Shown here: one piece after another, positions 1-64,000 of the stretch
Layout: the number at the start of each line of letters is the position of its first letter
Numbering within the stretch: the stretch's first letter is position 1
Virus record (IMG/VR): IMGVR_UViG_3300035696_000014
Coordinates: 1 to 64,000 of that record
Length of the DNA: 64,000 nucleotides
Reading direction: 5' to 3' (one strand)
Source of the DNA: a virus
Program-made: the position numbers and the translations under genes
The notes under the pieces: model-generated
What the model was told of the DNA's origin: nothing
What the model saw: the letters and a program-made list of their open reading frames with translations, nothing else
Database searches by the model: none

Positions 1-745
1 CCTCAGTGAAGCTGCTGCCGTTGGTCCAGATCCGACGGTCGCGGTCGATGACGCAGCTGCCTCCCTTGTATGACATGTCACGTTCTTTGCCGATGCGGTT
101 GCTGACGACGATGTTGGCTCGAGTCTCTTCACACAGCTCAACCCAGGCGTTGTCAGGGTACCCGTACTGTGCGCCCCAGTTGGTCAGCAGAGCGATGGTG
201 TCGACGTTGCCAGGCTTGTAGAAGCGTTGACCAGGCTGCTGGAAGACGTACGACTCACGGTACCTGTTGGAGGCATCGCGGCAGATCAACACGCCCAGCC
301 TGCCGGCGGGAGTGATGACGCACGGAGCAGGGGCTTCGCTGGGCTGTGCCCACAGGTTGTCGCTGCCGTAGAGGTTGTGCTTCTGTGCATTGCCTGCCAG
401 GCCGCCAGGCCCAACGATCGCCGCGGAGTTGTACAGCTTGCCCTCGAACAGCTCGGTGTAGCCGAAGACCACATAGCAGCCGAACTGCCTGCAGATGCCC
501 TCGAAGGCGCAGGTCTGGTAGCCGTCACGGGTCTGGGCCACCTCGATCGCTTCCTTGACGTTGTGAAGGTTGTAGCCACCAACGCAGCACTCGGGCAGCA
601 CGATCAGCTTCGCGCCCTTGCCCGCCGCCTCGAACACCAGCTCTTGGGCGACGGCCAGGTTTTCCTGGACCTTCCCGAGCTTGGGCTCGAACTGGACCGC
701 GGCGACGACCGCCGTCGGCGGGATGAACGTGGTGACTCCGTCCAT
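1..745 (-). CDS. Carbon-nitrogen hydrolase (nitrilase superfamily); 3' end runs off the window
   Basis: Not in the ORF track. Manual translation from ATG at 745 gives MDGVTTFIPPTAVVAAVQFEPKLG...LIVLPE...QKHNLYG...GVLICRD...VVSNRIG, with the E-K-C triad. Start overlaps the upstream TGA. Confidence 0.85.
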   Translation of the reverse strand, partial: MDGVTTFIPPTAVVAAVQFEPKLGKVQENLAVAQELVFEAAGKGAKLIVLPECCVGGYNLHNVKEAIEVAQTRDGYQTCAFEGICRQFGCYVVFGYTELFEGKLYNSAAIVGPGGLAGNAQKHNLYGSDNLWAQPSEAPAPCVITPAGRLGVLICRDASNRYRESYVFQQPGQRFYKPGNVDTIALLTNWGAQYGYPDNAWVELCEETRANIVVSNRIGKERDMSYKGGSCVIDRDRRIWTNGSSFTE

Positions 746-2172
746 CAGCGCTTTCCCTTCGGTGACTCCTTGATGATGTTGGTCCACTTCTCGCCGTTGG
801 GCATCTCAACGATGAAGACGCCCTTCTTGCCACGACGATGGACGTTGACCCTGGAACCCGCCTTGTACTGTGTGCGGTTCGGGTTCAGCGGACGAGCCTC
901 GACACCGTCAGCGACGACGTACGGACCCTTGCGATCTGACATGACGATCGTTGCGGACTCAGTCAGCAACGGGCTGGTGAGGTTCTTGCTCTCATCGAAG
1001 CCACCCCAGTCGACCGAAGCCTTCTTGCCTGATGCCATCGTGGCAGGCTTCTCACCCGGCTTGGACGGGGGAGCCGCTGGCTTCTTGGGGTCAGCGACGC
1101 TCTTCATGTTGATGTCCTCTTCATCGAGGTCATCGCTCTCACCGAGCGGATCCTCCAGGTCGGAGGGCTTCGCCTTCATCGACCGGCGGACGGTGTTGTG
1201 GAGGTACTCGCGGAAGCCGTCCAGCTCTCGGACGATGTCCGGGTGGTCCTTCAACAACTGGACGTCAGCGGCGGTGAGCTCGCCCGTCTTGTTCAGCATG
1301 TCGATGTAGTCGTTCATGGCGCTGAGCACCATGATCTCCCGGTCATCTTCGGGCAGGCTGTAGAGGAACTTGAAACGCAGCAGCGTCTTGTCGACAGCCT
1401 GCTTGGCACCCGACACCGACATGCCGGTCTCCTTGGCAATGTCCTCGAACGACGCAGCACCGACGGCGCCCAGGGCACCGATCTCCTGGTGAGCGTGCTT
1501 CGGCTTGTGTTCGCCTTCCTCGCCACCCTCCTCGCTGTCGTCCGGGAGATCGGGTTCCTCTTCGGGCTCGTTCTCGTAGCGGTCGACGGCGTGGCCCAGC
1601 GACTTGCGCAGGTCTGCCTTCGTCTTCTCATGGCGAGCGTTGTACTCGCCACCGTGGACGCCCATCGGGATCTTCTTGACCGGGGGCAGGTCTGCCTCAG
1701 TCAGGCCCCTGGACTCCAGGATTGCCTTGCGGACCCGTGCCCGCAGTTGCTGTTCCACATTGCTCATCGTCGGCATCTTGCCCTCGTGCTTGCCCTTCTT
1801 CTCGGGGTTTTGCTTGTCTGTGTTTCCTGCAGCGTCGATCGCTTCTTGGCTGCCTGCGACCATCGCTGCCTGCGTTGCAGCGTCGATCTCGTCCTTTTCA
1901 CTCCTGCGGTCAAGCGCTGTCTTGACAGCGTTGAAGACGCCAGGCATGTCGGTGTCAGGCAGGCTCTTGACGAGCTGCCCAATCGCGATACCGAACTCAG
2001 TCTTGTTCTGCGGAGTGAAGTTCGGGTTGACCGGGTCGGTCACTGCACATGACGGGTCGGTGATCGCGTTGACCGGGACGGTGCCGCCGCTGGTCTCCCA
2101 ACCCTGGCCGTCGAGGACCTCCCGGATCATCTCCCTGAGGGCCGTGTCGCTGATGACAACGCGGGGTGCCAC
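745..2172 (-). CDS. Probable internal virion protein, 475 aa
   Basis: N-terminal ALREMIREVL motif, internal EQQLRARVRKAILE and LTE sites, downstream of a TANTTA box. Confidence 0.6.
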   Translation of the reverse strand: MAPRVVISDTALREMIREVLDGQGWETSGGTVPVNAITDPSCAVTDPVNPNFTPQNKTEFGIAIGQLVKSLPDTDMPGVFNAVKTALDRRSEKDEIDAATQAAMVAGSQEAIDAAGNTDKQNPEKKGKHEGKMPTMSNVEQQLRARVRKAILESRGLTEADLPPVKKIPMGVHGGEYNARHEKTKADLRKSLGHAVDRYENEPEEEPDLPDDSEEGGEEGEHKPKHAHQEIGALGAVGAASFEDIAKETGMSVSGAKQAVDKTLLRFKFLYSLPEDDREIMVLSAMNDYIDMLNKTGELTAADVQLLKDHPDIVRELDGFREYLHNTVRRSMKAKPSDLEDPLGESDDLDEEDINMKSVADPKKPAAPPSKPGEKPATMASGKKASVDWGGFDESKNLTSPLLTESATIVMSDRKGPYVVADGVEARPLNPNRTQYKAGSRVNVHRRGKKGVFIVEMPNGEKWTNIIKESPKGKR

Positions 2173-2175
2173 GGG

Positions 2176-2532
2176 TCAGCCTCCCGTCACAGGGTTCTTG
2201 GCGTTGGAGTCGACCCAGTGCCTGCCGAAGTACAGCGTCAGGATCGGGATGAAGTAGGCGCTGGCCGCTGTTGCATCGAACGGGCGGAAGGCCACGGTGC
2301 CGATGTGGTCGACGATCGACAGCACGTACGCCATCGAAGTGACCAAGAAAGCGACGGTGACCAACGTGGTCGACACGCTGCCGTTGCCGTTACAGTCCTT
2401 GATCCAGAACCAGGCGGGTTTCACCTCGACTGGGTCGGAGACGGGGCCCTGGTCTGCAGGAGCCGCCACCACGGGCGCAGTGCCGCTGGCAGGTTGGCTC
2501 GGGTTGGGCGGAAGGGGCTGCGAGTCATCCAT
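2176..2532 (-). CDS. Small two-TM membrane protein (holin-like)
   Basis: Two hydrophobic segments; next to spanin-like genes; TANTTA box upstream. Confidence 0.45.
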   Translation of the reverse strand: MDDSQPLPPNPSQPASGTAPVVAAPADQGPVSDPVEVKPAWFWIKDCNGNGSVSTTLVTVAFLVTSMAYVLSIVDHIGTVAFRPFDATAASAYFIPILTLYFGRHWVDSNAKNPVTGG

Positions 2533-2568
2533 GTGTCACCTCTGTGGGCCGACAGAGCCCACCGTAGG

Positions 2569-2575
2569 TAACTAG
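2569..2575 (-). promoter_or_regulatory. Putative late promoter box CTAGTTA
   Basis: One of about 12 TANTTA boxes found just upstream of gene starts. Confidence 0.6.
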
Positions 2576-2588
2576 GACGCTCCAACCC

Positions 2589-3065
2589 TCAGTGCGTGGC
2601 CTTTGATACCGCGAGCGCCGTCAGGACGGTGACGATGACCCCGCCAGCGAACCCGATACCGACCCAGACGGGGGTGCTGGGGCCAGATGTGGCCTTCTTC
2701 AGCTGATCAGAGAGGATCTGGTTCTGCTTTTGGGTCGAGGTGAGCTCGGTCTGCAGGACGGTCTTGTCGGCGGTACAGGTGGTCGCTGCCGAATCCAGAG
2801 CGTACTTCTGTTGGGCCGCGTCGAGCTGCATCTGGTGCTGGACTGCCAGCTGGATCGCTGCCGCAGCGGTGTCCTGCTGCGCCACGACCTGTGCCACGGC
2901 GGGCGGAGACAACAGCACTCCCGGCCATGGGGCACTCTGCCCTTGATGGAGTGGTGTGACAATCGGGGGCGGCGTGGGGGCCGCTTGGGCCGGTCCGTCA
3001 GCCCAGGCAGGGGCCGAGGAGGCCAGCATGGTGACGACGAGCAACGAGGAGATGAGCTTTTTCAT
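2589..3065 (-). CDS. Exported coiled-coil protein with C-terminal TM (spanin-like)
   Basis: Signal peptide ending AWA, Q/A-rich coil, C-terminal hydrophobic helix. Confidence 0.5.
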   Translation of the reverse strand: MKKLISSLLVVTMLASSAPAWADGPAQAAPTPPPIVTPLHQGQSAPWPGVLLSPPAVAQVVAQQDTAAAAIQLAVQHQMQLDAAQQKYALDSAATTCTADKTVLQTELTSTQKQNQILSDQLKKATSGPSTPVWVGIGFAGGVIVTVLTALAVSKATH

Positions 3066-3448
3066 TGCTGAACCCTGAATCCCATCTTGCCCGCCAGCAG
3101 GTTGGCCAGGCCCGTCGGGTCGTTGCCGTACTGCTTGACGATCTGCTTCTGTTCGGCGGCCTGTTGCGCAGCGAGCTGGGCCTGTGCGGCTTGGTACTGC
3201 TGCTGGATCTGGTTCAGCGAGTCCTGCAGCTGCTGGACCTCTTGCTGGTGCTGGGCTTCCTCGTCAGCACGTGCCTGGTTGATCTGGGCGATCTCTTGCT
3301 GGTTCGCCGCGTTGAGGGCAACGATGGCCGCGTTGGCGGCACGGTTCTTCCACGCTCCGTATGCAACCAGCACCACTGTGGCCAGGACCCAAGCCCGCCA
3401 GTGACTGGCGAAGAAGTTCCACAACGCTCCCCACATCTTGGTCGACAT
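3062..3448 (-). CDS. Rz/i-spanin-like protein
   Basis: N-terminal TM followed by a long Q-rich coiled coil; 4-nt overlap with the next gene. Confidence 0.5.
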   Translation of the reverse strand: MSTKMWGALWNFFASHWRAWVLATVVLVAYGAWKNRAANAAIVALNAANQQEIAQINQARADEEAQHQQEVQQLQDSLNQIQQQYQAAQAQLAAQQAAEQKQIVKQYGNDPTGLANLLAGKMGFRVQQ

Positions 3449-3456
3449 GGTGCTCC

Positions 3457-3816
3457 TCAGTTCGGCTTGTGCTCGGCCTTCTTGCGGGCCTCGACGGCAG
3501 CCGCAGCCGCATCGTCTTTCGGGTCGACCTTCTTGGGCTTGTCGATGTCGGGCATCGACATGTCCATCGAGTGTTCGGTCAGCTTCTTGTGGATGTGCAT
3601 CTGCATCCCATACATCTGCTGGATGATGTGGTGGTGCACCGCCTGGTTGTGAGCGATGACGGCGACTGCTTGGCCCAGGTTCACCAGTTGCTCTGCGACA
3701 GCCTTCAGGCCCTCAGCCAGGTCCTTGATGGGACGGGTGGCTTCGACTGCCTTGTCGAAGATGCGGTCGATGACGCTGGCGGCGTCCTCAGCCTTGGGCG
3801 GGTAGTGGAGCTTCAT
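3457..3816 (-). CDS. Hypothetical protein
   Basis: Fits the gene packing; helical sequence. Confidence 0.6.
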   Translation of the reverse strand: MKLHYPPKAEDAASVIDRIFDKAVEATRPIKDLAEGLKAVAEQLVNLGQAVAVIAHNQAVHHHIIQQMYGMQMHIHKKLTEHSMDMSMPDIDKPKKVDPKDDAAAAAVEARKKAEHKPN

Positions 3817-4120
3817 CAGGGTCTTCTCCCTCGTTGATCAGATCGTACAACGTGTCGGTGTCGAGTTCACCCACACCCCGGCGCTTGCCGCCGAGCCCAG
3901 GCTTCAAGCCGGTGCCAGACAGGGCATCCTTGATTCGCTGACGTTTCATCTGTTCGACCATGCGGATGGCGGACTTGTTCCCCTCAGCGACGCAACGCGC
4001 GAAGAACTCGAACGCCTCCTGCATCGAGGTGTCCATCGAGGCCAGGCTCGTCTTGAACCTGACGTGAGTGTCACGGTCGAGCTTGACGTGAACGTTCCTG
4101 GTCCTGCCCGACGATTCCAC
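3788..4120 (-). CDS. Ribbon-helix-helix-like DNA-binding protein
   Basis: NVHVKLDRDTHVRFK...SMQEAFEFFA pattern. Confidence 0.45.
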   Translation of the reverse strand: MESSGRTRNVHVKLDRDTHVRFKTSLASMDTSMQEAFEFFARCVAEGNKSAIRMVEQMKRQRIKDALSGTGLKPGLGGKRRGVGELDTDTLYDLINEGEDPDEAPLPAQG

Positions 4121-4123
4121 GTG

Positions 4124-4816
4124 TCACACCGCGCCGCCGGCGCCGCCGCCCCCGGGACCCGCTTCAGCGCTGCCGCTTGCACGAGCTGCTGGAGGAGCTG
4201 GGAAACGCTCATCATCAACAGACTGTTTGTCCATGCCTGGGACCAGGCCATGGTCATCACGCATGACGTTGTCGAAGGCCTCGAGGACCTCGCCCTTGTA
4301 GTTCTTGTTGAGGAAGCCCCGAGCCCGTCGCATCAGGGTCGCCTTGACCTCAAGCAACGAGTCGTAGTTCTCGATGAGGCGAACGACGTCATCACAGAAC
4401 TTGGCGACATCGAGGTCGTCCATGCCAAGCTTGCCTTCATCGTCATCATCACCCGTCATGCCCTCGGCACCGGGAGCTGCGTCATCAGCACCGCCCTGGG
4501 AGTCCTTGTCGCCCTGGCCTGCCTCGATGAGGACACCCTTCACCAGGTCACGCCAGTCCATGCTCTCCATCTGCGATGTGGTGCCTGGGCTGGTGAGCGA
4601 GTTGTCAGTCTTCTTGGAGTCAGACTCGTACTGGTGGAGGTAACGATCGACCTGCTCATCGAGCGAGTCGCCGCTCTCACCCTGGCTATGCGCCTGGCTG
4701 TCGGTGCCCGCTTCCATTGGCGGCGCTTCTTCCTCGAGCACGCGGAGGTAGGTGTCCATCCGGCCACGCTTGGCCTCCAGCATGATCCTTCGCAGGTCGC
4801 CCATCCGTAGACGCAT
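4124..4816 (-). CDS. Acidic probable virion protein
   Basis: Start reassigned to ATG 4816 (MRLRMGDLRRIMLEA), coupled to the SOD stop. Confidence 0.6.
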   Translation of the reverse strand: MRLRMGDLRRIMLEAKRGRMDTYLRVLEEEAPPMEAGTDSQAHSQGESGDSLDEQVDRYLHQYESDSKKTDNSLTSPGTTSQMESMDWRDLVKGVLIEAGQGDKDSQGGADDAAPGAEGMTGDDDDEGKLGMDDLDVAKFCDDVVRLIENYDSLLEVKATLMRRARGFLNKNYKGEVLEAFDNVMRDDHGLVPGMDKQSVDDERFPAPPAARASGSAEAGPGGGGAGGAV

Positions 4817-5562
4817 CACTGGTTCCTCTTCTGGCCCTGTCCCATGACCTGTGAGAGCTCCTCGGCCTTCTTGACTCGCTCTTCGATGACGTTCCAGTTC
4901 AGCTCCCTCATCATGGCGACGAGGTACGACTTCTTGTCGGTCTGGTAGTCCTTGTAGTAGGAGTGTTCCCACATGTCAACGACGACCAACGGGTACAACC
5001 CAATCATCACGTCTTGTGAGTGGTTGCTGACCATGGTGTTGATGTAGCGCTGGAGGTAGAGGTGGTAGCCGCAGACGGCCCAACCCTGTCCGCTGGCCAG
5101 GGCACACCCCATGAAGTCCTTCTGCCAGTCCTCGAAGGTGCCGAAGTCTCGCTCGAGGCGGAGGTACGCCATCGAGTCCATGTAGACCTCGCTATGCGGG
5201 TCGAAGCAGTTGCCGAAGAACAGCTCGTGGAGCCACACCGCGTTGAGGTTGTACGTCTCATCGAGCTTCAGGCTCCTGAACTCGCTGTGCTTGGCGTCAG
5301 CCTTCGAACGTTCTGCGGTGTCCAGCTCTGACGACACTCGGTTCAACGTCTCGACGTAGCCCTTGTAGAGGGCCTCGTGGGCGTCCTTCGTCTTCTGTGA
5401 CGAGAACTCGGTGACCTGGCTGTAGGCCTTGGGCTGGGCCACGTAGGCCTCGTCGACCACGGGAAGTTGGCTCCGCAGCGACTTCTTGATGATCTCCCCC
5501 AAGTCGATCCCCGCCATGGGTTCGAGGAGGTCGTTGGGCTTTCCGTTCGAGCTCATGGCCAT
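4816..5562 (-). CDS. Fe/Mn superoxide dismutase-family protein with N-terminal extension
   Basis: AHEALYKGYV, WLHELFF and DMWEHSYY supply all four metal ligands. Confidence 0.85.
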   Translation of the reverse strand: MAMSSNGKPNDLLEPMAGIDLGEIIKKSLRSQLPVVDEAYVAQPKAYSQVTEFSSQKTKDAHEALYKGYVETLNRVSSELDTAERSKADAKHSEFRSLKLDETYNLNAVWLHELFFGNCFDPHSEVYMDSMAYLRLERDFGTFEDWQKDFMGCALASGQGWAVCGYHLYLQRYINTMVSNHSQDVMIGLYPLVVVDMWEHSYYKDYQTDKKSYLVAMMRELNWNVIEERVKKAEELSQVMGQGQKRNQ

Positions 5563-5589
5563 ACTTATCCAGTGGGTCGGGCGCAGGAC

Positions 5590-5862
5590 ATGTCAGAAGA
5601 TCTCCTCAGGCGGTACATCACCGAGGTTGTTCAATCCCTCGATCTCGACCAGAGCCTGGTCAAGAAGGACGAGCACGGCAAGCCGGTCATCCGCAAGCTA
5701 GTCACCTTCAAGAAGCGTGGGTCACGGTTCCACAAGGGCGACAACCTCAACACCGACATCAACACCGACGGAAATCTCGTTGTCGATGACACCGAGATCT
5801 GGGAGCCTGACTTCTCGAAGGAGAAGGTCAAGACTGGTCGGACGGTCCACCGGGTGGCCTGA
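5590..5862 (+). CDS. Small probable virion protein
   Basis: ATACTTA at 5561-5567, AGGA SD, starts MSEDLLRRYITEVV. Confidence 0.55.
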   Translation: MSEDLLRRYITEVVQSLDLDQSLVKKDEHGKPVIRKLVTFKKRGSRFHKGDNLNTDINTDGNLVVDDTEIWEPDFSKEKVKTGRTVHRVA

Positions 5863-6100
5863 TCCGCGAGAATGGCACATCATGCGGGACCTGGTCCCGG
5901 ATGTCCTTCTCGAACCTGACACACTCGGGGTCTTCCAGGTAGGCCGTCTGGTCCTCGTAGGCCTCTTCGCAACCGCACCGTACGCCGTCGATCTCTTGGG
6001 TGCCCCCGTTGCAGCAGTTGTTGCCGCAGTCGGCGCAGATGACCATGTTGCCCTCGCACAGGGCACAGTAGGACAGGGTGTGGCGTGAGTAGCGTGCCAT
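5828..6100 (-). CDS. Cys-rich small protein
   Basis: CALC...CADCGNNCC...CGC; translationally coupled to the upstream gene. Confidence 0.55.
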   Translation of the reverse strand: MARYSRHTLSYCALCEGNMVICADCGNNCCNGGTQEIDGVRCGCEEAYEDQTAYLEDPECVRFEKDIRDQVPHDVPFSRIRPPGGPSDQS

Positions 6101-6384
6101 CAGTCGAGCTCGTACTCGGCTTCGAGGGTCTCTTTCGACACCAGGAACGTCTCCCCCTCAGGGGTCCTGAGGATGACATCCCTTGGCCCGACGCTGTTGA
6201 TGGTGTAGCGGATCTGCGATCCCTTGTGCTTCACCTTGAGCTCGGGCGACAGCACGTCTGCCGGGTTGTTGCCGATCTTCGAGGTCATGACCATGTCGAT
6301 CTGCTCGGCGAGCTTGGCGACCTTGGCGTTCCACTCCTCACGCATCACGCGGAGGACGTCTGCTTCTGTCAGGGGCTTCACCAC
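6100..6384 (-). CDS. Probable virion protein
   Basis: GTG start right after ATAGTTA (6387-6393); LTEADVLRVMREEW. Confidence 0.6.
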   Translation of the reverse strand: MVKPLTEADVLRVMREEWNAKVAKLAEQIDMVMTSKIGNNPADVLSPELKVKHKGSQIRYTINSVGPRDVILRTPEGETFLVSKETLEAEYELD

Positions 6385-6389
6385 GGTAA

Positions 6390-7001
6390 CTATCGCGCTG
6401 CCAGGGCTTGGTCGATGGCTTCGTCGAACGACAGGACCTCGACCCCCACCGACTTCAGCAGGTCGACCCCCTCGGTGAGGCGGTACGGGATCTTCCAGAC
6501 AACCCGAGCGATCTCGGCGTTGATGATCAGCTTTGCACAGTCCTTGCACGGCATGTGGGTGACGTACATGTGCTTCTTCTTGGCGAAGTTGAAGTCACAC
6601 TTGACCAGAGCGTTGACCTCGGCATGGATGAAACCGCTCTTGCCGGGCTCGGTCGACTCGTGCTGGTGTGGTCCGCCCTTGTAGTTGCCGTTGTACCCGA
6701 CGCTGAGCATCTGGGTGTTGTCGGCGCTGACGATGATGGCACCCACCTGAAGGCGGGGATCGTACGACCGTTCCGCCATGATGAAGGCAACGCTCATCCA
6801 CGTCTCGGGCCAGGGCCGCCGCTGGGGCGCGCCGCACTGCGGGCACCACCCGTCCTTGAACTTGCAGAGCTCACCGTCAACGCACCAGTGGGCGCCCAAC
6901 GCACGCAGCATCGGGCTCCACTTCGGACGGGCTTCCATCTCCTGAGTGGGAGGCAAGGAAGCAGAAGGAAGCGCAAGCTCTGTCACATCGTGTCTGGTCA
7001 T
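6390..7001 (-). CDS. dCMP deaminase
   Basis: GYNG, HAEVNA and PCKDC zinc-deaminase motifs. Confidence 0.9.
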   Translation of the reverse strand: MTRHDVTELALPSASLPPTQEMEARPKWSPMLRALGAHWCVDGELCKFKDGWCPQCGAPQRRPWPETWMSVAFIMAERSYDPRLQVGAIIVSADNTQMLSVGYNGNYKGGPHQHESTEPGKSGFIHAEVNALVKCDFNFAKKKHMYVTHMPCKDCAKLIINAEIARVVWKIPYRLTEGVDLLKSVGVEVLSFDEAIDQALAAR

Positions 7002-8161
7002 GTTGTCACCAGGCTCTGGAACAATTCGCTCTCCAGACGTTGGAGTTCCATGCCCAGCGCCTTGCCCGAAAACCCCTGGGCCATCAGGGGCTCACCCCTG
7101 TAGGGCTCAGCGGACAGGTACGACAAGAAAGCCGCGAACACCACGCGGTCGGGCAGGCCACGTGCTCTGACGTACTCGATGACGTCGTCGGGTGACAGCC
7201 CGGTGCTCCTGAACGCCTTGCGGAGCTTCGGAGCCGACTCCTTCGTCAGGTCCCGGAGGCGGAGCAGGAACGTGACCTGTGCCACCTCTTCGGCCGAGTA
7301 CTTCAGGTGGTTCAGCCTCTTCCCCACCGTCTCCGGGTCCTCGCCGTCCAGCAGGAGGGCGAGCACGACGGGGACGTTGTTGGAATCGATCCCGCGCGTG
7401 GACACGAGCGAGTCGAGGCACGGCGACGCCTTGAGACCGGGCAGGACACGGTCCCACATGTTGAGCTCGTCCATGAGCCGCATCAGGCGTTTCGAGCTCC
7501 GGGCTCCCGAGATCGACCTAACCAGCTCGTCGCGGACGCGTTCGAACGACACGCCATCGAGGTTGTTGTCACGTATGATTGCTTGGTACGTCTCGGACTC
7601 GATCTTGAAGCCGAGCTTGACAGCGAAGCGGATAGCCCGCATCACCCTCAGCCTGTCTTCCGCGAAACGGTCCTCGGGGCGGCCCACCGTCCTGATGATA
7701 CCGTCGTCAATGTCGGCCAGGCCCCCGACGAGGTCGACGACCTCCTCCTTGGAGATGTCGTAGAAGAGGGCGTTGATCGTCAGGTCCCGGCGCTGGACGT
7801 CTTCCTTGATCGTGGCGAAGCGTACCGTCGGGTGACGGCCCATCGACATGTCTTCGCGAAACGTGGCGATCTCGTACTCCTCCGACGGCGACCCGTCAGG
7901 CGTGTACCGCCTCGTCCTGATGACACCGAAAGCCTTGCCGACCTCGTCCGTCATCCACAGGTTCGTCCCGTGGAGCATCGCCTCGACCTGGTCGGGCCGG
8001 GCGTTCGTGGCGAGGTCGAAGTCCTTGGGCGCCTTGCCCATCACCGCGTCGCGGACGGCCCCGCCCACCAGGTACAGCTCGTACCCGTTGGACGCGAATA
8101 GCATTGCCAGCGACAACACGTCGCTGTGCAACGCGATCTTGAGTAGCCTACGGACTTCCAT
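6998..8161 (-). CDS. cca: CCA-adding tRNA nucleotidyltransferase
   Basis: VGGAVRD, DFDLAT, RRDLTINA, EDRLRVMRAIRF, ERVRDE. Confidence 0.9.
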   Translation of the reverse strand: MEVRRLLKIALHSDVLSLAMLFASNGYELYLVGGAVRDAVMGKAPKDFDLATNARPDQVEAMLHGTNLWMTDEVGKAFGVIRTRRYTPDGSPSEEYEIATFREDMSMGRHPTVRFATIKEDVQRRDLTINALFYDISKEEVVDLVGGLADIDDGIIRTVGRPEDRFAEDRLRVMRAIRFAVKLGFKIESETYQAIIRDNNLDGVSFERVRDELVRSISGARSSKRLMRLMDELNMWDRVLPGLKASPCLDSLVSTRGIDSNNVPVVLALLLDGEDPETVGKRLNHLKYSAEEVAQVTFLLRLRDLTKESAPKLRKAFRSTGLSPDDVIEYVRARGLPDRVVFAAFLSYLSAEPYRGEPLMAQGFSGKALGMELQRLESELFQSLVTT

Positions 8162-8167
8162 TTCGCC

Positions 8168-8197
8168 ATCCTACCACGGACGGGAGCCGTTTTTCAC
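8168..8197 (-). promoter_or_regulatory. Sigma70-like promoter GTGAAA-N18-TAGGAT, ATG 6 nt downstream
   Basis: Same layout recurs at 10 or more sites. Confidence 0.65.
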
Positions 8198-8775
8198 TCT
8201 TTCGTGATGTTTGCTCGCTTGTCGACAGCAAGATGGTGGCGAAAGCACCGGGGCTCATAGAGCTCGCTGCCACCGACCTCGATCTCGTCACCCTCGGTCT
8301 GCTTCTTGTGGGTGTAGTAGGCGTCTCTCCCGCACTCAGTGCAGACGGCACTGCACTTCTCGACGTGGGTTGCCCACGCCATCAGCTTCTCGATCTCGTG
8401 GAACGGTTTGGCCAAGTAGTTGAGGTCCAACGTGGAGACGACGATGTCGATGCCAAGCTGGTACAGGTAGATCAGGACCTCGGCAACACCCGGGATCATG
8501 AAGGCCTCGTCGACAGCCACCACCTCGGGTGTCTGTTCAGCGTCGGCCAAGGCGCCAAGGATGTCGGCACCCTCTTTGACCAGGATCGAGGGGTACCGCC
8601 AGCCCGAGTGGCTGACGATCTCGCTGTGGCTGTACCGGGCATCGATCGCAGGCTTGAACGCCATGATCCGCTTGCCCTGGTACTTGGCACGCTCCAGCGA
8701 GAGCAACAGCTTTGTCGTCTTGCTGCTGAACATCGGTCCAACATAGACCGCTAGCGTCGGGTTCTGACCACTCAT
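8194..8775 (-). CDS. tdk: Thymidine kinase
   Basis: GPMFSSKTT, VDEAF, CTEC...YEPRC; start reassigned to MSGQ. Confidence 0.9.
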   Translation of the reverse strand: MSGQNPTLAVYVGPMFSSKTTKLLLSLERAKYQGKRIMAFKPAIDARYSHSEIVSHSGWRYPSILVKEGADILGALADAEQTPEVVAVDEAFMIPGVAEVLIYLYQLGIDIVVSTLDLNYLAKPFHEIEKLMAWATHVEKCSAVCTECGRDAYYTHKKQTEGDEIEVGGSELYEPRCFRHHLAVDKRANITKE

Positions 8776-9341
8776 TCGCGCTTCAACTCCAAGATGGTGT
8801 GGGGACCGCGGCATGCCGCGTTGTACTTCTCGGCTGCTTCGAGCGCCAGCTTGACCCGTTCCCGTGGGGGCATCCCGCTGTTCCGGGTCGCATGCAGGGC
8901 GCCGAAAGCGATCTGCCCGCCTGCTCCGATGGCGTAGAAGTTGTCCTGTGGACGGCCAACATCGAAGTCTTCCTCGATGGCGTAGAGGTGGCCCTTGTAG
9001 CCGACCATGCACGCCATCGGGTGGGTCTCTTCCTCGTCGTCCTTCTTCAGGGCACCCTTCTCCTTCAGGGTCGTCCTCAGAGCGTCAACGAAGTCGACGA
9101 CCATGTACGTCATGTCATCGTGCTTGGTGGGCTGGTCGGGTGGAACGAACGCGTGCCTCAACAGCTGCCCAGCCCGGAAGCTGCCGCAGAAACCCATGAT
9201 GACCTTGACGTGGCCCTCGTCGTTGATGAAGACCTTCTCGTCAGCCCGGCCTACTACGTGGGAGCCTACCTCATCGCTCGCAAGCGAATCGCCTCCCAAG
9301 TAGATCGTGTCACCCTCGACCAGGCCGACGATGCAGGTCAT
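8772..9341 (-). CDS. Ntn-hydrolase, HslV/proteasome-beta-like (copy 1)
   Basis: MTCIVG start exposing Thr1, GGDS, KVF, AIGAG. Confidence 0.75.
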   Translation of the reverse strand: MTCIVGLVEGDTIYLGGDSLASDEVGSHVVGRADEKVFINDEGHVKVIMGFCGSFRAGQLLRHAFVPPDQPTKHDDMTYMVVDFVDALRTTLKEKGALKKDDEEETHPMACMVGYKGHLYAIEEDFDVGRPQDNFYAIGAGGQIAFGALHATRNSGMPPRERVKLALEAAEKYNAACRGPHTILELKRE

Positions 9342-9344
9342 GCT

Positions 9345-9911
9345 TCATCCCCGGCTCTTGATGACCAGCGTGTCGAACGGGGGCGCGCAACCTGCGTTCT
9401 TGGTCGATGCTTCGAGTGCCATCAGCACTCGTTTCTTGGCACCCCAGACCTTGCGGGTCGCATCGAAGGAACCGATGGCCAGCTTGCTGCCGCTGCCGAC
9501 GGAGTTGAACTTCTCGTCGCCCTCCACCAGCTGGAAGTTGCCCTGGAGGTTGAAGAGCCGGCCCCTGTAGGCGACCAGCATCGAGCCCTCGAAGACGATC
9601 TCGCCGGTGCCACCGAATGGGCTGCTGTCCTTGCCTGCCGCGTCGAGCTTGACGAGCCCATCGCGGATCGCGGGGACCAGCTCGGTGACCAGGAACGTCT
9701 TGTCGTCACCGCCCGCCTGCTTGGGCAGCTCGATGCCGTGCTTCAGGGCGTCCATCACCTTGGGCAGGCCGCAGACGCCGAAGCCGATCTCACCCTTGGC
9801 GAAGATCTTGGGCTCCTTGAGCAGCGTCCTGTTCAGGCCGCCGTCCGTCGCCGCCCGGTCGCCGCCGAGCCACACCTTCTTGCCGTCCACCAGACCAACG
9901 ATGCATGTCAT
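9345..9911 (-). CDS. Ntn-hydrolase, HslV/proteasome-beta-like (copy 2)
   Basis: MTCIVG start at 9911, GGDR, PKIF, SVGSG. Confidence 0.75.
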   Translation of the reverse strand: MTCIVGLVDGKKVWLGGDRAATDGGLNRTLLKEPKIFAKGEIGFGVCGLPKVMDALKHGIELPKQAGGDDKTFLVTELVPAIRDGLVKLDAAGKDSSPFGGTGEIVFEGSMLVAYRGRLFNLQGNFQLVEGDEKFNSVGSGSKLAIGSFDATRKVWGAKKRVLMALEASTKNAGCAPPFDTLVIKSRG

Positions 9912-10123
9912 GACTTCTTGTCCTCCGTGATCACGTGTTTGCCGTTCTTCTCTGCTTGCTTGGTGTCTGCCTCGCCGGCCGCGTATGACGACCAGGCGAT
10001 CGACGCCATCGATGCGAATGCCTCGCCCGAGTAGCCCAGGCGCTTGGCCGCCTTGACGGCCTTGGCGATCGACCCCGCAAGGGTCTCCCGCCAGGTGATG
10101 AGATCGCTGTCCTGCATGATCAT
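9908..10123 (-). CDS. Hypothetical protein
   Basis: Fills the gap with coupled stop/start. Confidence 0.55.
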   Translation of the reverse strand: MIMQDSDLITWRETLAGSIAKAVKAAKRLGYSGEAFASMASIAWSSYAAGEADTKQAEKNGKHVITEDKKS

Positions 10124-10887
10124 GCCTCCAGGGTGTTGAAAGGTGAGCTCGGGTAGAGCTCCTTGTACTGCGACTTGGTGACGGCGATCTCACCCGTCTT
10201 GGTGAAGTGATCGACCAGGTAGAAGTGCCGTTCGTAGACGTGGAGGCTGCCGGCGTTCCAGTGGATGTCGCCCTTGGGTAGGTCGAGGTCCATCGCCAGG
10301 CGACCCAGTACTGTGTTCTGCCAGGCCCAGTCGTTCTTGTAGCCCAGCACCGCGTCGTTGGACCTCATCTGGACACAGGCGTGGACTGCCCCGTCACGGA
10401 CCAGGTACTGCACTGCATTGGTACACATGAAGTCGCTGCGGCCATCGATGTTGTACTCCTCCCACATCGATGGGCGAGTGTAGATGACGACTGCCCGGCG
10501 CGACTCCGGGTTTTTCCTGAGCTCGGCCAGCACCTTGTCGTACTGCCTGCCGTTCTCCGGGCTGTACGTGGTCCAGCCGTAGTTGCTGTTGATGGTGCCG
10601 TCCTTCGACGCGACCGCCGCCCACACCTTGGGAGCACCACCCGGGATGTCATTGACGTTCCGGCTCTGGCTGTCGTACCACATCTCCTCGCGGTGGATGT
10701 AGTCCCGGTCCACCTTGCCGAACAGCGCCTCGTCCTCAGCAATGAACGAGGCTCCGATGATCTCGATCGTTCGCTTGCCGACCAAGCCCGTCATCGACGC
10801 CTCGCGGTTGACGCTGGTGAACTTCTCCTGTGCCAGGAGCGAGGCAAACTGGTCCCGGATCGCCTGTGCTGAGTTGTAGAGCGTCAT
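10120..10887 (-). CDS. dCMP hydroxymethylase (T4 gp42-like)
   Basis: TIEIIGASF, INSNYGW, SRR...IYTRPSM, DFMCTN, MRSND, NDWAWQ (Asp at the dCMP-specificity position), GSLHVYERHFYLVDH; matches T4 gp42 as recalled. Confidence 0.9.
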   Translation of the reverse strand: MTLYNSAQAIRDQFASLLAQEKFTSVNREASMTGLVGKRTIEIIGASFIAEDEALFGKVDRDYIHREEMWYDSQSRNVNDIPGGAPKVWAAVASKDGTINSNYGWTTYSPENGRQYDKVLAELRKNPESRRAVVIYTRPSMWEEYNIDGRSDFMCTNAVQYLVRDGAVHACVQMRSNDAVLGYKNDWAWQNTVLGRLAMDLDLPKGDIHWNAGSLHVYERHFYLVDHFTKTGEIAVTKSQYKELYPSSPFNTLEA

Positions 10888-11837
10888 TTGTTGAGCCTCA
10901 TGTTCCCAATGCTTTCCCAGTTGCTCTCGTACCACTTGATGGTCCGGTCCAGTCCCTCCCAGAACCGGACCAGCGGCGTGTAGCCCAGCAGACGGTTCGC
11001 TTTGGAGATGTCGGCCTGCGTGTGCATGACATCGCCCGGCCTCCAGCCAGCCACAGTAACCTGTGCCTGGGGGTAGTGTTTCGCCAGCTCCGTCAGGATC
11101 TCACGGTTCGTCGTGCGATCCCCACACGCCACGTTGATGCACTCAGCGTTGAGCGGGTCAGCGACCAACGCTGCACGGACGCAGCAATCGGTGACGTTGT
11201 CAACGTAGCACATGTCCCGGCTCTGGGAACCGTCCCCGTCGCTACGGAGCGGCACGCCCTTCTTGATCGCCGTCAGCCATGCTGACACCGCCGTCGCGTA
11301 TGGCGAATCGCCGAGCTGGTTGGGACCGAAGACGTTGAAGAAGCGGAGACAGACGCTGTCGAGCCGATACAGATCCCGGTACAGCTTCAGGTAGTCCTCG
11401 ATGATCGACTTCTGGAGGGCGTAGGGCGACTTCGGGTTCTTGGGCTCCGTCTCTGGAGTGGGCAGAACATCGGCCCCACCGTAGACCGACGAGCTGGATG
11501 CGAAGACGAAACGCTTGACGTTTTCCCGACAGGCGTCCATCAACGCCAGCGTCCGAGAGACGTTGGTGTGGTTGGTCTCCAACGGGTGCTCGACCGAGTA
11601 CGAGACCCTGGGCACCGCTGCTAGGTGGAAGACGACGTCGTAGCGGCCCTGCTTGATCTCGTGGATGACCTCGGGATCAGCAAAGTCCTTGACGATGACG
11701 GGCTGGCCATGTGGGACGAACGCCAGGTTCCCGTTTGACAGATCGTCGACGGTGTCGACAGCCCACCCCTCTTGCAGGCACCGGGCCACCAGGTTGGACC
11801 CGATGAAGCCGGCGCCGCCAGTTACAAGGACATGCAT
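10884..11837 (-). CDS. NAD-dependent NDP-sugar 4-epimerase/dehydratase (extended SDR)
   Basis: GGAGFIGS, ASSSSVYG, YALQK (YxxxK), RFFNVFGP. Confidence 0.9.
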   Translation of the reverse strand: MHVLVTGGAGFIGSNLVARCLQEGWAVDTVDDLSNGNLAFVPHGQPVIVKDFADPEVIHEIKQGRYDVVFHLAAVPRVSYSVEHPLETNHTNVSRTLALMDACRENVKRFVFASSSSVYGGADVLPTPETEPKNPKSPYALQKSIIEDYLKLYRDLYRLDSVCLRFFNVFGPNQLGDSPYATAVSAWLTAIKKGVPLRSDGDGSQSRDMCYVDNVTDCCVRAALVADPLNAECINVACGDRTTNREILTELAKHYPQAQVTVAGWRPGDVMHTQADISKANRLLGYTPLVRFWEGLDRTIKWYESNWESIGNMRLNK

Positions 11838-11843
11838 GGGCGG

Positions 11844-11873
11844 ATCCTAACTCGCCCAGGCACAGAAGTTCAG
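11844..11873 (-). promoter_or_regulatory. Promoter CTGAAC-N18-TAGGAT for the epimerase-hydroxymethylase operon
   Basis: Consensus match; ATG 6 nt downstream. Confidence 0.65.
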
Positions 11874-11876
11874 CGC

Positions 11877-12407
11877 TTAGCTGTGGTAGAGCAGGTCCAT
11901 CCACTCGCCGGCGTCTGGGTCCCAATCGTACGCTTGCTCGGGATCCTGGAACTCAACGGGCTCGTTCTCGATGTGGAGGACCCAAGGCTCGCCGTCAACG
12001 TCTACCGTCGGATCATCAGAGTCCAGCGGCTCGAACAGGAAGGGCTGAAGGGCCGTGTAACCGTTCTGCATCGCTGCTGCGAACGCATCGGGAGCCCAAC
12101 GTTTGACGTCGTCCCAGGTGACCTCTTCCATGTGCTGGTGGGCGCTCTCGGGGAGGATCTTCTTCGCCGCTTCGTTGACGTAGAAGTCGACGACTTCCTT
12201 GTCGGGTTTCCTGCCGTCGGTCTCCTGGAGCGCAGATGACCACGACATGTACGTCAGGTCCCAGTGCTCGTCGCTGTTTGCGAACTTGCGACCCAGTTTG
12301 GCCTCGACCAGCCGACGGAACTTGGGATGGCTGTCGATCTGGGCTTCCTCAGTGAGGACGGACTCCACCTCTTCACGCACCAGGGCCCTGAGCTGCTTCT
12401 CGTTCAT
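11877..12407 (-). CDS. Probable virion protein
   Basis: MNEKQLRALVREEVESVLTEE; ATAGTTA at 12414-12420. Confidence 0.65.
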   Translation of the reverse strand: MNEKQLRALVREEVESVLTEEAQIDSHPKFRRLVEAKLGRKFANSDEHWDLTYMSWSSALQETDGRKPDKEVVDFYVNEAAKKILPESAHQHMEEVTWDDVKRWAPDAFAAAMQNGYTALQPFLFEPLDSDDPTVDVDGEPWVLHIENEPVEFQDPEQAYDWDPDAGEWMDLLYHS

Positions 12408-12419
12408 GACCTGTAACTA

Positions 12420-13751
12420 TCAGGCCAGGAGACCCATCCGTCGCATCACCGCGGGCGTGGTGGCCTCGTAGGAGCACCGGTTCCTGACGACCTGCAGGAG
12501 GGGTGCCCGGAGGTCAGACGGGTTGGGCGCGGACTTGACGTAATCGATCAACCACTCCGCTTTGTCGACCAGGTCGCTGAGGTCGGGCCGGGCCAGCATC
12601 CCGTCCATCCCGGCCTCTCGGGCCAGGCTCGAATACTCGAAGTTGTCGAGCCACAGTGGCATACACCCGAGCTCGACGAGTTCTCTGGCTGCCGTCCCGC
12701 CGTAGGGGTCAACGTTGTAGAGGCCCAGGGCGATGTGGGAATGGCGGCCGACGAACTTGTACTCGTTGCGGTCGAAGGTATCCTCCGTCAGCTTGATGTA
12801 GCCGTTGGCCCCGCACTTCTCCTCGAGCTCCTTGTTGGAGAACTTCTGGTTTGGGTTGCCGCACACCACGACGAAGTCCTGGCGCCGCTGGCGCAGCTTG
12901 GGCAACACCTCGAACATGAACTTCATGCCGTTGGTGTAGTCGCCGCTGCTGGGGCTGATGCGGTTCGGGAAGAACAGGACGACCTTGCCCTTTGTCTTCT
13001 CCTCCCACTCCTGGCGGGTGAAGCGCATCCGCTCCTCGTCGACTGGGTCAGTCGTCTCCATCTGCGAGTACCCGTCGTCCCAGGGCACCGACTTGGCCCG
13101 GACATCGTCCACCACGTCCTGGGTGAACCACTTGCCCATGCTGTCGAAGAATTGCAGCATCGAGCTCTCGCACTGCCAGAAGTTGTAGTCGGCCCTCAAC
13201 GCCGCCTCGCACTGGCCCAGCCACAGGCTGCACTCTGCCGGGAACTTGGGAGCTTCAGGCACGTCGACGAAGTGGGAGTGAACGTAGAACCTTGGCTGGT
13301 AACCGGCGATGACGTGAAACATCGCCTTGAAGTTCCGCAGGTGCATCGGGTCGTTGATGTAGACGGCGTCGTACTTGGGGGTGCGACCGATCTTCATCAT
13401 GCCGAGGTCCAGGCCACAAGCCAGGCCCGACCAATCGAAGTCGAAGCGGGTCACCAGGGCGTTGGGCAGGATGTTGTGGCCGAAGAAGTGGAGGCGTCGG
13501 TCGCCGTCCGGTCCGTGCTTCTCCCACAGGACCCGGCTGATGTCGACCGGGTGCTCAACACACTGATTCTCTTGGGGCTCGTCGTCACCCATCTGTGGGC
13601 ACATCACGGTGATGTCCAGTTCCGGGTTGCGGGCCAGCATCTCGCGGACCCTTCCCATCACCATCTGCCAACCGCTGTCACAGGCCAGGTCGAACTTGTT
13701 GTGCTTGTAGTTGATGTTGCTGAGCTGTGTCTGGACCAGGAGACGCTTCAT
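12420..13751 (-). CDS. Divergent GT-B glycosyltransferase, candidate DNA (hmC) glycosyltransferase
   Basis: FPNR and DPYGGTAARELVELGCMP resemble the GT4 E-x7-E/G-x-P motif; lies beside the gp42-like gene. Confidence 0.6.
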   Translation of the reverse strand: MKRLLVQTQLSNINYKHNKFDLACDSGWQMVMGRVREMLARNPELDITVMCPQMGDDEPQENQCVEHPVDISRVLWEKHGPDGDRRLHFFGHNILPNALVTRFDFDWSGLACGLDLGMMKIGRTPKYDAVYINDPMHLRNFKAMFHVIAGYQPRFYVHSHFVDVPEAPKFPAECSLWLGQCEAALRADYNFWQCESSMLQFFDSMGKWFTQDVVDDVRAKSVPWDDGYSQMETTDPVDEERMRFTRQEWEEKTKGKVVLFFPNRISPSSGDYTNGMKFMFEVLPKLRQRRQDFVVVCGNPNQKFSNKELEEKCGANGYIKLTEDTFDRNEYKFVGRHSHIALGLYNVDPYGGTAARELVELGCMPLWLDNFEYSSLAREAGMDGMLARPDLSDLVDKAEWLIDYVKSAPNPSDLRAPLLQVVRNRCSYEATTPAVMRRMGLLA

Positions 13752-13773
13752 GGTTTCACCCTACCCGGTCGGG

Positions 13774-14307
13774 TCACTTTAGGTTCTGCTTCAACCACTC
13801 AGTACACTCTCGAGCGTGAGTGACGCTCTCGACGATGTCATCCCAGGCACGGTGCGCCTCGGCCTTCTTGAACCGCGGCATCCCCATCGACTGGCAGAAC
13901 AGCTTCAGGGCCGACACGTCGTAGTGACGGTGCGACAGCTTCTTGTTCGTCAGCGGGAGGTGGACCTTGATGTACGAATGGTCGAAGTGGATGCTCGAGC
14001 CGGCCAGCGTGGCACGCTCGTCTTTGTCCTCGACCCACTCCACCAGGGAGGACAGCTCCTCGTCGACCCGGGCTCGGGACTTGGCGGCGATGCACATGCA
14101 CTCTGACAGCAACCCGTTCTTGGTGTGCATGTTGATGATGAACGGGTCGAGCTTCTCGACCGGCGTCTGCAGCTCCAGGACCGCGTCGTAGATCCGGGTG
14201 ATGTTGAAGGGATCACGCAGGTCTGCGGTCGCCACCGACACCTCGAGCACCTGGGTGTTCGCCGGGTCCAGCCCTGTCGTCTCAAGGTCCAGCCAGTACA
14301 GCTTCAC
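13774..14307 (-). CDS. orn: Oligoribonuclease (DEDDh)
   Basis: WLDLETTGL, MHTKNGL, GSSIHFD, HRAWDDI. Confidence 0.85.
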   Translation of the reverse strand: MKLYWLDLETTGLDPANTQVLEVSVATADLRDPFNITRIYDAVLELQTPVEKLDPFIINMHTKNGLLSECMCIAAKSRARVDEELSSLVEWVEDKDERATLAGSSIHFDHSYIKVHLPLTNKKLSHRHYDVSALKLFCQSMGMPRFKKAEAHRAWDDIVESVTHARECTEWLKQNLK

Positions 14308-14576
14308 GAGGGCTTCTCCTCGTCCGTTCCCAGGACCTCTTCATCGAAGTCGTTCATCCAGCCCGGCTTGTCGGCAACGCCGCACAACGCGGCGATGTCT
14401 GTCAGGAACTGTTCACCCTCGAACGAGCAAGCCACCGTCCCCGAGCCATCTTCCTTCTTGGCGATGATCGCCAGCAACACCTTGCCCTCGGGCTCGGCGA
14501 CCTTGGCCACCTCCATGGCCAGGCGCAGGTGTGGCAACGCGTCCAGCAGTCGCTGCTTCGATTCTGCCTCGCTCAT
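14304..14576 (-). CDS. Hypothetical protein
   Basis: Start MSEAESK with GAAGGAG SD. Confidence 0.55.
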   Translation of the reverse strand: MSEAESKQRLLDALPHLRLAMEVAKVAEPEGKVLLAIIAKKEDGSGTVACSFEGEQFLTDIAALCGVADKPGWMNDFDEEVLGTDEEKPS

Positions 14577-14920
14577 GTCATCTCCTTCAGTGAAATGGCT
14601 AGCAACATCTTCAACTTGTCGAGCTGGGTGTACACACCCATGACCGAGTTGGTCAGTGAACGAGCCTCGACCGGGTTCACCGTGGCAGCGAGCTGGTACA
14701 ACCGCTCGAGCGCGGCGACTGGACGTGACTGGGTCAGCAACAGGAGCAATCTCCGCGCCTCCAGCGGATCGAACTCGACGGTGACGGTCTTGGCTCGCCT
14801 CTTGGCATTGGTCTTGGCGTCTTCCCAGACGCCCCAACACGTCGGGCAGCCATCAGGGTACTTCTGCGTCTTGACCGGGTGCCGGGTCGCCGTGTAGCGC
14901 AGGTGTTCCTTACACTTCAT
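14573..14920 (-). CDS. Hypothetical protein with C-x2-H...CxxC motif
   Basis: Start MKCKEH, coupled to the upstream stop. Confidence 0.55.
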   Translation of the reverse strand: MKCKEHLRYTATRHPVKTQKYPDGCPTCWGVWEDAKTNAKRRAKTVTVEFDPLEARRLLLLLTQSRPVAALERLYQLAATVNPVEARSLTNSVMGVYTQLDKLKMLLAISLKEMT

Positions 14921-15351
14921 GCGGGCCACCGCTTCCTGATCTCTTCCAACGCCAGGTCGCTCAGCTGCCAGCGGTCCTTCTTCCACAGGCTGCCTCCGGC
15001 GATCATGCCGTCGCGGACGTACCACATCGCGTAGGTGCACTCATACATCGTCACCGCAATGTAACCGTCGGTGTAGATCAGAGCGTGGGTCTGATTTCCG
15101 TACGAATCGTCCCACTCGGGCAAGTCGGGCTTTTGACCCAAGTAGGTGACCTCGACCGGGAACTTGTAGTCCGGGTGGTCGCCGTGCGCGTGCTCCAGCA
15201 TCAGGTTGTCGTGTCTGATGCACTTGACGGGCAGGTGGTTGGGCCGCAGCTCCTTGCCACCGTTCATGATGGCGTAGTTGACGTGACACTCCCACTCACA
15301 GAAGTTGTGGCCCTCGGGCGTCGGCTTCTTGCAGGAGAGGCACCTGCTCAC
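14917..15351 (-). CDS. Hypothetical protein with N-terminal Zn finger
   Basis: CLSC...FCEWEC; GTG start. Confidence 0.55.
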   Translation of the reverse strand: MSRCLSCKKPTPEGHNFCEWECHVNYAIMNGGKELRPNHLPVKCIRHDNLMLEHAHGDHPDYKFPVEVTYLGQKPDLPEWDDSYGNQTHALIYTDGYIAVTMYECTYAMWYVRDGMIAGGSLWKKDRWQLSDLALEEIRKRWPA

Positions 15352-15524
15352 GACTTGACACCGTTGGTCCGACAGGTGGTGCACCTGTTCGCTTGGGTGG
15401 TGCCCTGTTGGCTGCAGTTGTTGTCGAACACGTGACCGCAGTAGGCCTTGTCACCGTTGTTGGGAGGCGTCGTGCCCGGCCACCAGTGCCACTTCCCACT
15501 GACCGTGTCGTAGTACCACATCAT
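15348..15524 (-). CDS. Small Cys/His protein (not in ORF track)
   Basis: MMWYYDTVSGKWHWW...AYCGH...RCTTC; overlaps both neighbours at stop/start. Confidence 0.5.
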   Translation of the reverse strand: MMWYYDTVSGKWHWWPGTTPPNNGDKAYCGHVFDNNCSQQGTTQANRCTTCRTNGVKS

Positions 15525-16075
15525 CATACCACCCTGTAGATGAAGTAGTGCACCTCATCGAGCTCTCGTTGGAGGTTCTCATCGTCGACGTTGAGCTTCA
15601 ACAGCTTGCACTTGGTCCAGCTAGCGAAGTCGAGGTAGGCGTCATGGAGTTGCTGGAGGGTCTCGCCCTTGACGGTCGGGTCCAGGTCATCCACCACGTT
15701 GGCGTAGCTGGTCCTGGCACACAGGACGATCCTCGCATCGAGCTTGGACCACTCCTCATCCAGGTGCTTCAGCATCTTGGTGTCGGTCTCGCGGCCGAAG
15801 ACCTTGCTGTAGGCGTATTCGCACGGGAACCCGCGGTCAAAGATGACGCTGGCACCCGTCTGCCTCAACAGGTCCATGACCCGTGGGTCGGCGTAACGGA
15901 GCTGCTGCAGGAACAGCTCACGCTTCGAGACCCGGCTCGACAGGAAGGCATCGTGCTCGCTCGACGCCTTGAAGTAGGGGATGTCAGTGACCCTCGAGAG
16001 GGCCTGGCTAATCTCGGTCTTGCCACACATGTCAGGACCGACGAAGAACACGATCCGTTGCCGTCCCACGTACAT
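15524..16075 (-). CDS. dNMP kinase (thymidylate-kinase fold), candidate hmdCMP kinase
   Basis: GPDMCGKT P-loop and IFDRG...YAY. Confidence 0.7.
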   Translation of the reverse strand: MYVGRQRIVFFVGPDMCGKTEISQALSRVTDIPYFKASSEHDAFLSSRVSKRELFLQQLRYADPRVMDLLRQTGASVIFDRGFPCEYAYSKVFGRETDTKMLKHLDEEWSKLDARIVLCARTSYANVVDDLDPTVKGETLQQLHDAYLDFASWTKCKLLKLNVDDENLQRELDEVHYFIYRVV

Positions 16076-16108
16076 GGGGACTATCCTACACCCTGTGCCC
16101 GGAAATCG

Positions 16109-16115
16109 ATACTTA
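16109..16115 (+). promoter_or_regulatory. Putative late promoter ATACTTA
   Basis: 7 nt before ATG 16123; divergent from the TAGGAT box at 16083-16088. Confidence 0.65.
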
Positions 16116-16122
16116 CTGGTTC

Positions 16123-19100
16123 ATGAGGGTCAGGCTTAGCGTCCTGAAGGAATACTTCTCCTTCCTGCTGGTTGAGGGTAGGGTCGACGACGCCCGTGAG
16201 AAGTTCCCGGACATCGAGGAAGACGACTGGCAACAGCTCGTCGCCAACCAGCCCGCAGGCTCCAACAACAAGTACCTGATGTGGGGCGCCGGCCAGGTCG
16301 ACGACGGGTTCTCTGTCGAGGTCGTGGTCCAGGTCATCCGCCTGTTCGACGGGCACGTCCACCGCCTGAAGCAGAAGGACATCAACCAGTACAAGGACGT
16401 CGGTGAGATCGAGAAGGCCGTCGACGAGCTGGGCGAGAAGAAGACCAAGAGCCAGGTCGCCAAGCAGGCCCGGGCTGACACCGACACCATCTACAACGAC
16501 GACCACTGGCTCGTTGTCCGGCCCCACACCACCGAGTCGTCACAGAAGTACGGAGTCGGCACCCGCTGGTGCATCGCCGCGACCGCGTCCCGCAACTACT
16601 ACAAGTCGTACTCGGAGAGCAACAACAAGTTCTACTTCGTCATCGACAAGAAGCAGCTGGACTCCAAGACGCCGTCGTCGAAGTACGCCCTCGCCATCAT
16701 CTCGGCGGGCCAGTCGGCCACGGGCGATCGCATCCAGGTCTACGATGCCAGCGACAAGCTGGTCAGCATGAAGACCGTCGCCGACCACGTCGGTGACAAG
16801 TGGCCCGAGATCTGGAAGAAGATCGAGGCCCACGTCAAGGCCAACCCGATTACCCGCGAGGTCGAGGAAGCCCAGAAGGCTGTCGACGAGCACGTCCAGG
16901 CCCTGATGAAGGGCGACAAGGTCAGCGAGACGGGCCTCCAACAGATCGCTTCGAAGGGCAAGCTGACGACCGATGTAGTCAAGGCCCTGATCGCCAAGTT
17001 CGACGACTACCCGGCTCCCCGTGACTGGTACCAAGACAAGCGCTCCAACATCATGAGCGCGTTGTCGGACCGCTCCGACCAGCTGCAACCTGAGGCCGCG
17101 TTGGCCGTGATGAAGTGGATCGCCAGCGCCCGCCCCGAGGGTGGCAGCTATTGGAGCGGCAACTACTACCTCGAACGGATGATGACCAACGCCAACCTGC
17201 CGCCCGAGGGCTTCGCAGAGCTGGCAGCCACCGGAGACGAGACGATCCTGGCCCGTCTCTTCACCAACCCGTCGTGCCCCGAGGAGGTCAAGAAGAAGAT
17301 CGCCGAAGCCGTCGCCAAGTTCAAGAGCGCCGAGGCCGCCCGTCAGGTGTACTGGGAGCTCATCAAGTCAGGCAACATCACCGACGAGCAGTTCAAGCAG
17401 GCGATGCAGAAGGACGCCGGCGAGCGCAGCGGCTACGGCACCGTCACCGACATGATCCTCAACCACCCGGAGGAAGTGCGGCTGAAGCCCGAGATGATCC
17501 GCCAGCTCCAGGTCAAGGACGCCCACCAGCTCCAGCAGTTCATGAAGCTGCCCAACGTCCCGAGCGACGCGATGGTCGCTGCCCTGACAACGCTGATGCG
17601 CAATAAGGGCCTGAAGAAGTACGACCTCTACCAGACGCTGCGGACTGTCAACCTGACGACCGAAGACATCGAGTCGCTGTGGTCGAACAACAAGGACGCT
17701 GAGGCCCGGACCGCGATGCTGCAGAACCCGGCCATCGGTGCTGGGAACGCTGCGAAGTTCGCCAAGAGCAAGAACAGCGCGTACCGCTTCGCCATCGCCC
17801 ACAACCCGGTGACCCCGCCCGCTGCCCTCGAGGGGCTATCGACCGACGAGTCGGTGTCGACCCGTGCTGCGGTCGCTGCCAACACCAACACCCCGGCTGA
17901 GACCCTCACTCGCCTGGCTGGTGACGAAGCCACCGCCGTCCGCGCCAGCGTTGCCAGCAACGACAAGGCACCCCGTGACATCCTGGATGCTCTGAAGCGT
18001 GACAGCGATGAGTTCATCCGCAAGGCCGCAAGGAAGACCCTGAAAGCTCTGTCGGCTGTTGTCGCCACCGAGGCCCTGCTCCGGTCGATGAACAACCTGA
18101 TGCTGATCGAGGTCCTGAACGAGGCGATGGACGATGACTCCACACCCGACATCATGAACCCGAGCTGGCGTGACCTGCCTGCACGGTCGGTCGACGTCCA
18201 CGAGTTCATCGCCGTCTACCTGCTGCAGAACAACGGCCACGCGACCCGTGAAGAGATCGGCGATGCCTTCCAGGACTGGATGGGTTCTGGTGGCTCCAAG
18301 GAGCTGTGGCAGACCAACCGCTACACCCAGGAGATCTACCGTGGGTCGACCTCGGGTGGCAAAGGCTGGTACTGGTCGCCTCCCGGCATCAACAAGGGTG
18401 CCCTGTTCAGGCTGACCCCGTCGGGCGCCAGCGCTGCGTTGGAGGTCCTGCAGCGGCACAAGGGCTACGGCGAGCGCCCCGAAGCGACGGTCACCTCGGC
18501 CACGGCAAGGCCCGGCAAGACCTACTACACCCCCGAGCTCCGTGATGCTCTCGACATCACCGGCTACGAGAAGGGTGAGATCGACATGGAGGAGGTTGAG
18601 GTCGACCGCAACGGCAACCCGTTGAAGGTCAACGGCAAGTACCAGAAGCTCAACCCGGAACGCTCGCGGCGCATGAAGCGCCTGCACCCGGGCACCAAGA
18701 TGTACAAGATCACCATGCCCAGCGGCGAGGTCAAGGTGCTCAAGGAGCTGCCCAAGGTCCAGCTGCCTGGCAACTCGGCCGTCGTCTTCGTCAAGAACCT
18801 CTACGGCCTGGCCAAGGGCGCCAGCAGCTACAACCGCGAGTCAAACCGTGCCGTCGTCAAGCACGGTGACAGGTTCCTCGTCGTCAACTACCCGCTGTGG
18901 GCCGCAGAGGGCGGGCACACTCCTGCTTCCAAGGAGAAGAACGTGCCACCGCCTGTCAAGAAGTCGTCACCCGCAAGTGCAGAACCCACCCGTGCCGCCG
19001 GAGCCGCTCGTCCGACGGGTCCGAAGGTCTCCTACAAGATCTACGGTCGCAAGGCCGGCAAACCCGCCCACACCAGGCTGAAGGGCCAGGCCTACGGCGC

Positions 19101-19224
19101 TCCGGCCGACACGCAGTTCACGCCAGGCGAGCTCGCGGTGCTCCAAGCGACAGACGACAACAAGCTGAAGGTCAAGAAGATCCAGGGTGACCACGAACAG
19201 ACGTGGGATCCCGTCGAGGGCTGA
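16123..19224 (+). CDS. Large multidomain probable virion protein with LRV/HEAT-like repeats
   Basis: 1033 aa; repeats such as LSTDESVSTRAAVAANTNTP. Confidence 0.75.
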   Translation: MRVRLSVLKEYFSFLLVEGRVDDAREKFPDIEEDDWQQLVANQPAGSNNKYLMWGAGQVDDGFSVEVVVQVIRLFDGHVHRLKQKDINQYKDVGEIEKAVDELGEKKTKSQVAKQARADTDTIYNDDHWLVVRPHTTESSQKYGVGTRWCIAATASRNYYKSYSESNNKFYFVIDKKQLDSKTPSSKYALAIISAGQSATGDRIQVYDASDKLVSMKTVADHVGDKWPEIWKKIEAHVKANPITREVEEAQKAVDEHVQALMKGDKVSETGLQQIASKGKLTTDVVKALIAKFDDYPAPRDWYQDKRSNIMSALSDRSDQLQPEAALAVMKWIASARPEGGSYWSGNYYLERMMTNANLPPEGFAELAATGDETILARLFTNPSCPEEVKKKIAEAVAKFKSAEAARQVYWELIKSGNITDEQFKQAMQKDAGERSGYGTVTDMILNHPEEVRLKPEMIRQLQVKDAHQLQQFMKLPNVPSDAMVAALTTLMRNKGLKKYDLYQTLRTVNLTTEDIESLWSNNKDAEARTAMLQNPAIGAGNAAKFAKSKNSAYRFAIAHNPVTPPAALEGLSTDESVSTRAAVAANTNTPAETLTRLAGDEATAVRASVASNDKAPRDILDALKRDSDEFIRKAARKTLKALSAVVATEALLRSMNNLMLIEVLNEAMDDDSTPDIMNPSWRDLPARSVDVHEFIAVYLLQNNGHATREEIGDAFQDWMGSGGSKELWQTNRYTQEIYRGSTSGGKGWYWSPPGINKGALFRLTPSGASAALEVLQRHKGYGERPEATVTSATARPGKTYYTPELRDALDITGYEKGEIDMEEVEVDRNGNPLKVNGKYQKLNPERSRRMKRLHPGTKMYKITMPSGEVKVLKELPKVQLPGNSAVVFVKNLYGLAKGASSYNRESNRAVVKHGDRFLVVNYPLWAAEGGHTPASKEKNVPPPVKKSSPASAEPTRAAGAARPTGPKVSYKIYGRKAGKPAHTRLKGQAYGAPADTQFTPGELAVLQATDDNKLKVKKIQGDHEQTWDPVEG

Positions 19225-19227
19225 CCC

Positions 19228-20232
19228 GTGCTGCTGGCGGTGTCACAGCTGCGCCACCTCATCTGGTGCGGTCTGACTGAGGGTGGCCTGAAGCTGCCCC
19301 CACATGAACGTGTCGACCTGACTCCCAAGCTGGTCAAACAGGCTGTTGAAACCTACGAGGGCTTTCTCAAGGGTTGGAACACCTGGCTCCAGAGACGTGG
19401 CCATGAGCCCGTCAAACCGATGGGCCCATCTGGCTCATCGACCCATGCACACCGTGACATCGTCGACAAGCCTGAGATGATCTACGGCGACGTTGACTAC
19501 CTGGTGTCGATCCCGGTCAGCTACGACACCGAGGAGCTGACCGATCAACGCAAGGCCGATGCTGCTTCCGAGCGGGACTATGAAGCCCTGTTGGTGCAGT
19601 ACCTGAAGACGACGCCCGCTCACGTTGACGTGGCCCTAACCCTGAAGGGTGCCCCCACTCAGGTCGTCATCAGGCTGCCCGGTGGCGAGGCCGTCCAGGT
19701 CGATACCGTCATGACACATCCAGAGCACGCTGACTGGATGAAGGGACGCTACACCCCTGAACGTGGCATCAAGGGCTACGTCAGCGGCAACCTCTACAAG
19801 GCCTTGGGCGATGCCCTGACCCTCAACATCGGCACCGAGGGCGTGTTGGCCCGGATGAAGGGTGACCAACGCGTCGCCAGCAACGTCAGGTCCGGCGTCA
19901 GCTTCAAGCGGGTCTCCAACAACTTCAGGACCTTCCTGCTGGACATCGCCCAATACCTGGGTGCCACCGACATCGACCCGATGCTGGAGGAACATCCCGG
20001 CCTGGACCCTGAGGCCATCAACATCGATGACCTGGCGATGGGTATCGTTGGCCTGGCCCGGACCCTGGACGAGCCCGACCTGTTGGACCGAGTGCTGGCG
20101 GGCTTCCAAGCGGGCCTCGAGAGCAACGTCGACAAGAAGGCCTCACGCGACCTGTCGCCCGACAAGCTGGCGAAGCTGCGCAAGCTCAACAAGGACCAGT
20201 ACGAACGGGTCCGGAAGATCTTCAGGTCCTGA
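19228..20232 (+). CDS. Pol-beta-superfamily nucleotidyltransferase with virion-type leader
   Basis: GS...GDVDYLV...VQVD; N-terminal SQLRHLI...LTEG. Confidence 0.6.
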   Translation: MLLAVSQLRHLIWCGLTEGGLKLPPHERVDLTPKLVKQAVETYEGFLKGWNTWLQRRGHEPVKPMGPSGSSTHAHRDIVDKPEMIYGDVDYLVSIPVSYDTEELTDQRKADAASERDYEALLVQYLKTTPAHVDVALTLKGAPTQVVIRLPGGEAVQVDTVMTHPEHADWMKGRYTPERGIKGYVSGNLYKALGDALTLNIGTEGVLARMKGDQRVASNVRSGVSFKRVSNNFRTFLLDIAQYLGATDIDPMLEEHPGLDPEAINIDDLAMGIVGLARTLDEPDLLDRVLAGFQAGLESNVDKKASRDLSPDKLAKLRKLNKDQYERVRKIFRS

Positions 20233-20312
20233 TCAGTCGCAGTCAGTGTCAGCGGACGCCTGGTTCGACACGTTGATGACGACGGCTCCGTCGGAGCTGA
20301 TGCCCTGGCTCA

Positions 20313-20570
20313 TCACCACTCTCCGGGCTGGCAATGACCATGCATGATGATGTGGAACGCGCCTCGCCTGTCAGCACTGTGTTCCATGCACCAGTTCTGC
20401 CTGCACGTTGCGCACTGTGAGTGGGGCTTGACATCCTTGAACAGGGTCTTGCAGTCGGGACACGATCTGCAGTCACGGCAAGTGCCGGGGTCAGAGTGCC
20501 ACACTTTCGGGTCGAACGCTAGGTAGGGCTTGCCACAGCCTGGGCACGGGTACGGGCCAGTGTCAGTCAC
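20313..20570 (-). CDS. Cys-rich small protein
   Basis: Multiple CxxC. Confidence 0.45.
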   Translation of the reverse strand: MTDTGPYPCPGCGKPYLAFDPKVWHSDPGTCRDCRSCPDCKTLFKDVKPHSQCATCRQNWCMEHSADRRGAFHIIMHGHCQPGEW

Positions 20571-20926
20571 GGCGTCCCCTTCAGTTGTTTGTCGAGGTCG
20601 ACCTGCTTGACGTCGGCACCGTAGCCGTCAACGTGGCACTTCACCCCGTGGTCGATCCACCACTGTGCGGTGACCCGGTTCTTGAAGTGCTCGAGGCATT
20701 CCCAATTGATCGACCTGACGTCAGTGATCGGGATGATGAAGCTCTTGTACCTCGAGTCGGGCCATTCAGTCGGCCCGTCTGGGCAGTAGATCTCGACAGC
20801 GAGCTGGGGCATGTCAGCCGGTTTCCCATCGACCACCACCCAACTGCGGGGGCTCGCGTACAGTCCCCACACCGTTGCCGTCCGGGTCTGCCCCTTGTAG
20901 CTCACGAATGCCTTGGGCCAGCTCAT
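20567..20926 (-). CDS. Hypothetical protein
   Basis: Start MSWPK coupled to the dnaE stop. Confidence 0.55.
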   Translation of the reverse strand: MSWPKAFVSYKGQTRTATVWGLYASPRSWVVVDGKPADMPQLAVEIYCPDGPTEWPDSRYKSFIIPITDVRSINWECLEHFKNRVTAQWWIDHGVKCHVDGYGADVKQVDLDKQLKGTP

Positions 20927-23900
20927 GCGATCTCCTTTACCTTGTTGCCGCTCGTCGCGAACCCGTAGTCGTCCCGTCGGACCTCGGCCGCCATCAGCTT
21001 GAAGGGCTCGTACAGTTCCTCTCGCCCCCACACGGTGAGGCGAACTGGCTTGCCCACCGGGCCCGTGACGAAGGCTTGGATGTACCCCTTCCCGTTGCGG
21101 GTCTTTTTCTGGATGCCAGCGGTGGGCTTCCCACCCTTCTTCCCCGCAGCCAGGACGGTGACGAACCAGCAGTACTTGTTCTCCCCGTAGTCGAGGTCCT
21201 CGATCGGGATGACTCCCATCCTGTCGAGCTTGTCGAGCAGGGCGGAGTCGAACATCTGGGTCACGTCGCTGGTGCCGAAGTAGAACGAGTAGAACTCGAC
21301 CTTCTCCCGCTTGGTCCACTCCTCGGCCGCCTCGGTGTCGGCCAGAGCCCGGGCCAGCTCGTAGAAGTTCTTCCGGCCCTCGTGCGGGTCCTTCTTGGAG
21401 GACTTGCGGATCAAGGCGGCGTGTTCGCGGAAGACGACCTTGGTGTCCTCGCTGCCCTTCTTGATGGGAACCTCCTCCTCGAAGCCGCCCATCAAGGTCT
21501 CATACATGTGGTGGTACGACTTGAAGACCTTGTCGGGTCCAATGCAGCCCACGGAGTCGAAGGCCCCCACCTTGATCAGGGCCTCCATCGCCTTCTTGTT
21601 GAACTTGCTGGGCCGCCAGGTGCCGTCCTCGTTCCACAGCAGGTCCTCGATGTTGTCGATGGGTCGCATCGACATCAGCTCCTCGACCGCAGTGTCACCG
21701 ACGCCCTTCACCGACGTCATGCTGGGCATCAGCTTCTTGCCGGGCAGCACCGTCCAGCCCAGGTTGGCATGGTTGATGTCGATCGGAACGATGGTGTACC
21801 CAAGAGCCCGAGCCTCACCGAACGCCTTGGCCCGCTTGACCGGCGTCTTCGAGTACGCCTCGAGGTAGGCGCTCATCCACTGTTCCTCGTAGTACGTCAT
21901 CAGCCAGGCGCACCAGAACGAGTCGATGGCGTACGCCACCGCGTGGGCCTTGTTGAAGCCGTAGCCGGCAAAGTAGAGGATCTTGTCGTAGAGGTTGTTA
22001 GCGACCTTGTCGGTGTAGCCGTTCTTGATGCAGCCCTGGACGAAGGAGTCGCGGGTCTCCTGTGCAGCCTTCTTCGCCGCTTCACCGCCGGAGATGCTGC
22101 GCTTCATGATGGCGCGGCGGACCTCGTCACACTTGTCCTTCGGGAAGCCGGCCACCTTCTCGGCCAGCTCCATGACCTGTTCCTGGAAGATGATGCAGGA
22201 GAACGTCTTCTTCAGGATGTCGTTGATGCGGTGATCGCCCCACTCCAGCTCCTTGCCCTCGTTCTTCGCCTCCAAGTAGAGCTTGTCAACGTGGGCCGCC
22301 AGGGGGCCAGGCCGGTAGATGCTGGTCAGGGTCGCGATGTCGATGATCGACTTCGGCTTGGCCTTGACGAACAGCCGCTGGGCGCCCTGGCTGGTGAGTT
22401 GGAAGATGCCACCCCACTTCGCCTTCTCGTAGACCTCGTAGGGCTTCGGGTCGTTGAAGTCGACTACGGACGGGTGCAGGTGCTCCTCGTACCACTGCTT
22501 GACGTGCTCGAAGTCGTGTGGCTTGCCCTCCTTGATGAGGATCAGCTCGATGGTCCGCTCGATCAGCCTCAAGGTCTCGAGGCCGAGCAGGTCGTACTTG
22601 ATGAACTCACCGATCTTCTCAAGGTGCTTGTAGTTGACGCCCTCGACCCAGGGCGACTGCGGTTCACGGCCGCCACCGTCCCCCTTCGATGTCACCAGCG
22701 GCATCTTGTTGGGCAGGTCATCAGCGATGAGGACGCCACCTGCATGGCGGCCCAGGCTCCGGTTCTGCTTGAACAGGATCTTGATGGACTCGGCCACCAC
22801 CGGGTTCTTCTCGATGAACGCCCGGAACGACGGGCTCACCGGCGTCTTGCAGTCAGGAGTGCAGCCCTGGCACACCGGTTTCGCGTTGGGTTCCTTGGCT
22901 TTGCAGCAGTGGAAGCCCATTGCCTCGTCGTAGGTGAGGACGAAGAGGTTCTTGTCGTCGCCCTCCTTCATCGTCGCCTTGCGGACCTCGTCCTCGACGG
23001 ACCGGGTCGCTGCGTTGGTCTCCTCGAAGGGCACCCCGTAGAACTTGCCGATGTCCTTCACCAGCGTCTTGAGCTTGAAGGTGTTGTAGTTGGAGATGGG
23101 AACGACGTTCTCCCAACCGAAGAAGCCCCGCAGCTGTTCCAACACCTTGTCCCGGTCGGCCAGGTCGGTGTCGATGTCGGGAGCACCCTTGCGGTAGACA
23201 CTGAGGAACCGGGCGAAGGGTAGGTCCCAGAACAACGGGTCCAAGTCGGTGATGTACAGCACGTAGGCGACCAACGAGCCGCCGCCAGAGCCGCGGCCGG
23301 GGCCACACAGGCACACCTTGCGTGCCAGCTCCATGATCTTCTGGTACGAGATGAAGTAGTCAGAGTTCTTCATCTGCTTGATGACACCGAGCTCCTCGGT
23401 GATACGGGCGATGTAGTCGGGCTTGTCGGCCAGACCACGCTTCTGCATCCCCTCCTTGCAGAGCTTGACGAGGTGGTTGAAGCTCGGCGTCCCCTCTGGG
23501 ATCAGCAGCTTGTTGGGGAACTTGGGCGACCGGTCAGGAGGCACCTCCCCGATGACCATGTGGGCGATGTCGTGGGTCCGCTCGATGGCGTCAGCGACCA
23601 GGTCGTCATCGTAGAAGTTGGTGTCCTCCTTCGACTTCAGGTACTCGTCCCACATCTGCCTGGCGTTTTTCGGGTAGAGCTCACACTTGAGCTCCTCCTT
23701 CGACTTGGACAGGGAGTCAGCGTTGATCGTCTGGTAGTTCATCCAGCCGAGCTTCTTGTAGAGCTCGCGGTCCTTCCAACGGTCGGGGTTGAAGTAGTGG
23801 GCATCACCGGTCACCACCAGCTGCTTGGTCTTGCCGTTGCGGCGACAGAACTCGATGATGGCACGGTTGACGAGGTTCTGGGCGGGCAACCGGTTGAACT

Positions 23901-24714
23901 GCAGCTCCAGGAAGTAGTTGCCCTCACCGACAGCACTGACCATCTGTTCGTAGACGTTGCCCACTGCGGCGACGCACCGTTCCAGCAGGACTGGGTCATC
24001 CAGCAGCTTCTCGGTGAACTGGTCGAATGAGACCTTCTGCATCTCCTGGAAGACTGCATAGGCAGGCATCCCACCGATGCAAGCCGAGGTGACGACGAGG
24101 TTGCCGTCCTTGCCCGCTTCATGGAGGATGTTCCAGTCCATGCGCGGGAACTTGTAGAAGCCGTTGAGGTACGCCTTGCTGGAGGCACCGAAGATCTGGA
24201 GCAGGCCCTTCTGGTTCTTCGGGAGGACCACCAGGTGGTGTCGCCGGTTGACCGGGTTGAAGTGCTTGGTCGACTTGGTCTCGTCCTCGTTCTCGACGGT
24301 GAGAGCGTTGGTCGTCTCGACCTCCTCGGTCTCGTCGTTCTGGTCCACGACAGCGACGACCTTGGTCGGCAGCTCCTCTTCCTTTTCTTTGAGCTTCTTT
24401 GCCGCTTTCTTGTCGAGCTTCGCTTGTTCAGCAGCGGCGTAGTCGCGCTTCCACTGCTCGAGGTCGGGGTGGTAGTACGCCTCGATGCCTGGGATGTACT
24501 TGAACTTCTTGTCCTTGTTGTTCTTGCCCCATTCCTCGATCCAGAGCTGGGCGTGAGCATAGGAGTTGAGGTTCCCGTGCTCAGTGATGGCATGGGCGTC
24601 GATGCCATTCTCCATGCAGTACTTGAAGTGCTCGTCCGGGTAGCCCAGGCCGTCGAACGGCGAGAACCCGGTGTGGTTGTGAAGGCCAACGAATCGGGAC
24701 GGGACTCTGCTCAT
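20923..24714 (-). CDS. dnaE: DNA polymerase III alpha subunit
   Basis: PHP domain (HNH, TEHG, GIEAY, GDAHY), GRGSGGGS, PDIDTD, KYDLLGL, GFNKAHA. Confidence 0.95.
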   Translation of the reverse strand: MSRVPSRFVGLHNHTGFSPFDGLGYPDEHFKYCMENGIDAHAITEHGNLNSYAHAQLWIEEWGKNNKDKKFKYIPGIEAYYHPDLEQWKRDYAAAEQAKLDKKAAKKLKEKEEELPTKVVAVVDQNDETEEVETTNALTVENEDETKSTKHFNPVNRRHHLVVLPKNQKGLLQIFGASSKAYLNGFYKFPRMDWNILHEAGKDGNLVVTSACIGGMPAYAVFQEMQKVSFDQFTEKLLDDPVLLERCVAAVGNVYEQMVSAVGEGNYFLELQFNRLPAQNLVNRAIIEFCRRNGKTKQLVVTGDAHYFNPDRWKDRELYKKLGWMNYQTINADSLSKSKEELKCELYPKNARQMWDEYLKSKEDTNFYDDDLVADAIERTHDIAHMVIGEVPPDRSPKFPNKLLIPEGTPSFNHLVKLCKEGMQKRGLADKPDYIARITEELGVIKQMKNSDYFISYQKIMELARKVCLCGPGRGSGGGSLVAYVLYITDLDPLFWDLPFARFLSVYRKGAPDIDTDLADRDKVLEQLRGFFGWENVVPISNYNTFKLKTLVKDIGKFYGVPFEETNAATRSVEDEVRKATMKEGDDKNLFVLTYDEAMGFHCCKAKEPNAKPVCQGCTPDCKTPVSPSFRAFIEKNPVVAESIKILFKQNRSLGRHAGGVLIADDLPNKMPLVTSKGDGGGREPQSPWVEGVNYKHLEKIGEFIKYDLLGLETLRLIERTIELILIKEGKPHDFEHVKQWYEEHLHPSVVDFNDPKPYEVYEKAKWGGIFQLTSQGAQRLFVKAKPKSIIDIATLTSIYRPGPLAAHVDKLYLEAKNEGKELEWGDHRINDILKKTFSCIIFQEQVMELAEKVAGFPKDKCDEVRRAIMKRSISGGEAAKKAAQETRDSFVQGCIKNGYTDKVANNLYDKILYFAGYGFNKAHAVAYAIDSFWCAWLMTYYEEQWMSAYLEAYSKTPVKRAKAFGEARALGYTIVPIDINHANLGWTVLPGKKLMPSMTSVKGVGDTAVEELMSMRPIDNIEDLLWNEDGTWRPSKFNKKAMEALIKVGAFDSVGCIGPDKVFKSYHHMYETLMGGFEEEVPIKKGSEDTKVVFREHAALIRKSSKKDPHEGRKNFYELARALADTEAAEEWTKREKVEFYSFYFGTSDVTQMFDSALLDKLDRMGVIPIEDLDYGENKYCWFVTVLAAGKKGGKPTAGIQKKTRNGKGYIQAFVTGPVGKPVRLTVWGREELYEPFKLMAAEVRRDDYGFATSGNKVKEIA

Positions 24715-25151
24715 GTGATGATCTGGTGCCTGTAGACGCCGCGCTTGATGGTACCGTCCGGGAGAACGATTGGCCTGATGTTTCTCTTCTCGAAAGTGCC
24801 AAGGCGGCGCACACCCTGGGCCGGGCAGTACTCGTAGACCAAGTACTTCTCCGCAGTGTCATCGTTGACGACGACGAAGCCACCGTCCTCCGGGATCGCT
24901 TTGATATTGACCCCGTCATCACGGTCGATGCCACCGTCCCAGTCCTTGCCCCTGAGACGCCGACGCTGGGCGACCCACTCCATGATCTCGCCGCGGAGGT
25001 AGAAGTCCATCGCCTCGACGGTGAAGCCCATGTAGGTGTGAGCCAGCTTCTCGTCGGCGTCGCGGCCCCCAGAGCGGAGGTTGGGTTGCGTCTTCTGGGC
25101 CTCGTAGGCAACCATGTCCTTGATGCGGGGTGGGACTTTGTGCCAGCTCAT
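24711..25151 (-). CDS. Hypothetical protein, possible PD-(D/E)xK nuclease
   Basis: DGGID...VNIKA. Confidence 0.4.
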   Translation of the reverse strand: MSWHKVPPRIKDMVAYEAQKTQPNLRSGGRDADEKLAHTYMGFTVEAMDFYLRGEIMEWVAQRRRLRGKDWDGGIDRDDGVNIKAIPEDGGFVVVNDDTAEKYLVYEYCPAQGVRRLGTFEKRNIRPIVLPDGTIKRGVYRHQIIT

Positions 25152-25354
25152 GCTTTCACCAACAGCTCGATGTCGAAGTCTTCTTCACGGACCTCATTGC
25201 CCGTGTCGAACCAGACGCAAGACACGGTGCAGACCCGGTCTCGATCGTGAGTCCGGTAAGCACTATCGTACCTCTTGTCGTCCACCTCTTTCACTGTCAT
25301 CTTGGGCCCTCCCGAAGCGAGCATGACAGTCTCACCTTTCGAGACGCGTGTCAT
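25148..25354 (-). CDS. YodC/DUF2158-like small protein
   Basis: GETVMLASGGPKMTV...CVWFD. Confidence 0.75.
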   Translation of the reverse strand: MTRVSKGETVMLASGGPKMTVKEVDDKRYDSAYRTHDRDRVCTVSCVWFDTGNEVREEDFDIELLVKA

Positions 25355-25593
25355 TCGTCCTCCTCTTCTTCGGGCTCTCCCCAGTCGCCCTCTTCGTAGT
25401 AACCCTGCTCACGCAGGATCCTGTCGAAGACTGGGTCCTGGCCATTGCACTCGGCCTGGGTGTCCCAGTCGTGCCCGTTGAACTCAGGCAGGATCGCGAG
25501 GTAGAACTTGCGACGTGCCTTGTCGTCCTTGATGTAGCGTTTCGCCGCGGTGATGACGGCAGTGAAGAGTGAAGAACCGCTTGCCCAGCCCAT
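25351..25593 (-). CDS. Hypothetical phage protein
   Basis: MGWASGSSLF start, 7 nt after a TACGAT box. Confidence 0.6.
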   Translation of the reverse strand: MGWASGSSLFTAVITAAKRYIKDDKARRKFYLAILPEFNGHDWDTQAECNGQDPVFDRILREQGYYEEGDWGEPEEEEDE

Positions 25594-25684
25594 GGCGCCA
25601 ATCGTACCATGGGCAGCTCGTCCTCTACACCTTAACGACGAATGGCCCGGTCAGGGCCATGTTCGTCTCAGCTGACGTTCGTGC

Positions 25685-25957
25685 TCAGGAGCCGGACGAT
25701 GCTTCCGCAGCCTCGAGACCGGGGAGCAGCAGGGCGACGCTGGTGACCACTGCGGTGACAAGGTCAGTGCCCGTCGTCACGCCACCGACGGCGGCGGCGA
25801 CCTGCGGGATGTCCAGGACGACGACAGGGAGAGCGACGGCGAGCCACTTGGGCAGCTTGGCCCACAGGGGCTGGACTGCGGTGAGCAGCTTGCTGGCTGC
25901 GAGCAGGCCTGCTGCGGCGTACGAGCAGACATCAACAAGGGTAGTACCAACTGACAT
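25685..25957 (-). CDS. Small membrane protein (possible holin)
   Basis: Three hydrophobic segments; ATAGTTA at 25976-25982 plus GGAGG SD. Confidence 0.55.
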   Translation of the reverse strand: MSVGTTLVDVCSYAAAGLLAASKLLTAVQPLWAKLPKWLAVALPVVVLDIPQVAAAVGGVTTGTDLVTAVVTSVALLLPGLEAAEASSGS

Positions 25958-26014
25958 GTGAAATCCTCCGACGGTTAACTATGGCCGTGTGAGCGATCTC
26001 GCCTCCCCCTCCCG

Positions 26015-26989
26015 TCACCTGACAATGGTCTTGAAGTACGCGATGGTCTTGTCAAGGCCCTCGCCAAGGTGGACCCTGGGCTCCCACCCGAGCAGCTGTT
26101 TTGCCCTGGTGATGTCGGGGCAACGTTGGGTCGGGTCGTCGATGGGCAACGGCTCGTGCTTGATCGCCGTGCTGCACTTCAGCTTGGCATGGACCCGGGA
26201 CGCCAGCTCCATCACCGTGAACTCGATTGGGTTGCCCAGGTTGATGGGACTGCGTGGGTTGTCAGGCAGCTCGCCCAACGCGACGATGCCCCGGATCAGG
26301 TCGTCCACGTAGCAGAACGACCGGCTCTGTTGCCCATCGCCGTAGACCGTCAGCGGCTCGTCCTTCAAGGCCTGGCGAATGAAGTTGCTGACGACGCGGC
26401 CGTCGAACGGGTCCATGTTGGGACCGTAGGTGTTGAAGATCCTGACGAGCCTTGCATCGACGCCGACGGTGTTCAGGTAGTCGAAGCACAACGCTTCTGC
26501 GGCTCGCTTGCCCTCATCGTAGCAGGCCCTGGGCCCGTACGAGTTGACCTGTCCCCTGTACGTCTCGGGCTGTGGGCTGCAATCGGGGTCACCGTAGACC
26601 TCTGAAGTAGATGCGTGGACCAACGTACAATCGTAGAAGTAGGCCAGCTTCAGCATCCGTTCAGTGCCGACAACGCACGTCAGCATCGTGTGGACCGGCT
26701 GCTCCTGGTACCTCGGTGGTGAGGCCGGACAGGCGAAGTTGTAGATGAGGTGCAAGCCCTTGTGCTGGTGCTGCCACCCGCCGACATGGTCGCTGACGAT
26801 GGACTTTGTAATGTCACACTCGACGAAGCTGAACCCCTCGTAGGAACACAGGTCCTTCAGGTGCTGTGAGCCGGTCTTGGACGAGCAGAAGTCGTCAATG
26901 CCGAGGACCCGGTCACCCTTTTCCAGGTGGTGTTTCGCCAGGTGCGACCCCAGGAAGCCCGCGGCTCCCGTCACCAGAACGTTCTTCAT
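26015..26989 (-). CDS. UDP-glucuronate decarboxylase (UDP-xylose synthase family)
   Basis: GAAGFLGSHL, ACPASPPRYQ, ASTSEVYGDP, GPRACYDEGKRAAE. Confidence 0.9.
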   Translation of the reverse strand: MKNVLVTGAAGFLGSHLAKHHLEKGDRVLGIDDFCSSKTGSQHLKDLCSYEGFSFVECDITKSIVSDHVGGWQHQHKGLHLIYNFACPASPPRYQEQPVHTMLTCVVGTERMLKLAYFYDCTLVHASTSEVYGDPDCSPQPETYRGQVNSYGPRACYDEGKRAAEALCFDYLNTVGVDARLVRIFNTYGPNMDPFDGRVVSNFIRQALKDEPLTVYGDGQQSRSFCYVDDLIRGIVALGELPDNPRSPINLGNPIEFTVMELASRVHAKLKCSTAIKHEPLPIDDPTQRCPDITRAKQLLGWEPRVHLGEGLDKTIAYFKTIVR

Positions 26990-27329
26990 CTGCAGACACT
27001 ACCACGGGTTCTTCATCCTGTTCAGGGTAGGCTGACTGGAAGATGTCGAGCAGTTCTGCTGCCAACGAACGGGCCTTGTCTTCGTCACGCAACGGGTGGG
27101 TGAACCAGAACTCGAAAGCGTTCTGTACCAAGTAGAAGGACAGCTCAGCGGCGTCCTCCGGCGGCATGCTGATGATGTGGGCCTCGACGAACCTCGACAA
27201 GATCGACAACGCTTCTCCGTCGTATTCGGTCTCCTTGTTGGGGTTGTCAGGGTAACAGATCCCCATCGGGTCGCGCTCGAAGAGGTGTTTAGTGAACTCC
27301 ATGAGCACCTGGGGCTTGCTCTTCCTCAT
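26913..27329 (-). CDS. Hypothetical protein
   Basis: DPMGI...EYDGEA; leaderless start after TAGGAT. Confidence 0.6.
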   Translation of the reverse strand: MRKSKPQVLMEFTKHLFERDPMGICYPDNPNKETEYDGEALSILSRFVEAHIISMPPEDAAELSFYLVQNAFEFWFTHPLRDEDKARSLAAELLDIFQSAYPEQDEEPVVVSADEERSGDGSRGLPGVAPGETPPGKG

Positions 27330-27367
27330 CTCGACATCCTACACCAGGAACTGCATACTTACCCCTC

Positions 27368-28192
27368 ATGAAGCCCCGCCTGTCTGAAGCCGCTGTCGCA
27401 AAGATCATGGAGCACCTGCTCGAACGGTTCGGAGAGCCCATCGGCGACGCTCAGGGAGACCACCAGGCTCCCCCAAGCAAGGGAGGCAAGAAGAAGGACA
27501 TGGGCAACCGCGGTTGGGGAGCCAAGTTCGAGGCCGCAATGCCTGCCGCTTGTGACCAGTGCGGTGGCATGATGGGCCTGGACCAGTGCTGCACCAACTG
27601 CGGCATGATGCCAACGGCGATGGAACCCCCGGCGGGACCGCCGAAGGCTGCGGGCGCCCCGGCTGCCCCCGCAGGCACCGCAGTCGTGGTCGTCAAGAGC
27701 ACCGCGGGTGCAACGGCAGGAGGCGGTGGCAAGATCGCCCAGGGCCTCAAAGTCAAGGACATGGAGGGCATCCCGGCCTCAGGTTCGGGTCGCGGCACCC
27801 AGGGCGCAGCGGCCTCAAGTGCACCGCAGCCCAATGCGCCGCCGTCGAAGCCGATGGGCGGTCCCACACCGATGCCTGCCGAAATGGACGAAGACGAGAT
27901 GGACGAAGAGGCAGCGCCTCCCGCACCCACCAGCGGTTCCACGACCAGCGCTCCGTCGCCGTCCAGCGGCGGTGGCAGCACCAGCAGCACGCCGCCCAGC
28001 ATGGATGAAGAGCTCGATGAAGATGACCTCGGCAACGAGGACGAGTGCGTGGGCATGGACGAGGAGATGGACCTCGATGAGAAGGCACCTCCCGGCCGCG
28101 AGAAGCAGGTCAGGGCCCTGAAGAAGAAGAAGGGCATCAACCCCTTCGCAGTCGCCTGGGCTTCCTACAACAAGAGCCACGGGGACGAGTGA
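27368..28192 (+). CDS. Low-complexity acidic probable internal head protein
   Basis: ATACTTA at 27355-27361; repeated MDE/LDE; basic C-terminal module. Confidence 0.65.
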   Translation: MKPRLSEAAVAKIMEHLLERFGEPIGDAQGDHQAPPSKGGKKKDMGNRGWGAKFEAAMPAACDQCGGMMGLDQCCTNCGMMPTAMEPPAGPPKAAGAPAAPAGTAVVVVKSTAGATAGGGGKIAQGLKVKDMEGIPASGSGRGTQGAAASSAPQPNAPPSKPMGGPTPMPAEMDEDEMDEEAAPPAPTSGSTTSAPSPSSGGGSTSSTPPSMDEELDEDDLGNEDECVGMDEEMDLDEKAPPGREKQVRALKKKKGINPFAVAWASYNKSHGDE

Positions 28193-28674
28193 TGAAGACG
28201 ACGGTCGGCAGGCTCAAAAAGCTCGTCTCTGAGGTCGTGCCCAGGCCGATGAGGGGCCGTGAACGCATCGGCGGCCCGGGGTCTGAGTGGGATGAAGGAC
28301 CTGATGATCGCAACCACCTGATGTGCAAGTGCGGCGGCGAGCGGGTCGTCCCGTTCGGCGACGGCTTCGTCAAGTGCAAGGACTGCGGGCGAACCTGGTA
28401 CAACCTGGACGAGGCTCGCGGACGCGTCAGTCCACAAGAAGTGATGACGACCTTCGAGGACCTCTACATGAACTCGATGCAGTCGGGCCGCAAGGGCGAC
28501 CGGTCGTTCCAGGAGCCAGGCAAGGTCTCGGTCGAGGAGCTGGCGAGCTGGATCGGCGTGACGCCTGAGCAGCTGATGCCGGTGCTGCGGCCAGCGGGCC
28601 TCATCGTCGACCGTCAGGGAAACGTGTCGCCACAGGGGCTGACACCGTCGCCGATGAAGGCCGTCAAGGCCTGA
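28189..28674 (+). CDS. Probable virion protein with Zn ribbon
   Basis: MKTTVGRLKKLVSEV; CKC...CKDC. Confidence 0.6.
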   Translation: MMKTTVGRLKKLVSEVVPRPMRGRERIGGPGSEWDEGPDDRNHLMCKCGGERVVPFGDGFVKCKDCGRTWYNLDEARGRVSPQEVMTTFEDLYMNSMQSGRKGDRSFQEPGKVSVEELASWIGVTPEQLMPVLRPAGLIVDRQGNVSPQGLTPSPMKAVKA

Positions 28675-29185
28675 AGCTCTCCCAGAACTCCTGGAGACCG
28701 TGCAACTCTGGGTGGAAGCCCATCTTCAGCATCTCCTGGTAGGCTGCGTCCTTCGTCCACTTGCAGTTGACGACCCGGTGCATGCCCACTGCCAGGCCCG
28801 TCCTGTCGTGGCCGTGAGTGCAGTGGACCAGGACCCCGACCCTCTCTCCGAGGACAGTCACCGCCGCAGCGAGCGCCTGGGCGTTGGGAGCGACGAAGGT
28901 GTTCTTGACGTTGTCCCACAGATCTTGGTCGCCCTCGGGCTGGATGCTGAGGGTGATGACTTGGACGCCGACAGCTGCAGCGCCTGAGTCGCTGCCCTCG
29001 CTCTCGAAGTTGAGCTTGACGACCTTGTTGATGCCCAGCGACTTCAGGTAGGACCAGTCAGCAGCGGTGACGGGCTGCGCTGACCGCCAGACGCCGGGCT
29101 CGACCTGCGCCAGGTTCTGGACACCGTTCGTCGTCGTGTTGTTGGCCAGGCCCAACACCGCCTTGATCCAGGTCCAGAGGCTCAT
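28664..29185 (-). CDS. Cys-based dual-specificity/tyrosine phosphatase
   Basis: WRSAQP and HCTHGHDRTG (CX5R). Confidence 0.85.
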   Translation of the reverse strand: MSLWTWIKAVLGLANNTTTNGVQNLAQVEPGVWRSAQPVTAADWSYLKSLGINKVVKLNFESEGSDSGAAAVGVQVITLSIQPEGDQDLWDNVKNTFVAPNAQALAAAVTVLGERVGVLVHCTHGHDRTGLAVGMHRVVNCKWTKDAAYQEMLKMGFHPELHGLQEFWESFRP

Positions 29186-29739
29186 CGCATCCCAGAGGTC
29201 GCGGCCATGCTGCGACGCTTGAGCAGGTAGACGTGCCTTTCATGGACGTCACAGATGCCCTGCAACATGTTTGAGATGCCGTCGGTGCGGACGCCCTGGT
29301 CATGCATGCTCTGCAGCATCTCAGTGACGCACTTGATGAAGGCCACTTCGGCCAGCAACGACTTCTTGGCCAGCATCTCAGGGGTCGGGACGCCGTCTTC
29401 CTTGTCACCCATCATGGTGGAAACACGTAGCATCTCTTCGATCTGGGTGCCCAGACAGACGTTCTGCTCGCCACCCATACCGACAGCCTTCTCGGCCACG
29501 TCATCGACCTCTTCGACGATGGTCTTGTAGAGCTGTTCGTACAGCTTATGGTCACCGTAGAACGGGTCGCCCTTGGAGATCCAGTGGTGGGTCTGGTGCA
29601 GCATGCCCAGGTAACGTAGATTCACCAGGATGACGCTGAGCTGCGCATAGGGCATGCCGCCCCATGAGTTCATCTCAGTGTCAGTCCTTGCCGCGACCGG
29701 CTTGGGACCGACGCCCATCAGCTCGGCCAGCCTGCCCAT
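29182..29739 (-). CDS. Dps/ferritin-like protein
   Basis: HWISKGDPFYGDHKLYEQLY...DDVAEK...HERHVYLL. Confidence 0.75.
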   Translation of the reverse strand: MGRLAELMGVGPKPVAARTDTEMNSWGGMPYAQLSVILVNLRYLGMLHQTHHWISKGDPFYGDHKLYEQLYKTIVEEVDDVAEKAVGMGGEQNVCLGTQIEEMLRVSTMMGDKEDGVPTPEMLAKKSLLAEVAFIKCVTEMLQSMHDQGVRTDGISNMLQGICDVHERHVYLLKRRSMAATSGMR

Positions 29740-29746
29740 GAATGCC

Positions 29747-30931
29747 TCAGCTCAGCATCGCGGAGAAGCCGACCTTGGAGATGTCGGTGGGGTGGGTCGA
29801 CCACTTGAGCCGGACGGGCTCGCCGTCAGCGGCCTGACGCTTGTTCCAGTGCTCGCAGAACATGTCCAGCGCTCGCTCGTCGATAGCACGGAAAGAACCA
29901 CCGTGAGGCAGCCAGCCGATGACGGGCATCGCCGTCACCTTGGTGTTGCCCTCGCCGAGGCGGTACTTGCGGATCGCCATCGGCAGCTGGCCTTCCTGGA
30001 TGCGGAACAGCACTTTCGCATGCTCGATGAACTGCTCCGGAGTCACGCGGGACTCGACCAGAGCACGGACGGGGTCATCGACCTCCTTCAGCTCTGGGAG
30101 CGTGTTCTCGTTCAGGGCTTCGTCCAGCTTCTCTTGCTCGGCCTGCTTGTCGAGCCAAGCCAGCGTCTCCCTCAGCGCGTTGCGTTCCATGGCCAGTTCT
30201 TCCTTTTCCTTGATGAGGTCCTTGACGTGCTTCAACAGCTTCGCCGCGTCGACCTCGACCAGCGATGTCGCACGGATGCTGCTGCAGAGCCGGCGGACTG
30301 CCAGCTCTTCCCACGCGTACTCGATGTTGCGGCCGTACTCGTGCATCAGCCGCCACGCCATGTGCTTGTACCAGTTCTCACTGAGATCGGGCACCGGCGC
30401 TTGCTTGGCCGACTTGCCCATCGGCTCTGACAGGCGTCCCTCGATGCCGGGGTCGTGACCCATCGGCTCGACCTTCGGCTGAGCGATGCCCGCCTCGTGG
30501 AGCTTCTTGCGGCGCTTGTAGATCAGCCGCAGCTCATCGTCGTTCTTGAAGGACTTCAGCATCTCACGGACAACCGGGAGCGGGACACGTGAGGCAACGA
30601 TGTGGCGGACCCGTGACTCGGGGTCCTTCGTCAGCTTGCCCAGGAACTTCTCGGGCACCACGCGGGCTGCAAACTCGCGGACCGCCGGGTGACGGTGGTC
30701 AAGGAAGCCCGTGGTGACGAGGGGCGTGAAGTCCATGTTGCTCGACCGACCAGTGCGGTCCAGGACGTCCATCCACGCGTTGGCGCTGGCCGTCACTTCT
30801 TCAAGCTTGCCTTCGATGATGACGGCAGGACCCAAGACGCGCTTGATCTCCTGCTTCAGTGCTTCGACGGCCCTCTCTTCGTCGAGGGTCCGCTTGACGA
30901 CGGCTTGTAGCTCTCCGAGGTTCAGTCGCAT
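29747..30931 (-). CDS. Probable virion protein with LRV/HEAT-like repeats
   Basis: MRLNLGELQAVVKRTLDEE; ATACTTA at 30952-30958. Confidence 0.65.
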   Translation of the reverse strand: MRLNLGELQAVVKRTLDEERAVEALKQEIKRVLGPAVIIEGKLEEVTASANAWMDVLDRTGRSSNMDFTPLVTTGFLDHRHPAVREFAARVVPEKFLGKLTKDPESRVRHIVASRVPLPVVREMLKSFKNDDELRLIYKRRKKLHEAGIAQPKVEPMGHDPGIEGRLSEPMGKSAKQAPVPDLSENWYKHMAWRLMHEYGRNIEYAWEELAVRRLCSSIRATSLVEVDAAKLLKHVKDLIKEKEELAMERNALRETLAWLDKQAEQEKLDEALNENTLPELKEVDDPVRALVESRVTPEQFIEHAKVLFRIQEGQLPMAIRKYRLGEGNTKVTAMPVIGWLPHGGSFRAIDERALDMFCEHWNKRQAADGEPVRLKWSTHPTDISKVGFSAMLS

Positions 30932-30963
30932 GCGGGCACGGCTCCTGGGGGTAAGTATGGCCC

Positions 30964-31185
30964 TCAGGGGCGTCCCTTCTTCATTGGACCAGCCAGCCCC
31001 ATCTTCTTCATCCAGGAGTTGATGCTGTGCTTGACGTCATCAGGCACCAGGACCGACTTCTTCTGGTAGACAGGATCGTCCTCGAGGAGCTCAGAGTAGG
31101 TCTCATCGGGGCGTGTACCGCCCCAACAATCCGGCTCGATCTCCTCGAGAAGGATCCTGCGTAGCTCGCCGAGCGTCGTCCTCAC
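30964..31185 (-). CDS. Small probable virion protein
   Basis: MRTTLGELRRILLEEIE; CTAGTTA at 31192-31198. Confidence 0.65.
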   Translation of the reverse strand: MRTTLGELRRILLEEIEPDCWGGTRPDETYSELLEDDPVYQKKSVLVPDDVKHSINSWMKKMGLAGPMKKGRP

Positions 31186-31204
31186 GGACGATAACTAGGC
31201 GAGT

Positions 31205-31735
31205 TCAGCCCTCACGTGGGATGTAGATGTCCCAGTCGTCGTGCCAACCGTCACCCCGCAGGGCATCCCAGAAGTGCAGAGGAGACGGGTTCGCCGGCTT
31301 CTTCAGCAGCTTCATGCCTGCTTCTTCGGGGGTCTGGCAGTCCTTGCGTCGGTTGCACGGACGGCATGCCGACACGCAGTTGAGCCACGACGTTCCACCA
31401 CCACGAGCCTGAGGCATCACGTGGTCGATGGTGATGGTCTGCCAGCCGAGCTTGCACCCGCAGTACTGGCACTTCCAACCATCACGGTTGAACAGCACCT
31501 TCTTGCGGAAGCGCGGCGGCTTCCACTTCTTGTTGACCCGCTTGAACAGCCGGATCGTCGCCGGGACGTTGATCGAGGTGGAGGGTGAGCTCCAGATCTC
31601 ATCCCAGACCGACGGTTTGCCCGTCTGGAAGTTGGTGACGACCTCGGCACGCCCCTTGTAGAAGAGGATAATCGCTTCCTCGTCTGACACGAAGTGCAGG
31701 GGTGTCCAGTCGGCATTGAGCAGCAAGGCTCTCAC
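31205..31735 (-). CDS. HNH endonuclease
   Basis: RDGWKCQYCG, TIDHVMP, NCVSACRPCN. Confidence 0.9.
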   Translation of the reverse strand: MRALLLNADWTPLHFVSDEEAIILFYKGRAEVVTNFQTGKPSVWDEIWSSPSTSINVPATIRLFKRVNKKWKPPRFRKKVLFNRDGWKCQYCGCKLGWQTITIDHVMPQARGGGTSWLNCVSACRPCNRRKDCQTPEEAGMKLLKKPANPSPLHFWDALRGDGWHDDWDIYIPREG

Positions 31736-31802
31736 GGTACGTCACGTCTCCCATCTCGCCAGTTGTCACAATCCTATACCTACCACGCACGACTTTGCAC
31801 CG

Positions 31803-32132
31803 TCATTTGCTGCTGAAACTTTGTCCGCAGCCACACCGTGATGCCTCGTGGGGGTTCTCGAAGTCGAAACCCTGCTTCATGAGGGTCTTGGTCCAGTTCA
31901 CCGTCGAGCCCGACAGCATCAGTGCAGACTTCTTGTCGACGAAGAAGGTCACCCCGTCGACCGTCCACTCGTTGTCACCCGCCCTGGGAGGGTCGTCCTC
32001 GAACTGGATGACGTATTGCATGCCGGAGCAGGCGCCGCCCTTGACACCGAGACGGATGCCCCGTGCAGGGCGCTTGGCCAGCTGCTGCTTGAAGGCCCCC
32101 AGGGCGTCGGGAGAAAACTCAATGATGGCCAC
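31803..32132 (-). CDS. IscA/HesB Fe-S cluster carrier
   Basis: GGACSGMQY and NP...CGCGQSF. Confidence 0.9.
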   Translation of the reverse strand: MAIIEFSPDALGAFKQQLAKRPARGIRLGVKGGACSGMQYVIQFEDDPPRAGDNEWTVDGVTFFVDKKSALMLSGSTVNWTKTLMKQGFDFENPHEASRCGCGQSFSSK

Positions 32133-32167
32133 GATGGGGTAACCGTAAGGCCCATCGTGCAGATGTT

Positions 32168-33121
32168 TCAGGCCATCGCGAAGTCGAAAGACACCTCGCC
32201 CGTGTCAGCGTCCATGGTGCACTGGGCACCGACTGGAACAGGGATCGTCCAGGGCCCGTGCGAGAAGCTGTAGCCATAGACGCAGGGAGGCCCATCGCTG
32301 AGGTACTCGACCAGGACGTCGTCGATGCTGGGCACCTTGAGCTCACGCTTCTTGGGCACGTCGCAGAACTCACCGACCACGATGCCGGCGACCTTGTCCA
32401 GCACTCCCGCCAGCTTGCAGTGGATCAGCAGCCTTGCAATGACTTCACCGTCCTTGTGAACGTCCTCGATGAAGAGGATGGCGCCGGTGGGGTCTGGGCA
32501 GAAGGGCGAACCAAGCAGGGTGCAGAAGGTGTCGAGATTGCCACCGATGACGTGGCCACGGGCCTTGCCCGGCGACACCGTCCTGGGCAGGTACTGGTTG
32601 ATGCTGAAGGGTGCGTTGCCCCACACCCCATCGGTCATCATGAACTCAGTGGCGAAACGTAGGGACTCCTCGTCAGTGTGACGCAGGTAGTCACCCTCAT
32701 CGATGCGGATCGCCGGGTACTGCCCGTTGATGCTGATCAGGCCCGAGCCCGCCAGGATGCCGTTGTTGAGGGCGGTGATGTCGCTGAGGCCGATCAAGGG
32801 CCGACGGCTCTGGCGGATCGCGCCGTAGTCGAGGTAGGGCAACAGCTCGCCGCTGCCCATCCCACCCAGGCAGGTGTAGATCCCCTCGATGCCGGGTTCA
32901 GTGAAGGCCCACATCAGCTCCTCAACGCGGTCCATCAGCGGTGCCGAGTGGATGTCGATGGTGTTGAGGTTCCTGACGCACTGGCCCAAGACGGGTTCCA
33001 GGCCGCACTCCTTGATGATGTCAAGGCCCGCGACGAGTTCGTCCGTCCTGATGGGCGAAGCAGGGGCAACAATGGCTACCCGTGCACCAGGGTTGATCCT
33101 CTTGGGCGCGATGTAGGGCAT
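32168..33121 (-). CDS. LD-carboxypeptidase / MccF (peptidase S66)
   Basis: GLSDIT, LFIED, FSHG triad; start MPYI 6 nt after ATACTTA (33128-33134). Confidence 0.9.
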   Translation of the reverse strand: MPYIAPKRINPGARVAIVAPASPIRTDELVAGLDIIKECGLEPVLGQCVRNLNTIDIHSAPLMDRVEELMWAFTEPGIEGIYTCLGGMGSGELLPYLDYGAIRQSRRPLIGLSDITALNNGILAGSGLISINGQYPAIRIDEGDYLRHTDEESLRFATEFMMTDGVWGNAPFSINQYLPRTVSPGKARGHVIGGNLDTFCTLLGSPFCPDPTGAILFIEDVHKDGEVIARLLIHCKLAGVLDKVAGIVVGEFCDVPKKRELKVPSIDDVLVEYLSDGPPCVYGYSFSHGPWTIPVPVGAQCTMDADTGEVSFDFAMA

Positions 33122-33135
33122 CGACCCTAAGTATG

Positions 33136-34074
33136 TCACTGCGGTGGGATGCGGCGCCGGATCTCCTGCATCGCGAAGTCATACTTGATGGGCTCCGGGA
33201 ACAGGGCGGAGACCTCGAGCAGCTGCTCTCCCGTCAGCCCGGGCATCAACGACCGCAGGAACTCCTGGGCCCGGAAGCCACCCTGGAGGATGAACCTGCG
33301 CTTCAAGCGGTCGTTGTAGATCGCTTGCTTGATCCGCTCGTCAGCGATGGCAGTCTCTTCGCCCCACTTCTCTTTCCAGTCGAGGGCCTTGTGAACGCGG
33401 CCGTAGACGTGTTCCGCTGTCGCCGGTGTCACCGCGGTGTAGCCCTTGCGGTTGACCCACTTGAAGAAGCGGTTGATGGTCCACGGTGACGCCCAGGTCG
33501 ACACATGGAGCATGTTGCCGCTCTCCAGCAGCTCCCAGTGCTCGGGGGTCACGCACACGGTGTTGGTGAAGGCGACGGCACCGTTGAAGATGTCGAACGC
33601 ATGGATCTGCTCTTCCAGCGGCTTCACCCAACGGTGGACGACCTGGATGCGAGCGTCTCCCTCGACCAGGTACTCGACCGCAGCGCCCGTCAGGGTCGGG
33701 TTCACCTCGATGCCGTACTGCAGGCAGGCGTTGGGAACCCGAGCGTCGTTCATGAACCGGGTCACCGCCTCTTGCGACGGGAACCATACATCGATGTCAC
33801 CGCAGCCTGCGTTGACGAACTTGCCCTTGCCCTCCGTCTTCGACGGGTAGCCCAGGTGCCGGCGGACGTGCTGCTCGAAGTCCTCATCGCTCTCGCGGTT
33901 GTGCAGCAGGTAGTGCCGGGCCAGGATGGTGCCGAAGCCCCCGGCGATGTAGCCACCGTGCTCGAACATGATGCCCAGCAACCCACGGGTGGTGCCCTTC
34001 AGGATCCGCTGGTTCTTGAGGTCGTCCAGCAGCGGCATCGGGAGCTTGGTGTAGAAGAACTTCAGGTTTTCCAT
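33136..34074 (-). CDS. Divergent nucleotidyltransferase-fold protein
   Basis: YIAGG...GDIDVWF...IQVV...FD. Confidence 0.55.
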   Translation of the reverse strand: MENLKFFYTKLPMPLLDDLKNQRILKGTTRGLLGIMFEHGGYIAGGFGTILARHYLLHNRESDEDFEQHVRRHLGYPSKTEGKGKFVNAGCGDIDVWFPSQEAVTRFMNDARVPNACLQYGIEVNPTLTGAAVEYLVEGDARIQVVHRWVKPLEEQIHAFDIFNGAVAFTNTVCVTPEHWELLESGNMLHVSTWASPWTINRFFKWVNRKGYTAVTPATAEHVYGRVHKALDWKEKWGEETAIADERIKQAIYNDRLKRRFILQGGFRAQEFLRSLMPGLTGEQLLEVSALFPEPIKYDFAMQEIRRRIPPQ

Positions 34075-34817
34075 GTGATGTCCTCCCATCCTTTGAACCG
34101 CTGCTGCATCACCTCGAGCGCCTGTGGGTTGATGTCGGCCAGGACGAAGCTGCGGCCGTGCTTGTGTGCCGCCTCTCCGGTGGTGCCGCTGCCGGCGAAG
34201 ACGTCCATGACAACGCCACCGGGCGGGCTGGAGGCAAGGACCGCGCGCTCGACGAGCTTGACGGGCTTCTGGGTCGGGTAGCCCGTCCGCTCCTTGGCTT
34301 GGGTGCCAACGATCGACATCCACCACACGTCAGTGGGCACCTTGCCCGCTTCCGCCCGCGCAGGATCCTTCTGCAGGCCCGGCGCCATGTACGGGATGCG
34401 GTCGATGGCATCCCAGTTGAAGATGTGCCGGTCCATGTCCTTAACGTAGACCAGGATGGTGTCGTGCTTGCGGGGCCAGCGGTCCTTGCCCCTGCCACCG
34501 TAGTCGTAAGCCCAGATCACTTCGTTCAGGAAGTTCTCGGCCCCGAAGATGTTCTCACAGGCGATGCGAGCATAGTGACACCATCGCCAGTCCAGGTGAA
34601 GGTACAGCGTGCCCGTCGGCTTCAACGTCCGGTGCAGCTCGTGGACGTGACGCCACAGGAACTCGTTGTAGTCACGTCGAGTGTCCTCGTACGACATGCC
34701 GTGAGCGGACTGCGTCACTCCCGTCCCAAAGGGCGGATCGATGTAGACCAGGTCCACGCTCTCATCGGGGGTCTGTGCCAGCACCCCCATAGCGTTGCAG
34801 TGCCAGACGGTGTTCAC
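34062..34817 (-). CDS. DNA N6-adenine/N4-cytosine methyltransferase (beta class)
   Basis: DPPF, YPTQKP, FAGSGTT. Confidence 0.9.
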   Translation of the reverse strand: MNTVWHCNAMGVLAQTPDESVDLVYIDPPFGTGVTQSAHGMSYEDTRRDYNEFLWRHVHELHRTLKPTGTLYLHLDWRWCHYARIACENIFGAENFLNEVIWAYDYGGRGKDRWPRKHDTILVYVKDMDRHIFNWDAIDRIPYMAPGLQKDPARAEAGKVPTDVWWMSIVGTQAKERTGYPTQKPVKLVERAVLASSPPGGVVMDVFAGSGTTGEAAHKHGRSFVLADINPQALEVMQQRFKGWEDITWKT

Positions 34818-35278
34818 GACCCAAACGGGTTCTCGATGCCTGACTCGACGAACTGCGGCGCGGTCGCCTCAGCAGGCTCAGCGCCGGTCTCCGGCGGAGG
34901 GGGCACGACGTTGGCCTGAGCCCTGGGCATCGAAGCCATCTTCGCCAGGATCTCTTCCATCTTCTTGGCGAGCTCGTCGGTCGCCGCAGTGCACTGCTCG
35001 ATGATCTGGTTCGTGGCCACCAGACGACGCACCATCTGCGCCTTCTTCGCCGGTGCCCACTTCTTGACGCCCTTCCGCTGCATCAGGTCCTCGAGGCGTT
35101 CCTTGCGAGAGGTTGCCGCCTGAAGCGTGTGCTGGACGTAGGCGAGCTGGTACTGAAGGACCATCGGGTGGTCCTGCGGGATCTCAGCTGGCGTCGGGCC
35201 GGTGATCGGCTTCGTCTCCGAAGAGTCTGACGGAGTCCGGACCAGGTGTCGGTTCTTCAGCAGGGAGGCTCGTGTCAT
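34814..35278 (-). CDS. Hypothetical coiled-coil protein
   Basis: Fits the gene packing. Confidence 0.5.
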   Translation of the reverse strand: MTRASLLKNRHLVRTPSDSSETKPITGPTPAEIPQDHPMVLQYQLAYVQHTLQAATSRKERLEDLMQRKGVKKWAPAKKAQMVRRLVATNQIIEQCTAATDELAKKMEEILAKMASMPRAQANVVPPPPETGAEPAEATAPQFVESGIENPFGS

Positions 35279-36071
35279 GGGTCGAACCTACAACCCCCGC
35301 TGCCGTCTTTACACGCTCGACCATCTCTTCGAACGTCTTCTCGTCCTTCTCGATGACGACGAACCGACGACCCAGCTTGATCGCGGCGAGAGCCGTGGTA
35401 CCCGAGCCCGCGAATGGGTCGATCACCCACTCACCTGGGTTGGTGTGGACCTCGATTGGGATCTCCATGACACGTTGCTGCTTCTGGGCGTCATGGACCT
35501 TGCCCCGCATGATCTCGGTGATGTCCATCCAGACGTTGGTGCGGCGCTTCCTCTCGTCGTGGGCCGGGTACTTCTTGTTGTAGCCCGGATAGCCCCTCAG
35601 CTGCTCAAGGTACGGGACGTGGAAACACCTGGGCTTCTTGGCGTCGCCCTTGCAGATGTACGCCAGCTCCTCACGGGTGAAGAGGTAGTTGTGCTGGACG
35701 CCGTACCCGCGCTTCTTCGACCAGGTGATGAGGTTTGCCACCTCTAGGTTGCGGTGTTTTTTCTCGACCTCGGCCAGGTACCGGAAGAAGGGACGGAACC
35801 GAGGTACCCCGACACCGCCCCAGACGTAGAAGGCACCGCCAGGCAACAGGATGTCAGTCCAGGCCCGCGTCCACTCCAACATCCAGCTGACGAAGTTCTC
35901 CTCGTCATCGCCGACCTGGTCCCACTTGGTGTTGCGAAGGATGTTGCCGTAGGGCGGGTCGGCGATGATAAGGGGCACGTCACCTGTCAGCTCGCGGACA
36001 CGCACCCGGGTCGCCGACTCAGCCGAGTCAGCGCAGATGCAGTAACCAGTGCCGACCTTCTCGATCTTCAC
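35184..36071 (-). CDS. DNA N6-adenine/N4-cytosine methyltransferase (beta class)
   Basis: DPPY, HDAQK, DPFAGSGTT; GTG start at 36071. Confidence 0.88.
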   Translation of the reverse strand: MKIEKVGTGYCICADSAESATRVRVRELTGDVPLIIADPPYGNILRNTKWDQVGDDEENFVSWMLEWTRAWTDILLPGGAFYVWGGVGVPRFRPFFRYLAEVEKKHRNLEVANLITWSKKRGYGVQHNYLFTREELAYICKGDAKKPRCFHVPYLEQLRGYPGYNKKYPAHDERKRRTNVWMDITEIMRGKVHDAQKQQRVMEIPIEVHTNPGEWVIDPFAGSGTTALAAIKLGRRFVVIEKDEKTFEEMVERVKTAAGVVGSTHDTSLPAEEPTPGPDSVRLFGDEADHRPDAS

Positions 36072-36880
36072 AGAACTTCGACGAGTCCCTGCAACGCGGG
36101 CTTGCCGTACTCGGCTGCGCCCACATGGCACTCGAGGTTGGGTGCGATCTGCCCGTCGTACTTGCCGTGCGTGTGGCCCGCCAGGACGGTGAACTTGACG
36201 TTCGGGAACGCCTTGGCAGCGTCCAGGAGCATGTCACCCATCATCTTGCTGGTGAACCACGGTGCAGCATTCCAGTCACCCTGCTTGCCCTCGTGGATGT
36301 GAGCTTGAGGCCAGGGCGGATAGTGGGTCAAGATGACCAGCTGCCGGTGGTAACGGACCGCCTGCTTGATCGAGTCATGGAGGTGAGTCACTCCCTCGTG
36401 GGCCAGCTTCCTGGCTTCAGCCACGATGGTCGACTTGGCTCCGTTGACAGCGATGAAGTCATGGATGGCGTGCCAGTCCGTCATGTCGAAAGTGCTGTTC
36501 TTCCACTCACCGTAGATCGCATCGTACCAGCCGTCATGGCCCAACACTGCGGTGGTGGGGGTCAGGGCAACGTACGGGATCGTCGGCAGGTACCGAAGAA
36601 ACGGGCTGGCGTTGGTCAGGGCCTTCATCTGCTTCCGGACGTCTTCGATGCGGGCACCGTAGTAGTCATGGTTGCCCAGGACGAAGTAGATGGGCCTCTT
36701 GGCGATGGTCTCCAACGCTCCCAAGTGGAACGCCAGCCTCTTGGCCACAGACAGGTCACCCGTCAGGAAGATCCCAGTCGGGCCGTCCTTGATCAAGCTC
36801 TCCCCGAACTGGATGATACGACGGTTGTCCTCGTTCAAGAAGTCGAGGTGGATGTCTGTTGCCCAAGCGTACTTGCCCAT
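36068..36880 (-). CDS. Metallophosphoesterase (CpdA/Icc-like)
   Basis: DIH, GD, GNHD, H, GHTH motifs. Confidence 0.88.
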   Translation of the reverse strand: MGKYAWATDIHLDFLNEDNRRIIQFGESLIKDGPTGIFLTGDLSVAKRLAFHLGALETIAKRPIYFVLGNHDYYGARIEDVRKQMKALTNASPFLRYLPTIPYVALTPTTAVLGHDGWYDAIYGEWKNSTFDMTDWHAIHDFIAVNGAKSTIVAEARKLAHEGVTHLHDSIKQAVRYHRQLVILTHYPPWPQAHIHEGKQGDWNAAPWFTSKMMGDMLLDAAKAFPNVKFTVLAGHTHGKYDGQIAPNLECHVGAAEYGKPALQGLVEVL

Positions 36881-36913
36881 GCGGTTGATCATACCGCACC
36901 CGAGCAGACCTGT

Positions 36914-37573
36914 TCAGACGTCGACCAGGGACTCGCGGAGGCTGGGCTCACCGTAGAGGTTCCGGAGCTTTTCCTTCAGCTCTACGTTGGTGTCGACGCC
37001 GTAGCGTTCCCGGTAGTACTTGAGCGTGTCGTGTGGCGATGCATTCTGGAGGTCATGGGCCTCGATCTCGTCGATCCTCAGGGCCATGTCGTCGGCAGTT
37101 GGGTGAAGCAGCTCCTCGTAGTCGGCCTGCGCAATCAACCGCTTGTGCAGACGTTCGGGGATGAGCCGCAGCATGTCGAGGTAGCACCTGCGATAGTGGT
37201 ACGCATCGCTCTTGAAGCACTTCTCCTTGAACTCCTCCGGAGGCTCCTCGGGCTGCTCATGCGGGCGTTCCTCGAGCCAGCGCTGCTGGACCAGGCCCGG
37301 GTCTGCCAGCCGGCAGTAGATGCGAACGTACCAGAACTTCTCCTTGTGCTGGCTGACTTTGATCGTCGAGATGTCCCGACCCACGTACTTCCGGGGTGCA
37401 TTGCACTCGGGCACCGTGTAGTTCAGGCGAGCGGCAACGAAGGCTGCCATGGGTCCGACCAGCTGGAAGTCTTCCTTGTTCTCGGTACAGGCGTCCATGG
37501 TGTGTCCTTGTTCAAAGCAGGTGAAGCACGTCTGGAGGTTGAACCCCGAGCACTGTTCTGTGATCGTCTTCAT
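36914..37573 (-). CDS. Hypothetical protein
   Basis: Start MKTITEQ coupled to the ligase stop; KEKF...RIY motif. Confidence 0.55.
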   Translation of the reverse strand: MKTITEQCSGFNLQTCFTCFEQGHTMDACTENKEDFQLVGPMAAFVAARLNYTVPECNAPRKYVGRDISTIKVSQHKEKFWYVRIYCRLADPGLVQQRWLEERPHEQPEEPPEEFKEKCFKSDAYHYRRCYLDMLRLIPERLHKRLIAQADYEELLHPTADDMALRIDEIEAHDLQNASPHDTLKYYRERYGVDTNVELKEKLRNLYGEPSLRESLVDV

Positions 37574-38358
37574 CCGAACATCCTGTCGTAGGCGCCGAGC
37601 TCGAGGCGGTTGGGGATGATGGGCCGGTCGTGCCAGTGTGTGTCCTGGTCGAGGATGGCGTTGGTGAACGAACCCCTGACGAACTTGTACCTGCCCAGGA
37701 TCTTGTCCTGGTCTTCCCACTTGATGTAGAGGCCCTCCATCAGGCGGGTCTGGTCTGTGTGGGCCCAGCCCTCGGTGGCGACGACACCCGCGGCTTCGGC
37801 AGCGTTGTTGAAGTTGAGCACCCACTCGTCGGAGATGAAGTTCGACCGTCCGATCATCGCTTCGAGCTCGTCGAGCTTCTTGAACTCGCCGACTGCCAGC
37901 ACCTTGACCGGGTGGACGATGTCTGACGCGAAGCGCAGCAGCTTGTCCCGAGCCGGGGTCGACAGGAAAGTGTTGGTCTCCAGGTCCAGGACGTCGAACT
38001 CCATGAAGTAGTGGGGCAGGGCGTCGTAGTACATCGTGTGCTTGGCGTACATCCACTCGCCGTACATGACGTAGCGAGTGTCCAGGATCTGCCGCAGCTC
38101 TTCCTGCCGGGCTGAGGCCCAGGTCTTCAGCAGGTCGAAGTGCCTCTCACGAGGACCACCTCGGAGGTAGTGCCCACGCGACTGGAGCAGGAGCTTGCCC
38201 GTCTCGTCGAAGCTGATGCCAGCGTTGGCGCCGTCGATCTTCTCCTCGATGACGAGCCGCTTGCCGACCAGCTCCTCCCAGGGAACCGCCTCGAGGTCGT
38301 GGTCGCCGTGTTGGAAACGGCTACCCCTGATGTGTTGGGTCCGCGGGTACTTGTACAT
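37570..38358 (-). CDS. ATP-dependent RNA ligase family protein
   Basis: KYPRT, EEKIDGAN, YGEW, FD, EGLYIK, YKFV. Confidence 0.85.
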   Translation of the reverse strand: MYKYPRTQHIRGSRFQHGDHDLEAVPWEELVGKRLVIEEKIDGANAGISFDETGKLLLQSRGHYLRGGPRERHFDLLKTWASARQEELRQILDTRYVMYGEWMYAKHTMYYDALPHYFMEFDVLDLETNTFLSTPARDKLLRFASDIVHPVKVLAVGEFKKLDELEAMIGRSNFISDEWVLNFNNAAEAAGVVATEGWAHTDQTRLMEGLYIKWEDQDKILGRYKFVRGSFTNAILDQDTHWHDRPIIPNRLELGAYDRMFG

Positions 38359-38608
38359 GACGCTCCTCGAGAAGCTGCAGGACAGTCTTCTCTTGACTGT
38401 ACCACGTTTTGAACTCGCTTTCACTCATGCCCAACCACTCGTGAGCCTTGACGTTCTGGTCGACGGGCTGACGTCGTTGCCAGTCCTCGTAGTCCTTCAT
38501 GACCTCGCCCTCTTCGGCAGTGCCGTGCTCGAGGCGGTCCATGAAGTCGGTCCAGTCGTGGTAGTTGTAGTCCGGCAAGAACGCTCGGCCTGACTTGTTC
38601 GTCTTCAT
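38321..38608 (-). CDS. Hypothetical protein
   Basis: HEWLGMSESEF motif. Confidence 0.55.
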   Translation of the reverse strand: MKTNKSGRAFLPDYNYHDWTDFMDRLEHGTAEEGEVMKDYEDWQRRQPVDQNVKAHEWLGMSESEFKTWYSQEKTVLQLLEERHVQVPADPTHQG

Positions 38609-38943
38609 CGGTCCCTCCTGCCCCTCTGCCGGCCCTGCGCAGCTCGTTCCTGTCGGATCTGCCGCGCCTCGGGCTTGTTGGGGATGTGCTCTCGCTTCGC
38701 CAGCTCCTCTTTGAGCTGGGCGATGGTGACTTCACTGAGCTCCTCCCAGTGGCCACCGATCAGGTCGGCGTCGACCGTGGTGACGGTGTCCTCTTCTTGG
38801 ACCTCGTCCTGGTCGGGGTACGGCGTGCCGGTGATGTCCTCGATGATGCCCGCCATGTGGCTGCCGCGGGCACGGGTCATCCGCAGCGCCTTCAGCAGCA
38901 GGCGAGTGTGGAGCTTCGGGAGAATGGCGGCGGTGACGGTCAC
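38605..38943 (-). CDS. Hypothetical protein
   Basis: C-terminal REHIPNKPEARQIRQERA; start uncertain. Confidence 0.5.
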   Translation of the reverse strand: MTVTAAILPKLHTRLLLKALRMTRARGSHMAGIIEDITGTPYPDQDEVQEEDTVTTVDADLIGGHWEELSEVTIAQLKEELAKREHIPNKPEARQIRQERAAQGRQRGRRDR

Positions 38944-39311
38944 TCTGGGATCTCCTTGAGGATGTTCACCGCAGCCTGCACGGCCAGGCGGTGGGTCCGC
39001 TGCATCGAGCACTCGTCGCTGCCCATCCCGCCACACGGTCCGTCGGGGTACGCGCACCAGCTGTCGTGGCCCGGTGATGCTGCAACGAGGTCCGCTAGGG
39101 CCTTGCGCAACCGGGTTCGCGGGCTGTCAGCTCGGACGGTCATCTGGCACCACCATACCACGGCCGACGCAGAGATGACACACCCAGTGGCCCTGCTTCT
39201 TGCGCCACCCGTGTATCATCCCTTCTCGACACGCGAACTTGCGGAGCTTGCGGCAGATGGGGCACCTCTTGCGAAGGCCATGGGTGCCCCTCTTTGCCGC
39301 CGAGCCCCTCA

Positions 39312-40295
39312 TCAGAAGTTCCCGGGCGCGACCTGGAAGCAGTGGAGGCCCATCTCGCGCCAGTTGTCGACGACCTGGTTCCGGTCGTCCAGCACGAAGA
39401 GGATGTTCCACTTGCCCTTGATCTCGTTGTCGAACATCTCGCGCTTGATGATGGCATCCTTTCGCATGTCACCGGTCTTGCGCATGTGGAGCTCGTACGG
39501 GATGCCAGGCAGGTGCTCTGCCAAGAACGTTTCCGTCGGCGCGCGGTACTTCTCCTCGCGGCCCGACGTGAACAGGATCTTGACGTCCTTCGCACGGCCC
39601 TTGGGAGCGACCGAGCAGAGGTAGGCGTACATCGCCTTGATGCACTCGACGACGGGCCGGTTGGGCGGGTCCTTGTCGCAGTTGGTCGCGTCGTAGGGCG
39701 ACCGGCCGTTGAGCAGGGACGTCGTCCCGTCCAGGTCGCAGTCGATGGTCGTCAGGAGGTTCGGGTCCTCCTGGTAGACCATGCCGTTGTCGCCACTGCC
39801 GCCCGGAGCCCAACGGGGCGGGTAGTAGGACTCCTTGTCGTTGAGCTTGCGGCCCTTGTCGAGGCCAGCGCCACGGGCCATGTCCTTGATGACCTTCTCG
39901 CCGACCTTGGCAAAGCCCTCGCGGCCTGCATCACGAGCGATGCAGGTCTCGACGCTCTCGTTGATGGCCATCTCGATGACCTTGATGTCACCGATCGACA
40001 TCGCCAGCTCGTGGAGCTTCTTGACCGTCTGCGGCACCAGGTGGGTGTCGTCGAAGATGACGTCGAAGCCCTCACGGATCGCCTGGCGAGCCAGCTCGTT
40101 CTTGAAGTTGCGGACCAGGTCCTCCCGCTCGTTGCGGTTGCCGCCGTACGGGTTGTTGCCCGGGCCGACGACCATCGACCGCAGGTCGTCCCGGTTGATG
40201 CGGACGAAGCGTCCCGGCTCCTTCTTGATGAGCTCGGCCGCCTTCCGCGACTTGCCGCAACCCGGCAAGCCTCGCATGATGATCATCGTTCGCAT
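39312..40295 (-). CDS. Polynucleotide 5'-kinase/3'-phosphatase (T4 PseT-like)
   Basis: GLPGCGKS, NRDDLR, DLDGT, SGR, DDRNQVV. Confidence 0.92.
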   Translation of the reverse strand: MRTMIIMRGLPGCGKSRKAAELIKKEPGRFVRINRDDLRSMVVGPGNNPYGGNRNEREDLVRNFKNELARQAIREGFDVIFDDTHLVPQTVKKLHELAMSIGDIKVIEMAINESVETCIARDAGREGFAKVGEKVIKDMARGAGLDKGRKLNDKESYYPPRWAPGGSGDNGMVYQEDPNLLTTIDCDLDGTTSLLNGRSPYDATNCDKDPPNRPVVECIKAMYAYLCSVAPKGRAKDVKILFTSGREEKYRAPTETFLAEHLPGIPYELHMRKTGDMRKDAIIKREMFDNEIKGKWNILFVLDDRNQVVDNWREMGLHCFQVAPGNF

Positions 40296-40816
40296 TACCC
40301 TCTCCTAAGTTTCTCGAGCTTCCTCTGCGCCTCAGCGAGTTCCTTCTCGGCCTCGACGACGGCAACCTTCTTCCAGTACGCTTCGTTCTTGAGCTTCTCT
40401 TCTTGCCGCTTCAGACGGGCCTTGGCGACACGCTCTTTCTGGTCAACGACCTTGACCTCGTGGACAACGAACTCGATGAGCTCGGGGACCGGGGCATTGG
40501 GTCGCTCGTTCGACAACGCGGTGATCTTGCCTTGTGCTGGTCCCTTCGTCGTCCACAGCCGACCGTCAGCGAGCTCCTTGACCCAACCGCTGCGGCGCCC
40601 ACCCTGAGCGTACGTTCGGTAGTACTCGCCTTTGTCGTTGCGGACCATGTAGAAGGTTGCCAGCACGGGCTTGGGCGCAGCGTGGTGCCTGTAGGCGCAG
40701 CCACAGAACCCATACCTGTTACCGGGTTCCCAACACGCGTAGCCGACTGCTTCAGCGTCCCGGTGGCTCGCCATTGGGTGCTGGCACTCTGGGCAGAAGT
40801 GGGGCGCCTCACTCAT
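40295..40816 (-). CDS. Hypothetical protein with N-terminal Cys/His cluster
   Basis: Leaderless start after GTGCAA-N18-TAAGGT. Confidence 0.6.
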   Translation of the reverse strand: MSEAPHFCPECQHPMASHRDAEAVGYACWEPGNRYGFCGCAYRHHAAPKPVLATFYMVRNDKGEYYRTYAQGGRRSGWVKELADGRLWTTKGPAQGKITALSNERPNAPVPELIEFVVHEVKVVDQKERVAKARLKRQEEKLKNEAYWKKVAVVEAEKELAEAQRKLEKLRRG

Positions 40817-40856
40817 GCCCCAGACCTTATCTCAGGCCGGGACGGGTTTGCACTAT

Positions 40857-41348
40857 TCATTTCTCAGTGACGAGCGTACCAAAGACACGGTCCCAGACGA
40901 ATGACACGATGCCGAAATTCTTGTCCATGTTGGAGTGATGAATGAAGTGCAACCGTCGCAGCTTCTGGTAGGTCCGGAGGTGCATCAACGGGTGGCGCCT
41001 GACATGGAAGCTGTCATGGACCCAATCATTAAGGAACCCAAGAGTAGCGACGCAGGTACCCAAGACGGCTAGCATCCACCAAGGCCAGTGCAGGCTCCAG
41101 ACAATCAGAGCCGCAGACCCCATGAGGACCAACAACGGTGGAGTGAAGAGCAACAATCCGTTGTTGTACCACTTGGGAAACCTGTACCGGTCACTGGTCA
41201 GTTTTCCTGGTGGGTACTGTGTCAAGTGGTGGTCCATGTGAGCCCGGTGCAAGACCCACGTCCAACGCTGGTGCAGGGCCCAGTGTCCAAGATGGCCAAC
41301 AAGGCTCGCAACGATTAAGGAGATGATGAGAGTCAGCAAAAAGAGCAT
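40857..41348 (-). CDS. Fatty acid hydroxylase / sterol desaturase superfamily membrane protein
   Basis: HWALH, HMDHH, HDSFH, HFIHH, NFG...WDRVFGT. Confidence 0.85.
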   Translation of the reverse strand: MLFLLTLIISLIVASLVGHLGHWALHQRWTWVLHRAHMDHHLTQYPPGKLTSDRYRFPKWYNNGLLLFTPPLLVLMGSAALIVWSLHWPWWMLAVLGTCVATLGFLNDWVHDSFHVRRHPLMHLRTYQKLRRLHFIHHSNMDKNFGIVSFVWDRVFGTLVTEK

Positions 41349-41396
41349 GGGCAGCTCCTCCCAGATAAGCTATGTATGCTCTCGCCAGCTGCCCAT

Positions 41397-42353
41397 TCAC
41401 CCGTGCAGGCGCAGGTACCGCTCGGTCAGGTCCACGTTGAACCGGTCGATCGCTGCACGATCGGGCTCCTTTCGGAGCGTCGATGTAGCGTACAGCTCTT
41501 CGGCCCTCGCCTCGAGCTTCTCAGCCGCCTCGACCAGAGCATCGTAATGGAGCAGCCCGTTACGGATGCCCATCAGGTACTCCCGCTCCGGTCCCGTCCA
41601 CTTGACGTGGACAGTGTGCTTCTCCAGGATCTCGATGCCCATCATCTCCAAGCGCATCAAGTGCATGCCGTGCTTGGTGTCGTACCCGAACTTGGCCTCG
41701 AGCTGAGCCCTCTTCGGGTTCCGCGTCTTGACCCAGTTGAGGTACTGGTCGTAGTGGGTCTTCGCCGCCTGGTATGCCTTCTCCCTGGTGAACAGGGTGA
41801 CGACGTTCTTGGGCAGCTCGACCTCCAACAGGCCCTGCTCGTGGAGGCTGTCAAACGCGCCGAGCTCGCCCTTGCTGACCTTCATTGTCTCGGTCAACCC
41901 GAACTCCTCACGGGTCGGCGGCGCCTTCGGCGGCTCAAGCAACCACTTGCGGTGCGTCTTGATCCTGTGCAGCTGTGCGTTGGCATAGCCCGCGAAGGTG
42001 AACTTCGCCTTCTTGGACAGGAAATCGTTGGCGCGGGCACGCAGCTCCTCACCGAAGCTGTCGATCTTGATGATGTCGGTCGGGTCGACGTGCAGCACCT
42101 CGATGATGTTCGGGTTGCAGTCCGCCGCCAACGCGCAGAACTTGTCGACAGAGTAGACGACCTTGTCGATGCCGTCGCTCTTGGAGCCCATGTGCTCCAT
42201 CTGTTCGAACTTCTGGGTGAAGCCGAAGTACGCTGCGGCGGGCTTGATGCAGACGCCCTTGAAGTCCTCATCGGACTCCGGCGTGTTCAGGCCGTAAGCG
42301 TGGCTACCGTGGCGGACCAGCAGGATGGTTCGTGCGTCAACATCGAAGTTCAT
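41397..42353 (-). CDS. Pol-beta nucleotidyltransferase (RlaP-like)
   Basis: GSHAYGLNTPESDED, NPNIIE, GYDTKHGMHLMRL. Confidence 0.85.
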   Translation of the reverse strand: MNFDVDARTILLVRHGSHAYGLNTPESDEDFKGVCIKPAAAYFGFTQKFEQMEHMGSKSDGIDKVVYSVDKFCALAADCNPNIIEVLHVDPTDIIKIDSFGEELRARANDFLSKKAKFTFAGYANAQLHRIKTHRKWLLEPPKAPPTREEFGLTETMKVSKGELGAFDSLHEQGLLEVELPKNVVTLFTREKAYQAAKTHYDQYLNWVKTRNPKRAQLEAKFGYDTKHGMHLMRLEMMGIEILEKHTVHVKWTGPEREYLMGIRNGLLHYDALVEAAEKLEARAEELYATSTLRKEPDRAAIDRFNVDLTERYLRLHG

Positions 42354-42388
42354 AGCCTGCTGATCCTACCACGGGTAGGGCCAGAGGT

Positions 42389-42856
42389 TCACTTTTGGGT
42401 GACAGTGACTTCGATCTTGCGAGACTTGGCCTCGGGCTTCTTCGCGAAGGTCAGCGTCAGGACGCCGTCCTCCAGGTGAGCCTTCGGGTTCGCTGAATCG
42501 TAGTCTTGGCGGACGAGCCACGAGTACGCTTGCAGGCGGTCCCCTCGCTTGGCTTGCACCGTGACCTCGTTGCCCTGGATCGATACGTCCAGGTCAGACA
42601 GCTTGACGCCCGGGAGATCAACGCTGATCTCCATCTTCTCGTCGTCGGCCCTCACCGTGTGAGAGCGCTGGGACACCGCCGAGAGCGGCATCGCTTGGCG
42701 GCTGGTGAAGAACAGGTCGGTGTTGAAGAGGTCATCGAACACGTCGTTCATCTCGTCCAGCAGGCCGAACGGTGTCAGGCCGTGTGGGCGGATCCGCTCG
42801 CGGCGAGCGATGGGGTTCGTGGGGGTGTGCTTGACGATCTGGGTGTTCTCGGACAT
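42389..42856 (-). CDS. Small heat shock protein (Hsp20)
   Basis: DLPGV and AHLEDGVLTLT. Confidence 0.85.
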   Translation of the reverse strand: MSENTQIVKHTPTNPIARRERIRPHGLTPFGLLDEMNDVFDDLFNTDLFFTSRQAMPLSAVSQRSHTVRADDEKMEISVDLPGVKLSDLDVSIQGNEVTVQAKRGDRLQAYSWLVRQDYDSANPKAHLEDGVLTLTFAKKPEAKSRKIEVTVTQK

Positions 42857-42950
42857 GGTCTTGGTCTCTCCTTCCTTACCACCCGTTTGGGTGGCCGAGG
42901 AGGAAGATAGTACCGGTTCGTCCGGTCGTACAGGCCCCTTGTGCACTTTT

Positions 42951-43343
42951 TCAGTAGCCATTCTTGATGCGCTCGACGTTGGTTCTGCCCTTGTCGAGGT
43001 AGGCCTTGACCAGCTCCCGACGAGTGATGCCGCTGGCGATGACGAGTTCCAGGTACAGGTGGAGCGCATCGACCAGCTCTTCCAGGTACGCCTCACGGTC
43101 CACTTCCGGGATCTCTGTCGCCCGGTGAGACTTGGCGTTCTTCAGGTGCTGGCCCGCTTCGAACAGCTCCTCCATGAGGTGGTTCCTGATGTCTTTCAGG
43201 AACTGCTGGCCCTTCTTGGAAGTCAGGTCGGTCGGGAAGTCCGGGAAGTTGCGCTTTTCCTTGAGAAGGTACATGAAGTCCTCCTGCTGGTCCCACATCT
43301 CCTCGAGCTCGTTCCGCTTCGGAACGCTTGGACCCATGTTCAT
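42951..43343 (-). CDS. All-alpha dimeric NTP pyrophosphatase (dUTPase_2 / T4 gp56 dCTPase-like)
   Basis: EELFE, EELVDALH, YLDK...NVERIKNGY. Confidence 0.75.
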   Translation of the reverse strand: MNMGPSVPKRNELEEMWDQQEDFMYLLKEKRNFPDFPTDLTSKKGQQFLKDIRNHLMEELFEAGQHLKNAKSHRATEIPEVDREAYLEELVDALHLYLELVIASGITRRELVKAYLDKGRTNVERIKNGY

Positions 43344-43422
43344 CGGCTCGTCTTCTCTCACGTCAAACCCCTCGCCTGGGAAGACCCAGGACAGCACTAG
43401 CAAGGCGCAGACGATGACCCAC

Positions 43423-43698
43423 TCAAGCGTTGTCACCGCCGCCATTGCCCGGAATGATGAACTTGTTGCCCTTCGTCTTGGCTTGGATCTCTCGAGCCTG
43501 GGACAGCAGCTTCTCGTGCATCTCCCTGACCTGCTTCTGGTACTCTGGACTCAGCACCAGTACATTCGGGTCTGTCTCGTCGTGGATGACGCGGATCTGG
43601 CGCAGCAGGTCGCTGCAATCGACCCCCGTCAGCATCGCTTCTTGGACGATCTGCACCACTCGGTGCCAGATGCTGTCCGCAAACTTCATCTCTTCCAT
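43423..43698 (-). CDS. Hypothetical protein
   Basis: VQIVQEAMLTGVD...LRQI; short helical protein. Confidence 0.6.
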   Translation of the reverse strand: MEEMKFADSIWHRVVQIVQEAMLTGVDCSDLLRQIRVIHDETDPNVLVLSPEYQKQVREMHEKLLSQAREIQAKTKGNKFIIPGNGGGDNA

Positions 43699-43718
43699 GG
43701 GTAGCCTCAGGCGGGATC

Positions 43719-44336
43719 CTACAACGCCCGCAATCGCTTGATACTGTCCCTGACGTCTTCTCCCGGCGTCGAGGGGCACTCGTTGCCAACACAGGTCCAT
43801 CCTGGGAGGTCTCGCCTGGCAAACAGCTCCAGCTTGTTGGCCTCCGGGAACATCACGTCGAAGCTGGAATGAAGGTGTTGGGGCTTCCGAGAGTGACCCA
43901 GGTTCGGGTAGAAGCAGACGCTCCGTTGGGAGTGGTCCTCCAACGACTTGTAGACGCTCTTGCCTGATGCACAGATCAGCGCTGTCTCGTGGGTCTGCCG
44001 GAACAGCCGCCCCATGCCGAAGGCCAGACACTGGTCAATGTACTCCATGTCATCTGGGATCTTCTTCTTGGTCTTGACCCAGATGAAGTTCTGCTTCAGC
44101 TTGAAGCCCCATGACTTGTAGACCTCGATACCTGACTCCATGAAGCTGCCCGGCACCCACAGGCCCAGCACGCAGCCCGCCGGGTCTGCAAGCGAGGCAA
44201 CGTCAAGGTCGATGATGTCCTTCATCGTCATGACGCCATAGTTGGCTGCCGCACCCCTCTTGGTCGGTGCCTTCATCTTCGCCAGCTTGTCGTCAAACGA
44301 CCAGGGCGGGTCGGCGATGATGACTTGGAACTTCAT
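43719..44336 (-). CDS. MT-A70 family adenine methyltransferase
   Basis: ADPPW, WGF, WVK, HSRKP, LELFAR. Confidence 0.9.
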   Translation of the reverse strand: MKFQVIIADPPWSFDDKLAKMKAPTKRGAAANYGVMTMKDIIDLDVASLADPAGCVLGLWVPGSFMESGIEVYKSWGFKLKQNFIWVKTKKKIPDDMEYIDQCLAFGMGRLFRQTHETALICASGKSVYKSLEDHSQRSVCFYPNLGHSRKPQHLHSSFDVMFPEANKLELFARRDLPGWTCVGNECPSTPGEDVRDSIKRLRAL

Positions 44337-44986
44337 CGGTGGTACGCTTCCTGACACGGCTCGTTGAAGGCCGCGTGGCACACCGGACAGTTGCTGTTTG
44401 GGATCATGTTCATGTTGCTCAGCAGGGCCAGGATGCTGTCATGGACATCGTCGATGCTGTCGTGGTTGTCGACAAGGACATGGCCGGGCCAGTTCATGCC
44501 CGCATTGCGGTACAGGATCCTGACCTTCGATTGGAGATCGGTGTCTCGCTCGTAGCTGTCATCAGCCTGCTTTCGCTTGTAAGACGTCCCAGACAGGACC
44601 AAGACGACATCAGCTCGTTTGGCTCGGTTGAACATCCACTTGTTGAGCGACTCGTTGATGCCCTCGGCTGAGCCGTAGACCCAACCCGACAGGGCCCACC
44701 GGTCCAGGATGACGATCTCGTTCTCCTCGAGCAGCTTGGGCAGCTTGAAGACCTGGAAGTAGATGCGGTTGAGGAACTGGACGAACTGGAACGTGTTGGG
44801 ATGGCGCTTGGCCGCTCCCGATTCCAGCATCGAGTAGATCAGCTTGCGTCCGCGAGGGTGAGACTCCTTGGTGGGCTCGACCCTGATGGCCTTGACGCCC
44901 AACTCTACGAGCGCCGCGGCGAGGCGCTTGGACTGGGTCTCCTTGCCGACTTTGTCAGGCCCCTCGAAGACGACTAGCTTGCCCAT
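44333..44986 (-). CDS. tmk: Thymidylate kinase
   Basis: FEGPDKVGKETQ and LDRW. Confidence 0.88.
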   Translation of the reverse strand: MGKLVVFEGPDKVGKETQSKRLAAALVELGVKAIRVEPTKESHPRGRKLIYSMLESGAAKRHPNTFQFVQFLNRIYFQVFKLPKLLEENEIVILDRWALSGWVYGSAEGINESLNKWMFNRAKRADVVLVLSGTSYKRKQADDSYERDTDLQSKVRILYRNAGMNWPGHVLVDNHDSIDDVHDSILALLSNMNMIPNSNCPVCHAAFNEPCQEAYHR

Positions 44987-45159
44987 TAGATGCACCTCAA
45001 CACGATCTCGGTAATGGTCAGCGGGTGGTCGACATCAACTGGCTCCCCTGCTTTGACCCGTTCGACCCAGTCCCGTAGCCGTTGAGCAGTCTCACTCGAC
45101 AGCTTGCTCTCGGCGAGGATGTCCTCAGCTTGCTTGATGAAGAGGGCCGTGTTGTCCAT
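44986..45159 (-). CDS. Small hypothetical protein
   Basis: MDNTALF start after GTGAAC-N18-TAGGAT. Confidence 0.5.
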   Translation of the reverse strand: MDNTALFIKQAEDILAESKLSSETAQRLRDWVERVKAGEPVDVDHPLTITEIVLRCI

Positions 45160-45193
45160 GTCTCCCCATCCTACCCCTGTTCTGTGACCCAGT

Positions 45194-46147
45194 TCACTGG
45201 GCTGGGCGCGCGAGGAAGTTGGACTCGAAGGCCAACAGCTTGCGGTACTGGACCCAGCCCCGGAAGTTGCCGAGGAAGTGCTGTGCCGGGTTGAGGTCCA
45301 GTTTGTCGATGCCGTTGACACCAGAGAACTTGGCCTGCATCACTTCGACATCGTACCGGGTCATCGGTCGAGCACAGTGCTCGAAGGGTGACATGTGACC
45401 GTTACCCAACAGGCGATCGTGGAGCTGGATGTCAGCCTCAGGGTCATGCTTGCCGTCGTGGGTCAGGTACGACACTCGGGCACAGCGGCCGCTGCAGACC
45501 TTGACGGCATACTCCGGCGTCATCAAGTGGCACTGAGCGGGCACTGCTTCGTTCCACTCGGGACTGTCTTTGGGCAGCACGAACTCGGTGGGTTGCAACA
45601 GGGGCAGGTGCCACTGTTCGTAGTCCAACTGCTTCGGCTTCGAAGCATCCAGGGCTTGAACCATGTGCTCAGCGCCCCGACGCATCTCGGGCTGCGCCGC
45701 CTTGTGGCACCGCAGACCCCTAAAGTTGTCCCACTCCGTCGCCGTGACAATGACGGTGTGCCACAGCCAGGGCTCCAGGATCCGGTTGGCGATCTGCTTG
45801 TGGAGATCGATGTCCTCCATCTGGAGGCGTTCAACGTGGCGGACAGCGCTGTCACGGGCCCGAAGCCACTCAGCCTCTGCCTTCATCTTGGCCATCGGGT
45901 CGAGCTCGACCTCAGCTTCCATGCCCTTCTGGTTCTTGCCGAACCAGATCGGAATGAAAGGATCGTTGGTCACCCGCTGCAACATCGTCTTGACAGGGAT
46001 CGCCCGGCTCGACGCGCTGTTCCGGGAGAACATCCGGTGAGTGTTGAACTCCGCCAGGACGATCCTAGGGAAGTTCACTTCCAACGTGGTCAACCGGACT
46101 CCGTCCGGGCTCAAGCTGTCTGCAAGTACGCGGGCGCTGAATGCCAT
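45194..46147 (-). CDS. thyX: Flavin-dependent thymidylate synthase (ThyX family)
   Basis: THRMFSRNSASSR and HMSPFEH. Confidence 0.8.
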   Translation of the reverse strand: MAFSARVLADSLSPDGVRLTTLEVNFPRIVLAEFNTHRMFSRNSASSRAIPVKTMLQRVTNDPFIPIWFGKNQKGMEAEVELDPMAKMKAEAEWLRARDSAVRHVERLQMEDIDLHKQIANRILEPWLWHTVIVTATEWDNFRGLRCHKAAQPEMRRGAEHMVQALDASKPKQLDYEQWHLPLLQPTEFVLPKDSPEWNEAVPAQCHLMTPEYAVKVCSGRCARVSYLTHDGKHDPEADIQLHDRLLGNGHMSPFEHCARPMTRYDVEVMQAKFSGVNGIDKLDLNPAQHFLGNFRGWVQYRKLLAFESNFLARPAQ

Positions 46148-46156
46148 GCGCTGAAC

Positions 46157-46423
46157 TTACACCCGGCGGGTGAAGTTGAACAGGGCATCTTCCAGCACGT
46201 CGTAGACCTTCTCTTCGAGGTCCTCACACACGTCGTTCATCGCAGCGATCGCCTCACGTTGGTCGTTCGGGTTCTCGCTCTTCTGCAACATGATGTAGCC
46301 CTTGATTCGTTGCTTCAACCGGTCAACGAAGTCAGTCGTGTCCTGCCTCAGCGCCCATTCTGGGACGCCGTGGAGGTACTCCTCCTTGATGAGGTGCCTG
46401 AGCTCGCCGACAGTGATCTTCAC
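46157..46423 (-). CDS. Probable virion protein
   Basis: MKITVGELRHLIKEEY. Confidence 0.65.
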   Translation of the reverse strand: MKITVGELRHLIKEEYLHGVPEWALRQDTTDFVDRLKQRIKGYIMLQKSENPNDQREAIAAMNDVCEDLEEKVYDVLEDALFNFTRRV

Positions 46424-46803
46424 GCAACGGCCCTCTTGGGCTGGGCGCCTGACGTGGCGGGTGCTTCCTCGCGAGCGCCGCCCTTCTGGGCCTGTGCGAA
46501 CGCTTGGGTGACCGCTTTGTGGACGCCTGCCATCATCATCTCTGTTGCCTTGTCCGACGTCTGCTTGATGTGCTCGTACGCTTGATCGTCGAGCTCCCGG
46601 GTCTCGGGGTTGTACTGGCCCTTGGCCGCCAGCACCATGTTGTTCTGGACCGCGTTGCGGAACGGCTGTTCCAGTGCCGCCACGGCTTTCGCCATGTTGG
46701 GTCTGTCCATGATGTCCCGGACGGGTTCGTTGTTCTTGAAGTACGACGGAGAGATCGCCACCTCACGAATGAGCCGCCTCAGCGTGCCGACGCGGATCTT
46801 CAT
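46420..46803 (-). CDS. Probable virion protein
   Basis: MKIRVGTLRRLIREVA. Confidence 0.65.
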   Translation of the reverse strand: MKIRVGTLRRLIREVAISPSYFKNNEPVRDIMDRPNMAKAVAALEQPFRNAVQNNMVLAAKGQYNPETRELDDQAYEHIKQTSDKATEMMMAGVHKAVTQAFAQAQKGGAREEAPATSGAQPKRAVA

Positions 46804-46806
46804 GGG

Positions 46807-47154
46807 TCAGCCCTCGTCGCCGAAGTCACCGTCCACGAGCATCTGACGCACTTCGCGGACGTCGTTCTCGATCAACCGGCGAAGGTACTTGGTCGCTGCA
46901 TCCAGGCCCGCCCCGCCGTCGAACTCCCGGCCCTCGTAGAGGGGCGCTCCGGCAACGAACGTCTCGACCAGGTCTTGGATCGCGCCCTTCAGGCCCGGAC
47001 CCAGATCGACTGGCTTGGACTCGGTGATAACCTCTCCGGGCTCATCAACCTCAGCCAGGATGCGGTGACGCTCCTGTTGAGAAGCCGCAGCTCCCCTTGA
47101 CTCTTCCACGATGATCTCAGCGATCATCTCTTCCTGACGCTTCGTGAGCCCCAT
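46807..47154 (-). CDS. Probable virion protein
   Basis: ATACTTA at 47174-47180 plus AGGAG SD; MIAEIIVEE. Confidence 0.6.
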   Translation of the reverse strand: MGLTKRQEEMIAEIIVEESRGAAASQQERHRILAEVDEPGEVITESKPVDLGPGLKGAIQDLVETFVAGAPLYEGREFDGGAGLDAATKYLRRLIENDVREVRQMLVDGDFGDEG

Positions 47155-47187
47155 CTATGACACTCCTGAGCGATAAGTATAGCCCGC

Positions 47188-49695
47188 TCAGCACTTGCTC
47201 CAGCCACACCGAGTGCCGTCCTGCTTCACCCCACCGACACACGAGACGCACCCCTGTTGGTAGACCAAGGTCTGTCCATCGCACTCAGGGCACTTTTTCT
47301 CGCTGGTGCTGGCGGTACCGTCAGCGATGTAGCCCTTCAGGACCCGGGCCACGACGGAGCTGAAGCTGGTGATGTCGCTGTGCTTGTCCTTGCGCAGCTG
47401 CTCGACCAGGAACTGCACTGGGACGCCATGGCGTAGGATCAGGCTGATCGCGCGCGTGAAGGCTCCGTACAACGGGTTGTCGAACAGGCTGACGACGTCC
47501 TTCAACATCAGCTCGTCATCGTCACCCAGTGGGATCCGTAGGTTGTAGGTGGTGACGCCGTCCTTCTTGCCGTTCTTGACGAGCAAGCCCTTCTTGACCT
47601 TCTTGGGGATCTCGACGTGTTCCGACAACCCAGCGAAGATCTCGTAGGGGCGATCGCCCAGCATGCCCACCAGGACCAAGTACTTCTCGCCGCTGACGCT
47701 GACCCTGTGGATCTCGCAGGGCAGCTCCTTGGGTCGCTTGGGGGCATGGCACTCGACGATGACTAGCGGCTGTCCGCCCTCAAGGGTTGCGGCCTCGTCA
47801 ACGATGACAGCATCACGTGAACCGATGCGGTAGATGGTGACGCCCTTGCAACCGGTCTCCCACCCGTGCCAGCACAGCTGTTCGACTGTCTCATAGGAGA
47901 CGTCTTTGGGCAGGTTGGTGGTGTTGCTGATGCTGTGGCAGATCCACTTCTGAGCCGCGGCCTGGATGTCGATCTTGCGGAGCCAGTCGATCTCCTCGAC
48001 AGTCGCGCCGTGGTAGGGCGACTTCTCGGGTTCAGTGCCGCCGGTGACCTCCATCCACTTCTTGAAACCGGGGTGCAGCAGGTCGTAGAACTGCCACGAG
48101 TCCCCGAGCTCATCGACTTCATCGATGCGAGCGTTCTTGTCAGCTTCAGTGATCTTGCGCTTGCGACGAGCTTTGATGAACAGCACTGGCTCACAACCAG
48201 ATGTCGTCTGTGTCATCAGGGACATGCTGCCTGCGGGTGCAGTCGTCGTGTTGGCGATATTGCGACGTCCGTACAGCTCGTAGTCCCGGCGCAGGTCCGG
48301 GTCCTCGTTCATGATGCGTTCAATGAACGGGTGTCCGCGCTCGACATCATGGTTGAAGATTGGGAACGCGCCGCGCTCACGAGCCATCTGCACGCTGGAG
48401 CGGTACGACGACAGAGCCAGTGTCTTGTAGATGAGATCGGTAGCGGCGATCGAGGCATCGTCACCGTACTTCAGACCCAGCATCGCAAACGCGTCGCCCA
48501 GGGCCGTGATGCCCAAGCCAGTACGCCGGCCGTTGATGGCAGCGTTCTTGATCTTTGTCCACAGGTCGTGCTCGACGCGTTTGACGTCGTTCGGTTCCGG
48601 GTCTGCGTCGATCTTCGCCAGGATGCGGTCAACGGCTTCGAGCTCGAGGTCGACCAGGTCATCCATCAAGCGTTGTGCCTTGAAGGTTGAATCCGCGAAG
48701 CGAGCGTAATCGAAACGTGCCTTGTCAGTGAATGGGTCGTTAACGAACTTCGACAAGTTCATCAGCAACAGGCGGCACGAGTCGTATGCCGACAGGGTGA
48801 TCTCGCCGCACGGGTTGGTGCTGATGCTGCCGTAACCGAACGCCTCATAGGCGTCAGCCGGGCCCATCGACTTGACCATGTCCCAGAACAGCATGCCAGG
48901 CTCGCTGCAATCGCGCATCGCCTTGACGATGTTGAGCCACACCTCTCGAGCGTCGACCCATTGCTCGATGACGTACTGCCCAGGCTTGGCATCAACTGGG
49001 AAGCGTTGTTGGTACTTCTCGCCGTTCTTGACGGCGTTCATGAACTCGTTCGTCATCCTGACGGAGACGTTGGCGCCAGTGACCTTCTTCTTGTTGCGCT
49101 TGATGTTGGCGAAGGTCAGCACCTCGGGGTGGTGGACGCTGATGGTCAGCATCAGGGCACCACGCCGCCCACCTTGGGCCACTTCACGGCAGGTGTTGGA
49201 GTACCTCTCCATGAAGACGCCGATGCCATCGGTGGTCCTGGCGGCATTGGCGGCTGGCAGACCACGGGGACGGATGGTGGACAGATCGAACCCCACTCCT
49301 CCCCGGCGTTTCATGATCTGGACCTCTTCCTGGTCCGTCTTCATGATGCCACCGTACGAGTCGTAGGGCGATTGGACGACGAAGCAGTTGCTGAGGCTTT
49401 GCACCTGGAATGGGTTGCCGATCGCGCTGAGGGGCCCACCTTGCGGCACCACCTCCCAGGACTTCAGCAAACGCTTGATCTCTTCCAGGGCCAGAGGGTT
49501 GGTGTACTTGCACTCGGCGCGGTAGAACTCACCAGCAGCACGGTCATGCATGTCGTCAGGGGTTCTCTCGTAGAGGACACCCTTCAGGTCCTGCAATGCG
49601 TACTTGCCGGCGAAAACGTCAGCAGCAAGTTCATCTCCCGAAAAGTATGAGACCGAGGCATCACGCACCTCGTCATAGGTGTACGTCGTCGTCAA
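47188..49695 (-). CDS. nrdJ: Class II (B12-dependent) ribonucleotide reductase with C-terminal Zn ribbon
   Basis: SNCF, TNPCGE, APAGS, CKGVTIYR; TTG start after AGGAG. Confidence 0.9.
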   Translation of the reverse strand: MTTTYTYDEVRDASVSYFSGDELAADVFAGKYALQDLKGVLYERTPDDMHDRAAGEFYRAECKYTNPLALEEIKRLLKSWEVVPQGGPLSAIGNPFQVQSLSNCFVVQSPYDSYGGIMKTDQEEVQIMKRRGGVGFDLSTIRPRGLPAANAARTTDGIGVFMERYSNTCREVAQGGRRGALMLTISVHHPEVLTFANIKRNKKKVTGANVSVRMTNEFMNAVKNGEKYQQRFPVDAKPGQYVIEQWVDAREVWLNIVKAMRDCSEPGMLFWDMVKSMGPADAYEAFGYGSISTNPCGEITLSAYDSCRLLLMNLSKFVNDPFTDKARFDYARFADSTFKAQRLMDDLVDLELEAVDRILAKIDADPEPNDVKRVEHDLWTKIKNAAINGRRTGLGITALGDAFAMLGLKYGDDASIAATDLIYKTLALSSYRSSVQMARERGAFPIFNHDVERGHPFIERIMNEDPDLRRDYELYGRRNIANTTTAPAGSMSLMTQTTSGCEPVLFIKARRKRKITEADKNARIDEVDELGDSWQFYDLLHPGFKKWMEVTGGTEPEKSPYHGATVEEIDWLRKIDIQAAAQKWICHSISNTTNLPKDVSYETVEQLCWHGWETGCKGVTIYRIGSRDAVIVDEAATLEGGQPLVIVECHAPKRPKELPCEIHRVSVSGEKYLVLVGMLGDRPYEIFAGLSEHVEIPKKVKKGLLVKNGKKDGVTTYNLRIPLGDDDELMLKDVVSLFDNPLYGAFTRAISLILRHGVPVQFLVEQLRKDKHSDITSFSSVVARVLKGYIADGTASTSEKKCPECDGQTLVYQQGCVSCVGGVKQDGTRCGWSKC

Positions 49696-49780
49696 GTTCG
49701 CCCTCTCCTGGGTGACCGATAGTGGTGTGTTCAGGGGGCGAGCTGGCGCCGAGCCCGCCGGGAAGCTATGCAGCTCATAC

Positions 49781-51223
49781 CTATTCCGCTGCGGGGGCTG
49801 GTTCGGCGGCAGTCGCCAGTTTCTGCTCGGCGATCGCCTGTTCACGCTTCAGCTCCTCCAACTTCAGGCGAATCTGCTTCTTGGACTCCTTCTCGTCGTC
49901 TTCTGACGCCTTGGTGAAGCTCATCACGTTGCCAGAGACCGCGAACTTGCTCCTGGCTGTGTCGATCAACAACGGGTAAACAAGACCGTCTCGGCCGAAA
50001 CGGTTCTTGGCCACGCACAGGCGGCCCTCTCCGGTCGCTTTCTCGTGCGTCCGCCTGCTGAGGCTGAGGACTGCGTCAGCAACGAACGCCTTGCCGTACG
50101 CCTCGCTCATGTTGTTGAGGTCAACGACGTCAGCGCTGGAGCCCTCACGGTTGGACTGCGATGCGGTCCAGCCCGGGATGTGCTTCTCCTGCAAGAACGA
50201 CCGCAGCTCTTCGTAGATCAGCTTCAGCTCGTGCCGCAACGAATCGTACTGGCGGCTGCTGCGCATGATGTCAGCGTAGTCGATGATCAACAGATCAGGA
50301 CGGAAGCCCCTGAGGTCCAGGCGCTCGATGTGAGCTCTGATGGTGTAGATGCTGGCGGTGTTGGCCGGGAACTCCTTGATCATCAGCCGGCCCAGTTCCA
50401 TGTTCTTGTAGGAACCGATGATTTGGTCCTTGCTCTCGATGACGATGTTGCTGTCGATGTCGCAGAGGTTGGAGTCGTACCGTAGGCCCACCGCAGCTTC
50501 TGACAGCTCGAAGGTGTAGTGGAGGACGTTCTTCTTCTGTCTCAGGGCTTGAGCGCCCAACCACACCAGGAAGTGGCTCTTGCCGACGCCCGTGGGGGCG
50601 ATGACAACACCGAGCTCACCGGCGCCGAGGCCGCCATTGAGGACCTCCTTTCGGTCCAACTCATCGATGCCCGTCATCACGCAGTTGCGTTGCAGCCTGG
50701 TGAAGCGTGACTCGTAGTCAGAGAAGAAGTCGTGTCCAAGTGACGGTGTGGTGCCGACACACACTGCCTTCTTGATGCCCTCGACGATCTCTTCGTACTT
50801 GCCATCGTGCATCTTCTCGGCAGCCACCAACAGCTCGGCCTTCAAGGCCTGTTTGCGGCAGAAGTCCAGTGACTTCTCCTTGACGTACTGCAGGTCGCCT
50901 GACTCAGGGTTCGCCCGCATGCGGGTCAGGTACTCGATGATCTGGTCTCGAAGGATGACGTCGGTCCCCTGCTTCAGACCGTCCTTGATGATGGTGACCA
51001 GCAGCTGGAACGACGGGAAGACCTTGTACTGCTTCGAGTAATTGAAGTAGTTCTCGGCCAAGAACTGCAGGTACTTGAGGTCGAAGTACGAGACGTCAAA
51101 CACCTCCATCATCTGCTCAGCCCACTGCCTGTCGGTCAGCAGGGCCTGCATCACCTTCTCTTGGAAGGGTTTGCCGTACTGCGCAAAGTTGGCGTCGGTA
51201 CGGACGGGAGCGTGTTCGGTCAT
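49781..51223 (-). CDS. Replicative helicase (DnaB / T4 gp41-like)
   Basis: APTGVGKS, IDYAD, TASQSNR, KNRFG. Confidence 0.9.
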   Translation of the reverse strand: MTEHAPVRTDANFAQYGKPFQEKVMQALLTDRQWAEQMMEVFDVSYFDLKYLQFLAENYFNYSKQYKVFPSFQLLVTIIKDGLKQGTDVILRDQIIEYLTRMRANPESGDLQYVKEKSLDFCRKQALKAELLVAAEKMHDGKYEEIVEGIKKAVCVGTTPSLGHDFFSDYESRFTRLQRNCVMTGIDELDRKEVLNGGLGAGELGVVIAPTGVGKSHFLVWLGAQALRQKKNVLHYTFELSEAAVGLRYDSNLCDIDSNIVIESKDQIIGSYKNMELGRLMIKEFPANTASIYTIRAHIERLDLRGFRPDLLIIDYADIMRSSRQYDSLRHELKLIYEELRSFLQEKHIPGWTASQSNREGSSADVVDLNNMSEAYGKAFVADAVLSLSRRTHEKATGEGRLCVAKNRFGRDGLVYPLLIDTARSKFAVSGNVMSFTKASEDDEKESKKQIRLKLEELKREQAIAEQKLATAAEPAPAAE

Positions 51224-52197
51224 GTGGATTCTCCGGTCTTCTGTTGCAGGTTCTCGATGCAGTGGAAGGCGTAGAAGAAGTCCTCCACATCAAAGTCACC
51301 GATACCCTCTTTCACTAGTTGCTTCACCAGCCCCATCCTATCCGCCCGGGGGACGAAGTTCTGGATCCGGTGATCGATCTGCTGTTGCTGCTGTGCTGAC
51401 AACATGCTGCCGTCGAGGTAGACCAAACGCCAGTTGCGCTTGACGTCCTCCTCCTGCTCAACGATGCGCTCGTACTTGGGCGACTCGTCGATGTGGGCGT
51501 GAGCGTAGTCAATGACCTGTTGCAACAGCACATCCTCTTCGATGCCCAGGAACGGGAACAGCTTGGCAACCGTCTTGAAACCACAACCCTTGATGCCGGG
51601 AACGTTGTCGCCAGGATCACCGCACAGCGACTTCGCCAACGCAAAGTGTTTTGCCTGGACGCGAAATTCCTCCATGACAGTCTCTTTCGTGACGAAAGTC
51701 TTCTTGTGCAAGCTGTAGACCCGGGTATGGTCATCCAGCAGCTGGTAGAGGTCCTTGTCCGACGAGACGATGATCTTCTCTTCCGCCCGCATCGGTCCGC
51801 GGCATAGGTATGCGACCAGGTCGTCTCCTTCACAGTCAGAGACGTACAACTGGCACATGGGCGCGCACCTTGTCATGTGCAGCAGCGCTTCGATCTGGTG
51901 CTTCTTGTTGTCGTCGGTGTCGGGGATGTCGTCCTCGTAGAAGCGGTTCAGCTTCTCGGGCTTGCGGTTCATCTTGTACTCACTGTAGAGACGGCGACGC
52001 TTGGTCGATCCCCCTCCCTCCCAGCAGATGTAGACTGCCTTAGGCTGTGACTCGAAGACCACCCTTCGTAGCGTCTTCAGGAAACCGATGGTGCCTCCCA
52101 TCTGGTAACCGTGCGCCGACATCGTCGGGTATGCACTGTAGCTACGAACGAAGAGGTTCATCGCGTCGACGATCAGAACCGGACGCGTATTTGACAT
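51220..52197 (-). CDS. 5'-3' exonuclease / flap endonuclease (T4 RNase H-like)
   Basis: VDAMN, YKMNR, EGDD, SSDKD, GDPGDNVPGI. Confidence 0.9.
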   Translation of the reverse strand: MSNTRPVLIVDAMNLFVRSYSAYPTMSAHGYQMGGTIGFLKTLRRVVFESQPKAVYICWEGGGSTKRRRLYSEYKMNRKPEKLNRFYEDDIPDTDDNKKHQIEALLHMTRCAPMCQLYVSDCEGDDLVAYLCRGPMRAEEKIIVSSDKDLYQLLDDHTRVYSLHKKTFVTKETVMEEFRVQAKHFALAKSLCGDPGDNVPGIKGCGFKTVAKLFPFLGIEEDVLLQQVIDYAHAHIDESPKYERIVEQEEDVKRNWRLVYLDGSMLSAQQQQQIDHRIQNFVPRADRMGLVKQLVKEGIGDFDVEDFFYAFHCIENLQQKTGEST

Positions 52198-52230
52198 GTC
52201 CTACACTGTAACCCCGGACGGGCCGAGAGT

Positions 52231-52509
52231 TCAGGCGGCAGGTTTGGGTGGATCCTTCGGCAGCAGAGCAGCGATCTCCATCACCAGTTGGGCGATGGGC
52301 TTCGCCAGATCATCTGCATCGAGGGTCACCTTTTCAGCTGGCGTCACGTGGAGCAGGTTGACCTGCAGCTTGCCGTTGTGTAGCGTCAGCGAATGAGAGT
52401 GCCTGGCTATGGGTGGGAAACGGCGGGTCAGGTGTTGCAGCAACGAGTGCGCGCCGCCCAACGATCCCGGGATGACCACCAACCGCTTGTCAGTCTCTGT
52501 CTCGTTCAT
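52231..52509 (-). CDS. Hypothetical protein
   Basis: Coupled to the upstream gene. Confidence 0.5.
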   Translation of the reverse strand: MNETETDKRLVVIPGSLGGAHSLLQHLTRRFPPIARHSHSLTLHNGKLQVNLLHVTPAEKVTLDADDLAKPIAQLVMEIAALLPKDPPKPAA

Positions 52510-52907
52510 TTCGTCACCAGCTTCACGTTGCCGAAGAAGCTCTCCCAGCAGTCACCGCTGGTGTCAAACTCCACGCACACTCGGATGTCCTCGTCGCCGA
52601 TGATGGTGTCCTTGATGACCTTGAACAGCTCAAAGTCGGCAACCATCTCTTGCGAGTGAGGGCGACGTTCGGACCGGCGCAGCTCAGCGTCTTCCTTCGT
52701 CTCCTTGCAATCACGCCAGGTCGGGCTCGTCGACAACAGCTCGCACAGCTTGGGCGACGCATGGATGTCACAGAAGCGCAGTTTCAGGTTGCGGCTGTAC
52801 GGGTTGCGCTGCTTGACAGCGTCGAACATCTCCTTGCGGCAGGCGACGATGGTGTCGACCAGCGTCTCGACCTTGGGAGAGATCTTCCAGGTGAGCTTGG
52901 AGTCCAT
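52506..52907 (-). CDS. Diverged paralogue of the neighbouring capsid-fragment protein
   Basis: W...ETLVDTI...IHASP...LL...FKVIKD...DIRV. Confidence 0.45.
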   Translation of the reverse strand: MDSKLTWKISPKVETLVDTIVACRKEMFDAVKQRNPYSRNLKLRFCDIHASPKLCELLSTSPTWRDCKETKEDAELRRSERRPHSQEMVADFELFKVIKDTIIGDEDIRVCVEFDTSGDCWESFFGNVKLVTK

Positions 52908-53329
52908 CAGTCCTCCAGGATGTGCACCCGGCCCTGCTTCATCTGGGTGCGGCCGCCGAGCTTGTATTCGATCTCGACTTGGATCTGGAAGCGGTTCTGG
53001 TCCCTGTCCTCTTCGACGATCATCTGGCAGAGCTCGCCTCGTCCGTTCTCAGTGGGCTTGTAGAGGATCGACGCTTCGAAGAAGCACAGGGTGTCAGCGT
53101 CACACCGGACGAAGACGCGGTCAGCCTTGCAGCCAGCGTCCTTCTCCAGGTGGTTCCGCATGTCGATGACGGTCTCCACCAGGGTCTCGTACCACTCACG
53201 GACGGAGCCAGTGAACTTGGGCCCGATGCTGATGCCCTCGAGGCGGATCTGTTGCCCGCTCTGCTTGTTGACGAAGACACCGGGGTTGCGGTTCCAGAAG
53301 AAGACGCGTTGCAGGTTGGTTCGTTTCAT
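52907..53329 (-). CDS. Stand-alone fragment resembling the gp23-type major capsid protein A-domain
   Basis: FFWNRNPGVFVNKQSG...PKFTGSVREWYETLVETVID...EASILYKP; ATG 53329 with GGGGAG SD. Confidence 0.65.
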   Translation of the reverse strand: MKRTNLQRVFFWNRNPGVFVNKQSGQQIRLEGISIGPKFTGSVREWYETLVETVIDMRNHLEKDAGCKADRVFVRCDADTLCFFEASILYKPTENGRGELCQMIVEEDRDQNRFQIQVEIEYKLGGRTQMKQGRVHILED

Positions 53330-53339
53330 GGTCTCCCCA

Positions 53340-53771
53340 TCATACTCCAGTCGAGCCCCATCCTCCAGCTCCACGCTTCGTCTCCGAAAGCTCGTCGGCC
53401 TCGTCGAACTCCGCCACGGTGACCGGGGCGAAGACGAACTGGCAGATGCGCTGGCCACGGACGATCTGCTGCTCGCAGTCGCTGGTGTTGTGCAGCAGGA
53501 CCTTCATCTCGCCGCGATAATCGCTATCGATGGTGCCTGGCGAATTGAGCAGGGTCACGCCCTGCTGGAGGGCGAGTCCCGACCGCGGCCTGCACTGGCA
53601 CTCGTAGCCCTCGGGTATCTCGAGAAAAAGTCCCGTGCCTACCAGGACCTTACCCCTTGGCGGGATGGTGACGTTTTCGTTGGAGCACACGTCACAGCCG
53701 GCCGATCCCGGCGTCTTGTAGACCGGGACCGGCACGTCTGAGCTTGCCCGCTTGATGCGGACGCGGATCAC
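53340..53771 (-). CDS. dut: Trimeric dUTPase
   Basis: AGCD, RSGLA, GTIDSDYRGE, RGAGGWGSTG. Confidence 0.95.
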   Translation of the reverse strand: MIRVRIKRASSDVPVPVYKTPGSAGCDVCSNENVTIPPRGKVLVGTGLFLEIPEGYECQCRPRSGLALQQGVTLLNSPGTIDSDYRGEMKVLLHNTSDCEQQIVRGQRICQFVFAPVTVAEFDEADELSETKRGAGGWGSTGV

Positions 53772-55012
53772 GCCGCTTCCTCGTCGCCGTCGTCAGCTGG
53801 GCTCTCGCCCTCGCTCACCAGCTCATCCAGGCTGGGCGGCTTCAGGGTGTAGGCAGCATCGATGATGTAGTCGACGAAGGGCTTGTACTGCACGTCCTTC
53901 ATCACCTCGTCGAAAGCGCTCTTGACGAACTTCTTCTCGACCAGCACTTCGCCCGTCTCGGCATCGCTGACAGTCAGGTCCTTCCAGGCCTGGGTGCCGT
54001 TGATGCTGAGCTCGCACTTGCGCTTGCCGTCCTTCGGGTTGATCTCGAACTCGCCGTGCACCTTGTTCTTGGAGCAGTAGTCCCGCACCTCGTCGAAGAT
54101 GTACTCGTGCTCGACGATCCCCTTGCCGAAGATGATGTCGAACTCGTACTTGCGGAACGGCGGCGCCACCTTGTTCTTCTTCACCGTCATGATGACGTGG
54201 ATGCCGATGACGTTGCCGTGCTTGTCCTTGACCTGCGTGCCGCTGGTGAGGCGGATGCGGACCGAGGCGTGGTACGGGATCGCCTTGCCACCCGGCGTCG
54301 TCTGCGGGTCACCGTGGGTGACACCGATGGCGTCACGCAGCTGGTTGATGCAGAGCAACGTCGCGTGGGTCTGGCCGATGACCCCCGTCACCTTCCGCAT
54401 GCCGCGGCTGATGATGCGGGCCTGGAGGCCGACGGTGTTGTCGTCGTACTCACCCTCGAGCTCCGCCTTAGGAGACGAAGCGGCGACCGAGTCCCAGATG
54501 ACGAGGATGGGCTTGTCCTTCGACGAAGCAATCGACTTGGCTTTCAAGACGACGTCTTCGACGATCTTGAAGACCTCCTCGGTGCAGTGAGTGTCGCAGT
54601 AGATGAAGCGCCGACCGATGTCGACCCCCATCGCCGCCAGCTTGTCGACCGGCGTCGCGTTCTCAGTGTCGATGTAGACGACCAGGCCACCCATCTTCTG
54701 GACGATGGCCGCGCACGCGTAGGCGATGTGCGACTTGCCGATCGATGGGGTACCTGCGACTTCGATGATGCGGCCCTCAGGGAACCCGCCACCCGCACAG
54801 TTGCGGATCGCGTAGTCCATCTGGATGCTGCTCGTCGGCAGCCACCGCTTCACAACCGTGGGCGCTTCGTCCTCACCCAGGTTGTACGCCACCCTCATGC
54901 CGAACTCCTTGTTGAGGTCCTTGATGAGGGTAGAGGTGAGCTCATCGAGCTCGTCCCTCTCCCTCTTCTTGGGCTTCACCTCGGAGTCGGCAGCTTTCGC
55001 CGCCTTCGCCAT
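53768..55012 (-). CDS. recA: RecA-family recombinase
   Basis: GTPSIGKS, DTENA, WDSVA, INQLR, GGKAI, KNKVAPPF. Confidence 0.92.
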   Translation of the reverse strand: MAKAAKAADSEVKPKKRERDELDELTSTLIKDLNKEFGMRVAYNLGEDEAPTVVKRWLPTSSIQMDYAIRNCAGGGFPEGRIIEVAGTPSIGKSHIAYACAAIVQKMGGLVVYIDTENATPVDKLAAMGVDIGRRFIYCDTHCTEEVFKIVEDVVLKAKSIASSKDKPILVIWDSVAASSPKAELEGEYDDNTVGLQARIISRGMRKVTGVIGQTHATLLCINQLRDAIGVTHGDPQTTPGGKAIPYHASVRIRLTSGTQVKDKHGNVIGIHVIMTVKKNKVAPPFRKYEFDIIFGKGIVEHEYIFDEVRDYCSKNKVHGEFEINPKDGKRKCELSINGTQAWKDLTVSDAETGEVLVEKKFVKSAFDEVMKDVQYKPFVDYIIDAAYTLKPPSLDELVSEGESPADDGDEEAA

Positions 55013-55020
55013 GTGCTACC

Positions 55021-55920
55021 TCAGTCTTCCTTCGTCAGCTCGGCGAAGGCCGCGTCCAGGTCCGTTGCCTTGCCCGTCGGTGCTTCCGCGTCGAGGTCTG
55101 CGTCGGCCTTCTTGCCGCCGCCACGCCCACCACGCTTCGCTTCCGCCTTGGGAGCCTCTGCCTTCGCGGCGGGCTTCACCTCGGCCTTGACCTCGTTGAC
55201 CAGCTGGTCGAGCTCGTCCTGCGGCTTGTCACCGCGTGAGGAGCCGTCGCTGTTGTCGTCGGCGCCACCGCCGGCGAGCCAGTCGTTCAGGATCTTCTCG
55301 ATCTCCTGAGGCGTCTTCTGCCGGTACATGTCGTCGATGTTCGGCACCGCCTCGAGCCACTTCTTGGCCGTCTCGGGGTCGTCGGACAGCTTGGTCGACT
55401 TCGGACGGAAGCTGACGTCGGTGTCCATGAACTGCTTGCCCTGTGCCTGGGTGATCGTCACCTTCAGGTCGAAGCCCGCCTCCGGGTCCAGGATGTCGCC
55501 GGCGTCCTCGTCGGTGAAGAAGCCGAGCAGCTTCTGGTACACCGTCTTGCCGAACGACCACACCAGGACGCCCTTGTCCTCCTGGCCGCGGACGACGATG
55601 GGCATGTACGCCCTCATCTTCGGCTGGAGCTTCTTCGCCAGCAGGCGGTCTTCCGGCTTGCCGGTGCTGTACAGCTTCCGCAGCAAGTCGTTGATGGGAT
55701 CCGGCTTGCCGAACTGCGACGGCGCCAGGATGCCCGGGTTGTTGCCGATGTAGTAGAAGCGACGCTCGACGAACGGCATGCCGTCCGGGGTCGACTTCCA
55801 GGGGAGTCCCCTGACCTTGTACTCGCCAACCGTGGGCTTCCACAGCTGGACCGATGAGTTCTTGCGCTGACCGCTCAGTTCCTGGACCCGCTTGCGGATC
55901 GCTTCGAGATCGACTGCCAT
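55021..55920 (-). CDS. Single-stranded DNA-binding protein (T4 gp32-like)
   Basis: LWKP...VRGLP, WSFGKTVY, DILDPEAGFD; acidic tail ending DLDAAFAEL. Confidence 0.8.
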   Translation of the reverse strand: MAVDLEAIRKRVQELSGQRKNSSVQLWKPTVGEYKVRGLPWKSTPDGMPFVERRFYYIGNNPGILAPSQFGKPDPINDLLRKLYSTGKPEDRLLAKKLQPKMRAYMPIVVRGQEDKGVLVWSFGKTVYQKLLGFFTDEDAGDILDPEAGFDLKVTITQAQGKQFMDTDVSFRPKSTKLSDDPETAKKWLEAVPNIDDMYRQKTPQEIEKILNDWLAGGGADDNSDGSSRGDKPQDELDQLVNEVKAEVKPAAKAEAPKAEAKRGGRGGGKKADADLDAEAPTGKATDLDAAFAELTKED

Positions 55921-55979
55921 TTCCTATTCCTCGTTCCTTTTCCTCACGGCATAGATGTCATCTGCGCCATGCAGATTGC

Positions 55980-56009
55980 ATCGTACCGTCAAGCCTGTTC
56001 TGTGTTCAA
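55980..56009 (-). promoter_or_regulatory. Promoter TTGAAC-N18-TACGAT for the ssb-recA-dut operon
   Basis: Consensus match. Confidence 0.65.
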
Positions 56010-56066
56010 GCGCAGAGCGCAAACGTCGCCACCCTGCAATCTACGTTGCAGCGGCTCCGTTGGGCA

Positions 56067-56288
56067 TCACTTTCGGGACTTGTTTTTCTTTCGGCCAAGC
56101 CTGTCAGGGTCTGAACCCGCTGGCGCCGTGTATCCCGAGATCCCGCCCACTCCGGCGAACTCATCCATCCCCTCATCCGCTTCCCCGTCACCCTCTTGCC
56201 GACCGTCCGACACAAGCTGATTTGGCACCCTTGCGAGGTGCGCCTCTACCACTTCCCGAATGTACCGCACGAGCAATCGCTTGCCCAT
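56067..56288 (-). CDS. Small probable virion protein
   Basis: MGKRLLVRYIREVVEA; GTATTTA at 56293-56299. Confidence 0.6.
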   Translation of the reverse strand: MGKRLLVRYIREVVEAHLARVPNQLVSDGRQEGDGEADEGMDEFAGVGGISGYTAPAGSDPDRLGRKKNKSRK

Positions 56289-56318
56289 GATCTAAATACA
56301 CCATCGAGGGCGGCTTGT

Positions 56319-56534
56319 CTAGGTTTTTGCCTTGGCGCAGGTGACATGATGGGCCAGCATGCGGCCGTACCCGTGGGGCAGCTTCTTCAGCTGTTCACGC
56401 CGATCCTGCGGGAACCAGTAGTCGGGGCAGGTGCACTCGACGGCGGCCTGAGCCTTGCACGCGAGACAGTTGTTGCGAGAAGCCAGAGCCTCGATGGTGT
56501 TCCAGGGCTCGCAAGTGTGTCCGCTGAAGCTCAT
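56319..56534 (-). CDS. Small Cys/His protein
   Basis: MSFSGH start coupled to the HD gene stop. Confidence 0.5.
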   Translation of the reverse strand: MSFSGHTCEPWNTIEALASRNNCLACKAQAAVECTCPDYWFPQDRREQLKKLPHGYGRMLAHHVTCAKAKT

Positions 56535-57148
56535 TCCGTCGGCCAGATGAGCCCGGGCTTCTCTTCCATCGTCGAGATGTAGTCGGCGGTCTGGACGCCG
56601 TAGACGAGGGGCCGGATCTTCAGGCAGTACTTCTTGTTCTCTTCGGGCTTGAAGCCGTCGTTGAGCTTGACGGCCAGCCACTCGTCCGTCGTCAGCTGGA
56701 TGCCGTAGTGCTGCATCACGAACAGCGAGCGGTCCGGGGTCGACAGGTACGGGAGGTCGTCGTTGTACTTGTACTCCTCGCCCATCTTGTCGGCTCGCCA
56801 CTGGTCGGTCTGGGGCAGGTAGAAGTCGTTCTCGCTGCCCTTGCCGGGCATGCCGACCTTGCCGATGTCATGGAACAGGGCCCCGATGATCATCGAGTCC
56901 TTCGGCAGCTTCCAGCCGTAGGCGTTGTTGAGGACGACGAGGTTGTTGAGCACCCGTAGCGAGTGGTCGACCAGTCCCCCGGCGAAAGCGCCGTGGTAGT
57001 CCCGCTTCGCCGACGCTGGGCACAGGCACAGCCTGTCCTCGAGATCGTCGAGCATCTCGGAAAGGGGCCGAGCACGGGTGCCCGCCTTCTCGCACAAGGA
57101 ACGAAACTTCTTCCAGTTCTGCTCGATCTGTTCCGGGGTCAACGACAT
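56531..57148 (-). CDS. HD-domain phosphohydrolase (YhaM-like HD domain)
   Basis: HGAFAGGLVDHS, HDIGK, TAD. Confidence 0.85.
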   Translation of the reverse strand: MSLTPEQIEQNWKKFRSLCEKAGTRARPLSEMLDDLEDRLCLCPASAKRDYHGAFAGGLVDHSLRVLNNLVVLNNAYGWKLPKDSMIIGALFHDIGKVGMPGKGSENDFYLPQTDQWRADKMGEEYKYNDDLPYLSTPDRSLFVMQHYGIQLTTDEWLAVKLNDGFKPEENKKYCLKIRPLVYGVQTADYISTMEEKPGLIWPTE

Positions 57149-57180
57149 GGCGAGATCCTACCGTCGCTGTGCAGCCTTGT

Positions 57181-58392
57181 TCAACACACTGGCTCGAGCC
57201 GCAGCGGGAAGTGCTGGACGTAGCCCTTGACCCTGACGTCGGTGATCTGTTGCACCGCCGGGAGCTCGTCGAGGTGGACGTCGATCAGCAGAGCATCGTG
57301 CAACGTCGCGACGGGCACCGACCTGGGCGCCGTCTGTTCTAGCCGCGTGATGACCTGGCTGAAGCCCAGCATGGTGACGTCGACACCCGTCGATTGCGCA
57401 TAGTAGTTGATGAGGACGTGGTCGAGGGGCTCGTCGACCTTGACGTGGCGCCCGTAGCGGTTCTCCAGGTGCCCCGTCGCGATGAACTGGGCCTTGATCC
57501 GCTTCAGGAGCTCGTTGGTGCGGAAGTACGCCTTCACCTGCTTGAGGAAGGTCTTCAGCTCCTTGCCCTCCATGCCGAGGTGCTTGCCCAGGACGTAGTC
57601 GTTCATCCCGTACAGCATGCTGATGACGGCACCCTTGACCACCTTGCGATCGCGTTGCAGCTCCCGGGCCATCATGCCGTAGAGGTCGGTCTCCTCACAC
57701 TTGCGGCCGTACTCGTAGAGGAGGATCCTGACCTCCAATGCTGCAAAGTCCAGAGCGAAGACCTTGCCTTGGTCTCCGTGCCGGCTGGCGATGACGTCAC
57801 GGTGTTCCCTCTTCAACGTCAGGATCTGCGGACCTGCATCGACGATGAGCCGCCCGGTCAGGGTGCCGAAGCGGTTGTAACAGATCGCGCTCGCGAAGCC
57901 GTCATCGTCAGGTTGGAACGACTTGACGGCGGGCACGTTGCCCTCCCCAGCCGCCACCAGCTCCCGCCAGCGTCCCCCGTTGACAGCCATCGGCTTCAGG
58001 CTGCGGAAGACGTAGTTTCCGGGCACCCAGACGGTCTTGTAGTAATCCAGCGGCGCCTTCTCCATGGCTGCCAGGCTACCGGAGATGATGTTTTTGGCGA
58101 AGGCACGGTGCTCCACCCCGGGCATCACCTTGGCCCAGGGCACCGGCTGGTTCCCAAGCGAACCTGACATCAGGGACATCGCCTGGGTGAACCTGGGCGG
58201 GGGCTCGGTGGGCAGGGCGATGTTGCCGAGCCGGAACGCGGTGTCGAGGCACCAGTCGCTGCTGTCCTTGCAGTGGCCGCTGAGCCACCAGGTGTCGGGC
58301 GGGACCTCAGTCACCCACTCGTATGTCCCATCAACGGCGACGAAGTGCCTGTCGGTTCCAAGGACTCGCTGGTCGATGCACAGGCGTGGCAC
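57181..58392 (-). CDS. Minimal family A DNA polymerase-fold protein
   Basis: TLTGRL, DFAALEVR (motif A), RKVVK...LYG (motif B), NYYAQST, LHDA (motif C); GTG start after TACGAT. Confidence 0.75.
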   Translation of the reverse strand: MPRLCIDQRVLGTDRHFVAVDGTYEWVTEVPPDTWWLSGHCKDSSDWCLDTAFRLGNIALPTEPPPRFTQAMSLMSGSLGNQPVPWAKVMPGVEHRAFAKNIISGSLAAMEKAPLDYYKTVWVPGNYVFRSLKPMAVNGGRWRELVAAGEGNVPAVKSFQPDDDGFASAICYNRFGTLTGRLIVDAGPQILTLKREHRDVIASRHGDQGKVFALDFAALEVRILLYEYGRKCEETDLYGMMARELQRDRKVVKGAVISMLYGMNDYVLGKHLGMEGKELKTFLKQVKAYFRTNELLKRIKAQFIATGHLENRYGRHVKVDEPLDHVLINYYAQSTGVDVTMLGFSQVITRLEQTAPRSVPVATLHDALLIDVHLDELPAVQQITDVRVKGYVQHFPLRLEPVC

Positions 58393-58426
58393 CACTCCAT
58401 CGTACCCACTTTGGGCACGCTCTACA

Positions 58427-61414
58427 TCAGGTGCTGGGGGCGCCCGGGACCGATGCGGCCAGGTTCGAGATGAAGTCCTGGATGCTGACTGGGTGCTCGA
58501 AGACGCCGTAGGCATCGGCGAAGGCAAAGACCCACTGGGTCTCGAACTTGCCGGGCCCGATGGTGTGGGTCAGGCCACCGATGCAGGTGTAGAGGTTGTC
58601 CAGCGAGGTGCCCGTCTGGAAGTCGATGAAGTACTTTTGGGCGACCATCGCAAGCGGGTTGCCGAGGGAGGTCAGGTTGAGGGTCGCCGGGACCACGCGC
58701 AGAGGGATGCCCATCCCGAAGCCTGAGCCGTTCGGGTGACCAGCGTTGTCCTGCGTCATCGTCGCCAGCATGTTGTTGGTCGACATCAATGGGTCCGCGT
58801 GCGACTGCAACGCTGCGTTGGTGACGGTCGAGCCGTTGCAACCGTAGCGGATGGTCGGGACCATCTTCGAGGCGATGTCCTTGATCTGCTGGTTGTTGGG
58901 CGGGTCAGTGAACTTCAGCAGGCCCGTCGCATCATCGTAGGTGGCGGGTGAGCCGTCGCCCGAGATGTTGTTGATGGCCTGTGCCAGTTGCTGGTTGTAC
59001 TTGGCCGCGTCTGCCGACGACATCTGGGCAGTGTCGGTCGCCGGAGCCTGGATGTAGCCCAGGCCCGTGGTGTCACGGAGCAGCAGGCCCACGGGCTTGT
59101 ACGGGTTCGTCACCTCGTCGTAGATGTGGATCCGCATGATGCGCTTGGACGCCATCGATTGGGCGCCAGCCGGTGCCTGGGTGTCGGCGTTGATGGCCGA
59201 GTAGGTGATGTAGTTCAGGATGTCAGCCTGGCCCGCGTCGGACGAACGCTGGTGCGAGACCTCGATGTACATCTTGACAGCGGGCTTCTGGAACGCACCG
59301 TACTTCGCCTGCCACTGGCCCATGAAGGAGTTCTTGCTGCCCGAATTGTCGACCTGCTTCGCCTCCGGGTTCTTCGGGTCCCAGGGCTTGTAGCCGGGCC
59401 GCATGCCGTAGCCGATGGCTCGCTCGTCCAGGATCTGGGCGTCGATGATGAGGGACAGGAAGTCCTCCAGCGTCATCCGCTCGCCACCCGTCCTAACGAC
59501 GTGGTCGCGGTACTGGTCCAGGAACATCTGCATGTCGATCGGGAACGCCGCGATGGACTGGCTGCTGATGGGCCCGCACTGCTCGTTGATCGGGTAGAAG
59601 AAGACCTGCAGCTCGTCGACGGTGTCGGCGCTGATCAGGTTCCTCATCGCAAAGACAGTGAAGATCTTGCCGAAGGACACCGCGGTCTTCCGGAACGTGG
59701 AGCTCGATGGGCTCTTGGGGGCCTGGTTGTACTGCGCCAGGGCCTGGCTCAGGTCCGAGGCGATCGTCGACTGGTTGACACCCGACTTCACTGCGTCTGG
59801 CAGGAACGGGTCAGGGCCGGTGATGCATTCCGTGAACATCGCCAGCACCGTGTCCGTCACCCGTGAGGCCAGGTTGTCGGGCAGGTTCATCTTGGTCGTC
59901 GCGTCGGTCTTGCTGTTCTTGTAGTAGTCGGTCAGCGTGGTGATCAACGTGTTGACGTCAGCAGAGTTGATGCCCTTGGTGTGGAGCAGGATGTTGCGGA
60001 GCTGCGTCACGCCCGACAGGATGTCGCTGATGTTCGAGATGTTGGTCGGCATCACGCCCTGCTCAGCTGCATCCAGCACCTGGAACGCTCGGATGTCCTT
60101 GTTGAGGCCGAGGATCGAGTTGCTGCCGTCGGTCGGGCTCAGGTTGTAGTCACGGCGGAACTTGGCGATCAGCTCGCCCACCTTGCGCAGGCTCTGGAAC
60201 TGGAACTGCAGGTCGTTGGAGTTGTCGCTGATCTTCGACGTCCGCATCTCGTTGACGCCCTTGGTGTAGAGCTGCAACGTCACCGTCATCTGCCCCACCT
60301 GGTCGAAGGAGAAGTGGCTGTTCTGGACGCCGTAGGCCTCCCGCACCAGCATGTTGTTGTTGACGAAGTCGAAGTACGGGTTGTCACCGGGCCGGACGGG
60401 CGCTCGCCAGCCGTAGGTCAGCCAGACGGTGACAGTCGGGTACAGGTCGGGCTTGATCAGCTCCGCCATCTCGCTGATGCGGCCCCTGTCATGGATCTTG
60501 ATCTGCACCTCAGCGGTGCGGTAGGTGTAGCAGCCCGCCTTCTGACCGACGGTCTTGATCGTCGCGTGTTCCAGGGTGGCGAAGGGCCGGAACGGATCGA
60601 TGACGTCGGTGTACCTGACGCCGCTTGAGCCCACCGACTGGTTGGGTTGCGGGTTCAGCATCGTCTGGGTCGCCGTGAACATCTCCATGCCCGAGTAGTC
60701 GATCTCGTCGACGGGCGGGCCGCCGTCAGTGGGAGACGAGCCTCCCGTCTGGTGGGCGCTGATCATGGCATCGTTGGGGGTCTTCGGGCTCGCAGCGCCC
60801 GTGGTGTCGACGGCGCCCAACAGGAACTTCAGGAGGCCGGGAGCCTGCAACGTGTTCTGGCTCGACCGGGTCTGGACGAACTCTACCTGCAGGAAGGGTA
60901 CCAGCTGGGCCAGCACGGTGCTGGGCATCGAGTTGAGGAAGATCTCGGCCTGTCGCACGTTGCGGGTCGACGGGCTGAAGAAGGGCGACCTGCTGACGAT
61001 CATCGACACGTCGAGCGGGTTGACGGTCGTCGGGGCAGGGAAGTCCTTGCCGACGATCTCGTAGATGCTGGCGATCTGCTGCGGGCTGCCCGTCGGGTCA
61101 GCGTACGTCAGCGATGCTTTCACGTTGCTGCCCAGGCTGGTGACGAAGCCCTGGGTGCTGTAGAAGTCGATGTACTGCGACGGATCGAAGTTCGAGCTGC
61201 CGTTGGACGCTTGTGACAGCATGTCCAGGCGGCTCTTCAGGTCGGCCGCGGTGTAGACGCCACGACCGGTGTTCGCCAGCAGGTCCTGCAGGATGCTGAA
61301 CGCGTCCTGGTACTGGACGTTAGGGTCTTGGCCCAGGTTGGGCGCCGGGGTGCCGACCATGTCAGCCGGAGTGAACTGGGTGAAGACGCCGTCGAGTGTG
61401 GTGAAGTCAGGCAT
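58427..61414 (-). CDS. Baseplate hub-like structural protein
   Basis: LTYGW and C-terminal SLGNP...DNLY...THTIGPGKFET; follows the wedge-like gene. Confidence 0.55.
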   Translation of the reverse strand: MPDFTTLDGVFTQFTPADMVGTPAPNLGQDPNVQYQDAFSILQDLLANTGRGVYTAADLKSRLDMLSQASNGSSNFDPSQYIDFYSTQGFVTSLGSNVKASLTYADPTGSPQQIASIYEIVGKDFPAPTTVNPLDVSMIVSRSPFFSPSTRNVRQAEIFLNSMPSTVLAQLVPFLQVEFVQTRSSQNTLQAPGLLKFLLGAVDTTGAASPKTPNDAMISAHQTGGSSPTDGGPPVDEIDYSGMEMFTATQTMLNPQPNQSVGSSGVRYTDVIDPFRPFATLEHATIKTVGQKAGCYTYRTAEVQIKIHDRGRISEMAELIKPDLYPTVTVWLTYGWRAPVRPGDNPYFDFVNNNMLVREAYGVQNSHFSFDQVGQMTVTLQLYTKGVNEMRTSKISDNSNDLQFQFQSLRKVGELIAKFRRDYNLSPTDGSNSILGLNKDIRAFQVLDAAEQGVMPTNISNISDILSGVTQLRNILLHTKGINSADVNTLITTLTDYYKNSKTDATTKMNLPDNLASRVTDTVLAMFTECITGPDPFLPDAVKSGVNQSTIASDLSQALAQYNQAPKSPSSSTFRKTAVSFGKIFTVFAMRNLISADTVDELQVFFYPINEQCGPISSQSIAAFPIDMQMFLDQYRDHVVRTGGERMTLEDFLSLIIDAQILDERAIGYGMRPGYKPWDPKNPEAKQVDNSGSKNSFMGQWQAKYGAFQKPAVKMYIEVSHQRSSDAGQADILNYITYSAINADTQAPAGAQSMASKRIMRIHIYDEVTNPYKPVGLLLRDTTGLGYIQAPATDTAQMSSADAAKYNQQLAQAINNISGDGSPATYDDATGLLKFTDPPNNQQIKDIASKMVPTIRYGCNGSTVTNAALQSHADPLMSTNNMLATMTQDNAGHPNGSGFGMGIPLRVVPATLNLTSLGNPLAMVAQKYFIDFQTGTSLDNLYTCIGGLTHTIGPGKFETQWVFAFADAYGVFEHPVSIQDFISNLAASVPGAPST

Positions 61415-61417
61415 GCG

Positions 61418-61711
61418 TCACCCCACCAGCGACGCCACGTCACGCAGCGCCGGGACCTTGATGATGGTGCCGGGCGGCACCTGCAGCCCCCAACCGATGT
61501 TGCTGGCAGCAGCCAGGATCCACCAGTAGCGAGCGTCACCGTAGATGGCACCAGCCATGGTGTCCAGCCGCTCGCGGCCGCGGAGGACGAACGACTTGGT
61601 CTGCATCGACCCGTTCGCGATCGCTGCCTGGATCGCCTCCCGCGCGCGGCCCGTTCCACGGAGAGCTCCGTAGTTGAGGATGGGGGTCCTAGCGTAGCGT
61701 GAGAAGGGCAT
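61418..61711 (-). CDS. Baseplate wedge / LysM-like (gp53 or tail X-like) protein
   Basis: RLDTMAGAIYGDARYWWILA...PGTIIKVP. Confidence 0.75.
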   Translation of the reverse strand: MPFSRYARTPILNYGALRGTGRAREAIQAAIANGSMQTKSFVLRGRERLDTMAGAIYGDARYWWILAAASNIGWGLQVPPGTIIKVPALRDVASLVG

Positions 61712-61718
61712 GGTTCAC

Positions 61719-64000
61719 TCAGGAAGAAGCGGGCGGGATGGGGGTCTGGCTCATGAAGCCGACCGGGTAGACCGGAGCGCGGTTGAAGCCGAGGTGGTCG
61801 ATGCCTGGGCTGATGTCGTGGACCGGTGCGAAGCCGATGGTGACGCGGCACATCTTGGGAGCGGTGCGGTTGAGGTCCGTCTCCCAGGTGACGTTGTCGT
61901 ACCAGTCGAAGTTCATCGACTCGATGAAGCCCGCCAGGCCCTTGCCACCGGTGTCAGCGAACGCCTTGGCGACCGCGTTCGGGTTCTGTGCCGTCGGGTT
62001 GGTGAAGGCGTCCAACGCAGTGACGAACGGAGCGACCGAGTCCTGGTAGACCTGGTTCTGGATCTGCGTCTGGGTCGTCAGGGTCGGTGTCAACGCGGTG
62101 GGCGGGATGACGTAGGTGCCGCCGATGGTCGGGCCCAACGGGTCGTTCGGGTCGTTGAGACGGTTCATGGCGCTGCTGATCAGCGGCACCAGCACGTCCT
62201 GATCGCCCGGTTCAGTGTTGAACTGCACCTGGCCCAGGATGTTGCCGCTGTCGTCGACGCCCGTTGCCTTGATTGTCAGCAGGCTGCCTCCTGCCACGCC
62301 ACCAGCGGAAGCGATGCCCGGGTTGAACTGCGCCGCGTTGGTGGGTGCTCCGCCGCCGCTGCTGACACCAGGGATGGGAGGTGCAGGAACGCTGAGGCCC
62401 AAGCCACCCGCTTGCGGAGGCGCCAGGTTGTACCAGCCGTCGGCAACGTAGTACGTCTCGCCGTTCGGGTGAGCCAGCGCGTTGGCCAGGCCCATGTCGT
62501 AGCTGTTGAGGATGCTCTGGTCGTAGGTGCTCTGGTTGACGAAAGACTGGCCGTCGACCTGGAAGTTTGGGTTACCCGCGCCGAAGAGCCGGGCCAGGTT
62601 GAACTGCGAGTAGTTGCTCTTCAACAGGTCACCCAACCGGATGCGGATCAGCGGGCTGGCGCCGATGAGCTGGCTGAAGGGCTGGGTGAAGACGTACTGG
62701 CCCGTCGCATCGCTGAGCTGCAGGCCCTGGGTGTACTGCGGGTAGACCAGCGTCACCAGCTTGTTGATCTTCAGCCACATCTCGTCGAAGTCGTTCTTGG
62801 ACGTCGCAGCGATCATGAAAGACAGGTTGATGCGACGTTCAGTCGACTTGTAGACGCGGACCGGGTCGACACGGCCGTAGCCGTCGGTCTTTTCGTAGGC
62901 CGCAGTGTAGTCATCGGTCAGCGACGTCAGGAAGGCATGGAAGCCCAGGAGCTCGTTGGTCCGCAGGTCGTGGAAGGAGAAGGGCACGTACTCGGCATCG
63001 AGCAGCGTCTCCATCCTCGACACCTCAGACGACGGCAGGCGGCCGCCCATGTCCGGGGTGGTGACGTACTTCTGCGTCTTGGTCAGGTCACCGTCAGACA
63101 ACGTGGCGTACGGGTTGAACTGGCCCATCCTGACCGCACCGGCCAGGCCCAGGATCGTCGAGGGCAGCAGGTACTCCGTCGGAGCCCGGTTCGATGCCCA
63201 CGCCAGCTTCAGGCTGCCCTGCAGGCGGTTCTTGTTGACGCCGCTGGCGTTGTCGTTGGTGATGGCGTCCATCTGCGACGTACGAGGGGTCGGACCCGTG
63301 TTGTCGACGTAGCTCTTGTTCAGGGTCAGGATCTGGTCGCCCAGCATCGCCCAGATGTTGATGGCAGCGACCACCTTCGACGACCTGATGGTGTCGATCA
63401 TCGACAGGATGGCGTTGATGACGTTCATCGGGTTGCCGCCGATCTTGGACAGCGACTGGCCGATGATGACGAAGCCCCTGATGATGGTCCTCGACACGGT
63501 GACCAGGTAGCCTGGTGAGTCGGTCGACGAGCTCGGGCCCAGGCTGAAGCCGATGCTGAAGCCCCCGCCGGAGGGCTGGGGCAGGCCGTAGAACGCGGCG
63601 AGCCCCGAGTTCATCGCGGTCTGCAACGGGTACACCGTCGGGTTGATGCCCAGCAACGCCCCGAAGTTGAGCGAAGCCAGGGCGCTGATGGCACCCAGGG
63701 GACCGCCGCTGGTCGAAGCGTTGGGCGGCTTGCTGGTCGGGAAGTACTGGCCCAGGGTGTAGCGGCCCTGGCTGTCCTTCATCGCCGTCTTCGTCTGCGG
63801 CGTCACCATGCCCAGCAGGATCGCCAGCAGGCCGATGATGACCTGGACCGCGGCGACCAGTGCCAGCATCAGGGTCAGCATGCCCAGGGCGTCGGTGCCG
63901 TCGAACGGGTCGTTGACGTCGTTGAGCTGGCCCCATGACTGGGTGCCGATGCTGAGGGTCGTCGCAGAACCGGTGACGTCATCGCTGGTCAGGCTCGTCA
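61719..64000 (-). CDS. Baseplate/tail-tube-initiator-like protein; 5' end off the window
   Basis: FHAFLTSLTDDY, YGRVDPVRVYKSTERRINLSF, PLIRIRLGD; frame open to the window edge. Confidence 0.65.
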   Translation of the reverse strand, partial: TSLTSDDVTGSATTLSIGTQSWGQLNDVNDPFDGTDALGMLTLMLALVAAVQVIIGLLAILLGMVTPQTKTAMKDSQGRYTLGQYFPTSKPPNASTSGGPLGAISALASLNFGALLGINPTVYPLQTAMNSGLAAFYGLPQPSGGGFSIGFSLGPSSSTDSPGYLVTVSRTIIRGFVIIGQSLSKIGGNPMNVINAILSMIDTIRSSKVVAAINIWAMLGDQILTLNKSYVDNTGPTPRTSQMDAITNDNASGVNKNRLQGSLKLAWASNRAPTEYLLPSTILGLAGAVRMGQFNPYATLSDGDLTKTQKYVTTPDMGGRLPSSEVSRMETLLDAEYVPFSFHDLRTNELLGFHAFLTSLTDDYTAAYEKTDGYGRVDPVRVYKSTERRINLSFMIAATSKNDFDEMWLKINKLVTLVYPQYTQGLQLSDATGQYVFTQPFSQLIGASPLIRIRLGDLLKSNYSQFNLARLFGAGNPNFQVDGQSFVNQSTYDQSILNSYDMGLANALAHPNGETYYVADGWYNLAPPQAGGLGLSVPAPPIPGVSSGGGAPTNAAQFNPGIASAGGVAGGSLLTIKATGVDDSGNILGQVQFNTEPGDQDVLVPLISSAMNRLNDPNDPLGPTIGGTYVIPPTALTPTLTTQTQIQNQVYQDSVAPFVTALDAFTNPTAQNPNAVAKAFADTGGKGLAGFIESMNFDWYDNVTWETDLNRTAPKMCRVTIGFAPVHDISPGIDHLGFNRAPVYPVGFMSQTPIPPASS

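Follow-up and report, generated by a model that had tools for sequence, protein, structure and literature searches.

A conserved gene cassette of an uncultured giant phage, predicted to place a phage-made sugar on hydroxymethylcytosine in DNA

T-even phages build DNA containing glucosylated hydroxymethylcytosine (hmC) with a dCTPase (gp56), a dCMP hydroxymethylase (gp42), a dNMP kinase (gp1) and alpha- and beta-glucosyltransferases. In T4 and in S16, a DNA glucosyltransferase gene adjoins gene 42. A different chemistry, in which the sugar is borne by 5-hydroxycytosine (5hoC), has been described for RB69, DLP3 and Rhizobium phage RL38J1, where a TMK-like kinase, a GT-B glycosyltransferase and a thymidylate synthase (TS) homologue are clustered and the NDP-sugar is made by the phage (Lee et al., NAR 2026, PMC13326640). 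Moreover, GlcNAc has been placed on hmC with transferases from metavirome TET clusters, in which GlcNAc/Glc transferases accompany TET and C5-methyltransferase genes and hmC is made on the DNA, at specific sites, by methylation and TET oxidation; clusters joining a glycosyltransferase to an epimerase were noted, and in some of them the glycosyltransferase has an NAD-dependent epimerase as well as a P-loop kinase for neighbors (Burke et al., PNAS 2021, PMC8256090).

The window, i.e., the whole stretch of 64,000 nucleotides analyzed here (positions 1 to 64,000 of IMG/VR record IMGVR_UViG_3300035696_000014), derives from an uncultured giant phage from peat. An earlier note, made from the sequence alone, had proposed that this phage decorates hmC with a non-glucose sugar, in a GC-rich, DnaE-replicated genome. 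The genome, of about 350 kb, is indeed GC-rich (0.58-0.64) with a DnaE-type polymerase gene, and every element that the note had listed was found, including the dUTPase, the dCMP deaminase and the separate ThyX and TMK. The features are as follows.

6390-7001, minus strand: dCMP deaminase (Pfam dCMP_cyt_deam_1, 1.1e-19)
10120-10887, minus strand: T4 gp42-type dCMP hydroxymethylase, a TS homologue (Pfam, PDB 1b49, active-site residues, ATGA overlap)
10884-11837, minus strand: SDR-family NDP-sugar 4-epimerase (Pfam Epimerase, 3.3e-51; PDB sequences; triad)
11877-12407, minus strand: 176-aa ORF between the glycosyltransferase and epimerase genes, function unassigned
12420-13751, minus strand: GT4-like GT-B glycosyltransferase of 443 aa, candidate hmC-DNA glycosyltransferase (AlphaFold2 fold; virus-only family)
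15524-16075, minus strand: P-loop nucleotide kinase of TMK/dNK type, candidate hm-dCMP kinase (AAA_28, phrog_761, fold)
20923-24714: DnaE-type polymerase
26015-26989, minus strand: UDP-glucuronate decarboxylase (UDP-xylose synthase, UXS) homologue (human UXS1, 4gll/2b69)
42951-43343, minus strand: gp56-like all-alpha NTP pyrophosphatase, candidate dCTPase (dUTPase_2, phrog_12184, BLASTP)
44333-44995: TMK
45194-46147: ThyX
53340-53771: dUTPase

With the T-even phages the window shares a gp42-type hydroxymethylase, a gp56 homologue, a dCMP deaminase and a dUTPase; its glycosyltransferase gene lies near the hydroxymethylase gene, as b-gt adjoins gene 42 in T4, and its deaminase gene belongs to the same co-directional block, as cd does in T4. 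Unlike these phages, it has a glycosyltransferase of a GT4-like family and a TMK/dNK-like kinase, it encodes its own sugar-nucleotide enzymes (4-epimerase and UXS), and its genome is large, GC-rich and DnaE-replicated.

Regarding the TS homologue, the open reading frame spans 10120-10935, and the epimerase stop codon (TGA, 10886-10884) overlaps an in-frame ATG (10887-10885) as ATGA; the real gene is therefore 10120-10887, encoding 255 aa, and the two genes are, to judge from this overlap, translationally coupled, as had been proposed. The protein matches Pfam Thymidylat_synt (8.5e-18), shares about 54% identity with the gp42 proteins of T4-like phages and aligns with T4 dCMP hydroxymethylase (PDB 1b49) at E=2.1e-77, versus 3.5e-12 for 9iqc (238 aa, entered under the name thymidylate synthase). 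In one alignment numbered by ThyA positions, comprising 26 distinct TS homologues of related loci together with T4 gp42, Cronus, S16 and RB69 gp48, the window enzyme equals T4 gp42 at 12 of 12 active-site positions, among them D143, C146, D169 and D177, which are kept in all 26 relatives; its close gp42-type identity is thus confirmed. According to the diagnostic rule of Lee et al. (PMC13326640), published 5hoC synthases have Asn at ThyA-169. RB69 gp48, a proven 5hoC synthase, accordingly shows N169 in this alignment, along with A80 and V173, whereas Asp is found in the window enzyme, the 26 relatives, T4 gp42, Cronus and S16. It is therefore predicted that the product is hmC, with its methylene bridge, and not 5hoC, so that the hmC reading of the earlier note stands at the level of prediction.

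The glycosyltransferase, which had been read as a divergent GT-B protein, gives no match in Pfam, NCBIfam or PDB sequences, but its AlphaFold2 model is confident (pLDDT 91.5, pTM 0.89) and displays a full-length GT-B, GT4-like fold. The closest solved folds found with VIA-align are BshA (6d9t, Z 28.8, rmsd 3.3, 354 residues aligned), SPS (6kih, 27.3), PimA (2gej, 27.3) and MshA (3c4q, 27.3), all acting on small molecules or lipids, and by this fold the protein is a candidate retaining UDP-sugar enzyme. It resembles BshA, MshA and PimA over its full length (Z 27-29), but its sequence identity to them is 8-12%, no Pfam GT1/GT4 model matches it, and it belongs to a virus-only family in a nucleotide-metabolism context. 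This family is virus-only in the Atlas; a metagenome search gave 372 homologues at E<=0.001, whereas genome_contigs gave none and tblastn no match among 50,697 records of isolated phages. Solved neighbors of the transferase include 3mbo, 6kih, 2gej, 3c4q, 7qsg, 5ze7, 7fg9 and 8ixp, the same entries that appear in Table 1 of Lee et al. (PMC13326640) for phage DNA arabinosyl- and glycosyltransferases, and in BFVD it matches, among others, a cyanophage "DNA alpha-GT" (3.4e-8) as well as RB69ORF047c (1.6e-6). The N-terminal, acceptor half shows high conservation, many of its residues being invariant among sequences 55-80% identical.

The kinase had been taken for a second dNMP kinase. A P-loop kinase is confirmed (AAA_28, 1.7e-6; phrog_761 "thymidylate kinase", 6.9e-7) and its AlphaFold2 model (pLDDT 87.0) has a TMK/dNK-like fold, with 8puu (Z 15.7), YorR (2axp, 15.5) and TMKs (14-15) as nearest structures in a wide VIA-align search; likeness to T4 gp1 stays a candidate assignment. 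YorR is also the top match given for DLP3 gp78 (PMC13326640), and BLASTP finds, at E=2e-5, RB69 gp45, which supplies the kinase in that phage's cluster of kinase, glycosyltransferase and TS. The expected gp56-like pyrophosphatase is supported by dUTPase_2 (1.6e-5; 25.7 bits for a cut-off of 22.9), phrog_12184 (4.9e-15) and T4 gp56 (BLASTP E=8e-9, covering the final 61 residues), and so is the UXS by human UXS1 (E=1.4e-84), with Thr/Tyr/Lys at the triad positions.

The proposed test of co-occurrence was performed on 30 related IMG/VR jumbo-phage loci, in which kinase, glycosyltransferase, epimerase and TS genes recur in order, more than chance would give; since all these loci come from a single lineage of phages whose gene order is conserved, this synteny does not constitute independent evidence. 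The kinase is present in 28 of the 30 loci, the epimerase adjoins the glycosyltransferase in 28 (it is absent beside it in L025 and L029) and the TS homologue follows the glycosyltransferase in 28, the other two loci ending too early. The related TS homologues form three clades (27-86% identity), and on the glycosyltransferase tree the TS type changes five times, with the gp42-type locus L005 and the long-type locus L011 as sisters (support 99/96); hence the glycosyltransferase keeps a dCMP-hydroxymethylase-type neighbor through gene replacement, and the four genes stay together even where the TS gene has been replaced by one of another such clade. The surroundings hold dCMP deaminase, thymidine kinase, DnaQ-like exonuclease and DnaE genes. 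Compact relatives show the order UXS-DnaE-KIN-GT-EPI-TS, with UXS directly before DnaE-KIN-GT in L005 and L018, and UXS is part of the same replication and nucleotide-metabolism block as the cassette. UXS and pyrophosphatase are both conserved in most relatives: among 25 records, UXS orthologues (at least 50% identity) occur in 21, the window's own included, and pyrophosphatase orthologues in 20, most aligning from about residue 44 of the long ORF. UXS and epimerase occur apart in three relatives; as the epimerase is absent beside the glycosyltransferase in two loci and G017, which is 78% complete, lacks UXS, the sugar enzymes are no obligatory set. Concerning the 176-aa ORF, which has no match in Pfam, PHROG or NCBIfam, a homologue was found in one of the 30 loci (L002, 44%), and it is probably not a core part of the cassette.

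We lean slightly towards a reading in which this phage replaces cytosine by hmC before replication and then glycosylates hmC on the DNA, using a donor obtained through the coupled 4-epimerase. The gp56-like pyrophosphatase would lower dCTP, the gp42-type enzyme would convert dCMP to hm-dCMP, the neighboring TMK/dNK-type kinase, or another kinase, would phosphorylate it, and the phage DnaE polymerase would incorporate hm-dCTP; the virus-only transferase would then attach to the hydroxymethyl group a sugar whose donor the epimerase would make from a host UDP-sugar. Among the observations that count against this explanation, 6-bp palindromes are avoided in the genome (median O/E 0.84 versus 1.00, p=1e-7; AAGCTT 0.17), which is not as full restriction protection would predict, although a T4 control of 50 kb, with mild avoidance as well (0.91, p=0.013), tempers the point.

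The most serious competitor, which we judge rather unlikely, is that the hmC of the DNA is bare or bears some other modification, while glycosyltransferase and epimerase (and UXS) serve an acceptor such as a protein of the virion, a polymer of the host envelope or a small molecule, their genes merely riding the early replication block. The acceptors of BshA, MshA and PimA would fit this view, as would the best viral structural neighbor, Arthrobacter phage Kitkat gp88 (26% over 220 aa), around which no TS homologue was seen in the scanned 24-58.5 kb of the Kitkat genome. Complete relatives moreover possess a distinct glycan island, some 30 kb long (5-6 GT1 and 2-4 GT2 matches, Ugd-like, PseB-like, DegT and GNAT genes), so that this lineage also makes glycans not necessarily on DNA and has, with the Ugd-like enzymes, a use for UDP-GlcA and UDP-Xyl. 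However, the cassette glycosyltransferase lies more than 100 kb from this island in G001, its hydroxymethylase-type neighbor has been kept through at least two gene replacements, the epimerase is coupled to the hydroxymethylase, and the conserved N-terminal half fits an invariant acceptor.

A system of the RB69, DLP3 and RL38J1 kind, with dCMP hydroxylated by the TS homologue and the sugar carried by 5hoC, appears highly improbable: the same arrangement is seen in RB69 gp45-48 and in Table 1 of PMC13326640, the transferases share structural neighbors and the kinase is weakly similar to gp45, but Asp replaces the diagnostic Asn at ThyA-169 and the match to T4 hydroxymethylase far exceeds that to 9iqc. 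We also hold it improbable that the P-loop kinase has hmC within DNA as its substrate, in the manner of the 5-hmdU DNA kinases found in phages that hypermodify thymidine, and so installs a leaving group that a non-sugar substituent would displace, while the glycosyltransferase adds a second decoration or is unrelated. Cytosine-modification clusters do contain P-loop kinases resembling those of phiW-14, SP10, ViI and M6 (PMC8256090), and PMC13326640 assigns the RB69/DLP3 cluster kinase no role beyond the "nucleotide kinase" of its Table 1; yet by fold the kinase matches those acting on mononucleotides and nucleosides, the cassette genes scanned include no aminotransferase, PLP or radical-SAM tailoring gene, and an hm-dCMP kinase is needed anyway, no other candidate having been identified.

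Returning to glycosylated hmC, it is probable that the cytosines of this phage DNA bear a non-glucose sugar. Such DNA would resemble the products of the TET clusters, where GlcNAc on hmC is already published (PMC8256090), which tempers the novelty claimed by the earlier note. No TET or C5-methyltransferase gene was seen in the window cassette, and hmC would be made as a nucleotide, leading to genome-wide replacement. For the donor, the window relies on SDR enzymes and not on the arabinose-5-P isomerase, kinase/uridylyltransferase or Galf mutase described for the 5hoC phages (PMC13326640). A single pathway joining UXS and epimerase would be a candidate route, the two occurring apart in three relatives. 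Being made by a 4-epimerase, the donor would be a 4-epimer, either UDP-Gal or UDP-GalNAc or, should the conserved UXS supply the epimerase, UDP-L-arabinose, the sugar hence being a candidate galacto-hexose, HexNAc or pentose. All 25 epimerase family members have the Ser/Tyr/Lys triad and Thr at the position of E. coli GalE Y299. The window epimerase is nearest to 6wjb (1.5e-53), 6dnt (1.3e-52), WbgU (3.2e-51) and WbpP (2.2e-40), which we take to be UDP-GlcNAc/GalNAc 4-epimerases, and far less close to E. coli GalE (5e-24); on that assumption, these relatives speak for a galacto-sugar no less than for the route from UXS to arabinose.

Every element that the earlier note had named was found in the sequence of the window, including the separate dUTPase, dCMP deaminase and ThyX/TMK genes that it had listed beside the modification genes. 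The genes at issue and those around them are as follows.

Genes of the minus-strand cassette and of its surroundings in the window
4816-5562, minus: Fe/Mn superoxide dismutase C-terminal domain (Sod_Fe_C, 9e-22)
6998-8161: CCA/poly(A) polymerase-type gene
8772-9341 and 9345-10193, minus: HslV/proteasome-like peptidase pair (phrog_1040, 5.5e-16; weak Pfam Proteasome match)
10120-10887, minus: thymidylate synthase (TS) homologue, 255 aa (T4 gp42, 246 aa)
10884-11837, minus: SDR epimerase (Pfam Epimerase, 3.3e-51)
11877-12407, minus: 176-aa ORF, between transferase and epimerase
12420-13751, minus: 443-aa protein, the candidate glycosyltransferase (GT)
13774-14307, minus: RNase T/DnaQ-like exonuclease
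between exonuclease and kinase, minus: two small ORFs without any match
15524-16075, minus: P-loop kinase (AAA_28, 1.7e-6; phrog_761 'thymidylate kinase')
16123-20232, plus: insert with a 1033-aa protein (LRV repeats, weak tape-measure match) and a 334-aa ORF
20923-24714: DnaE-type polymerase
26015-26989: UDP-glucuronate decarboxylase (UXS) homologue
35184-36131 and 43719-44381, minus: DNA methyltransferase genes (N6_N4_Mtase, 1.1e-31; MT-A70, 1.1e-28)
39312-42353, minus: RNA-repair-like set, with polynucleotide kinase-phosphatase (PNKP; HAD_PNKP, 4.5e-43) and RlaP-type nucleotidyltransferase
42951-43343: gp56-like pyrophosphatase
elsewhere in the window: TMK and ThyX, ribonucleotide reductase, trimeric dUTPase

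The stop codon TGA of the epimerase (10886-10884) shares bases with an in-frame ATG (10887-10885) as ATGA, and the TS homologue is therefore read as 10120-10887; the proposed translational coupling of epimerase and hydroxymethylase is thus real. On the same strand, 3' of the TS homologue, lie the HslV-like peptidase pair, a thymidine kinase, the CCA/poly(A)-polymerase-type nucleotidyltransferase and the dCMP deaminase; the peptidase pair, between thymidine kinase and hydroxymethylase, is kept in most related loci. The plus-strand insert parts the kinase from DnaE, which directly precedes the kinase in the compact related loci L005 and L018, and within the RNA-repair-like set a gene of the fatty-acid-hydroxylase family separates PNKP from the nucleotidyltransferase. 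With two DNA methyltransferase genes in the window, the DNA may carry methylation beside any cytosine modification.

The TS homologue belongs to the thymidylate-synthase family (Pfam PF00303, 8.5e-18), and it matches the T4 hydroxymethylase structure 1b49 at 2.1e-77. According to PMC13326640, dCMP hydroxymethylases are recognized, in E. coli ThyA numbering, by the catalytic Cys at C146, an Asp at N177 that sets dCMP specificity and, for water access, an acidic residue at L143. The same source revises, in 2026, the 'arabosyl-hmC' of RB69 to arabinosyl-5-hydroxycytosine and assigns the RB69 'gp42' as a flavin-dependent 5hodCMP synthase, for which an Asn at ThyA D169 is diagnostic (PMC13326640). 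When the window enzyme and its relatives were aligned with T4 gp42, RB69 gp48, E. coli ThyA and the gp42 proteins of Cronus and S16, this published rule was reproduced, with N169 in RB69 gp48 and D169 in T4, Cronus and S16. The window enzyme has C, D and D at positions 146, 177 and 143, as does T4 gp42, and agrees with the latter at each of the 12 positions that lie no more than 6 A from C5 (W80, Y94, S142, D143, C146, T147, M165, S167, N168, D169, G173 and D177). Together with the 1b49 match, these residues thus indicate an enzyme of the hydroxymethylase type, whose predicted product is hm-dCMP. D143, C146, D169 and D177 are retained in 26/26 distinct TS relatives. A synthase of 5-hydroxycytosine (5hoC) of the RB69 gp48/DLP3 gp80 type was also considered and rejected, position 169 being Asp and not Asn in the window enzyme and in all 26 relatives.

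For the kinase, an AlphaFold2 model (pLDDT 87.0) matches deoxynucleoside kinases, thymidylate kinases and YorR at Z 14-15.7, while a profile of 23 orthologues retrieves deoxyguanosine kinase 2jaq (4.4e-5) and YorR (0.014). By BLASTP, it also resembles gp45, which is the kinase in the kinase/GT/TS cluster of RB69 (E=2e-5); no gp1 entry occurs among its best 50 fold neighbours. Broadly, then, it belongs with the 'nucleotide kinase' encoded in 5hoC clusters, and we infer a role as hm-dCMP kinase. The pyrophosphatase aligns with T4 gp56 (BLASTP, E=8e-9) over its last 61 residues, up to the shared C-terminus, and scores 25.7 bits against PF08761 (dUTPase_2; cut-off 22.9), which places it among the gp56-like all-alpha NTP pyrophosphatases and makes it a candidate dCTPase. 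Orthologues occur in 20 of 25 records, and their matches begin around residue 44 of the long ORF, a start that agrees with the earlier placement of the gene at 42951-43343.

The transferase had been described as a divergent GT-B protein, and its predicted structure is indeed a GT4-like GT-B fold that spans the full length and has two Rossmann-like domains. The AlphaFold2 model, built from an alignment (A1) of 30 of the metagenome homologues, reached pLDDT 91.5 and pTM 0.89. By Foldseek, it matches 1uqt (4.3e-11). By structural alignment, its fold neighbours include BshA 6d9t (Z 28.8, rmsd 3.3, 354/376 residues aligned), SPS 6kih, PimA 2gej and MshA 3c4q (each Z 27.3). Table 1 of PMC13326640 names these last entries for phage DNA arabinosyl- and glycosyltransferases; this overlap of modelled folds is suggestive, though generic for GT4. 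T4 AGT and BGT were absent among the best 50 rows of both Foldseek and structural alignment, a scope that leaves room for a distant relation. The search of predicted viral structures ranked a protein of Arthrobacter phage Kitkat first (2.9e-16); its further rows include RB69ORF047c (1.6e-6), which forms half of arabinosyltransferase 1, along with the SP-15 transferases and a cyanophage 'DNA alpha-GT'.

At the level of sequence, the family stands apart. The Pfam scan gave no family (none of the GT1/GT4 models at E<=0.01, and PF00534 matches nothing in the own record), the NCBIfam scan of the 443-aa protein gave no match, its sequence profile retrieved nothing from the PDB at E<=10, and tblastn against isolated phages gave no match at 1e-3. 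In metagenomes, 372 homologues pass E<=0.001, and the contigs that carry them reach 369 kb; the Atlas clusters holding the protein are virus-only. A pattern scan of the genomes of 185,579 prokaryote species, which distant relatives could escape, gave 11 matches, none of them confirmed. In alignment A1, R264, K303, R356, E357 and E372 of the C-terminal half are invariant, and these may include the residues for binding a nucleotide sugar (an EX7E-type Glu, and basic side chains for the phosphates).

Scanning of IMG/VR led to 30 related loci with 26 distinct GT sequences (42-67% identity), in which genes were counted by tblastn with the window proteins. Kinase, epimerase and TS homologue each accompany the GT in 28 of the 30 loci, so that the association drawn from the window also holds in related phages. 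The epimerase adjoins the GT except in L025 and L029, where it is absent; the TS homologue lies downstream except in L004 and L012, which end too early; the kinase lies upstream except in L006, which begins at the GT, and L017, in which none was found. The exonuclease is present in 11/30. As these loci represent one phage lineage with conserved gene order, synteny is not an argument independent of ancestry.

The TS homologues themselves fall into three clades: gp42-like proteins with 51-86% identity to the window enzyme, proteins of about 280 aa with 58% identity to a 'hypothetical protein' of Ralstonia jumbo phage RsoM2USA, and proteins of about 330-360 aa whose nearest relative is Bacillus phage G gp319. 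Members of the last two stand beside the GT in 12 of 28 loci (L011, L016, L017, L019, L020, L022-L024, L027 and L029-L031), with 27-33% identity to the window enzyme, and all keep the Asp signature. Mapped on a maximum-likelihood GT tree, whose bootstrap is not fully settled, the TS types require 5 switches, and L005, which has the gp42 type, is sister to L011, which has the long type (support 99/96). The TS gene of the pathway is repeatedly replaced by analogues, and GT, epimerase and kinase have therefore kept a dCMP-hydroxymethylase-type neighbour through gene replacement. Of the arguments for a functional link, this persistence weighs most.

Regarding the sugar, the UXS homologue matches human UXS1 at 1.4e-84 and has T, Y and K at the positions of the SDR Thr/Tyr/Lys triad; no NCBIfam model reached its cut-off on this protein. 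Orthologues with at least 50% identity occur in 21/25 records (own included), among them all three that are at least 90% complete, and are lacking in three small fragments and in the 78%-complete record G017. In the compact loci L005 and L018, the order on one strand is UXS-DnaE-kinase-GT-epimerase-TS, and UXS is therefore part of the replication block. A second GT was sought beside UXS in the window and none was found: the neighbours have no Pfam or PHROG match, and for the 274-aa ORF at 27368-28192 the Atlas model is poor and lacks GT neighbours. For the epimerase, the GalE equivalog TIGR01179 gave 148.5 bits (cut-off 262.3) and the TviC model 154.1 (cut-off 760). All 25 members of the family have the Ser/Tyr/Lys triad and a Thr at the position of E. 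coli GalE Y299, the 'gatekeeper' at which a small residue admits N-acetylated substrates. The nearest PDB entries are 6wjb/6wj9 (PelX), 6dnt, WbgU and WbpP (1e-53 to 2e-40), which we take to be UDP-GlcNAc/GalNAc 4-epimerases, with E. coli GalE far behind at 5e-24; among the fold neighbours of the GT, BshA, MshA and, further down, PglA presumably use UDP-HexNAc donors. Moreover, epimerase and UXS are found apart in three relatives, L025 (record G020) and L029 (record G023) having UXS only and G017 the epimerase only. A route from UXS through UDP-Xyl to UDP-L-Ara is thus possible and, given these epimerase relatives, GT neighbours and separations, is not favoured over UDP-Gal/GalNAc. If glycosylation occurs, about half of our confidence goes to a galacto-type hexose or HexNAc, about a third to a pentose and the rest to other sugars.

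Taken with the hydroxymethylase assignment, the data make it on balance probable that the GT glycosylates DNA containing 5-hydroxymethylcytosine (hmC) with a sugar tailored by the epimerase. The fuller reading, in which a virus-only GT4-like family of phages of about 350 kb places a phage-tailored, 4-epimerised sugar (GalNAc/Gal, or L-arabinose/xylose via the phage's own UXS) on hmC made before replication, is tentative and falls somewhat short of even chances. The sugar genes could instead serve an acceptor other than DNA, which we regard as rather unlikely. The main support for such an acceptor is a separate glycan island of about 30 kb in complete relatives (G001:C1:313000-340000, of which 322000-336000 was taken as locus L032; equivalents in G009, G010 and G015). 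Each genome carries there 5-6 GT1 and 2-4 GT2 matches, and the island further encodes two proteins of the UDP-glucose/GDP-mannose dehydrogenase family, a PseB/CapD-like dehydratase, a DegT aminotransferase, a GNAT acetyltransferase and a cytidylyltransferase-NUDIX fusion; Ugd-family dehydrogenases, present in 4 of 5 records searched among complete relatives, are located in it. The island, absent from the own 127-kb fragment, shows that phages of this lineage produce glycans, not necessarily for attachment to DNA; the virion and the host surface are candidate targets.

Two further observations did not tip the balance between these readings. No TS homologue was found in the 34.5 kb of Kitkat scanned (24,000-58,560), so that the fold group at large extends beyond hmC phages. 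In the whole own record, 6-bp palindromes are under-represented (median O/E 0.84 vs 1.00, p=1e-7), with strong avoidance of AAGCTT (0.17), AACGTT (0.48) and AGATCT (0.58), and 0.33 for the 4-mer CTAG. Such avoidance is not expected for fully protected DNA; however, the first 50 kb of T4, treated by the same method, also show mild avoidance (0.91, p=0.013), and the palindrome test therefore does not discriminate.

With hmC as acceptor, the system would work like the glucosyl-hmC pathway of T-even phages. The RB69, DLP3 and RL38J1 clusters have the same layout, but the window cassette predicts hmC whereas theirs is 5hoC. According to PMC8256090, GlcNAc is placed on hmC by transferases of metavirome TET clusters, some of which also include a P-loop kinase and an epimerase; a non-glucose sugar on hmC is hence not new in principle. 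In the literature searched, mostly non-subscription and without supplements, no description was found of a gp42-type hydroxymethylase combined with a 4-epimerase and UXS, nor of pentosyl- or galactosyl-hmC. If confirmed, the system would provide the first hmC DNA of pentosyl or galacto type, and DNA O-glycosyltransferases that act on hmC would then have a third independent origin. Sugar-coated cytosines are one of the main escapes of phages from restriction enzymes and CRISPR nucleases, and each new sugar selects new modification-dependent defences. The cassette also points to a virus-only transferase family without a name, with its several hundred metagenome members, and the three Asp-keeping TS clades allow the Asp/Asn-169 rule to be checked outside T4-like phages. 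A DNA glycosyltransferase using UDP-GalNAc or UDP-pentose would, in addition, widen the set of hmC-labelling enzymes.

The source record is 127,191 bp long, the window being its first 64 kb; its CheckV completeness of 34% (IMG/VR) makes it part of a phage genome of about 350 kb. In the window, GC is 0.58-0.64. Megablast of 10120-16075 against phage records gave no match to an isolated relative, and the DnaE-type polymerase reaches only 26-31% identity to any of 50,697 phage records. Near-identical DNA was found in four peat-metagenome contig sets only, with at least half of the sampled words in two of them; none of the four is an RNA data set. A scan of 6000-16600 gave no promoter-like sites and 10 terminator-like sites (6.9 expected); the coding strand has only two of the latter, which overlap each other near 7140. 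A single long transcription unit would fit this pattern, which does not prove one.

Within this stretch, the 176-aa ORF starts with an amphipathic motif, QLRALVREEV, and has a homologue in only one of the 30 related loci. T4 IPI* is an injected anti-defence protein that inhibits modification-dependent nucleases. By analogy, and as speculation, the 176-aa protein with its putative capsid-targeting tag could be an injected inhibitor of such nucleases.

Follow-up and report, generated by a model that had tools for sequence, protein, structure and literature searches.

Two adjacent open reading frames (ORFs) in the replication gene block of a large T4-like phage, judged from their sequences and predicted structures, each correspond only to the central 'axial' (A) domain of the gp23-type HK97-fold major capsid protein (MCP). 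Both lie on the minus strand of the 64,000-nucleotide stretch of viral DNA analysed here (the window): ORF A at positions 52907..53329 (140 aa), a free-standing A-domain paralogue of the A-type which keeps the MCP motif, and ORF B at 52506..52907 (133 aa), a derived free-standing A-domain protein which has lost the N-terminal MCP motif. We are nearly certain that both are domain-level paralogues of the gp23-type MCP. This confidence pertains to the identity of the two proteins, and the tentative estimate given below for mimicry or decoy action pertains to that mechanism only. The initial annotation, which described the pair as free-standing fragments of a capsid A-domain, placed both ORFs correctly and quoted strings that are present in ORF A. 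The free-standing, A-domain-only nature was borne out by BLASTP and hhalign for A, by structure match for both proteins, and through the A family for B.

The phage's own gp23-type MCP (640 aa; PF07068, 220 bits) is encoded on the minus strand outside the window (G000:C1:103509-105431). ORF A shares 43 of 90 aligned residues (48%) with this protein, residues 11-99 of A corresponding to residues 453-541 of the MCP (BLASTP, E 1e-25), and the A family aligned with it at a probability of 99.9 and E 8.7e-32 over A 4-134 and MCP 450-590 (hhalign). The gp23-type capsid likeness of A, which had been put forward in the initial annotation, is real. Despite this homology, the PF07068 HMM matched neither ORF A nor ORF B. 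ORF B had been described as carrying a degenerate version of the pattern in A, but the segment YWxRxPGxFVNK...FTGSVREWY is wholly missing from it. No significant match to the own MCP was obtained with ORF B by BLASTP, or with a B alignment of 12 sequences against the single MCP sequence by hhalign. Nevertheless, the B family (45 sequences) matched the A family at a probability of 97 and E 1.1e-10 (hhalign), the B-family member P0145 aligned with the A-type P0049 at 42% identity over 117 aa (E 6e-25), and a genome search with the A-family profile picked up ORF B at E 0.0018. By this chain of families and by its predicted fold, ORF B is a true relative of the A family and is homologous to the MCP; the claim that it is a capsid relative stands on its link to the A family and its HK97 A-domain fold, albeit with the MCP motif absent.

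The AF2 models of both proteins were confident as lone single domains, with pLDDT values of 88.7 for ORF A and 92.4 for ORF B. Foldseek searches against the PDB returned capsids in the top rows at weak E values (at best 3.5e-3 with A, 2.3e-2 with B), and a clear structural match came only with VIA-align. By this method the model of ORF A matched phage capsid A-domains at Z scores of 11.7, 10.9 and 10.6, and T4 gp23 residues 312-520 at Z 10.9 (rmsd 3.0, 115 aligned). The best Z score for the model of ORF B was 10.2, with T4 gp23 314-520 at Z 8.7. The vertex protein gp24 of T4 (1YUE) was matched over its A-domain part (220-421) only, at Z 9.2 for A and 7.2 for B. All of the structural matches listed for each model (50/50) were phage capsid, encapsulin or cage shells, matched via their C-terminal A-domain part. 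The comparison with gp23 proposed in the initial annotation therefore gave a positive outcome, both models matching only HK97-type shells, over the axial domain. Among PDB sequences, the A-family profile found no match at E values up to 1.

Homologous sequence and a common fold over gp23 312-520 relate the pair to the A-domain of gp23-type MCPs (PF07068; T4 gp23, 7VRT/5VF3/6UZC), with which they share the interface helix; the C-terminal strand is likewise kept by many members of the family. Unlike these MCPs, A and B are single domains (A being equivalent to MCP 450-590 only) and are encoded in a replication block rather than in the head module; the N-arm or propeptide, the E-loop or insertion domain with its linkers, the spine helix and the P-domain of a complete HK97 subunit are all missing from both. 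Judged by hhalign, A is also without MCP 591-631, the P-domain excursion, and has lost ~16 residues of the loop that follows LYKP in the MCP. The boundaries are domain-precise, and the C-terminal ...LDMNII of the MCP is kept in many family members. Because these parts of a shell subunit are missing, the description of the pair as assembly-incompetent is a fair inference.

Two segments of A are of particular concern here. Codons 11-56 (53162..53299, minus strand), which encode a strand, a long loop and the first half of a helix (FWNRNPGVFVNK...GPKFTGSVREWYETLVETVID), are near-identical to the MCP. In the register taken from the BLASTP alignment of A with the own MCP, those positions that are invariant or at least 90% conserved in the short A-domain proteins, hereafter minis (n=43, up to residue 56), all coincide with positions invariant in 27 MCPs, namely W12, R14, P16, G17, F19, V20, G25, G36, F39, G41, E45, W46, Y47, E48, T49, L50, E52, T53 and D56; G25 (MCP G467) is the sole position in this patch that is nearly, rather than strictly, invariant among the MCPs. 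The next invariant run of the MCP, I504-F515, is free to vary in the minis. As B-type proteins are predicted to fold without the patch, it is probably not needed for the fold. The second segment, codons 77-92 (53054..53101, minus strand), encodes a short helix and LYKP (DADTLCFFEASILYKP); in the model of A, the helix (residues 78-86) aligns with the helix of T4 gp23 that carries N381 and A387, in a register counted by hand from the BLASTP and structural alignments. According to the available text of PMC9546572, N381 and A387 are gp24-bypass sites situated at the interface between neighbouring subunits within a capsomer. The same source places the gp31-bypass sites of gp23 in the P-domain, not the A-domain, by which a gp31/GroEL link was ruled out.

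The neighbours of A and B recognised by Pfam are gp32, RecA, dUTPase, 5'-3' exonuclease and DnaB, confirming the previously described gene order ssb (gp32)-recA-dut-A-B in a replication block. All the genes concerned are on the minus strand. Those for the gp32-like ssDNA-binding protein (55021-55920; PF08804, 8.8e-12) and the RecA-like protein (53768-55012; PF00154, 1e-60) form the head of a tight gene block, followed by dut for the dUTPase (53340..53771; PF00692, E 2.5e-30), the upstream neighbour of A with its stop codon at 53340-53342, then by A, B and ORF C (52231..52509; 92 aa); the gene for the 5'-3' exonuclease (RNase H/FEN-like; 51220..52197; PF02739, E 9.9e-29) is the downstream neighbour. 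From gp32 to C, neighbouring genes are separated or overlap by at most 10 bases. The A/B junction reads TGATG, the ATG of B and the TGA of A having one base in common, and ORF C overlaps B by 4 bases (ATGA). A Shine-Dalgarno-like GGGGAG (53333..53338, minus strand) precedes the ATG of A, and a Shine-Dalgarno GGAGGA (52911..52916, minus strand) within the end of A precedes that of B. A and B share a transcript with, and are translationally coupled to, the gp32-recA-dut...exo-dnaB replication genes. ORF C had no Pfam or PHROG match, and its Atlas model was of low confidence (pLDDT 0.45) and offered no usable lead.

The initial annotation had assigned the pair to an early-type promoter and not to the TANTTA box, a view that was not confirmed. 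No sigma-70-type site was found for the A/B operon, and a TANTTA-type box, TATTTA (56293..56298, minus strand), is the nearest upstream, 4 nt before a 73-aa ORF (56067-56288) that precedes gp32. From 47179 up to this box at 56298, the minus strand carries no other of the type, and A and B, located in the replication block, have none of their own; the MCP gene carries a TACTTA box 19 nt 5' of its start. Since the box at 56298 precedes the small ORF directly upstream of gp32, late read-through is possible. ORFs behind TANTTA boxes begin with leaders such as MRVRLGEIRRLLGEEL or MNEKQLRALVREEVE; A begins MKRTNLQRVFFW and B begins MDSKLTWKISPK, and neither bears, as judged by eye, an N-terminal leader of the boxed-ORF type.

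The dN/dS comparison across relatives, suggested earlier as a check, pointed to purifying selection rather than decay, with values of 0.42-0.48 for A and 0.21-0.29 for B. The values for ORF C were 0.19-0.41, and those for the neighbours dut and gp32 were 0.21-0.41 and 0.28-0.42, respectively. The open frames of A and B were intact in every relative found. The GC3 of the two genes (0.85-0.87) matched that of the neighbours, and their codons are native. The MCP has no Cys among its 640 residues; A has 4 and B has 6.

The family of short A-domain proteins to which A and B belong is large, old and evolving fast, and is found in large uncultured phages of the T4-like kind. Of the best 120 short relatives listed, 88 appear to be free-standing. 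In the tree, the minis all lie on long branches outside a tight MCP clade, which ruled out that they were copied recently from the MCP of this phage; the own MCP and that of a complete relative with a genome of 369,475 bp (G001) are 99% identical in the tree region. A mini gene adjoins dut in all eight related loci (RecA identity 67-91%) and precedes exo in all seven that reach exo. A itself occupies a variable, accessory slot: it was present in the window, L085 and L003, the slot after dut was empty in L083, L084 and L087, and in L086/G001 the slot was filled by an unrelated 144-aa ORF. A search with the A-family profile detected no A-type gene anywhere in G001. The position of B is not variable in this manner, B being present in all five related loci found with it, each time with C beside it (5/5). 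In L070, a family member is encoded 2 kb downstream of an MCP gene. An extended class of 232 aa, of which the N-terminal ~95 residues do not align with the MCP, has as its neighbours in L075, L092 and L189 genes that were read, by ORF inspection only, as UDP-glucose-dehydrogenase-like and transferase-like. Pfam and PHROGs placed A and B in no family, with only two PHROG rows for B (E 0.09-0.15), and gave nothing at threshold for other family members or for the ORF in the slot of L086. In the GenBank phage collection, positions 51000-56000 had no match by megablast, nor had A, B, P0088 and P0183 by tblastn; the cultured relatives of the MCP in this collection are distant only, all below 60% identity. 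No description of free-standing A-domain genes was found in literature listings or in the available text of 10.64898/2026.01.04.697583, 10.64898/2026.06.04.730250, PMC9546572, PMC9958956 and PMC13728456.

As to function, we tentatively prefer the possibility, which we hold to be real but short of probable, that A and B act by mimicry of the MCP A-domain, as blocker or decoy. The two would be cytoplasmic, non-virion proteins imitating this domain, and A, loaded before or during MCP production, would engage a partner whose usual ligand is the A-domain exposed on unassembled MCP, as its retained strand-loop-helix patch and capsomer-interface helix would permit. The likeliest partner would be a host sensor of the A-domain face, for which A may be a competitive blocker or decoy. 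B, with the fold kept but the patch lost, might face a partner that reads shape, or might have a different, older role at the locus. According to the available text of a 2026 preprint (10.64898/2026.01.04.697583), the bacterial STAND NTPases Avs7, Avs8 and Avs10 bind the MCP A-domain on its penton/hexon-forming face, which renders a decoy or blocker plausible, yet is not evidence for the A and B genes themselves. What may be a signature of mimicry is a patch conserved at MCP-invariant positions that is dispensable for the fold. The accessory behaviour of A, with its variable slot and its absence from G001, also counts for this reading, and the Cys contents together with the lack of a leader and of an own box hint at a non-virion role. 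A bolder form, which we regard as improbable, is that phages of the clade excise the immunogenic axial domain from the capsid protein so that the separate, shell-incompetent product pre-occupies host pattern-recognition receptors, such as Avs7/8/10-like STAND NTPases, directed at unassembled MCP and its capsomer-forming face, the pair serving against sequence-reading (A) and shape-reading (B) sensors. If this were true, an anti-defence protein would have been made from the trigger itself, with selection on the patch keeping it in the register of the MCP.

Several observations count against mimicry. B is the more conserved of the pair and yet is without the MCP-identical patch, and the constant position of a mini beside dut looks more like housekeeping in a replication module than like an arms-race gene. 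A pure decoy role does not explain the family classes in sugar-gene islands, and early timing is put in question by the TANTTA box upstream of the operon. Moreover, a mimic would trigger, not block, those sensors that fire on binding, and the patch could be conserved for a reason other than partner binding. Such a stable locus, with a mini by dut in each of the loci and before exo wherever exo is reached, would rather suit an exapted domain with a non-capsid job, such as an adaptor or regulatory subunit for nucleotide or DNA enzymes, or for sugar enzymes in the 232-aa class, whose location near sugar-type genes (ORF inspection only) agrees with this, as does the divergence of B from the MCP sequence while still under selection. 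We consider exaptation rather unlikely nonetheless, as it leaves unexplained why A-type proteins retained exactly the MCP-invariant residues over a long divergence, and searches with Pfam and PHROGs brought up neither an enzyme-like motif nor a match to a known family.

The same retained patch, along with the helix aligned to the intracapsomer sites N381/A387 of T4, would also suit a capsomer cap or assembly modulator, in which the separate A-domain protein binds MCP monomers or partial rings at their A-domain face. Lacking a P-domain and linkers, such a cap may delay or poison shell assembly (its own until the right time, or that of a co-infecting relative) or mask an interface, and without the ~16-residue loop after LYKP and MCP 591-631, A could accept but not propagate contacts. 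We judge this role unlikely: with the MCP made in huge amounts, it seems costly to supply a stoichiometric cap from a replication operon, the complete close relative dispenses with A, B is without the shared patch, and, the MCPs of the clade being nearly identical, a weapon would also strike its owner. Capsid-protein origin, as in gp24, and the family member downstream of the MCP gene in L070 could also speak for minor virion components, i.e., vertex, decoration or internal head proteins. This is very improbable, as A and B are encoded outside the structural module and are far too short for a capsomer position, and A is missing from G001; a head-internal or vertex protein was rejected on the lack of box and leader and on the Cys-rich composition of the pair beside a Cys-free MCP. 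That the two are partial copies of a longer gene would fit decaying remnants of an MCP duplication, but such pseudogene fragments are scarcely credible and were ruled out by dN/dS values well below 1, equal to those of neighbouring enzymes. The intact frames, the precise boundaries with the P-domain excursion removed and ...LDMNII often kept, the confident autonomous folds, the Shine-Dalgarno sites and the native codon usage all disagree with decay as well.

Capsid proteins are now known to count among the chief cues that alert bacteria to phages, and for several sensors the part recognised is precisely the A-domain. A large, selected, A-domain-only family outside the head module would represent counter-defence of a new class (self-derived trigger mimics), a new control of shell assembly, or the oldest viral fold reused for a cellular-type job, and each of these would add new biology to the HK97 fold. 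A and B are small and predicted to fold alone, and their role is testable in E. coli with cloned sensors and the cognate MCP. Among known systems, the phage protein DSAD1 fills the site of the sensor DSR2 that a structural-protein trigger would bind. DSAD1 is not known to be derived from its trigger; in this respect it is unlike A and B, in which the candidate blocker would be a domain cut out of the trigger and copied. The part of T4 gp23 read in the Lit/EF-Tu exclusion system is the Gol peptide, near gp23 residues 93-122 and far from the copied region (about 312-520). Gol/Lit and CapRel resemble the case proposed here in that parts of the MCP are readable by host defences, and differ from it in that no free-standing phage gene is known to be involved. 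CapRel senses the MCP (PMC13728456, available text). The face read by Avs7/8/10 belongs to precisely the domain copied in A and B; in the work on these sensors, however, full MCPs are the triggers, and its available text describes no A-domain copy or inhibitor of phage origin (10.64898/2026.01.04.697583). T4 gp24 is, like A and B, a phage-encoded MCP paralogue that arose by duplication, but it is a full-length HK97 subunit making the pentamers of the shell, whereas A and B, at 140 and 133 aa, are one third of that size and have no lattice position.

The source virus record comprises 127,191 bp with 61.7% G+C (completeness 34% by CheckV), the window being its first 64 kb, and the genome of its close relative G001 is complete at 369,475 bp and carries terminal repeats, indicating that the source phage is large and T4-related. 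Three consecutive ORFs on the minus strand, ORF A (52907-53329; 140 aa), ORF B (52506-52907; 133 aa) and ORF C (52231-52509; 92 aa), were found amid replication genes. Pfam identified genes for a family-A DNA polymerase, an HD protein, a gp32-like ssDNA-binding protein, RecA and dUTPase on their 5' side, and those for a 5'-3' exonuclease, a DnaB-like helicase, ribonucleotide reductase and ThyX on their 3' side. All gaps or overlaps at the junctions from gp32 to C are of 10 bases or fewer; the TGA of A shares one base with the ATG of B, and B shares ATGA with C. GGGGAG and GGAGGA sites lie 5' of A and B, respectively, and GC3 (0.87 for A and 0.85 for B) is the same as in the neighbouring genes.

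ORF A encodes a copy of the axial domain (A-domain) of the phage's own major capsid protein (MCP), a gp23-type protein of 640 aa encoded on the minus strand of the whole record outside the window (G000:C1:103509-105431; PF07068 at 220 bits). In BLASTP, A 11-99 matched MCP 453-541 with 43 of 90 positions identical (E 1e-25), and a profile of 15 A-family members was aligned to MCP 450-590 with a probability of 99.9. As the C-terminal ...LDMNII of the MCP is also the end of many family members, the family corresponds to the last 190 MCP residues minus 591-631 and a loop after LYKP. The structures of A and B are predictions throughout. Modelled alone with AlphaFold2, A (pLDDT 88.7, pTM 0.83) matched in VIA-align the phage S6 capsid (352-527; Z 11.7, rmsd 2.6, 112 aligned), T4 gp23 (312-520; Z 10.9, rmsd 3.0, 115 aligned) and gp24 (220-421; Z 9.2), and all 50 entries listed were phage capsid, encapsulin or cage shells; Foldseek E-values were weak (best 3.5e-3). 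The likeness of A to gp23-type A-domains, proposed in the initial annotation, is thus borne out by BLASTP, profile and structural comparison alike.

ORF B belongs to this family too, in a derived form. Nothing significant was found when B was compared with the MCP by BLASTP, or as a profile together with 12 close relatives. A B-family search of 1.84 billion representatives retrieved 44 relatives at E <= 0.001; 42 of them measure 79-171 aa, and none is as long as an MCP. The 45-sequence alignment of the B family matched the A family with a probability of 97 (E 1.1e-10), collinearly up to the C-terminus. Bridging sequences were also found: the B-type P0145 matched the A-type P0049 at 6e-25 (42% over 117 aa), and P0182, retrieved by the B profile, still begins with YWS...ETLVETI and matched P0049 at 3e-31. 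The B model (pLDDT 92.4) had only HK97-type shells among its 50 listed VIA-align matches (best Z 10.2), including T4 gp23 314-520 (Z 8.7, rmsd 4.6). On this evidence B was rightly regarded as a capsid A-domain relative, but the degenerate motif claimed for it is not there: the strand-loop segment YWxRxPGxFVNK...FTGSVREW is gone, with ETLV as the sole remnant. A protein of 1651 aa, P0144, carries 23 separate stretches matching B-profile positions 43-69 (E 1.1e-27), and is either a repeat protein of the B-like segment or a low-complexity artefact.

A profile search of short proteins (67-284 aa) yielded 546 family members at E <= 0.001 out of 2168 candidates. Among the best 120 of these, 68 are of at most 170 aa and 20 are of 232-251 aa, all without a precomputed PF07068 hit; the longer forms, where fetched, are extended at the N-terminus by ~95 residues without alignment to the MCP. 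The remaining 32 (196-277 aa) bear PF07068 and are probably cut MCP genes, since their contigs are mostly 0.7-3 kb. Contigs of 136-351 kb carry several of the free-standing members. In a quick maximum-likelihood tree (95 rows, 152 columns kept), 43 MCP C-terminal regions formed a single tight clade (SH-aLRT 99), and all 43 short free-standing relatives (minis) fell outside it on long branches, with A placed in a 5-member group (98); nine extended forms were included, and the deeper order is unsure owing to many long branches and an MCP sample picked by likeness to A. The minis are therefore old paralogues evolving much faster than the MCP, rather than recently copied from each phage's own MCP gene. 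Already known are MCP paralogues of full length (gp24) and exaptations of the HK97 fold (encapsulins); neither the full-text literature searched nor Pfam or PHROGs yielded a selected family of genes that encode the A-domain only and lie outside head modules. The GenBank phage collection had no match to the family, and the MCP motif was likewise absent from it. Culturable phages may have free-standing A-domain-like proteins: in BFVD, small and as yet uncharacterised proteins from cultured jumbo phages resembled the A model at weak Foldseek E-values, for example A0A2H4IBH4 of Erwinia phage vB_EamM_Y3 (125 aa, E 3e-3) and A0A1Y0SV83 of Pseudomonas phage Noxifer (138 aa, E 4.8e-2, rmsd 3.8).

The order polA-HD-gp32-recA-dut-[...]-exo-dnaB is common to eight related loci (RecA identity 67-91%), among which the contents of the dut-exo interval differ. 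The slot holds A-B-C in the window and L085, A followed by the contig end in L003, and B-C without A, 6-13 bases after dut, in L083, L084 and L087. In L086, the locus of G001, an unrelated 144-aa ORF (7577-8011) without Pfam or PHROG match stands at the position of A, followed by B-C, and no A-type gene was found anywhere in that complete genome. L166 carries one full-length mini of 173 aa, with matches of 1e-24 to the MCP, 4e-22 to A and, collinearly across 118 residues, 2e-4 to B. The slot thus seems to have long been home to a mini A-domain gene, of which B looks like a trimmed descendant; A is an accessory gene added to a variable slot, and the 144-aa ORF indicates that the dut-B junction is a swap site for accessory genes. 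C, for which neither a family nor a confident fold was found, is coupled to B and accompanies it in all five related loci with B, and is missing in L166. A second conserved neighbourhood is that of the 232-aa class (L075 5734-6432, L092 4704-5402, L189 4872-5387), composed of ~95 novel N-terminal residues and the A-domain, which by ORF inspection lies among transferase-like genes and adjoins a UDP-glucose-dehydrogenase-like gene. A 123-aa member (L070 8605-8976), located ~2 kb downstream of the MCP gene in its own phage, represents a third kind of location.

Up to residue 56, the 43 minis share invariant or >=90% conserved positions (W12, R14, P16, G17, F19, V20, G25, G36, F39, G41, E45, W46, Y47, E48, T49, L50, E52, T53 and D56), all of which, in the register of the A-MCP BLASTP alignment, are invariant sites in 27 MCPs (G25/G467 nearly so). 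The next invariant MCP run (I504, H505, R506, K507, T508, L509, R510, G511, S512, A513, N514 and F515) is lost in the minis. The first patch may be retained in A-type proteins for binding rather than folding, as the predicted fold of B-type proteins forms in its absence.

The anatomy of A and B fits a shell-incompetent mimic of the axial domain of the MCP. We tentatively rank first a candidate blocker or decoy: a host factor would read the exposed A-domain of unassembled MCP, and the mini would block or decoy that factor. According to a 2026 editorial (PMC13728456), MCPs and a vertex protein are triggers of several systems. Nevertheless, many sensors fire by binding itself, the shared patch is missing from B, the fixed locus has a housekeeping look, and other family classes are housed in sugar-gene islands.

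Next in rank, albeit doubtful, is a putative adaptor exapted for the neighbouring enzymes. Below it, we consider a putative capsomer cap or assembly modulator unlikely. Helix 78-86 of A (D79, A86) is aligned, in a register counted by hand, with N381 and A387 of T4 gp23, which are described in PMC9546572 as gp24-bypass sites on a short helix where adjacent subunits of a capsomer meet. Two cysteines flank this helix in the family consensus (CILECSVL), in contrast to TILEASVL in the MCP, which has no cysteine in 640 residues against four in A and six in B. This contrast softly hints at an intracellular, non-virion life, and a putative virion component appears very improbable. That the genes are debris is hardly credible: pairwise Nei-Gojobori dN/dS against relatives, in which high dS (0.4-1.7) renders the ratios rough and the comparison with neighbours matters, was 0.42 and 0.48 for A, 0.21-0.29 for B and 0.19-0.41 for C, next to 0.21-0.41 for dut, 0.28-0.42 for gp32, 0.15-0.38 for recA and 0.05-0.11 for exo.

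The TANTTA box is a real element: TA[C/G/T]TTA occurs 28 times on the minus strand of the whole record versus four on the plus strand, and 26 of the 28 have an ORF start within 43 nt downstream, including the MCP (TACTTA, 19 nt before the start). Examples on the minus strand of the window are at 56298, 47179, 33133, 31197, 30957, 25981, 12419, 6392 and 2574. Nine of the 26 starts are only 2-6 nt from the box; should the box be a late promoter element of the -10 type, their messages would have little or no leader. A and B had been assigned an early-type promoter instead of this box. They indeed have no box of their own, as none lies between 47179 and 56298 on the minus strand, but a consensus scan of 51000-57500 found no sigma-70-type promoter, and a box is present upstream at 56298; 'early' thus derives from gene company only. 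Late read-through from that box into A and B is possible, as no terminator was seen on the minus strand of 51000-57500. The box at 56298 lies 4 nt before a 73-aa ORF (56067-56288, minus strand) directly 5' of gp32. This ORF and those starting near 31197, 30957, 12419 and 6392 on the same strand bear the similar amphipathic N-terminal leader often seen behind boxes (MGKRLLVRYIREVVEAHL, VRTTLGELRRILLEEI, MRLNLGELQAVVKRTL, MNEKQLRALVREEVE, VVKPLTEADVLRVMREEW), and the 73-aa ORF is conserved in L166 (MSNLLVRYIKLALAEAHL).
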